Part shown: piece by piece, positions 1-26,266 of the stretch
Numbering within the stretch: the first letter of the stretch is position 1
Layout of the letters: the number at the start of each line of letters is the position of its first letter
Notes under the pieces: generated by a model
The model's input: only the letters and a program-made list of their open reading frames with translations
Databases searched by the model: none
Told to the model about the DNA's origin: nothing
From: a virus
Taxonomy: Duplodnaviria > Caudoviricetes
DNA: 26,266 bases
Virus record (IMG/VR): IMGVR_UViG_3300020042_001918
Location: 1 to 26,266 of that record
Direction: 5' to 3' (one strand)
Made by a program: the position numbers and the translations under genes

Positions 1-2
1 CT

Positions 3-305
3 CAAGGTCAAAAGATGTTGGACTACCCAATGGCTCAGGCTCAACAGTATGCCCAACTTCTTAGAGGTCAAAATATCCCAACGGGTCAGGTTCAACAGTA
101 CACTGGCCCTGATGCTGGCTCGTATTCAAACAGCCCCCTGTCTCAAATTGCTGGTCTGTTAACTGGCTTAGGTTCGTTCTTCAGAACACCAACAGCCAAA
201 GACGGCGGCATTATGGAAAAGGCAGATGGCGGCTCAGTAGGTGAGCCTGCTTACCATGATGGCAATGGCAACTTGTACGATGCAAACGGTTATTTGGTGG
301 AGTAA
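3..305 (+). CDS. C-terminal part of a virion structural/internal protein (5' end lies outside the window)
   Basis: Frame is open from base 3 through the ATG at 15. Gln/Gly-rich; contains KDGGIMEKADGG (same GG-x6-GG spacing as the giant protein) and ends YHDGNGNLYDANGYLVE. The next gene starts 3 nt after the stop. Confidence 0.7.
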   Translation, partial: QGQKMLDYPMAQAQQYAQLLRGQNIPTGQVQQYTGPDAGSYSNSPLSQIAGLLTGLGSFFRTPTAKDGGIMEKADGGSVGEPAYHDGNGNLYDANGYLVE

Positions 306-308
306 AAG

Positions 309-2156
309 ATGGCACTACAACCCCAAGGCGGATTAGGTCAAGCGTCTGCACAACAGCAGGCACCACAGCCAAAGGCTCCCCCTCCTCAACAGCAGGCGGC
401 TGGAAACATCAATGTAGGTGCGCGCGCCTCTGGTATGGAGCAAGAAGATGCTCCGTCTATAAATGATTACATCACCAAGACAATGGAAGACATTGACTCT
501 ACACGAGAGACAATGAACCAAGTCATACAACGCTTGAGGGCAGGTCTAGATAATAGAAAGAATCAACTATTTGACCCAGTAATGATGGCGGCATCTGCTG
601 GCTTTTTAAAGCCTACACGCACTGGCTCATTTGGTGAGTCAGCAGGGTATGCGGGTGAGGGCGCTAGTATGGCGGCTGACAAAGAAATGTTGCGCCAAAA
701 AGAGAACCAAAAGTTAGAAGTTGAGTTGCTTGGCAAAGAGATGGAAATGAAGCAACAGATGGCTGGCGACGCAATAATGAAGCAGATACTGCCGGGCGGC
801 GGCATGGCTAGACCCTCTGGCGGTATGCCTCCTATGGGCGGCGCTCCTTTTGCGGCTAACGCGCAAGCACCATCTATTGGCGCTCCTCCTACACCATCTG
901 AGGGTGTACAAGTTGCATCTGGTGCCTCTGGTGTTCCCCTATCCCCATCACAACAAATATTGCAAGCCGCAAGAAGTGGTATACCAATTACTGATGAGTT
1001 GATGTGGGCGGCTAAACGTATTGGTGACAAGAATTTGATTTCAATTCTTGACAGTATGCAAAAACGCCAACAAGAACAAGACAAACTTAGGCTTGAGGCT
1101 GAGAAGACCGACATTGAGCGCAAGAAATTTGGCTTGCAAACTCGTGATGTTTACGTTGGTGACTTGCGTGAAACCATTAAGATGGATGCAGATGATTATG
1201 CAGAATACAAGGCGGCTCGTGAGGCATATAAGAAAACTGGTAACTATCAGGCACTCTTTAAGTTCTATGATGACAAAGGCTATCTGCGTCCTGAGTCACG
1301 TCTTACGCCTGAACCAACAGGCACTCCTTCAGCGGGCGCCGCAGGCACTGCTCCAGTAAGCGCACCAGTCGTTGGTGGTGTAGCACCGCCACCTGTAAAG
1401 CCAGCTTTTCAACCTCCTAAGTCTCCTGAACAAATAGAAGTTGAGAAGCAAGAAGAGATTACTCGCAGAACAGAACAACGCAAAGCTGATCAAATACAGA
1501 TTGATAGGATGCAATTGGGTCGAGAAACATCCCAAGAGCGAGTGATTGCCGCCGACTCTATTTACGGCTTTGCTGAAAGCAAAAATACAGGTCGCGTGTT
1601 TGAGTTCTTTACAAAACCAACAATTCGTAACATCATTGCTACGGCTATTGAGGGCAAGCAAGGTGTTCGCACGCCTCTTGGAACTCTTGAAATTCAAAAC
1701 ATTAAGAAAGCTATGATGCTTGCTGGCGCTACTGAAGCAGAGTTGAGTGCCGCTCAGATGATCTTGCGTAATAGCACCATGCTGAACTTGCAAGACACAA
1801 TATCATTGATGCCTAAACAAGGTCAAATTACTGAAGGTGAGCGTGCTTTAATTGCCAACTTGAACCCCAATGTCTGGGAAGACACAAGGAATTCAGCCAT
1901 GGCTAAGTCGCAGTTGGTCAAGGCTCGTGCTGAGTATGATCAAGATGTTTCAGAGATATATAGCAAGTGGAAGAGTAAAAACCCAGCAGGTTTAATGGAT
2001 GACTTTAAGCAGTCATCTGAGTTAAAACAGCGTTACGATCAGTATGGTCAAGTGACCAAGCAGATTGCCAACAAGTATTTCCCTAACATCAAGCCAGCAC
2101 CAAGCACGCGAGTGCAACCATCGGGCGGTGGTTCGCTTGAGTCACAAATTCGTTGA
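309..2156 (+). CDS. Putative internal virion / DNA-ejection protein
   Basis: 615-aa ORF with Q/P/G-rich disordered segments alternating with E/K/Q coiled-coil-like stretches; lies directly upstream of a virion lytic transglycosylase at the end of the late operon. Function inferred from composition and position. Confidence 0.6.
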   Translation: MALQPQGGLGQASAQQQAPQPKAPPPQQQAAGNINVGARASGMEQEDAPSINDYITKTMEDIDSTRETMNQVIQRLRAGLDNRKNQLFDPVMMAASAGFLKPTRTGSFGESAGYAGEGASMAADKEMLRQKENQKLEVELLGKEMEMKQQMAGDAIMKQILPGGGMARPSGGMPPMGGAPFAANAQAPSIGAPPTPSEGVQVASGASGVPLSPSQQILQAARSGIPITDELMWAAKRIGDKNLISILDSMQKRQQEQDKLRLEAEKTDIERKKFGLQTRDVYVGDLRETIKMDADDYAEYKAAREAYKKTGNYQALFKFYDDKGYLRPESRLTPEPTGTPSAGAAGTAPVSAPVVGGVAPPPVKPAFQPPKSPEQIEVEKQEEITRRTEQRKADQIQIDRMQLGRETSQERVIAADSIYGFAESKNTGRVFEFFTKPTIRNIIATAIEGKQGVRTPLGTLEIQNIKKAMMLAGATEAELSAAQMILRNSTMLNLQDTISLMPKQGQITEGERALIANLNPNVWEDTRNSAMAKSQLVKARAEYDQDVSEIYSKWKSKNPAGLMDDFKQSSELKQRYDQYGQVTKQIANKYFPNIKPAPSTRVQPSGGGSLESQIR

Positions 2157-2164
2157 GGTAAAAC

Positions 2165-3417
2165 ATGGACTTCGGCAAACTCACAGAAGATCAAAAGACC
2201 ACGGCCCGCATGATTGCGGACGAGGCACGAGCAAACTTTGTTGACCCTGAGTTTGCATTGGCTATTGCGTTTAGAGAGAACAGGTTTTTAAATAGGGTCA
2301 ACCCAGACAGCGGCGCTATTGGGCCAATGCAAGTTATGCCGCACAATGCCAAGCCATTGAATATGACGATAGAGGATTTGAATGATCCTCGCATGAACGT
2401 CATTGCTGGTGTACGCATCCTTAAAGAGAATTTAGATCGCTACAAAGGTGATGCCAAGTTATCGGCTATTGCTTACAACTCAAGACCTGTAGTGGCTGAT
2501 CGCTATGCCAAGCATGGTGATGATAGTTTATGCCTAAAGAGACTCAGAACTATTGGCGTGATGTTAACAACTTCAGAGACCTTAGCATCAATGGTTACTT
2601 GCCTGCGCAAGCAGAGGCTCAACAACAACAAAACGGTGTTGATCTTGGTGGTCAACCAGAGCCTTTAGATAACCCCTTACAGCGGTCTAACCTTGGTGAG
2701 AAATATGATCTTGCAAGGTATGCCATATCAGATGCAGAGGGGGGTGTAGACAAGCCCCTGATGACCCTTGGGGGTGCTGGTGTTGGTGTCCTTGCTGGAA
2801 CGGCTGAGACTGGTGGTCGCATGATCGACAAGATTAACCAAACGCTAAATGCAAGCAGAGAGGCTTCTCAGGCAAGTCAGGCACTATCTCAAGGAGTTGA
2901 CCCAAATTCTCCGGGTCAAAAATACAAAAGAAATACTGGCTATGGCCGTGGTAAAGGTTACACCGTAGAAGATGTGGTCACAAACCGTGAGCGTGCAAAA
3001 GGTCATGGGCCAGTAACTACAAAATTGTCTGCTCGCTATGGCGTACCAGAGGCGGGTGAGTCAGTCTTAGATATGTTGCTTCGCAAGAAAAAAGAAGGCG
3101 AAATAATTGCTGAAGAAGCCCTCAAAGAAGCAAGAAGAGCCAATGTAATTAGCAAGACTGGTGCATTGGCTCGCATCCCCATCATTGGCCCAGCCATTGC
3201 TGGCGGCTCGATGGGCTATGACATTGCCGACCTCATTGAACGCTACGAAAAAGGTGACAGAAGTGGTGCAGTCATCCAAGGTATTGGTGCTTTAGGCTCA
3301 GGCTTGGCAATGGTTCCACACCCTCTGACACGCGCCGCTGGCACAGTCATGGGTGCAGGAGCCATCCCTGCGGTAATGCTCAATGATTACCTCAAGAGCC
3401 GAGGCTCAAAGGAGTAG
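2165..3417 (+). CDS. Virion-associated lytic transglycosylase (SLT domain) plus C-terminal Gly/Ala-rich region, split by an apparent -1 frameshift near 2528-2530
   Basis: GAGG RBS before the ATG at 2165. SLT motifs AIAFREN, GAIGPMQVMP and AIAYNS are in ORF 2165..2668. The terminal SLT motif P-x-E-T-x-N-Y (MPKETQNYW) is in the -1 frame ORF starting at 2530, which ends in hydrophobic Gly-rich helices. Confidence 0.8.
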
Positions 3418-3453
3418 AATGCCATTGAGGAGCAGTTGCCACTCTCCTTCTTT

Positions 3454-3478
3454 GCCCCCTTTATTGGGGGCTTTTTTT
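3454..3478 (+). terminator. Rho-independent terminator ending the late operon
   Basis: GCCCCC-TTTATT-GGGGGC stem-loop followed by TTTTTTT, at the convergence of the + and - operons. Confidence 0.85.
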
Positions 3479-3659
3479 ATGCTGATCCACCAGTATGAGA
3501 GAGCAACATCTGGGTCTGAATAAAACTCTCACGAGCCTCCTCAAACCCATCGTCATAGCCTCTCTCATAGGCTTCCCTAAGAGCCTTTTCTATTTCGGTT
3601 TCTGGTTGTTCAGAGCATTCGCCACTTCCCGGTTCATGTCGCTGACAATTTGTACGCAT
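3477..3659 (-). CDS. Small hypothetical protein (start uncertain)
   Basis: C-terminal half (EAYERGYDDGFEEARE) looks like a typical small phage protein and fills the gap to the terminator. The 5' part overlaps the upstream gene by 70 nt. Confidence 0.45.
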   Translation of the reverse strand: MRTNCQRHEPGSGECSEQPETEIEKALREAYERGYDDGFEEARESFIQTQMLLSHTGGSA

Positions 3660-3814
3660 CTTTGATGTTCCTTTGCGGCAATCATTGGTTCAACGTAAGC
3701 CGCAATCTTATGAGCAAATTGGACAATGTCCACTTCATCAGCAATCAAAGCATTGGGTTTATATTGATCACAGTAGAAAAAGATTTGCTTAATGGTTTCT
3801 TCACTCAATTGCAT
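3590..3814 (-). CDS. Hypothetical protein
   Basis: 74 aa; AAGG(T) RBS upstream; overlaps the preceding gene's end in operon fashion. Confidence 0.7.
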   Translation of the reverse strand: MQLSEETIKQIFFYCDQYKPNALIADEVDIVQFAHKIAAYVEPMIAAKEHQRCVQIVSDMNREVANALNNQKPK

Positions 3815-4016
3815 TTTTTACCTTCCAAAGTTCCCAGTTGATAACAGTTGTACGAGCAATAGACCGTGAGGTCATTGCTTTGTATTGGTTTAATTCGCTG
3901 TCAAGAAAATCTTCAACGATTATGTTTTTTTCAAGAAACATCTCATGTCTCTCTGCTTGAATGGCATTGTCAAAAAGAGTGCCATCAGTAGTTTTATATG
4001 CTTGTATTTTTTCCAT
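3801..4016 (-). CDS. Hypothetical protein
   Basis: 71 aa starting 2 nt after the exonuclease stop; N-terminal Y-x-T-x-D-G-x-x-F pattern common in small phage proteins. Confidence 0.7.
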   Translation of the reverse strand: MEKIQAYKTTDGTLFDNAIQAERHEMFLEKNIIVEDFLDSELNQYKAMTSRSIARTTVINWELWKVKNAIE

Positions 4017-4018
4017 AA

Positions 4019-4789
4019 TTAAAATTGATTTTTAAGTTGCCAAAATTCAAGAAGGGCAAGAAACATCTTCCATCCGCGGATGAGATCATCCTCACTCCAC
4101 TCCTTGACCACGACCAAGTTAGGCACATTTCTGCTCACAAAGACATTGGCACATCGAGCATTTGGAATGCCCAAGCCTACCCGGTAAGCAGCCAATTGCA
4201 TCAGATGCTCATCATATCCCTCAACCTTTTTGGGGTCGGTGAATTCCTTGGTTTTAATGTCAATGACAGCATTGAGGGTGCCAGTGCAAAATAGATCGCA
4301 CTTACCGCCAAAACCAAACTCATGTGAGAATGATCTCTCTGAAATCCAAATGGCTTCTCCAAAGTGTTCGGTGATTGCTTTGGTACAGGCATCAACACTC
4401 TCTTGGTGTTTTCCTGTTGGTCTATCTTCATAAAATCCTTGTATTGATGCATGGATGGCAGTTCCCGCATCCGCCGCAGACCGACCCTGTTCTTTGGAAT
4501 CGCTGATGATTCGCTCGATGTATTCCTTTTCAGGCTCGTCTGGGCGGCGGGGAAGCGTTAAGGCGGCAAACAACACTTGTTGTTGAAGCCACGCAATGAG
4601 TGCTGGTTTGGCAGCACAACCAAGGATGGTTGTTACTGATGGAACTAAGCCCATTGTTCGGGCATCCCTTAGAGTGGTTGCCCTTGGTAAGCCATCCTTT
4701 TTAGAGGGGACGGTGTACTGTGGGACACCATCTTTGGTATACCAATGGTTGGACTCACTAGCCCTGATTGTAGGTGTTGTTAGTGTCAT
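4019..4789 (-). CDS. PD-(D/E)xK exonuclease (recombination-associated)
   Basis: PSVTTIL, GTAIH, SER, GKCD, IDIKT and QLAAY motifs of RecB/Cas4/lambda-exonuclease-like nucleases; AAGGA RBS. Confidence 0.85.
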   Translation of the reverse strand: MTLTTPTIRASESNHWYTKDGVPQYTVPSKKDGLPRATTLRDARTMGLVPSVTTILGCAAKPALIAWLQQQVLFAALTLPRRPDEPEKEYIERIISDSKEQGRSAADAGTAIHASIQGFYEDRPTGKHQESVDACTKAITEHFGEAIWISERSFSHEFGFGGKCDLFCTGTLNAVIDIKTKEFTDPKKVEGYDEHLMQLAAYRVGLGIPNARCANVFVSRNVPNLVVVKEWSEDDLIRGWKMFLALLEFWQLKNQF

Positions 4790-4797
4790 GTTGATCC

Positions 4798-5442
4798 TTA
4801 AAAGGGAATGTCACTGTCCATGTCATCAAACCCACTGCTAGGCTTTGAGGCTTTTTCATGCTTATCTTGCCATTCAGGAGACCCCATGATCTTTTCCTTA
4901 AGCCCATCTCTGAAAGTTTCAAAGACTGCCATGTCAGGCTCATCAATTGAAAAGATTACAGTAGGGTTATGACCTTCAGGCAGACCTGCTTTTTTGATCT
5001 GAGGGGGTACTGATAGGATGGCTTGAATGTTGGAATACTCTTTGCCATTGTTGCCAACTGCTTTAACGATGGAAAGCATAGCCCAGGCCCCAAGAACATT
5101 TTTGAGTTCAAAGCCTCTAAGTTCATCAGGTGTAAACTCTCTGCCCCTCCAAGTCTGCAAGTCCTTTCTAAGGGTTGCTTTCTCAGATAGGGATAGGGTG
5201 AAGTTCTTGGTCACACTTAAAGGTTCACCCTTTGGGGTAGTCAATGGTTTGCCACTCTCATCCTCACCAAACACCTCAAACTGAAACATCACTTTGGGCA
5301 AATGTTTAATCTGTCCAAGATACTCACTTCTTTGAGTTCCAAGGTCAACCACTCGGTAGCACCTTGCAAGATGCATCCCTGATGGGACATTGAAAAATGT
5401 ATTGGCACTACCGCCACTCTCTTTTGCTACTAAAGCCATCAT
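4798..5442 (-). CDS. Putative single-stranded DNA-binding protein
   Basis: 214 aa ending in the acidic SSB-type tail FDDMDSDIPF; beta-rich N-terminus; AGGAG RBS; adjacent to the exonuclease. Confidence 0.7.
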   Translation of the reverse strand: MMALVAKESGGSANTFFNVPSGMHLARCYRVVDLGTQRSEYLGQIKHLPKVMFQFEVFGEDESGKPLTTPKGEPLSVTKNFTLSLSEKATLRKDLQTWRGREFTPDELRGFELKNVLGAWAMLSIVKAVGNNGKEYSNIQAILSVPPQIKKAGLPEGHNPTVIFSIDEPDMAVFETFRDGLKEKIMGSPEWQDKHEKASKPSSGFDDMDSDIPF

Positions 5443-5621
5443 TCACTCCTAGTTATGGATATTGTTTCTAAAGTCACTTTTGGTTGGCTTGGTACACCAC
5501 ATTCATATCTGATGATGTTCCAATCCTCTGCGGTTGCAATGCCTGATTCAGCCCTTATGAGAGCCTCTTCAAGCATCTGTTGCTTCTCAAGCATTGCTTG
5601 TTCATATTCACTCATGGTCAT
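5439..5621 (-). CDS. Hypothetical protein (MTMSEYEQ..., 60 aa)
   Basis: ATGA overlap with the upstream gene's stop at 5618-5621 and with the downstream gene's start at 5439-5442. Confidence 0.7.
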   Translation of the reverse strand: MTMSEYEQAMLEKQQMLEEALIRAESGIATAEDWNIIRYECGVPSQPKVTLETISITRSE

Positions 5622-5800
5622 TTCACCCATATAAAAAAAATACCTAATGCCCAAGCAATCATTAGGATGAGGTAAACCCACCATTGGATAGGCTTCTCTC
5701 TATCGCCTAACAAAGCCCTTTGCATGAGGATCATGTCGGGATCATTCTCAACTCTGAGTGGCCGCTGGTAATGGCAGCCGATTTTCACTTTTTGTTCCAT
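5618..5800 (-). CDS. Small membrane protein, first gene of the leftward early operon
   Basis: 60 aa with a C-terminal hydrophobic segment WWVYLILMIAWALGIFFIWV; lies just downstream of the leftward promoter. Confidence 0.65.
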   Translation of the reverse strand: MEQKVKIGCHYQRPLRVENDPDMILMQRALLGDREKPIQWWVYLILMIAWALGIFFIWVK

Positions 5801-5829
5801 AGATTCACTTTTGAGTTAAACACCTTTCT

Positions 5830-5858
5830 AATATATCAAATTTAACTTGAAGATACAA
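5830..5858 (-). promoter_or_regulatory. Leftward sigma70-like promoter
   Basis: Minus strand reads TTGTAT-N17-TATATT, with an extended -10 TGn. Confidence 0.65.
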
Positions 5859-5863
5859 CCCCC

Positions 5864-5891
5864 TTGCACAAACCTTTTTTTGGTGTATGAT
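5864..5891 (+). promoter_or_regulatory. Rightward sigma70-like promoter
   Basis: TTGCAC-N16-TATGAT, back-to-back with the leftward promoter; followed by an AAGGAGG RBS and ATG at 5917. Confidence 0.6.
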
Positions 5892-5916
5892 GAGGTTAAA
5901 CCAACAAGGAGGATTT

Positions 5917-6117
5917 ATGAAAAGCATAGGTAGTTTGATGGATGAGTTAGAGGCTGACCTGCTACGGAAGTTTAAGGAGATTACCCCTGAACAACTAGCA
6001 GCTGATGAGCAAAAACGCAAAGCCAAAAGTGAGTATGAGGCACTTCATACGGCCATTGAAACTGATGAGGATAGGGCTAACAAGGATGAATATCCTAATG
6101 AAGATGAAGATGAATAA
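5917..6117 (+). CDS. Small acidic hypothetical protein
   Basis: Strong AAGGAGG RBS before ATG 5917; 66 aa with a D/E-rich C-terminus. Confidence 0.7.
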   Translation: MKSIGSLMDELEADLLRKFKEITPEQLAADEQKRKAKSEYEALHTAIETDEDRANKDEYPNEDEDE

Positions 6118-6128
6118 CAAGGGGGAAT

Positions 6129-6341
6129 TTGATGACACTAAGTGAATTTTTTGATGCAAAGCCAAGAGGGGCAAAGGTTGCCATGGCTAAGAAACTTAGG
6201 GTGAGCAAGACATGGATCAGTCTCATCATAAGTGGCAGACAAGTGCCTAGCCCTGAGTTGAGTGGGGCAATTGAAAGATACACCAATGGCTTGGTCAAGA
6301 GGGCAACCTTAAGACCTGACATTTTTGGAGAACTCAAGTGA
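6129..6341 (+). CDS. Cro-like HTH regulator (YdaS-like)
   Basis: HTH MAKKLRVSKTWISLII, followed by AIERYTNGLV..LRPDIF, typical of the YdaS/Cro family. Start is TTG 6129 or ATG 6132. Confidence 0.8.
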   Translation: MMTLSEFFDAKPRGAKVAMAKKLRVSKTWISLIISGRQVPSPELSGAIERYTNGLVKRATLRPDIFGELK

Positions 6342-7003
6342 TTTGGTACAAATTCCACATAGGTGACTACATCACACACACTAAGCATATCTCTGATGCT
6401 GAAGACCTTGCCTATCGGAGACTTCTTGATCTGTACTACATGAGTGAGAAACCAATTCCACTTGATGTGAAGGCAGTTGCAAGAAAAATTGGCATGGATA
6501 CTGAGGAAACCGAATCGGTTTTGGTAGAGTTTTTTGATAAGCAAGAAAATGGTTATCACAATAGTCGAGCAGACGTTGAAATAGCCAAATATCAATCTCA
6601 AGTTGCAACCAATAGAGAGATCGGAAAAAGAGGGGGCAGACCCAAGAGCCTTGAAAACAAAGGGTTTAAACCAACCGAAACCGAATTAATAACCGAATCG
6701 GATACGGATACGAACCCTAAGAAGATACAGATACAGAAGAAGAATAACAATATATCGTCGAAATTCGACGAGTTTTGGCAACTGTGGCCAACATCAAAGA
6801 GAAAGGTAGCCAAGTCTACTTGTGAGACCAAGTGGGTCAAGCACAAGTTGGATCAGTATGCTGACCAAATCTTTGATCATGTTTCAGCCCTAAAGACTTC
6901 TGAGCAATGGACTACAGGGTTTGAACCCGCCCCCTTGACTTACATCAACCAAAAGAGATGGGAAGATGAGATTCAGACCCCAATTGCAAGGAGAGGCATA
7001 TGA
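6338..7003 (+). CDS. Replication initiator, DUF1376/YdaU family
   Basis: WYKFHIGDY..T.HIS..EDLAYRRLLDLYY N-terminus, GKRGGRP linker, and C-terminal FDEFW..WP...P.TYINQKRWEDE domain. Confidence 0.85.
   Translation: MIWYKFHIGDYITHTKHISDAEDLAYRRLLDLYYMSEKPIPLDVKAVARKIGMDTEETESVLVEFFDKQENGYHNSRADVEIAKYQSQVATNREIGKRGGRPKSLENKGFKPTETELITESDTDTNPKKIQIQKKNNNISSKFDEFWQLWPTSKRKVAKSTCETKWVKHKLDQYADQIFDHVSALKTSEQWTTGFEPAPLTYINQKRWEDEIQTPIARRGI
6671..6771. repeat. Iteron-like repeats / probable replication origin inside the initiator gene
   Basis: AACCGAA at 6673, 6679 and 6691; GATAC at 6701, 6707, 6724 and 6730; palindrome TCGTCGAA-A-TTCGACGA at 6755-6771. A related palindrome AAACCGA-A-TCGGTTT lies at 6507-6521. 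Lambdoid origins lie in the initiator's linker region. Confidence 0.6.
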
Positions 7004-7431
7004 CCCCTGTTGAGAGGATGCTCTCTAGGCTTGAGAAAGTCAAAGGTAGGAACGGTTCCTGGACTGCTTGTTGTCCTGCCCACAATGACAAATCCCCATC
7101 CCTTGCAATCAGAGAGGGTGAGGATGGTCGGGTCTTGCTCCATTGCTTTGGGGGGTGTGAAACCATCAATGTCATCCAAGCCTTGGGCATGGACATGAAT
7201 GACCTATTCCCTCCAAGGAGAGAGTGGAGTGGTGAGACCCATTCAACCAAGCCTATGAAGCCTGCATTTTATGCAAGTGACTTGCTCAGAATTATTTCTT
7301 TTGAGTGCTTGATTGTGTCCATTTGTGCCTATGACATGAGTCATGGCAAGAAGATTCAAGATGAGGATAGGGAAAGACTAAAGGTTGCCCAACAAAGAAT
7401 TGAAGAGGTGATGCACTATGCAAACATCTAA
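7000..7431 (+). CDS. Primase zinc-finger (CHC2-type) domain protein without a TOPRIM domain
   Basis: CCPAHNDKSPSL..LLHCFGGC motif; only 143 aa; ATGA coupling to the initiator. Confidence 0.8.
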   Translation: MTPVERMLSRLEKVKGRNGSWTACCPAHNDKSPSLAIREGEDGRVLLHCFGGCETINVIQALGMDMNDLFPPRREWSGETHSTKPMKPAFYASDLLRIISFECLIVSICAYDMSHGKKIQDEDRERLKVAQQRIEEVMHYANI

Positions 7432-8422
7432 TGTTCTTCAGAGGGCAAGAGAGTTAGATGACATGAGGAAAGCCCGAATCCTTAGACCTGATGAAATTGA
7501 TTTTGACAAGTACCTCAAATCAACTGATTTGACTCAGAAGATTAAAGAGGCTCAGGTATACATTGAAGAGCTGCAAGCAGAGATATTGAATCCTGTGCAT
7601 GAGAAGTTTACAGTCATGCCTTGGTCAAAGACTCACTCAACCTTTCAGTTTAGACAGGGTGAGGTAACCCTATATGCGGGATCAAATGGTGGTGGCAAGT
7701 CCCTTATCACAGGGCAGATTGCCATGGGTTTGATGAAGCAGAACCAAAAGATTTGTATTGCCTCATTTGAGATGAAACCTAAGAGGACTTTGTATCGGAT
7801 GCTTAGGCAGTTTGCAGGTGAGAACATTGATGCCCCAAGATTTATAGGCAAGAGCAAATACATAGATGACTTGCTTGTTCGGCTTGGCTCATTTGTGGAT
7901 GAAAAGTTGTGGCTCTATGACCAACAAGGAACCGTGACATCTCAGCAAGTTATTGCAGTTGCAAGGTACTGTGCCATGGAGTTGGGTGTGCAGCATTTCT
8001 TTGTTGACTCATTGATGAAGTGTGTAGCGGGTGAGGATGATTACAACGCACAGAAATACTTTGTAGATGAGTTGACTGCATTGGCTCGTGACCACAACAT
8101 TCACATTCACTTGATTCACCACATCCGCAAGTTGGCAAGTGAAGAGATCATGCCAAACAAGAATGATGTTAAAGGCTCAGGTGCTATATCAGACCAAGTT
8201 GACAATGTGCTAATGGTGTGGAGAAACAAGAAGAAAGAACATGATATGCACCTCAAGGGGACTGCTGACAAGTTTGCCCCTGATGCCATGTTGATGTGTC
8301 ACAAGCAAAGGAATGGTGAGGCAGAGGAGTGGTACAACCTTTGGTACAACAAAGAGAGTCAGCAGTTTGTAGATGCATCTGATTCTGTGCCAATGGCTTT
8401 TGATGACAAGGGGGATTTTTGA
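7418..8422 (+). CDS. SF4 replicative helicase (DnaB / T7 gp4-like)
   Basis: Walker A GSNGGGKS, SFEM, Walker B FFVDSL, HLIHHIRK, DVKGSGAISDQVDNV and KQRNG arginine finger. Confidence 0.9.
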   Translation: MQTSNVLQRARELDDMRKARILRPDEIDFDKYLKSTDLTQKIKEAQVYIEELQAEILNPVHEKFTVMPWSKTHSTFQFRQGEVTLYAGSNGGGKSLITGQIAMGLMKQNQKICIASFEMKPKRTLYRMLRQFAGENIDAPRFIGKSKYIDDLLVRLGSFVDEKLWLYDQQGTVTSQQVIAVARYCAMELGVQHFFVDSLMKCVAGEDDYNAQKYFVDELTALARDHNIHIHLIHHIRKLASEEIMPNKNDVKGSGAISDQVDNVLMVWRNKKKEHDMHLKGTADKFAPDAMLMCHKQRNGEAEEWYNLWYNKESQQFVDASDSVPMAFDDKGDF

Positions 8423-8673
8423 GTGACTTATTCACGCGATGGGGAGAAGGAGAAGGAGAAGATGAGTTTCGCCATCGTTGTCTCGTTCGCGCCATCCTCA
8501 AAATGCGCCTACAAGATCGTCAGAAGGCACACGTATGGATCAATGGAGGTGTTAACCGAGTTGGTAAGCGTGTCAAAGGCTGGAATGAAATGCATCCCGG
8601 ATCAATTTTGGAAAGAGATATTCGGGATCAATGGGACAAGGGAAACCGTGGATCAGATGGTGAATGGAAATAA
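8419..8673 (+). CDS. Hypothetical protein
   Basis: GTGA overlap with the helicase stop; GGGG RBS; 84 aa (RHRCLVR...QWDKGNRG). Confidence 0.65.
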   Translation: MSDLFTRWGEGEGEDEFRHRCLVRAILKMRLQDRQKAHVWINGGVNRVGKRVKGWNEMHPGSILERDIRDQWDKGNRGSDGEWK

Positions 8674-8729
8674 AAGGCAAATACTTGAGTTGAATGAGAG
8701 AGAACTAAAACGAAGAAACAAGGAAAAAA

Positions 8730-9077
8730 ATGATTGAACTAACACTACCTTGGCCACCAACGGTTAACACCTATTGGAGACAATTCAATGGTCGCACCAT
8801 ACTGAGTGCCAAGGGTCGTGAGTACCGCAAAGCAGTAGCCGATCAGGTACTCATACAAAGGGGTGCAAAGCATTATGACTTTGCTCTTAAAGTAACTATC
8901 AAGGCATACCGACCTGACCGCAGGCGGCGTGACCTCGATAACTTACTCAAAGCAGTCCTTGATGGCATGACCCATGCAGGGGTTATGAAGGATGACTGCT
9001 TAATCGTAGACTTGCGAATCTTTTGGGCAGAAGAGGTTGGCGGGATGGTCAAAGTAACAGTAGAAGGAACAGAGTGA
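8730..9077 (+). CDS. rusA: RusA-family Holliday junction resolvase
   Basis: LPWPPTVNTYWR, PDRRRRDLDNLLKAVLDGM and DDCLI motifs; AAGGA RBS. Confidence 0.92.
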   Translation: MIELTLPWPPTVNTYWRQFNGRTILSAKGREYRKAVADQVLIQRGAKHYDFALKVTIKAYRPDRRRRDLDNLLKAVLDGMTHAGVMKDDCLIVDLRIFWAEEVGGMVKVTVEGTE

Positions 9078-9232
9078 TGGAAGAACCTAAATTGATTGAT
9101 TTTTTTGCAATGCTTGCATTACCTGCGGTGATCAATGCATACAGAGGTGAGGATTGTGAGTCGGCAGCATTGACTGCTTATGAATATGCAGAGGAGATGA
9201 TGAAAGCGAGGGAAAAATATGTCAACAACTGA
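9077..9232 (+). CDS. Small hypothetical phage protein
   Basis: TGATG coupling to rusA; DFFA...AYEYAEEMMKAR pattern common in small phage proteins. Confidence 0.7.
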   Translation: MEEPKLIDFFAMLALPAVINAYRGEDCESAALTAYEYAEEMMKAREKYVNN

Positions 9233-9770
9233 GCAGTTAGATTTCTTTGAAAGTGAAAGAGATTTTCTTGCAGAGTTAAAACGCAATTGGGCTAAGACCA
9301 TTGAGGGGGATGGCGGTCATTGCCCATGTTGTGAAAAGTGGGGGAAGATCAATAACTACAACCTTAATGAGACCATGGCGGCAACTCTTAAGTGGATGAC
9401 AGTAGCATCAACAGAACATGCTGGTTACATTGACATGGGAAGTAAAGCACCGAGATGGTCGGTTCGTGCTAAGAACTTTACAACTATGAAGTTTTGGGGT
9501 TTTGTAGAGCCTGCACCTAAAGCCAGGCCCAAGGATAAAAAAGTTACAGGCTTGGTCACTAAGACTAGTGGCCTGTGGCGTGTGACAGAAAAGGGAAGAG
9601 CCTTTGTTTATGGTGGCTTAACAGTACCAATCAGGGCTTTTGTGTATGACGACAGATTTTTTGGATGGGGTGACAAGATGACCACATTTGAACGATGCTT
9701 TGGGCGTAAGTTCAACTATGAAGATGTCATGGCCACTAACTTCAATTGGTTCACTTTAAGGAGAGATTGA
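9219..9770 (+). CDS. Hypothetical protein, possible Zn-knuckle plus winged-helix DNA-binding protein
   Basis: 183 aa; CPCC motif; GLWRVTEKGRAF resembles a wHTH wing; GAGGG RBS. Confidence 0.6.
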   Translation: MSTTEQLDFFESERDFLAELKRNWAKTIEGDGGHCPCCEKWGKINNYNLNETMAATLKWMTVASTEHAGYIDMGSKAPRWSVRAKNFTTMKFWGFVEPAPKARPKDKKVTGLVTKTSGLWRVTEKGRAFVYGGLTVPIRAFVYDDRFFGWGDKMTTFERCFGRKFNYEDVMATNFNWFTLRRD

Positions 9771-9898
9771 TGGACACCATTTTTAATGTCCTATTTATTT
9801 TCTTTGCTCTATCAGGATTTATTAGTTGGGGTTTAGTTTTTATTTTGTTTTGGTTTTATTGGGCAACCAATAGTTTCAGAGGAGTGAATGATGAGTGA
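9770..9898 (+). CDS. Small membrane peptide (42 aa, not in the ORF track)
   Basis: Translated by hand as MDTIFNVLFIFFALSGFISWGLVFILFWFYWATNSFRGVNDE; AAGGAG RBS and TGATG coupling; fills the operon gap. Confidence 0.65.
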   Translation: MDTIFNVLFIFFALSGFISWGLVFILFWFYWATNSFRGVNDE

Positions 9899-10223
9899 AG
9901 ACAGAGACCCACACAAGGCGGTTGACTACATCCTACTCAATGGCAAGAACTTTGCCCGAGCTAAATCAGAGCGCATATACCTCGAGGAATATCGCAAGTC
10001 CCTTAAATCAATTCTTATGAAGCGATCAATGGAGAATTCCCTTGGCGCACAGGAGAGAGAGGCTTATGCCCATGAGGAGTATTTACAGCTACTCAATGGT
10101 CTTAAGGTAGCGATAGAGGGTGAAGAGAAACTCCGCTGGGATTTGATTGGCGCCCAAGCCCGAGTGGAAATATGGCGAACAGAACAAGCAAACAACAGAG
10201 CAGAAGGAAAGGCAACATTATGA
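9888..10223 (+). CDS. Hypothetical helical/coiled-coil protein
   Basis: 111 aa; AGGAG RBS; all-helical, charged composition. Confidence 0.75.
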   Translation: MMSEDRDPHKAVDYILLNGKNFARAKSERIYLEEYRKSLKSILMKRSMENSLGAQEREAYAHEEYLQLLNGLKVAIEGEEKLRWDLIGAQARVEIWRTEQANNRAEGKATL

Positions 10224-10429
10224 GAACAGAAGAAGATGAGGCATTTGATGAGTTGGAGCAATCACTTGGTTGGCGCAAGCGACAGATTGTTCAGCGTCAA
10301 CTAAACACTGAAGAAAACATAGCCCGCAATGAGGTGCTTGAAGAAATAGCCATTGTGTTTGACAAAATGAAATCCTCTGGCGATACAGCCGCATCCTTTG
10401 CGGCATATGTGCGAGGTATGAAAACATGA
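10220..10429 (+). CDS. Hypothetical protein (MRTEEDEAF...)
   Basis: ATGA overlaps at both ends. Confidence 0.7.
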   Translation: MRTEEDEAFDELEQSLGWRKRQIVQRQLNTEENIARNEVLEEIAIVFDKMKSSGDTAASFAAYVRGMKT

Positions 10430-12171
10430 ATTATTTATCCGTGTGTTCAGGCATAGAGGCAGCATCTTGTGCTTGGCATGATCTTGGTTGGAATCCTGTT
10501 GGCTTCTCAGAGATTGAGAAGTTCCCATCAGAAGTGTTGAAACATCATTACCCTTATGTCCCTAATTTGGGTGACATGACTAAATTTAAGGAGTGGAATC
10601 TTGGAACAAATGTCAATGTTTTCGTCGGAGGAACACCTTGCCAGTCGTTCAGTGTCGCCGGACTTAGAAAAGGATTGGATGATCCGCGTGGGAACCTCAT
10701 GCTCACCTATCTTGCAATTGCTGACCGATTTCGCCCCAAGTGGTTGGTTTGGGAGAACGTCCCCGGAGTCTTGTCATCTAACGACGGACAAGATTTTGGC
10801 ACCTTCCTTGGAGGGTTGGGGGAACTCGGGTATGGGTTCGCATACAGAATTCTTGACGCTCAATACTTCGGAGTGGCCCAGAGAAGGCGTCGCGTGTTCG
10901 TTATTGGACACCTTGGAGACTGGCGACCTGCCGCGGCGGTACTTTTTGAGCGCGACAGCTTGCAGAGGAATCCTGCGCCGAGCCGAAAAGCGAGAGAAAG
11001 AACTTCCGGCTTCTTTGAAAGCAGCCTTGCTCAATACCGCGCAGCAGACGTCGGAGGAACTCTCAAAGCAAGCGGAGGAGTCCTTGGAGGAGGAAGCGAA
11101 ACTTTCCTTGCCCAACGAGTTGATGGATCAACAGATGGACGAGGAGTGACTGGACCTTTAATGGCTAGGGACTACAAGGGGGTAGACAACTATGACCACA
11201 CCAAGGTCATCCCTGTGGTCTATGAGAATCACCCTGCGGATAGCCGAATTGAAGAAATGGGTGATGTCTGCTCAACCGTGACATCAAGATGGGGTACAGG
11301 AGGGGGCAATGTTCCATTTGCGACTGCCGCCTTCTCTATCCGAGAGGATGCCCAAGCCAACAACTTCAGTGCAACTGAGTTGGAAGTGGCTACCGCACTA
11401 AAGGCATTGCAACCAAGCGCACAGTCTCACCATGCTCAGACCTTTGTGGCTCAAGTGGACTGCTACCCCATCAGCACTCAGAATGCTTTGGGAAGGGTCA
11501 ATGGACGCGAGGATTGGCCCCTTGGGCTGTTTAATGAGGGTGAGCCATCCCCTACCCTCACCAAAGCCCATGGTCATGCCGTAGCCCTTGCATACAACTT
11601 TTCTCCGGGTAAGGGGGATTTGAAAGATGACATCCATGTCACCCAAACCGATACGAGCAAGACCTTGGATGCAGTAGGCAGCAATCCCAATATGCATCAA
11701 GGTGGCACTGGAGTTGTTCAGCCCAAGGTGTTTTCGTTTGATAGCACCGAGAGCAACTCTATGAAGTCAAGCAACCCTGATAGTGGTTGCCGTGAGGTTG
11801 ACCTCTCCAAGACCTTGGACACTACTCAGCCAAACCCCGCCAAGGGTCAAGGTGGTATTGGCATCTTGCATCCGATTGCCTTTAGTTCCATTGATGATGG
11901 TCGGGATGCAACTGAGGGTCTGTCCCCAACTCTAAGGGTGGGCGGCAACTCAGGAGGCATGATGGGTGTCCAAGCATCAATGGCTGTACGAAGACTCACG
12001 CCAACTGAATGTGAACGTCTTCAGGGCTTCCCTGATGGTTACACGAACATTAAGAAAAACTGTCCTGATGGCCCAAGGTACAAGGCATTAGGCAACTCTA
12101 TGGCGGTGCCTGTAATGAAGTGGATTGGTCAGAGGATTGCTGACTATGAAAAGAATGTAGGGGGCAAATGA
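10426..12171 (+). CDS. dcm: DNA (cytosine-5) methyltransferase with an expanded variable region
   Basis: Motifs I SVCSGIEAA, IV GTPCQSFS, VI ENVPG, VIII QRRRRVF, IX RRLTPTECERLQGFP and X YKALGNSMAVPV. Confidence 0.93.
   Translation: MNYLSVCSGIEAASCAWHDLGWNPVGFSEIEKFPSEVLKHHYPYVPNLGDMTKFKEWNLGTNVNVFVGGTPCQSFSVAGLRKGLDDPRGNLMLTYLAIADRFRPKWLVWENVPGVLSSNDGQDFGTFLGGLGELGYGFAYRILDAQYFGVAQRRRRVFVIGHLGDWRPAAAVLFERDSLQRNPAPSRKARERTSGFFESSLAQYRAADVGGTLKASGGVLGGGSETFLAQRVDGSTDGRGVTGPLMARDYKGVDNYDHTKVIPVVYENHPADSRIEEMGDVCSTVTSRWGTGGGNVPFATAAFSIREDAQANNFSATELEVATALKALQPSAQSHHAQTFVAQVDCYPISTQNALGRVNGREDWPLGLFNEGEPSPTLTKAHGHAVALAYNFSPGKGDLKDDIHVTQTDTSKTLDAVGSNPNMHQGGTGVVQPKVFSFDSTESNSMKSSNPDSGCREVDLSKTLDTTQPNPAKGQGGIGILHPIAFSSIDDGRDATEGLSPTLRVGGNSGGMMGVQASMAVRRLTPTECERLQGFPDGYTNIKKNCPDGPRYKALGNSMAVPVMKWIGQRIADYEKNVGGK
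10601..11149 (+). CDS. Overprinted +1-frame ORF, candidate MTase beta-type polypeptide
   Basis: 182 codons nested in dcm; AAGGAG at 10588-10593 lies 7 nt before TTG 10601; contains the motif IX-like RYFLSATACRGILRR. Confidence 0.6.
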   Translation: MEQMSMFSSEEHLASRSVSPDLEKDWMIRVGTSCSPILQLLTDFAPSGWFGRTSPESCHLTTDKILAPSLEGWGNSGMGSHTEFLTLNTSEWPREGVACSLLDTLETGDLPRRYFLSATACRGILRRAEKREKELPASLKAALLNTAQQTSEELSKQAEESLEEEAKLSLPNELMDQQMDEE

Positions 12172-12428
12172 ACAATCAACTCACCAAGGTAGAGAGGGAG
12201 CATCTAGGCAGAGTCAAGGAACTGCCTTGCTCTGTCTGTGATCAGCCAGGCCCTTCAGATGCTCACCACATAGAGCAAGGACTGCAATACACTTGTATTG
12301 CCCTCTGTAAGGACTGCCATCAGGGGTCATTTAATGGATGGCATGGGCAGAAAAGGATGTGGTCGATCAAGAAAATGGGGGAGTTGGATGCCCTTGAAAT
12401 CACCCTAAAGAGGTTATTTTCTAGGTGA
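12168..12428 (+). CDS. HNH-like Zn-binding nuclease (Ref/DUF968-like)
   Basis: CSVC..DAHHI..LCKDCH motif; ATGA coupling to dcm. Confidence 0.75.
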   Translation: MNNQLTKVEREHLGRVKELPCSVCDQPGPSDAHHIEQGLQYTCIALCKDCHQGSFNGWHGQKRMWSIKKMGELDALEITLKRLFSR

Positions 12429-12474
12429 TTTCCCTAGTTTTTGCATTTATTTTGCTTTTTTTACAACATAGGGG

Positions 12475-12503
12475 TTGAGTATCGTTTAATTTGATATTAC
12501 ACT
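12475..12503 (+). promoter_or_regulatory. Sigma70-like early promoter
   Basis: TTGAGT-N17-TACACT preceded by T-rich UP-like tracts (12438-12462) and the inverted repeat CTAGG-N7-CCTAG (12421-12437). Confidence 0.6.
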
Positions 12504-12544
12504 AGCATCACCAACACAAATTCAGTTGGGTAACTTAAACAAAA

Positions 12545-12853
12545 GTGAGTAAACAAATGAATGCACCTCTCAACATCTCAGCAGTATCAGTAGACACACT
12601 AGGTACTCTCTTGGCTCAGATTGCTGATCTGACTAAGCAAGCCGACATGATCAAAGACTTCATCAAAGACCAAGCATCTCTAGGGGGTGCAAAGGTTGTA
12701 GAGGGTTCATTGTTCAAGGCAACCTACATTGAGTCCAATAGAAGTTCAGTTGACTACAAGACATTGTGTGCTGATCTTGGCATCACATCAGAGCAAGTTG
12801 CTCAGTACACAAAGACCTCAGCAGTTTTCTCAGTCAAGGTCACATCCAAGTAA
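12545..12853 (+). CDS. Hypothetical early protein (start GTG 12545 or ATG 12557)
   Basis: About 100-aa ORF downstream of the promoter; coiled N-terminus and beta-rich C-terminus. Confidence 0.75.
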   Translation: MSKQMNAPLNISAVSVDTLGTLLAQIADLTKQADMIKDFIKDQASLGGAKVVEGSLFKATYIESNRSSVDYKTLCADLGITSEQVAQYTKTSAVFSVKVTSK

Positions 12854-12860
12854 AGCAACT

Positions 12861-12877
12861 CCCCCCCTCAAGGGGGG
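12861..12877 (+). other. GC hairpin between genes (no U-tract)
   Basis: CCCCCCC-TCAA-GGGGGG; could be an mRNA-stabilising or processing hairpin or a weak terminator. Confidence 0.45.
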
Positions 12878-12912
12878 ATTCAAAACACTTCATAAACTCT
12901 TAGGAAAACAAA

Positions 12913-13410
12913 ATGAACTTCTCAGTAAAAAACATCAAGTCTTTCAATGGTAGAGAGGGTGTTGGCTATTCAGCAACCTTGTATCTTGATGGCAAAAAGT
13001 TTGCAGAAATCTTGGATGATGCAAATGGGGGTGAGGTAGATGTGCATTGCTTTGATGTAGATGCAACCAAAGTCTCAATCAATACTTACATTGGCAAAGA
13101 TGGTGTGCAACATACATGGAATGTGACTCCCAACTATGCCTTGTTGCACAACTATGTAAAGACTTTGCCAAAGTGGAAAAGTTCATTTTGTGATGAGATG
13201 TATGACATGGAAGTAGGCTTGTTTGTAGAAGAGTTGGTCAACAAGATTTTGGAAGAGAAGAAGTTGGCAAAGGCTAAGAAGAAAGGCATTTGCTTCAAAC
13301 TTACTGCTGACAACAAGAATACCTATAGAACTATCAACACACATGACATGGAAGTAGCAGTTAGCTACTTGAACAAGCAGTTTGGTCTTAACTCTTATCA
13401 ATTCATTTAA
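12913..13410 (+). CDS. Hypothetical early protein
   Basis: 165 aa; AGGA RBS; N-terminus GREG..YSATLYLDGKK..DDANGG. Confidence 0.8.
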   Translation: MNFSVKNIKSFNGREGVGYSATLYLDGKKFAEILDDANGGEVDVHCFDVDATKVSINTYIGKDGVQHTWNVTPNYALLHNYVKTLPKWKSSFCDEMYDMEVGLFVEELVNKILEEKKLAKAKKKGICFKLTADNKNTYRTINTHDMEVAVSYLNKQFGLNSYQFI

Positions 13411-13423
13411 GGACAACTTAATC

Positions 13424-13711
13424 ATGTTGACATTTGTAGAAGTATCAGAGTTCAAGCCAAGGGCTAAAAGGGCTGAGTTGACCCAAGACCAAATGCAAGA
13501 TTGGTTCAACAAAGTCAAGCCAACTTCCAATTGGAAGAACCCAATCAAGAAGACTCTTGTTCTTGAGAATGAGGATCAAATTGAAGATGTGATGAAGTCA
13601 ATCACATGGTTTGTAGGGGGGATGACTGATGTTGATGTCATCAAGAGGATGCCTAACTCAGTATCGGTTAGGTTTTGCAATCAAGGTTATTACAACAACA
13701 TAGGAGCATGA
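13424..13711 (+). CDS. Hypothetical early protein
   Basis: AAGGA RBS before ATG 13424; contains NWKNPI and GYYNNIGA. Confidence 0.75.
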   Translation: MLTFVEVSEFKPRAKRAELTQDQMQDWFNKVKPTSNWKNPIKKTLVLENEDQIEDVMKSITWFVGGMTDVDVIKRMPNSVSVRFCNQGYYNNIGA

Positions 13712-14055
13712 GCATGAACACAATCAAGTTAAAAGAGGCTATCAGAGTCATAGCACAAGGGGGGTTTATCAAAAGCCCAAGCAATCACTTTTCAACCTAT
13801 ACAAGCCTTTGTGACAAGGATGGACTCCAAGTAGGTAGGGTGACTCAAGACTGCTACTTTGAGGTCATGGACTGCCTTTATGGGCTATGGAAACATGGTT
13901 GTCAACTTAAGGATGAAGACTTTATGGAAAAGGTCTATCACTATTCCACAATTAAGGGTGACTTCAAGCAACTCAACAAGGTATTGGAGATGGGTGCTTC
14001 AGAGCAAACAATGTATAGGTTTTTAAAACAAAGTGAGGAGTTAGACCATGTCTGA
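13708..14055 (+). CDS. Hypothetical early protein
   Basis: ATGA overlap at 13708 (alternative ATG 13714 with AGGAG RBS). Confidence 0.7.
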   Translation: MSMNTIKLKEAIRVIAQGGFIKSPSNHFSTYTSLCDKDGLQVGRVTQDCYFEVMDCLYGLWKHGCQLKDEDFMEKVYHYSTIKGDFKQLNKVLEMGASEQTMYRFLKQSEELDHV

Positions 14056-14215
14056 AACAATCATGTCAGATTACATCAAGGGGTTCAATGATGGGTATGC
14101 CTATACCCTCAATGAGATAGAGAAACAGATCAAGAATGCCAATAGCCATGATGCTTTGGTCTTAGTACAACTTTTGCAACACCTCAAATTGGAGAAGAAA
14201 AATGACACACTTTGA
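14048..14215 (+). CDS. Small hypothetical protein (55 aa, not in the ORF track)
   Basis: Translated by hand as MSETIMSDYIKGFNDGYAYTLNEIEK...KKNDTL; GAGGAG RBS; fills the operon gap. Confidence 0.7.
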   Translation: MSETIMSDYIKGFNDGYAYTLNEIEKQIKNANSHDALVLVQLLQHLKLEKKNDTL

Positions 14216-14477
14216 AACCATGGATACCATTGTCAAGCAGTTCTTTGATACCTTGCCCAAGGTCAGACTTGCCTATTGTGACTATATTGCTCACATCATC
14301 CAAGGGCATCTCAAGGTCAATGATAGAGAGAAGATGCTCTCAAGTATTGGCATGATCAAGTCTGACAATGATCCTAGTGGCTCATTTGCCTCTACCAAGA
14401 AGACCATCATGGTTGAGGATCGCAATGGCAAGCAGTACAAGATCACTATTGAGGAGGTTGAGGATGAACAGGCATGA
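14202..14477 (+). CDS. Hypothetical early protein
   Basis: 91 aa; GGAG RBS; ends with VEDRNGKQYKITIEEV. Confidence 0.75.
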   Translation: MTHFETMDTIVKQFFDTLPKVRLAYCDYIAHIIQGHLKVNDREKMLSSIGMIKSDNDPSGSFASTKKTIMVEDRNGKQYKITIEEVEDEQA

Positions 14478-14598
14478 GATAGATGAAATGATGAGGGGGC
14501 TGCCTAGCCAACAAGAATATTATGAGGAGTCAATTGGCAACAAAGTGCTAGGGGGCTTGTCATTTATTCTGATTGTCATTACCATATGTTTCATCTAA
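14464..14598 (+). CDS. Small membrane protein (44 aa)
   Basis: GAGGAGG RBS before ATG 14464; C-terminal hydrophobic VLGGLSFILIVITICFI. Confidence 0.65.
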   Translation: MNRHEIDEMMRGLPSQQEYYEESIGNKVLGGLSFILIVITICFI

Positions 14599-14600
14599 AA

Positions 14601-14645
14601 AGTGAACCGATAGTGAATCGAAAGTGAATCTAAACCGATTCGGTT
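14601..14645. repeat. Three 11-bp tandem repeats plus a palindrome upstream of terS
   Basis: AGTGAACCGAT / AGTGAATCGAA / AGTGAATCTAA, then AACCGA-T-TCGGTT (14633-14645). Two further copies lie at 14769-14790. Confidence 0.7.
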
Positions 14646-14833
14646 ATGCATGGTGAATGAGGACACCTACAAACTTCTGACTGCTAGGAAAGACTAGCAC
14701 TTCCTTTTTCTGCATAGGTGTAGTAAAATGTGCAGACTAGCCCATGGGCTTGGCAAAATTCCCCCAAAAGTGAATCAAAGGTGACTCATAGGTCTACATG
14801 ACCTTTGTTCAACTCTCATGGGGATTAGGGGTT

Positions 14834-15421
14834 ATGCCTGAAACTAAGAAGACTGCCAATAAGTCAGGAACCGCCAAGGTTCAGGGAGCAGTTGCCTCCG
14901 AAGCCGCAAAAACCCCCCAAAAACCCAAACAAACAAAACCCAAGAGAACCCCTCGCATGGCATTCAGCCAACACATAGCAGATACCATCTGTACTATGCT
15001 ATCGGAGGGAATGAGTCTAAGACAAATACTAAAGGCTGACACTCAAGGCAAGTTACCCGCTCAGTCTACGATCTATGAGTGGTTGATCCGCTTCCCTCTG
15101 TTCGCGGAGCAATACGCACGCGCCCGTGAGGAACAAGCCGACACCAACGCTGATGAAATCCTTGACATTGCAGATGAGATGCCCCCTGAGTACACCGATG
15201 ACAAGGGGCGAACTAGCCTAGACATAACTTACATCCAGTGGCAGAAGAACCGCATCGAGGCCCGGAAGTGGACAGCAGCAAAGTTGCGGCCAAAGAAGTA
15301 TGGCGACCGTGTGGCTGTGGAGGGTGTAGAGGGCGGAGCGCCTATCAAGACTGAGGACACCGGGGCAAACAAGTTCCTTGAGATCATAAAGAACATGGAA
15401 ATGAGCAAACGTGCAGGCTAA
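14834..15421 (+). CDS. terS: Terminase small subunit (Sf6-like)
   Basis: ICTMLSEGMSLRQIL..PAQSTIYEWL HTH, QYARARE, DEILDIAD and IEARKWTAAKLRPKKYGD; immediately upstream of terL. Confidence 0.9.
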   Translation: MPETKKTANKSGTAKVQGAVASEAAKTPQKPKQTKPKRTPRMAFSQHIADTICTMLSEGMSLRQILKADTQGKLPAQSTIYEWLIRFPLFAEQYARAREEQADTNADEILDIADEMPPEYTDDKGRTSLDITYIQWQKNRIEARKWTAAKLRPKKYGDRVAVEGVEGGAPIKTEDTGANKFLEIIKNMEMSKRAG

Positions 15422-15505
15422 GTATTACATTCAAGCGCCAGCAAGTCTCCAAAAACGTGGGGTTTTATCCGCTGTTTTGGCTGATTTGGGCGGAAAGTAA
15501 TACTT

Positions 15506-16915
15506 ATGTTGGCTGAACTGTTTGATTCTGAAACCTTTGCGGAGTTTGATGCGCAGGCAGAGCATGATCGCATAGCCCAGATTGCCCATGCCAAGTGGGT
15601 TGCCAGCGCACACAAGTACCAGATTCCCCCACCGCTTGAGCAGGATTATTCGGTCTGGATGATGCTCGCGGGCCGTGGAGCGGGTAAGACTCGGTCAGCC
15701 GCGGAAGCCTTATGGTGGTGGTGCTGGATCAACCCAGGAACCAGAGGTTTGGTTCTGGCTCCTACTTCTAATGACATCAAGTTCACCTGCTTTGAGGGGC
15801 AGTCAGGGCTGCTTGCTTGCATCCCCAAGGAACTGGTTGTGGACTACAACAAGCAAGATCACCAGATCAAACTGTCCAATGGCTCGATTATCCGGGGCAT
15901 CTCTGGCGACTCCTATGAGCGCTTGCGGGGTCCTCAATTTCATTGGTGCTGGGCTGATGAGTTAGCCGCCTTCCAGTATCTGGGGCCTGGAGAGGCTTGG
16001 GACATGATGGTCATGGGTCTGCGCCTTGGTAACCATCCCCGTGTTATCGTGACCACCACGCCCAAGCCCAAGGACTTGATCCTTGATCTGATAGGCAGGG
16101 AGGGTGATGATGTGGTGATTGACCGCGCCAGCACCTATGAGAACAAAGACAACCTAGCCCCCTCATTCTCTAAGCAGCTAGAGCAGTACAAGGGCAGCAA
16201 GCTATATCAGCAAGAGGTGTTGGGCGAGATCGTTGACCTCGAGGATGGCAAGGTGGTCAGCCGGGATATGTTCAAGTTGTGGCCACATGACAAGGCATTC
16301 CCAAAGTTTGAGTACATCATCCAGTCTTATGACTGTGCCTTCTCAGAGAAGGAACACAATGATCCGACCGCCATGACTACTTGGGGCATTTTCCAGCCTA
16401 TGGACGGCCCCATGTCGGTCTTGCTGATTGACTGCTGGGCAGAGCATCTGGCTTTCCCCCAACTCAAGTCTAAAGTCCTTGATGAGTGGCGAGTCTCCTA
16501 TGGTGAGGGCAGGGATGCCAAGCGCCCTGACTTGATCCTAGTTGAGGACAAGGCGGCTGGCATCTCTCTGATTCAGGAACTGAGGCAGGCCCATTTGCCT
16601 GTGACTGGCTGGAACCCGGGGCGGGCTGACAAGATGCAGAGGCTTCAGATTACGGCGTCCATCTTTGCGACTGGTCGTGTCTGGTTGCCTGAGTCAAGTA
16701 TCCGAAAGGGTTACGTCAAGGATTGGGTAGAGGGCTTCCTGTCCCAATTGTGTTCGTTCCCTGACTCAACCCATGATGACTATGTGGACAGTGCAACTCA
16801 GGCGATCCGATACCTAAAGGATGGCGGCTGGCTCGACATTAACCCTGAGCCGCATTATGATGACGAAGACTATGCGGAGATCAGACCGCAACGTATCAAC
16901 CCTTACGCGGCATAA
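15506..16915 (+). CDS. terL: Terminase large subunit
   Basis: Walker A AGRGAGKT, LRGPQF..WADE Walker B, TTTPK coupling motif, and nuclease motifs SYDCA, VEDKAAG and HDDYVD. Confidence 0.95.
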   Translation: MLAELFDSETFAEFDAQAEHDRIAQIAHAKWVASAHKYQIPPPLEQDYSVWMMLAGRGAGKTRSAAEALWWWCWINPGTRGLVLAPTSNDIKFTCFEGQSGLLACIPKELVVDYNKQDHQIKLSNGSIIRGISGDSYERLRGPQFHWCWADELAAFQYLGPGEAWDMMVMGLRLGNHPRVIVTTTPKPKDLILDLIGREGDDVVIDRASTYENKDNLAPSFSKQLEQYKGSKLYQQEVLGEIVDLEDGKVVSRDMFKLWPHDKAFPKFEYIIQSYDCAFSEKEHNDPTAMTTWGIFQPMDGPMSVLLIDCWAEHLAFPQLKSKVLDEWRVSYGEGRDAKRPDLILVEDKAAGISLIQELRQAHLPVTGWNPGRADKMQRLQITASIFATGRVWLPESSIRKGYVKDWVEGFLSQLCSFPDSTHDDYVDSATQAIRYLKDGGWLDINPEPHYDDEDYAEIRPQRINPYAA

Positions 16916-16920
16916 ATACC

Positions 16921-19900
16921 ATGGGAATCAATAAGATCATTGAGGGCGGTTTGGGCATCATCAAGTCTGCAGGTCGGACTGCCCATGAGCAGGAGGCGGC
17001 CATTCGTGCTGCACAGAATGCCAAGGTTGCCGAGCAGATGGCTAACCTGCCTCCTCGGAATAAGAAGGCAAATGAGGCTTTGGGTCTGTACCATCCTGTG
17101 GGCGGGGGCATCAAGTTGTCTAAGCCAGTGTCTGGGATGCACGCTACGACTGTGCCTGACCCCAAGTTCAAGCCGCCAAAGATTGGGACTATTACCCCTG
17201 AGCAGCTGGTTAAGGAGGAGGCGGCACTGTTTCCTCTCGTTGGTGACCGAGCCGCCGCAGGTCGATACCTAACTCACGTTGGCGAGAACGAACTTGAAGC
17301 GCCTGTTAGGTTGACTGGTGGCCCTCGCTACATGGATGCCAATTACAACCCAATCAACCCTGATGACTCAGCCGCATGGGAGTCAGGACTTAGTCGTGTA
17401 ACCGCGCTTGGGCGTCAGGCTGAACGCGCAGGAGAAGGCGGTCGCCCTGTCTATGGCATTTACACCGCAGGCTCTGGCACAAACACTGACTTCAACATAA
17501 TGGGTGCGAACGCGCTGATTCAACAGATACCTTTTAGCAAGATTACGAAGAAGGCGGAAAAGGCATTTGACCAAGCGATGAGGGCTGGCTCAGAGATGTT
17601 TGCGCCTATACCAAATTGGCCCGGCATCCGTAGCCCATCGGCTCAAGAGATGATCTTAGACAAGAGCAATGGCATTGTTCGCACCAAGTTGTTTGACACA
17701 ATGGGCAAGGAAGAGTTTCAGTCTATGGGCTTTCCAGAAGTCCCAGGCACCCGCAAGGCGATCATTGAACCTGAGTTGCTTGATGTGCCGACGAATCAGG
17801 CGGGCTTTAGGATGGCTAGGATGGACACAAGCGGTCGGATTATTGAAGACCCAATCATCCCTTCCGACTATCCGACTGCATGGGCGGGTCAGGTTGCGGG
17901 TAAGTTAGATCAGCCTGCAGACTTTAAGGATGTATGGCAGACCCACCATGAGGCGCGCCGCCTATTGAACAAACCTGAGTCTGGTGACTACTACTCATTC
18001 TCTCGCGCCCATCCGATCCAGTATGCGGATCAGCAGTGGCTAGACAGGCTGATGCAACAGAGGTTTGCCAATGAACGCAAGATCAAAGAGGGTGAGTACA
18101 AGGATGGCGGTGAGGTTGAGGAGGTTGATATGACTGATGCCGACAAGAAGTTGCACGCCCTCATTGATGGGCATAGGTTCAAGCACTCCATGAAGAGTGG
18201 GGGCAAGGTTGAGAGCAAGATTGAGGGGGATCACCCTGATGCCAAGTTGCACGCCTTGATTGAGACTCGCCGTAAAGAGGTGCGCATGGCTAGTGGTGGT
18301 CAGGCTTTTAAGGCGGCAATGAAGGCTGGCGCAACCGAAGCTAAACCGATTGGGTTTGACAAGGGCGGTGCGGCATTTGGGTTTTTCCCTCAGTTAAAAG
18401 CCAAGAGGTCTAAGCAAGACCCAGAGGCGGCTAAGAATGTGCCTGTTGATGTAGCCCGCGGTGTGGTCTCTGGTGTGCTTGGTGCGCCCGGGGACATTGA
18501 GTCCTTGCTACGCATTCCCTATGATTACCTGCGTTCTCCGACCATGTCTGAGTTGGTGACAGGGGAGAAGAAGAGCAAGACCTTTGCCCCAACGTCTGAG
18601 GACATTGAGAAGAAGTTGCCATTCAAGTCTGACACGCCTGTGAGCCGAGCGGCTACGGGTGCAGGTCAGTTGGCTGGTGGTTTCTACTATGGGCCTGGCT
18701 CTCCGCTCAAGGTGATCGCTAATCTGCCGGGAGCAATCAAGCATGGGGCAACAGAGTTTGCCAAGGCATCAGCTGCTGGCGCATCTCGAGTGATGAAGCC
18801 AGAGGGCGGTAACTGGATACCCGGTGAAGTTGAGAATGCCGTAAAGCATTTAAAACGAAAGACTATTTCTAACTCTGATCCTGCAGAAGTTCTTGAAGAG
18901 TTCAATAAAACTTACACACCCAAAGCACTTGAGGGTATGTATGAAAATTCTAGGCGAGAGATATTGGAATACAAAGACCTTTTGGAGAGGGATGTAGCCC
19001 TTAATAGTTGGGTTGACAATAACTTGTCCAATTACATTAAAAAACAGATGGGAACTGAAAAAGACCCCGTCCGTTTGTTGGCTGATGAGGGCATCACACA
19101 CTACTCTACTGAAGGTGCAATGCGTAATGCAATGAACACTTCATATCAGCAATTTGTAGAAAATAGAAAATTAAGAGGCAAATTGGGTATGCCTGAACAG
19201 CCTTTAGCTAAGACTGATTTGGGTCGCACTTGGGAAGAAGGTATTGATAACATACTTGACCAAGGCAATATGGTTTCAGCCAAACAATTGGAAGGTGGAA
19301 AACTTTACAGAAACAATCCATGGTTGCAAAAACTTCCACCAGATAGCACTTTGTATCGTTTAGATCCAGCTAGTGTTGAGGATATGAACATGATTCATAT
19401 CATGGATGTCTTAAGGGAAGACTTGGCAATAGGTCGGATTAAACCTAGTGATCTCAAGAATTTCAGCATGGATCGTGCGGTTCGTCGCACCCATGAATAC
19501 AACCAAGAAATGGCTAAAAAAGCGGAAGAAGCTACTGCCAAAAAACTTGAGGGCATGACTGTTTACAAGGAATATCCAAATGGCTTTAAGTGGGTGAAGT
19601 TAGAAAAGCCCGGTGATTTTGCTGCTGAGTCTGATGCCATGGGACACTCTGTGCGTGGGTATGAACCTCCTCCGAGACATCCTGATTGGGTAGAGGGGTC
19701 TGGAGATCGAGGCACACCATCCTATGGGTTAGGTGGATGGGAAGCCATTAAGAGTGGCAAAGCCCAAGTCTATTCATTGGTTGACCCCAAAGGTAATCCT
19801 CATGCAACCATTGAGGCAGGAGCCGTTGGTAGACCTCGATATGAAGAGATTAGAAATCATTTTGATGAGGCACATGAACAAGTCGTCAAAGAAATGAAAG

Positions 19901-22900
19901 CGCAGGGTATGGATACAAGTGATCCTACTAAAGCCAATGGATTGGCATGGAAGCGTGCTGAGGAAATTGCTCGTGAACAAGGTTACCAATTTGTCAATCA
20001 AATCAAGGGCAAGGGAAATGACCGCCCAATTAACAAGTATGACCCTTACACCCAAGACTTTGTAACTACTGGCGATTGGACAGAGGTAAGGGACTTGCAA
20101 AACACTGGCTTGAAACTTGTTGGTGAAGCATTCCCTCGAAGGGATGACCAGCTAGGTTTTCAGAAGTTGTTTCCTGAACAAAGGTATGTAACCCCTGATG
20201 AGGTCAATGCTTACAAAACAAAAGCCGATCAAGACTTGATTGATCAATACAAGGATTGGAAGTCTAAGGTTGACTTTGAAGACCCTCAGTTCAAAGACTA
20301 TGAGGGGCCAGAGTTTATTACCAATGAAGAATTTTTCAAGCATTACTTCCCAAATGAGCCTGCCGCTCAAGCCGACTTCATTAGAGGTGGGATGGATAGT
20401 CCATACATGACTCCACCAGAGAGTCTTGGGATGAAAGATTGGGATACCCTAATGAATGAGGGTGTGTTCTCCTATGATGATGTGAGTTTTCTTAACAAGG
20501 TAATGCCTCAGAGGTATCTGACTGCTGAAGATATAGCCAAGGCAAAAGCCCGTTTAGAAGAGCCTCCACTTGCTGAGAAGAATGGTGGAGTTATCCACAT
20601 GAAAAAAGGTGGGGACGATCTTGAGTCTGAGTACAAAGAATTGAGCAAGCCTGCGTTCTACCCAAAAGTAGGAAACATCAAGAGCAAGAACTACAATTCG
20701 CCACAGAACAAACCATTTGTTGATGATCCACGTGCTATGGAAATCCCAGATGTAGATGTGGATGTTCCGACCAAGGAAAACCTTGAGATGAGCAGACGCT
20801 TGGCACAGCGCCAAGGTGAGTTAGAGAAGCAGATTCAGGCTGACAGATCACCCTTGGACAAGTTGGCAGGCACTATTCAAGGCGGTCGCCTTTTAGGTTC
20901 TGCTGTGTTGCAAGGCATCAACTCTATGCCAACGAGATTGGTTCATGGTGACAAGGCAGCTGAAAAGTTCATTCAGGATCGCATCTATAAGCCTACCAAT
21001 GAGTTGGGTGTTGAGTATGCTAGTGATACTGCAAAGTTCCTTGAGGAACTAGAAACCAAGTACAAGTTACCACCCGTTGCAACGGGTGATGTGCTTGGCT
21101 TTGCACCATTGATTCAAGCGGGTGTTGGGCAGGCAGCAAAAGCCGCGGGCAGTGGAACTAAGAAGTTTGCCAAGGCATTGGCTGAGACCGCTGGTGAGAA
21201 GATTGCCATGGGTCAGCCTCTGGTTCCTGGGGTGCCTGCTTCCATAACTAACCCCATGGTCAAGCACATCATCAAGCCAGAGGGTGGTAATTGGCAAAGT
21301 GGCAATAGAAGTGTTGAAAGCAGATTAAAGCCATACAAGCAAGGCGCACATGATGTTAACCCAATGGATGCAGAAGAACTTGGCATTCAGTTATCCCCAC
21401 AAGATGCCGCATTGAACAAGTGGATTGATTCCAACTTGACTAATTACATGAAGAAGCAATTGGGGACAGAGAGCGATCCAATTCGCAAATTGGCTGATGA
21501 GGGCATCACCCACTATGCAGACATGAATGCGATGCGGCGTGACTTAGGTTCTGGATACAACCAAACCGCAGACAATAAAAAGTTACGTCAAAAGTTTGGA
21601 ATGCCTCCATACTCAATTGCTGAAACTCCTATGGGCAAAAGTTGGGAAGAGGGAGTAGATGCTCTTATTGGCAATGAGACCCAATTACTTAGCAAATATG
21701 GAACACAGGCTCGTCTCAAAAAAGACCCTTGGATGGCAAACTTGCCAAAGGACACACCTTTCTATGGTATGCCCCCACGAGGTTTCTATTCTGATTTGGG
21801 TATGAGCCACATCATTGATGTGTTGCGTGAAGATTTGGCAACAGGTCGCATCCGTCCTGAGCAACTGAACAAAGTGTCAATGAGGCAAGCGGTTCAGCGT
21901 AGCCATGAGTACAACCAAGAGATGGCCAAGAAAGCAGAAGTGGCTCAAGCCAAAAAACTTGAGGACATGACAATTTATAAAGAGTACCCTGAAGGGTTTA
22001 GATGGGTGCAATTAGATAAACCCGGGCAGTTTGCAGCTGAATCAGACGCCATGGGGCATTCAGTCCGTGGTTATGAGCCTCCTCAAGGTCACCCTGACTA
22101 TATTCCCGGGTCAGGTAATGCTGGTAGTGAGTCCTATGGTTTGGGTGGGTGGGAAGCTATCAAGAGTGGTGATGCCAAGATTTATTCATTGATTGACAAA
22201 GATAATAAACCCCATGCAACTATTGAAATTGGCAAAGGTAATGATGCTCAAGCCTTTTTTGATGCCCACAAAAATTATTTGGATAATCCTGTAACAAAGC
22301 GTGATTTATCAATGATGGTTGATCCTGATTTGGATATACCACTTAATACGCAGCGCGTAACTGCAATGAAGCAATTGCTTGATGAAATGGGTGTTCAATA
22401 CCGTGATGTGCCTGAAGCCCCACCACACATCAATCAAATTAAAGGCAAAGGAAACCGCACTCCTAATGAGCAATACCTTCCTTATGTTCAAGACTTTGTA
22501 AAGTCAGGCAAATGGAGTCAAGTGAATGACATTGACAATTCTGGCTTGATTGAACATAGTGGTAAATATTTTACAGAGCCTGAACTTATTGAGGCAGCCA
22601 AAAAACATGGACGCATGGGTGTTCAAGATGTTCCATGGGAAGTTGCTCGCCAACGACATATGGAGGCTGGTATTTCTGAAGATGAGGCTTTACGCAATTG
22701 GATTGAAGCATTCAAAGAAGGTCGAGGCAAATTAGACATACCCCCTGAAGGTCAAAAGCGTGGTGGTCTGATCCATATGACTGAAGGTGGCTCACCGCGT
22801 TTGCCCACGAATCTTCACCCAGATGTGCAAGATGCATTAAAAGCTGGGCGCATTACGCCCAATCAAGCCAAGTGGATGAGTAACTATGCAAGGACTGCTG

Positions 22901-25320
22901 GCAATCCAGAGATTGGCACGGCAGGGATTGTTGATGGTATATCTGAAAAGATGATGAACTATAGGAACGCCGTTCGCGCTGGTGAGCATACAAGACCAAG
23001 TTGGATGGAGCCTATTCCCAAAGAGGTGAAGATGCCCAAATGGTTTGATGGCAAGTTAGACTTGGATCGTGAAGGCTTGAGACAACTTGACAAGATACCC
23101 GGTTTGACCAAAAAAGCATTTAATGCAAGTGAATACTCCAACACATTCCCTGCTGGTGTGAATGATGCCAATTACTACAATGAGTTGCTGAAGGCTTCAA
23201 AAGAAGCGCCAGACTATCAACCATACATTGATGAGTTAAATAAACTCAGAGAGCGTAACCAAGATATTGGCAAACAAGATGGTGGTCTGATTCACATGGC
23301 AAGCGGTGGCAGTCCAACAGGTGGACTTCCATCAATGCAAGACACTTTAAAAAATATTCAAAACTACTCTGTGCTTGACCAAGGCACACCTAAAAAGCCA
23401 AATCAATTAAGTGGCGTTGTGTTGTCTGGCGCAAGTTGGCTGGCTGGTGATGAGAAGACCAAACTTGCCAACAAAGCCTTCGGTCAGGATGTAACAAATA
23501 CTGCTGTAGGTGGATACAAAACCGCAGATGTGCTAAACCAACTGAACGTGTTTGAGAGGGATGGCGGAACTTTTGCACCGGGTACGACCGTGGTGTTAGA
23601 CATTGGCGCTAATGACATTGCCACGGGTGTTGACCCTGCTATTACGCGCAGAAACTTAGATGAACTTGTTTCTAGATTGGGAGACAGTGGTGTAGAAATT
23701 ATTATGTCTGCCCAACCGTTTGCAAATTCGTTTCAAGAGGCTATTGACAATCCGAATCTAGTCATGAATGAGATGTATAGCGACATCGCAAGCAACAATC
23801 CACACGTCACCCTTGTTGATGCTATGTCTGGTTTCATGAACCAGAAAGATTTGATGGATGAGTCTCGTTTCCATTTAAAAAGCGACGACTCTAAATTAGC
23901 GTACATCAACAAGTTTGCGGATGCATATAAAGCAAACAATCCAACCACTCAAGTTGAAACGGGCTTGCCAAAAGAGACTGAGCAAATTACCCAGATTGGT
24001 ACGCAATTAGATATTCCCCAAGAGATTGCACAAATCACGCAGACAAGCGTGCCAGAGACTTATTACACGCCAGAGGTTACCTATACACCAGAGGTTATCT
24101 CTACGCCAGCCGTTGTTGAGGCTGAACTTCAGCCCTCTGCTGGCTACACTTATGCACAAAACAATTCAAGCATTGACAACTACTACAACATCATCAATGA
24201 CTATTTAGCGCAAGAGCGCACTCAAGATGAAATCCAAGCCGCGATGGAGCAATACGGCGTAAGTCAAGCAGATGTTGATGCAGCTAGAGGTTCTGGGCCT
24301 GGCAGACTTGAAGAGTCATATGCAACAGAGCAATACAAGCGCGGTGGTATTACTCGCATGGCCCCGGGCGGTTTGATTAAGAACTTGCTCAAGATGACTC
24401 CCAAGGAAGAGGCTTTAGCAAAGTTGCCGCAGATGAAAGCTGAGTCAGCTGCCAAGCAAGCGTTAGAGGCTGAGTACAACAAAGCCATGCGTGAAGTGCC
24501 TTATGACAAGCAGATCACTCTAAAACAGTATGAGGCAAGCAAAAACAAGCCTGCCAAGAAAACTGTATGGCATGGTTCACCACACCATTTCAAGCCTACT
24601 GATAAAAATCCATTGGGAGTCTTTGACCCAACCAAGATTGGAACTGGTGAGGGAACTCAGGCTTTTGGACATGGTCATTACTTAGCAGAGGCTAAAGGTA
24701 ATGCAGAGGGTTACCGCCATATGCTATCGGTTGATCCAAGCCAAGGCTCTGAGAACATTAGGTTTGCAACCTTAGAAAATTTCATGCCCAATGAAGCGCC
24801 AGCAGTTCAAAAGCAGATCAAGGATTTCCTTGATGGCACTGGAAACTATGCTGACTTTGTGCGAGTAATAAAGCAGCAAGGCTCTGATGACTTTAAGAAA
24901 GCCTTGGTGAGCGAAGAGCCAGAGATGTTCAAGGCTGGTGCTTTGTACCAAGTAGAGCTGCCTGAAGAGAAGTTGGCTAGTATGCTTGACTATGACTTGC
25001 CTTGGACTCAGCAGTCTGAAGCTGTTAAAAAAGCAATCAATGTTGAAGGTTTACAGAAGTTTTACAACTCTGAAGACCTGCCCATGTCGCAAATTTTTCA
25101 CCATGCCCATCAGAGTATGACTCCCCCTCAGTTTGCAGAGTTTTTGAGAAGTAAAGGTATACCCGGCATTAAGTACAAGGATGCACAATCGAGGGGTATC
25201 CGAGAGGCGGAAGAGGGTACCCGCAATATCGTTATTTTCCCCGGCAACGAAGACTTGCTGAACATTGTTGGAAAAGAGAAACGTGGCGGCTTAATACACA
25301 CAAGGAAACAATATGCCTGA
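16921..25320 (+). CDS. Giant modular 'polyvalent' protein (2799 aa): two PcfJ-like repeats, SGNH hydrolase and ADP-ribosyltransferase-like domain, separated by GG motifs
   Basis: Uninterrupted 8.4-kb ORF starting 5 nt after the terL stop and overlapping the portal start. Shows an internal duplication, SGNH blocks and WHGS...GHYLAE...GIPGIKY..RNIVIF. Confidence 0.85.
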   Translation: MGINKIIEGGLGIIKSAGRTAHEQEAAIRAAQNAKVAEQMANLPPRNKKANEALGLYHPVGGGIKLSKPVSGMHATTVPDPKFKPPKIGTITPEQLVKEEAALFPLVGDRAAAGRYLTHVGENELEAPVRLTGGPRYMDANYNPINPDDSAAWESGLSRVTALGRQAERAGEGGRPVYGIYTAGSGTNTDFNIMGANALIQQIPFSKITKKAEKAFDQAMRAGSEMFAPIPNWPGIRSPSAQEMILDKSNGIVRTKLFDTMGKEEFQSMGFPEVPGTRKAIIEPELLDVPTNQAGFRMARMDTSGRIIEDPIIPSDYPTAWAGQVAGKLDQPADFKDVWQTHHEARRLLNKPESGDYYSFSRAHPIQYADQQWLDRLMQQRFANERKIKEGEYKDGGEVEEVDMTDADKKLHALIDGHRFKHSMKSGGKVESKIEGDHPDAKLHALIETRRKEVRMASGGQAFKAAMKAGATEAKPIGFDKGGAAFGFFPQLKAKRSKQDPEAAKNVPVDVARGVVSGVLGAPGDIESLLRIPYDYLRSPTMSELVTGEKKSKTFAPTSEDIEKKLPFKSDTPVSRAATGAGQLAGGFYYGPGSPLKVIANLPGAIKHGATEFAKASAAGASRVMKPEGGNWIPGEVENAVKHLKRKTISNSDPAEVLEEFNKTYTPKALEGMYENSRREILEYKDLLERDVALNSWVDNNLSNYIKKQMGTEKDPVRLLADEGITHYSTEGAMRNAMNTSYQQFVENRKLRGKLGMPEQPLAKTDLGRTWEEGIDNILDQGNMVSAKQLEGGKLYRNNPWLQKLPPDSTLYRLDPASVEDMNMIHIMDVLREDLAIGRIKPSDLKNFSMDRAVRRTHEYNQEMAKKAEEATAKKLEGMTVYKEYPNGFKWVKLEKPGDFAAESDAMGHSVRGYEPPPRHPDWVEGSGDRGTPSYGLGGWEAIKSGKAQVYSLVDPKGNPHATIEAGAVGRPRYEEIRNHFDEAHEQVVKEMKAQGMDTSDPTKANGLAWKRAEEIAREQGYQFVNQIKGKGNDRPINKYDPYTQDFVTTGDWTEVRDLQNTGLKLVGEAFPRRDDQLGFQKLFPEQRYVTPDEVNAYKTKADQDLIDQYKDWKSKVDFEDPQFKDYEGPEFITNEEFFKHYFPNEPAAQADFIRGGMDSPYMTPPESLGMKDWDTLMNEGVFSYDDVSFLNKVMPQRYLTAEDIAKAKARLEEPPLAEKNGGVIHMKKGGDDLESEYKELSKPAFYPKVGNIKSKNYNSPQNKPFVDDPRAMEIPDVDVDVPTKENLEMSRRLAQRQGELEKQIQADRSPLDKLAGTIQGGRLLGSAVLQGINSMPTRLVHGDKAAEKFIQDRIYKPTNELGVEYASDTAKFLEELETKYKLPPVATGDVLGFAPLIQAGVGQAAKAAGSGTKKFAKALAETAGEKIAMGQPLVPGVPASITNPMVKHIIKPEGGNWQSGNRSVESRLKPYKQGAHDVNPMDAEELGIQLSPQDAALNKWIDSNLTNYMKKQLGTESDPIRKLADEGITHYADMNAMRRDLGSGYNQTADNKKLRQKFGMPPYSIAETPMGKSWEEGVDALIGNETQLLSKYGTQARLKKDPWMANLPKDTPFYGMPPRGFYSDLGMSHIIDVLREDLATGRIRPEQLNKVSMRQAVQRSHEYNQEMAKKAEVAQAKKLEDMTIYKEYPEGFRWVQLDKPGQFAAESDAMGHSVRGYEPPQGHPDYIPGSGNAGSESYGLGGWEAIKSGDAKIYSLIDKDNKPHATIEIGKGNDAQAFFDAHKNYLDNPVTKRDLSMMVDPDLDIPLNTQRVTAMKQLLDEMGVQYRDVPEAPPHINQIKGKGNRTPNEQYLPYVQDFVKSGKWSQVNDIDNSGLIEHSGKYFTEPELIEAAKKHGRMGVQDVPWEVARQRHMEAGISEDEALRNWIEAFKEGRGKLDIPPEGQKRGGLIHMTEGGSPRLPTNLHPDVQDALKAGRITPNQAKWMSNYARTAGNPEIGTAGIVDGISEKMMNYRNAVRAGEHTRPSWMEPIPKEVKMPKWFDGKLDLDREGLRQLDKIPGLTKKAFNASEYSNTFPAGVNDANYYNELLKASKEAPDYQPYIDELNKLRERNQDIGKQDGGLIHMASGGSPTGGLPSMQDTLKNIQNYSVLDQGTPKKPNQLSGVVLSGASWLAGDEKTKLANKAFGQDVTNTAVGGYKTADVLNQLNVFERDGGTFAPGTTVVLDIGANDIATGVDPAITRRNLDELVSRLGDSGVEIIMSAQPFANSFQEAIDNPNLVMNEMYSDIASNNPHVTLVDAMSGFMNQKDLMDESRFHLKSDDSKLAYINKFADAYKANNPTTQVETGLPKETEQITQIGTQLDIPQEIAQITQTSVPETYYTPEVTYTPEVISTPAVVEAELQPSAGYTYAQNNSSIDNYYNIINDYLAQERTQDEIQAAMEQYGVSQADVDAARGSGPGRLEESYATEQYKRGGITRMAPGGLIKNLLKMTPKEEALAKLPQMKAESAAKQALEAEYNKAMREVPYDKQITLKQYEASKNKPAKKTVWHGSPHHFKPTDKNPLGVFDPTKIGTGEGTQAFGHGHYLAEAKGNAEGYRHMLSVDPSQGSENIRFATLENFMPNEAPAVQKQIKDFLDGTGNYADFVRVIKQQGSDDFKKALVSEEPEMFKAGALYQVELPEEKLASMLDYDLPWTQQSEAVKKAINVEGLQKFYNSEDLPMSQIFHHAHQSMTPPQFAEFLRSKGIPGIKYKDAQSRGIREAEEGTRNIVIFPGNEDLLNIVGKEKRGGLIHTRKQYA

Positions 25321-26266
25321 AATGCCAATAGACCAAGATGCTGATCGCTTCATTGCAGGCTCGCGCATGAAAGATGATGGCGGTCTAGAAGTAGATATGC
25401 CTGAAGAGATGGATGATGTTGAAGAGTTAGAGGATGGCTCTGCTGTTGTGACTCTTGAGGATTTCAAAGGCCCAGAAGAGGATGATGACTTCTATAGCAA
25501 CCTTGCTGAAACTATAAACATCATTGATCTAGAGAAGATTGCATTGCGATACCTTGACTTAATTGAAAAGGATCGTGAGGCTCGTGAGAAGCGAGACAAG
25601 CAGTATGAAGAGGGTTTAAAGCGTACTGGCTTGGGTGATGATGCCCCAGGTGGCGCTCAGTTCATGGGTGCATCTAAGGTAGTTCACCCCATCATGGCTG
25701 AAGCCTGCGTGGACTTTGCCGCTCGTGCCATCAAGGAAATGTTCCCCCCTGACGGCCCGACTCGCACTAAGATTTTGGGCGATGTGACTGATGAGAAGAC
25801 TGAAGTTGCAGAGCGCAAGCGCGACTACATGAACTGGCAGTTGACTGAGCAGATTGAAGAGTTCAGAGATGAGCAAGAGCAGTTGCTGACTCAGTTGCCT
25901 TTGGGCGGCTCACAGTTTATGAAGATTTGGTATGACGACAAAAAGCGCCGACCTTGTGCTGAGTTTGTTGCCATTGACAATATTCTTTTGCCATTCTCTG
26001 CCGCTAACTTCTACACCGCCCAGCGAGTGACTGAGCAGCAAGACATTACGGGTTGGGAGATGGATCAGCGCATGGATCGGGGTTTATACCGAGACATCAA
26101 CCTCATTCGCGCCACCTCTGAGCCAGAGCAGACTAAGGCTGAGAAAGCCAATGAGAAGATTGAGGGTAAATCCTATGGTGACAATGAAGATGGCCTGCGC
26201 CGTGTCTACCACATCTACACTTGGCTGACCATTGATGATGATAGCAAAACTGAGGGAGAGTCTGCT
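25313..26266 (+). CDS. Portal protein (3' end lies outside the window)
   Basis: AAGGA RBS and ATG 25313, open to the window end. Translated by hand: acidic N-terminus, FYSNLAE, GASKVVHPIMAEACVDFAARAIKEMFP, YMNWQL and LPLGGSQFMKIWYD, typical of podovirus-type portals. Confidence 0.85.
   Translation, partial: MPEMPIDQDADRFIAGSRMKDDGGLEVDMPEEMDDVEELEDGSAVVTLEDFKGPEEDDDFYSNLAETINIIDLEKIALRYLDLIEKDREAREKRDKQYEEGLKRTGLGDDAPGGAQFMGASKVVHPIMAEACVDFAARAIKEMFPPDGPTRTKILGDVTDEKTEVAERKRDYMNWQLTEQIEEFRDEQEQLLTQLPLGGSQFMKIWYDDKKRRPCAEFVAIDNILLPFSAANFYTAQRVTEQQDITGWEMDQRMDRGLYRDINLIRATSEPEQTKAEKANEKIEGKSYGDNEDGLRRVYHIYTWLTIDDDSKTEGESA

Follow-up and report, generated by a model that had tools for sequence, protein, structure and literature searches.

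M.EcoHK31I was reportedly introduced as an alpha/beta enzyme by Lee, Kam and Shaw in 1995. According to the accessible parts of PMC2836561 and PMC3404938, this E. coli enzyme, which recognizes YGGCCR, is a C5 methyltransferase made of an alpha and a beta chain. The available portions of PMC2836561 state that an alpha stripped of every beta start produced no methylation, that beta is produced from internal starts, and that N-terminal truncations of beta reduced protection from about residue 37 on, with a further drop between residues 69 and 70; in Figure S1 of that paper, motif IX is placed on beta. EcoHK31I already provides a known nested two-chain design, of which the phage locus described here would be a core-only variant. 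In the literature searched, with REBASE and most subscription papers outside the search, no description was found of a core-only beta, of this phage family, or of the hidden frames in phages P1 and Omega, and the accessible parts of PMC2884959, PMC3706429, and PMC11855218 do not mention the hidden frame.

For comparison we used an E. coli stand-in for EcoHK31I (locus L163), an allele from another strain and not from HK31; searching 5426 E. coli genomes with a primer listed in the PMC2836561 supplement gave 81 matching genomes. In agreement with that paper, L163 encodes an alpha of 309 aa and a +1 beta of 176 aa with Met17 and Met26, its gene ends fit the primers of the paper, and it adjoins a NotI-family nuclease.

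A methyltransferase gene with an open +1 frame

The window, i.e., the whole stretch of DNA analyzed, is a virus record of 26,266 bases with a completeness of about 48%. Family profile searches revealed replication genes, RusA, a terminase, and a portal-like gene, and the methyltransferase gene (alpha) sits within the phage replication/RusA gene run. Alpha carries motifs I–X of C5 methyltransferases (PF00145) with the catalytic PC, ENV, and QxRxR, in the order I–VIII, variable region, IX, and X. It could be aligned to M.HhaI over residues 14–172 (motifs I–VIII) and 244–319 (TL, IX, X), and its predicted structure matches M.HaeIII/M.HhaI. No restriction nuclease family was recognized beside alpha in family searches of the flanking ORFs, so that the locus does not correspond to a type II restriction-modification pair recognizing YGGCCR; two small ORFs flanking alpha upstream (85 and 111 aa) gave no family match. 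The features of the locus are as follows:

10426..12171, + strand: alpha, C5 cytosine methyltransferase of 581 aa (PF00145 E = 3e-55, phrog_116 E = 4e-94)
10588..10593, + strand: Shine-Dalgarno-like AAGGAG (alpha codons K55-E56), 7 nt before the TTG of beta
10601..11149, + strand: beta ORF, 182 codons, +1 frame, overlying alpha codons 59–242 (ORF list, homologue conservation)
10636..10641, + strand: alpha motif IV, catalytic Pro-Cys (P71-C72), within the overlap, invariant in the homologue alignment (A4)
10817..10837, + strand: beta W73–G79 (WxNSGMG), predicted strand pairing with alpha 137–142; EcoHK31I beta from W37 on is equivalent
10879..10893, + strand: alpha motif VIII (Q152–R156), overread by the start of the beta core (motif comparison, M.HhaI alignment)
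10901..10993, + strand: beta L101–R131, invariant core (LxDxLE...RYFLS...GILRRA), including LSATACRGIL (profile comparisons)
10997..11029, + strand: beta K133–L143, conserved helix start past the core (homologue alignment, model)
11038..11970, + strand: alpha variable region with seven TL-like repeats (pattern), likely an array of target-recognition modules
11042..11149, + strand: beta acidic tail, variable and unconserved (homologue comparison)
11989..12030, + strand: alpha motif IX (R522–F535), sole motif IX of the locus (M.HhaI alignment, profile comparison)
12079..12129, + strand: alpha motif X (Y552–G568) (alignment)

The TL motif is a mark of target-recognition modules. With seven TL-like modules, this alpha lies within the range of 1–9 seen across 54 alphas with variable regions of 90–518 aa (r = 0.75), and its variable region is likely a module array; residues 192–521, which cover the TL-like repeats, were unfolded in the AlphaFold2 model (pLDDT < 50).

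Some further observations were made on the surroundings. Just 3' of the methyltransferase, CG was nearly absent at 12501–14500 (3 CG vs. 77 GC in 2000 bases), and an ORF of 165 aa at 12913–13410 had zero CG dinucleotides. The most avoided 4-base palindromes in the window (1–26266) were AGCT (O/E 0.28), GGCC (0.31), and CCGG (0.57), possibly representing host restriction sites or targets of alpha. An ORF of 2799 aa at 16921–25320, between the terminase large subunit and the portal-like gene, revealed a GDSL-like domain at residues 2183–2319 as its single Pfam match, and the GC content drops from about 0.54 to 0.45 near position 18,500.

As the sequence-only reading had noted, a +1-frame ORF of 182 codons lies within alpha at 10601–11149, preceded at 10588–10593 by AAGGAG 7 nt ahead of its TTG; further in-frame ATGs follow at beta codons 4 and 6. 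The overlap spans motifs IV–VIII, as claimed, and extends about 80 codons past motif VIII. Its noted richness in CG was borne out as well, with 40 CG in 549 nt (O/E 1.03) against 27 in the 1197 nt of alpha on its two sides (O/E 0.14 and 0.39; p = 1.3e-6 by Fisher test), and in 49 of 53 homologues CG O/E was greater inside the overlap than outside. Twenty-two of the 40 CGs in the overlap straddle alpha codon boundaries, i.e., they are NCG codons of beta. When alpha was recoded synonymously 20,000 times, 8.0 +/- 2.2 stops were expected in the beta stretch (P(0) = 5e-5), and a stop-free run of 182 codons occurred anywhere in the alpha gene in 0.1% of the recodings.

Conservation of the overlapping frame

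Homologues were the best 80 of 596 viral loci, selected by alpha rather than by beta. In all 80 of them the +1 frame was open over 155–189 codons, compared with merely 14–84 for the +2 frame. The stop avoidance that the sequence-only reading had asked to see in homologues was found: the +1 frame contained 7 stops in 7806 codons inside the overlap vs. 292 in 5665 outside, counts that are not independent events as the loci are kin, and the +2 frame showed 403 stops inside the overlap. A Shine-Dalgarno-like site lay at the same place, 4–12 nt ahead of a TTG, ATG, or GTG start, in 76 of these best 80 of 596 loci; it overlies the conserved alpha K55-E56, which weakens the argument from start conservation.

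Constraint at synonymous sites, likewise proposed beforehand, was pronounced. Among 54 non-redundant sequences of 76 complete alphas, diversity at four-fold third positions was 0.26 in alpha codons 59–205, whereas the conserved parts on either side had 0.61 and 0.64 (p = 8e-16), and the edges of the low-diversity stretch coincide with the beta start and the end of the conserved part of beta. Over alpha 166–205, the +1 frame was better conserved than alpha itself (0.70 vs. 0.59), with synonymous shares of 0.63 vs. 0.37. Stop avoidance, synonymous constraint, and a conserved start in homologues together mark an overprinted gene, and on this comparative sequence evidence beta is one that is kept by selection. 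A chance ORF was ruled out by the recodings, the open frame in homologues, and the stop avoidance.

In the protein collection, 1281 of 1414 candidates were relatives of beta, and beta matched 141 phage and 530 plasmid records. Its sole family match was PHROG 16143, which is labeled DNA methyltransferase; Pfam and NCBIfam gave none. Searches of the Atlas with beta returned unnamed viral clusters only, and PDB sequence searches with beta profiles gave no meaningful match, the core profile finding no chain at E <= 10.

Motif IX and the core of beta

Homology between this beta and that of M.EcoHK31I, which had been put up for checking by alignment, was confirmed with L163: 31 of 96 residues were identical (32%; E = 5e-10) over L163 residues 11–105, a further comparison gave 97% probability, and the alphas share 38% identity over 241 aa. 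Beyond this relationship, the sequence-only reading had taken the LSATACRGIL of beta for a second motif IX, aligned with the LTPTECERLQ of alpha, and this did not hold. The two segments share 3 identities with a BLOSUM score of 15, which was equaled by 39% of 5000 shuffled betas (P = 0.39). A profile comparison in which the beta core was tried as motif IX against that of alpha failed as well (E = 0.57; 165 of 200 column shuffles scored as high). In L163 beta, motif IX corresponds to residues 149–172, of which 14 of 24 are identical to motif IX of the present alpha, and LSATACRGIL aligns with residues 79–88, about 60 residues short of it. At the motif IX position of the EcoHK31I type, this beta has its acidic tail instead, and no motif IX was seen in the alignment of L163 alpha. 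Judged from these alignments, the present beta is without a motif IX. Motifs IX and X of alpha are intact, as had been stated, yet this is not the unusual situation it was thought to be, as 76 of 76 uncut alpha-selected homologues have both.

For the question of what the core resembles, 65 PF00145-selected genome loci gave 54 distinct rows (4 missed, 7 duplicates). Forty-five of them were conventional enzymes without a +1 core; the remaining nine were beta-type rows from seven genes (L180 and L182 duplicate L175 and L172), all from genomes chosen for beta. The core was compared by hhalign with whole-chain profiles of seven clusters of at least two members each. Its best match was a LxxIL..V..KY.L segment about 30 residues past motif VIII in a 9-member HhaI/Dcm-like cluster (E = 5e-5; with an insertion-free master E = 1.1e-5, 82%; 0 of 200 column shuffles in either case). 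This match is weak and spans a short stretch of 31 columns. One of the seven clusters (9 of the 45 conventional enzymes) showed it clearly, with E = 0.007 in a 3-member cluster and E >= 0.11 in the other five, and judging by these profiles many single-chain enzymes show no recognizable copy of the segment. The likeness could also be convergent. In M.HhaI the segment aligns with residues c. 192–208, at the start of the small domain in the M.HhaI structure. According to the accessible text of PMC3404938, the small domain of C5 methyltransferases contains the variable region and motif IX. No match to this segment was found in the alpha profile (E = 0.18).

The position of the core was constant, and that of motifs IX and X varied. 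Motif VIII was overlain by the core in +1 at all 80 alpha-selected loci (best 80 of 596) and at all 80 beta-selected loci from bacterial genomes; in the latter, motifs IX and X were both on alpha in 63 and motif IX was on beta in none. Among 80 loci selected with protein P0196, the core was present in 76, with IX and X on alpha in 46, both on beta in 17, IX only on beta in one, and IX/X on another ORF in 12, a label that is uncertain for nine of these 12, where motif IV was not detected. From the equivalent of about 11042 onwards, the beta frame of other loci continues into motif IX (EcoHK31I type) or into a target-recognition domain (TRD), IX, and X, and 98 of the 104 longer core-bearing proteins lacked motif IV by pattern, most of these ending in IX and X.

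Protein P0194 (635 aa) was the only single-chain form found, running from motifs I–VIII over the core and TL modules to IX and X; it is a single record from a 2.3-kb contig, available as protein sequence only. Among 59 distinct phage methyltransferases of this subfamily (from 67 parsed of a further 80 loci, for which the query was itself a subfamily member), the core was in +1 in 57 and in cis in none, so that no second in-cis relative turned up in this set. A viral search with P0147 returned no locus, and locus L300 was excluded from the analyses. Some proteins in the collection (P0176, P0217, P0138) are chimeras that switch frame; of these, P0176 and P0217 lack motif VIII and could represent errors or dead genes.

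Some loci stood apart. In P0196-type phage loci (P0196, P0217, L212–L291), the beta-TRD-IX-X chain can run into a second copy of motifs I–II (SLFDGIGG...WASEIE), which suggests a circularly permuted or duplicated N-terminus. Three loci (L207 in genome G064, L298, and L305) encode short C5 methyltransferases, and L207 has an open +1 frame of 304 codons without a match to the beta core, possibly another two-frame family.

Hidden frames were also present in well-known phages. In P1, an unannotated +1 ORF of 162 codons with a core match lies within dmt (2216–2704 of locus L082, AF234172), and by match the ORF also occurs in hundreds of P1-like plasmids. Genes 127–128 of mycobacteriophage Omega (2194–3498 of locus L081) make up three pieces, namely gp127 with motifs I–VIII, a hidden beta of 157 codons, and gp128 with TL modules, IX, and X; a 171-codon ORF overlaps gp128 as well. 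An unannotated beta copy likewise occurs in Pan4.

Finally, a complex of alpha (581 aa) with beta 1–150 was modeled using a 48-row alignment for each chain from the same loci. The predicted complex scored 0.82, the best of three controls 0.00. Of 157 solved complexes, 116 attained the mark used, as did 2 of 215 mismatched pairs; for halves of split enzymes, resemblance to single-chain folds of known structure can lift this score. Runs shared at least 56% of contacts, and partner pLDDT was at least 69 vs. 36 beside an unrelated protein. Beta 75–79 was placed antiparallel to alpha 137–142, with further contacts to alpha 165–188, 518–532, and 566–578. Shared nucleotides build in covariation near alpha i/beta i-58; the top strand contact (alpha 137–beta 79) crosses this diagonal, and the contacts to motifs IX and X fall outside the overlap. 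The model supports binding of beta to alpha. Folded alone, beta reached a pLDDT of 57, was mostly unfolded before residue 100, and gave no fold match.

A two-chain reading and its relation to known systems

Taken together, we favor, with a probability of roughly 0.65, that the locus encodes a two-chain C5 methyltransferase in which beta would be a required structural subunit supplying the post-motif-VIII segment in trans, as the profiles and the modeled complex suggest. Ribosomes would start internally at AAGGAG/TTG to give beta, which would fold on alpha by pairing a strand with alpha 137–142 and touching 165–188, motif IX (518–532), and the motif X helix. It would likely provide the segment just past motif VIII that serves single-chain enzymes as stalk and small-domain scaffold, and alpha without beta would be inactive or nearly so. 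The enzyme may serve as an orphan, probably multi-specific methyltransferase shielding phage DNA from host restriction, the seven TL-like modules hinting more faintly at several specificities. For this reading speak the constant core in +1 over motif VIII with variable placement of IX/X (alpha, beta, third ORF), and a segment that is undetectable in alpha but encoded in +1 in 57 of 59 phage enzymes and in cis in P0194. Against it, the need of EcoHK31I for beta could stem entirely from motif IX, of which the present alpha has its own, and the core match is short, weak, and absent from five clusters. The truncation positions 37 and 69/70 of EcoHK31I beta correspond in the alignment to W73 and L105-E106 of this beta. 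The core matters for assembly in EcoHK31I, yet because the EcoHK31I beta also bears motif IX, the truncation data are silent on a core-only beta and are no demonstration that it is required here.

Another way to account for the conserved beta is that it is an accessory modulator, with alpha working alone and beta tuning its activity, stability, or choice of TL module. Alpha holds all ten motifs, seven TL-like modules are present, and a modulator would need the predicted binding (0.82 vs. 0.00 for the control) just as much. We nevertheless consider this unlikely, as the core was lost in 0 of the 80 alpha-selected homologues (best 80 of 596), where an optional part should sometimes vanish, and beta is not a second motif IX. 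In its specific form, the earlier proposal that beta changes which target-recognition domain is engaged found no support: the core is kept with one or nine TL-like modules, and the EcoHK31I type has it too, while in the predicted interface the variable region hardly figures, with only two of its residues (206 and 229) named. A separate job for beta, e.g., in anti-restriction or host interaction, with the DNA merely shared, would fit a protein without a Pfam or NCBIfam family whose Atlas clusters are unnamed and whose N-terminal 100 residues were unfolded in the lone model. Homology to a proven methyltransferase subunit, fusion of the core to TRD, IX, and X in 17 loci and in most of the 104 longer relatives, and the DNA methyltransferase label of PHROG 16143 make it quite improbable.

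Two further readings concern how, or whether, the frame is translated. Ribosomal frameshifting from alpha, in place of an own start, is brought to mind by the frame-switched chimeras P0176, P0217, and P0138 and by the weak TTG, but it is still less probable than a separate job: the Shine-Dalgarno site and start keep one position in 76 of 80 homologues (best 80 of 596) with TTG, ATG, and GTG exchanged, synonymous constraint begins exactly at the beta start codon, a shift there would lose the catalytic motifs, and the EcoHK31I beta arises from internal starts (PMC2836561, accessible parts). Least probable of all is an untranslated frame whose constraint derives from the codons of alpha itself or from some element in the DNA or RNA. 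The Shine-Dalgarno site does coincide with the conserved alpha K55-E56, but only the +1 frame avoids stops, its variation is of the synonymous type where alpha relaxes, and loci as distant as those of P1, Omega, gut phages, and E. coli still have the core.

Returning to the two-chain enzyme with beta as a structural subunit, downstream frame switches likely moved IX, or TRD, IX, and X, between the chains in relatives because the core is fixed over motifs VII–VIII while the downstream DNA is free; EcoHK31I would be one such arrangement. More tentatively, at somewhat less than even odds, we propose that a large phage/prophage clade, P1 Dmt included, moved a structural segment off the main chain and rewrote it in +1 over motifs VII–VIII. 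The overlap would then serve this segment and not motif IX, leaving the downstream DNA free for gain and loss of modules and for hand-over of IX and X; EcoHK31I would be derived, and the annotated alphas would be incomplete without the missed protein. The sole proven case, EcoHK31I, in which beta supplies motif IX, would thereby become a single arrangement within a wide family whose betas have something other than motif IX as their constant part. On this reading, many phage methyltransferases in the annotations should depend on an overlapping protein that is itself unannotated, and recoded or codon-optimized clones would lose activity. A long same-strand overlap across the active-site motifs of an enzyme could be tested cheaply with P1 dmt or the present gene in E. 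coli.

Compared with known systems, the locus is closest to EcoHK31I. In both, beta is wholly nested in the +1 frame of alpha over motifs VI–VIII, with the same offset as in L163, and both betas contain WxNSGM and LxxxLE. While EcoHK31I has motif IX at the beta C-terminus and none in alpha, here IX and X are on alpha and beta has the core only; beta starts at alpha codon 59 here, 45 alpha codons earlier than in EcoHK31I (codon 104); and this alpha has seven TL-like modules and no recognized neighboring nuclease, in contrast to the NotI-family nuclease beside the EcoHK31I-type L163. P1 Dmt and Omega gp127 resemble the locus in their unannotated +1 ORF with the core, but P1 Dmt is fused to a Dam-type domain, and in Omega a third gene encodes IX and X, neither of which applies here. 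The AquI type is also a two-chain C5 enzyme, and relatives with TRD, IX, and X on beta (17 of the 80 P0196-selected loci) split the motifs alike. The present beta is without TRD, IX, and X, unlike an AquI-type beta, which carries the distal variable region, IX, and X; the AquI genes are not known to be deeply nested. HhaI/Dcm-like single-chain enzymes share the catalytic fold and motif order of alpha and have a post-motif-VIII segment resembling the beta core; they carry this segment in cis and have no +1 core. Lastly, the multispecific C5 methyltransferases of temperate Bacillus phages have, according to the accessible parts of PMC12707154, arrays of target-recognition domains. The present alpha is likewise an orphan phage enzyme, with TL-like repeats between motifs VIII and IX that vary in number among relatives and are putative recognition modules. 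The Bacillus phage enzymes are described as single polypeptides.

Follow-up and report, generated by a model that had tools for sequence, protein, structure and literature searches.

The stretch of DNA analysed here, called the window throughout, is a 26-kb piece (26,266 nucleotides) of a phage genome of about 54 kb, the complete relative G001 measuring 54,284 bp, and the labelled sequencing runs that contain the phage are mostly from freshwater. The window carries, in order, injection genes, a leftward operon with an exonuclease and an SSB-like gene, a rightward cro-initiator-primase-helicase-RusA-methyltransferase operon, the small genes E1-E7, and then terS, terL, a gene for a 2799-aa protein, and the portal gene; no tRNA genes were found in 6 loci. 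The methyltransferase (MTase), a C5 cytosine enzyme of 581 aa (10426..12171, forward strand), is followed on the same strand by g86 (12168..12428), which encodes an 86-aa Cys/His protein (phrog_1588) with a single CG. A terminator-like hairpin at 12421..12437, also forward, ends this MTase-g86 unit. The next element is a putative sigma-70 early promoter at 12475..12503 on the forward strand (TTGAGT, 17 bp, TACACT), which matches the consensus at 8 of 12 positions, below the cut-off of a promoter scan that gave nothing above chance (12 vs 17.3). An A/T tract precedes it, and its -10 region is conserved in 6 aligned phages.

All of the small genes downstream lie on the forward strand: E1 (12545..12853; 102 aa, phrog_6244; 1 CG), a core gene of the phage family, E2 (12913..13410; 165 aa, phrog_17767; 0 CG), E3 (13424..13711; 95 aa; 1 CG), E4 (13708..14055; about 113 aa; 0 CG), and E5, E6 and E7 (14048..14598), three small genes with 1 CG in total. 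The fold of E2 is predicted with confidence (pLDDT 91.5), and its matches are uncharacterised viral proteins only (best VIA Z 4.4), with none among solved structures, while the predicted structure of E4 (pLDDT 64) matched nothing in the viral library or the Atlas; we speculate that E4 is a candidate counter-defence protein. Judging from gene type and the likely sigma-70 promoter, E1-E7 would form an immediate-early unit. Its right boundary (14598..14798) consists of repeats with an 11-bp period and a palindrome, AACCGAWTCGGTT (14633-14645), with a terminator-like hairpin at 14682-14699; CG is retained in the repeats and the palindrome, which are likely protein-binding sites.

What sets this region apart is the near absence of CG. 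The sequence-only reading had reported three CG dinucleotides in about 2060 bp, near 12643, 13665 and 14421, and that count is exact: positions 12541-14600 hold these 3 where base composition predicts 84.7, an observed/expected ratio (o/e) of 0.035. GC dinucleotides are as common as it had said (81, o/e 0.96), and arginine in E1-E7 is indeed mostly AGA/AGG, with CGN at 1 of 15 codons. The depletion stands, but not its left edge, which lies about 430 bp further left and takes in the gene at 12168-12428; the purged block, which recurs in relatives, thus extends over 12106..14606, with 5 CG against 104.6 expected. The whole window is CG-poor (o/e 0.51; 0.56-0.63 in the remainder), and even at this already depleted rate the Poisson probability of 3 or fewer CG is 3e-15. 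CA/TG rises to 1.49 in the block, and among other k-mers TAA, ATAA and AGCT are modestly low.

Codon usage, the control that the same reading had called for, does not explain the depletion. At codon junctions the block has 1 CG, compared with 48.6 +/- 4.6 in 1000 within-block synonymous shuffles, and its proteins written in late-gene codon usage would carry 71 CG (minimum 49 among 2000 recodings). C-ending codons are favoured before other bases (62%), yet CG junctions are nearly absent, and CG has been emptied from all three codon frames. The block has lost every NCGN context; over the whole genome, CG palindromes are still present. A context scan to 12 bases found no longer motif around CG: of its 96 tests, those that stood out were for A/T immediately beside the CG and for a single G, 11 bases upstream (z -3.4); in a strand-specific context comparison, the effects of the CG flanks varied with reading frame.

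A second trough lies at 4798..8422 (39 CG vs 169 expected, 0.23) and covers the SSB-like gene (NGO0469 family), g81, g60b, g76, cro, the initiator, the primase Zn-finger, and the helicase. It is kept in G001, G002, G011 and L247, and the SSB-like gene is as depleted as had been claimed, with 3 CG in 645 bp. Most of the CG left in this trough sits in repeats and palindromes of the replication initiator gene (DUF1376; 6338..7003, forward strand), where 13 of 17 CG are clustered; the clusters at 6508-6520, 6674-6715 and 6755-6771 are likely the origin. The initiator palindrome reappears directly right of the block (3 sites vs 0.02 matches expected), so CG appears to survive where it is probably part of a protein-binding site. 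Further right, terS (Sf6-like) and terL (14798..16915, forward strand) are moderately depleted. There are 6 CG within 15061-15120, as counted before; however, the depletion does not vanish in these genes as had been stated, since o/e is 0.59 in 14607-16915 and terL has 17 junction CG against 45 when shuffled. The CG-rich contrast gene g84 may be doubly coded.

The depletion is graded by gene class. Expressed as a log-odds deficit of junction CG, the G001 values are 4.0 for the block, 3.2 for replication, 1.7 for middle, 1.0-2.0 for packaging, 1.2 for injection and 0.7 for tail genes, and 0.0 for the capsid gene; over the window and G001 together the ranges are 4.0-4.7 for the block, 3.2-3.6 for replication genes, and 1.0-2.0 for middle and packaging genes. 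In five complete sister phages, 22 of the 23 gene rows have a deficit of 0.0-1.5, and the remaining row, a short E1, has 2.3. The suppression is thus synonymous-level, strongest in the genes presumed to be expressed first and relaxed in those presumed later, and the CG deficit would track expression time, with the timing itself taken from gene type.

The earlier suggestion that the gradient be sought in relatives was also followed, and the pattern recurs in G002 (2 CG vs 77.7 expected in the same block), G011 (2 vs 92.4) and G001 (5 vs 70.7), which as clade relatives are not independent samples; their E2 proteins are 47-95% identical to that of the window. Conservation of the pattern was also drawn from L090 and L091, and the same block in L327 has 0 CG against 46.2. 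Across the clade, o/e is 0.10-0.19 in the SSB-like gene, 0.22-0.26 in primase, 0.23-0.32 in helicase, 0.59-0.68 in RusA and 0.51-0.58 in terL, while sisters, from which the pattern is absent, mostly lie at 0.7-1.3. Among the best 80 of 322 TerL loci, 8 are at 0.41-0.59 and 72 are not depleted (0.77-1.07); at helicase/E1 loci 7 of 144 fall under 0.65 (median 0.94). In a set of 463 redundant viral loci, windows of 1.5 kb under 0.1 were confined to this clade, L447, L501 and the L327 group. No cultured relative was found (best TerL 56%). The g86 gene, at 0-0.07 in 4 relatives and 0.72-0.80 in non-depleted orthologues, lies upstream of the putative promoter and behind the terminator, yet is purged, and a mechanism acting on early transcripts would leave this unexplained.

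The early genes very probably lost CG by selection rather than by mutation. Selection against CG had been one of two readings offered from the sequence, and it is supported by the codon controls, the gene-class gradient, the divergence between relatives and the fate of arginine codons. Conserved arginines that are CGN in sisters have become AGR at 5 of 6 positions in the SSB-like gene, 6 of 7 in primase, 9 of 14 in helicase and 4 of 4 in cro, against 0 of 8 in terS, 1 of 16 in portal and 3 of 19 in terL. In E1, positions that are CG in sisters have become AG 42 times and TG 34 times. The CGN to AGR change needs a transversion and AG is about as frequent as TG, so deamination cannot account for the change. 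By a two-state calculation, if CG were hypermutable, synonymous sites capable of CG should show about twice the raw divergence; the observed values are 47/593 at CG-capable and 166/1192 at control sites between the window and G002, and 115/1016 and 403/1891 between G001 and G011. In tracts below 10% local divergence the pooled CG/control ratio, from hand sums, is 0.4-1.0 depending on window size, and in the narrowest window the two lowest-divergence bins give 1.4-1.8 (sisters 0.9-1.6) on few, noisy sites. Polarised with an outgroup, ancestral CG disappeared about as often as control sites did, and in 7 of 8 comparisons CG gains equalled or outnumbered losses, counts that outgroup saturation biases. 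For middle genes the ancestral CG loss is 5/40 against 38/248 in the control; middle and late genes are without excess CG loss, which indicates that no purge is in progress there.

These numbers bear directly on the other reading that had been offered, in which 5mC deamination linked to the phage MTase removed the CG; a CpG MTase of the host is a second conceivable driver. All four longer clade genomes have a large C5 MTase, which is missing from 4 of an initial 5 complete sisters (from 5 of 6 once G145 is included), and the raised CA/TG in the block is of the kind expected. Against this, CG shows no hypermutability, arginine switching requires transversions, related MTases in 76 non-clade loci are accompanied by no 1-kb window under 0.24, and the 10.5 kb of L392, where o/e is 0.13, contain no C5 MTase; a regional mutational effect would, we infer, demand about 100-fold local hypermutation. 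With CG loss not above control and CG-poor relatives lacking a C5 MTase at the matching place, we regard deamination as extremely unlikely. M.MpeI, a bacterial CpG methyltransferase linked to CpG under-representation (as cited in PMC11282364), resembles the present case in being CG loss in a prokaryotic setting, but there the effect is mutational and genome-wide, whereas here it is gene-specific and without hypermutability. The window's MTase itself, at o/e about 0.6, has a long variable region in which a simple pattern for the TRD motif finds 7 TRD-like Thr-Leu/Val motifs, with an eighth seen by eye, and the enzyme is likely multispecific. Bacillus phages have multispecific C5 methyltransferases, and the repeated TRD-like motifs are the point of likeness; the window's enzyme would suit the protection of CG palindromes and does not fit the early purge. 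Multispecificity fits the survival of CCGG, GCGC, CGCG and ACGT in the clade, sites that are absent from its lambdoid partners.

Phage motif avoidance is usually explained by restriction sites of 4-8 bases. Applied here, the block would be the first DNA to enter the cell, purged because a CG- or mCG-cutting nuclease acts until an inhibitor is made. Such leading-region avoidance is described in T5-like and T7-like phages (PMC10644984; PMC12455610), the block does end at conserved repeats before terS that are a possible packaging signal, and the host pool is apparently rich in 4-base cutters, since the lambdoid group has 0 ACGT, CCGG, GCGC, CGCG, GGCC and AGCT in 31 kb. The T5-like and Autographiviridae cases share with ours a sub-genomic motif purge in early genes that is relaxed elsewhere; they differ in that here a 2-base word rather than a 4-8 base site is lost, in two troughs, in graded fashion and from a likely headful-packaging phage. 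A stretch of 4 kb with unpurged genes separates the two troughs (o/e runs from near 0 in the block through 0.6 in the MTase, 0.25 in helicase and 0.1 in the SSB-like gene to 0.55 in the exonuclease), so there is no point from which the depletion changes monotonically. The described cases depend on a fixed leading end (PMC12455610; PMC10644984), the Sf6-like TerS suggests headful packaging, for which leading-region avoidance is not expected (PMC12455610), and transcription of the block runs towards terS, all of which makes the earlier proposal that the block is the first-ejected end a poor fit. Contig ends, which are not virion ends, show no pile-up. The residual CGs also speak against a single-hit lethal cutter, and the clade's depletion does not fall on CG palindromes (CGCG 197, GCGC 349 in 119 kb). 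Virulent phages avoid Type II restriction sites (PMC6286503), and the clade's avoidance of AGCT and GGCC, like the lack of six palindromes in its lambdoid partners, resembles this; Type II avoidance is genome-wide and palindromic, however, and cannot empty non-palindromic CG contexts. Avoidance tied to entry order is therefore unlikely.

A further possibility is that the pressure against CG is uniform and that gene flow made the pattern, the block being either a cassette from a CG-free pool or the longest resident, and the late genes refreshed from sisters. A g86-promoter-E1-E2-E4 module is common to the lambdoid L327 and G001 (1305 bp at 92%), and TerL and portal have been reshuffled among clades. 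Yet non-depleted sisters, in which a cassette should be absent, carry orthologues of E1, E5, E6, E7 and g86; E1 orthologues, in particular, are found in 141 non-depleted loci at up to 83% identity, and E1 sits at the same place in sisters and groups, with weak support, with podophage orthologues. Core replication genes are purged too, o/e in the block is lower than in the lambdoid backbone (0.0 against 0.13-0.28), no excess of CG losses is seen in middle and late genes, and o/e stays at 0.4-0.7 in the MTase and g183 even though both reside in the clade. E2-E4 alone may be imports; that gene flow accounts for the pattern as a whole we consider improbable.

The reading that we prefer, with a probability of about 0.5, is that the early genes were recoded in place, with a host factor that reads CG penalising the phage genes expressed first. 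Neither codon use nor reading frame accounts for the purge, which has gene-sharp edges, is kept in divergent relatives, and is absent from sisters. Gene-sharp edges inside operons favour an action on transcripts or on transcription. Under this mechanism, the host factor would recognise the CG dinucleotide in phage mRNA or in actively transcribed DNA, and would act early, before phage proteins neutralise or out-titrate it, and later genes could thereby keep host-preferred CGN arginine codons.

Evidence from other phages suggests that the pressure is linked to the host. L327 is a 36%-GC lambdoid contig with the promoter-E1-E2-E4 module whose own genes are CG-poor (0.18), and with L390, L391, L392 and L499 it belongs to lambdoid phages at 0.13-0.28; the last four are without E2 and E4 at that site, and L391 has another gene in common with G001. 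That an unrelated lambdoid group which swaps genes with the clade is CG-poor too suggests a host-linked pressure. In L447, unrelated at the DNA level, the early operon has 6 CG against 132 expected and the sequence afterwards 17 against 24. L364, a sister that is not depleted (o/e 0.82), has recently exchanged DNA with G001 (826 bp at 97%) and has 224 bp in common with L391, which shows that gene sharing need not mean the same pressure. AT-rich freshwater phages are often CG-poor over the whole genome (12 of 34 E4-family loci at or below 0.37). Helicase relatives in bacterial genomes are mostly from Burkholderiales, the best (70%) being a prophage relative in a Limnohabitans bin. Searched at the DNA level, 127 Limnohabitans and 241 Polynucleobacter-like genomes yielded neither a spacer nor a close prophage. 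A 32-bp match, L594, was rejected as a CRISPR spacer because it lies on a phage-like contig and not in a CRISPR array.

The candidate host genera are not themselves CG-poor, at 0.73-1.09 in Limnohabitans (20 sampled of 127 genomes) and 0.65-1.11 in the Polynucleobacter-like genus (39 stretches); the O/E CpG values in Table S1 of PMC11282364 (Polynucleobacter 1.22-1.42) match our GpC rather than CpG and are not relied on. How such a factor would discriminate self from non-self is left unexplained by hosts of this composition, and this keeps alive a different account, in which the phage shuts off its host: an early phage protein would attack CG-rich host DNA or RNA, and the phage genes needed meanwhile would be purged to spare them. 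An analogy is T4 Alc, which acts on unmodified cytosine DNA. Such a shut-off explains a CG-rich host alongside CG-free early genes, E2 and E4 occur almost only in depleted loci (17/19 and 17/18 redundant loci), and the wider E4 family is found mostly in CG-poor phages. Conversely, L390, L391, L392 and L499 have neither E2 nor E4 at that site and are still CG-poor, E4 also occurs in the non-depleted L364, L655, L657, L674 and L681, and the predicted folds of E2 and E4 match no known nucleic-acid enzyme (for E4, in the viral library and the Atlas). We give this account a low probability.

Transcription itself might also exert the pressure. In E. coli, CpG at the active site induces RNA polymerase pausing and errors that are rescued by Gre factors (PMC4457086), and CG could be lost from strongly transcribed early genes because it causes pausing and G-to-A errors. 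The accompanying avoidance of G at -10 is lacking (log OR -0.03 +/- 0.06), 119 of 121 Polynucleobacter-like genomes have Gre genes, and CG is retained both by sisters that carry the same genes and by the capsid gene, observations that together make this explanation very unlikely.

Returning to a host factor that reads CG, we tentatively propose, as a possibility rather than an expectation, that some freshwater Burkholderiales possess an anti-phage factor sensing CG in transcripts or transcribed DNA, a counterpart of ZAP, and that unrelated phages converged on early operons kept CG-free until a counter-defence, such as E4, could act. To our knowledge, no ZAP-like factor is known for a bacterial host. 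Bacterial proteins that read CG or mCG are described (PsuGI, McrA, Mrr; PMC12707154), as are bacterial CpG-specific deaminases (bioRxiv 10.1101/2023.06.29.547047). The closest likeness is to the IE1 gene of HCMV, where CpG suppression is driven by ZAP (PMC7498042): there too a large dsDNA virus has CpG suppressed in its first-expressed gene, at the synonymous level, and relaxed later. The differences are that the present host is bacterial, that the depletion is graded over several gene classes, and that the action may be at the RNA or the DNA level. The present case may thus work like ZAP-driven suppression of CpG in early genes, by analogy, and we do not claim membership in a known bacterial system. 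Our literature search, with subscription journals mostly outside its coverage, found no report of CG avoidance in phage early genes. Selection that removes a two-base word to a degree that varies with gene class, and strongly enough to force the use of rare arginine codons, would point to a filter in the bacterial host that has not yet been described, and CG-free early operons would offer a cheap genomic screen for the hosts and for the factor.

The tetramers ACGT, CCGG, GCGC, CGCG, GGCC and AGCT are all absent from the 31 kb of L499, L392 and L327, members of an unrelated CG-poor lambdoid group, and the hosts of this group therefore seem to form a pool with many 4-base cutters; GATC occurs only twice in the same 31 kb. 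L447, a phage contig of 37% GC that is unrelated to the window, has a CG-free early recombination operon with a sharp edge (49-4022 of that contig), and a search for a close relative of L447 found none. The O/E CpG values of 1.22-1.42 published for Polynucleobacter (PMC11282364, Table S1) agree with the GpC, not the CpG, that we counted in related genomes.

The C5 MTase of the window (10426-12171) has a modular variable region of TRD-like units, whose number varies between relatives; the enzyme is 581, 617 or 677 aa long among them, with an open frame of 765 aa in G001, a complete genome of the same clade, and freshwater viral contigs carry hundreds of relatives of the enzyme. Between terL and the portal gene lies a 2799-aa gene with a GDSL-like domain (16921-25320), the counterparts of which in relatives are mosaic and span 1520-1720 aa. 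Two overlapping frames (2165-2668 and 2530-3417) encode the SLT (lytic transglycosylase) injection protein in the window, where G001 has a single 580-aa gene, reflecting either an assembly error or a frameshift. Dual coding is possible at 8419-8737, where the third positions of two overlapping open frames (8419-8673 and 8423-8737) are unusually conserved within the clade (0.73-0.75).

The palindrome AACCGAWTCGGTT is found twice in the initiator gene (6508-6520 and 6691-6701) and once before terS (14633-14645); it is kept in the clade relatives G001, G002 and G011, and the sister phages G145 and G006 have copies too. Together with 11-bp-period repeats, it may link the origin with packaging or late control.
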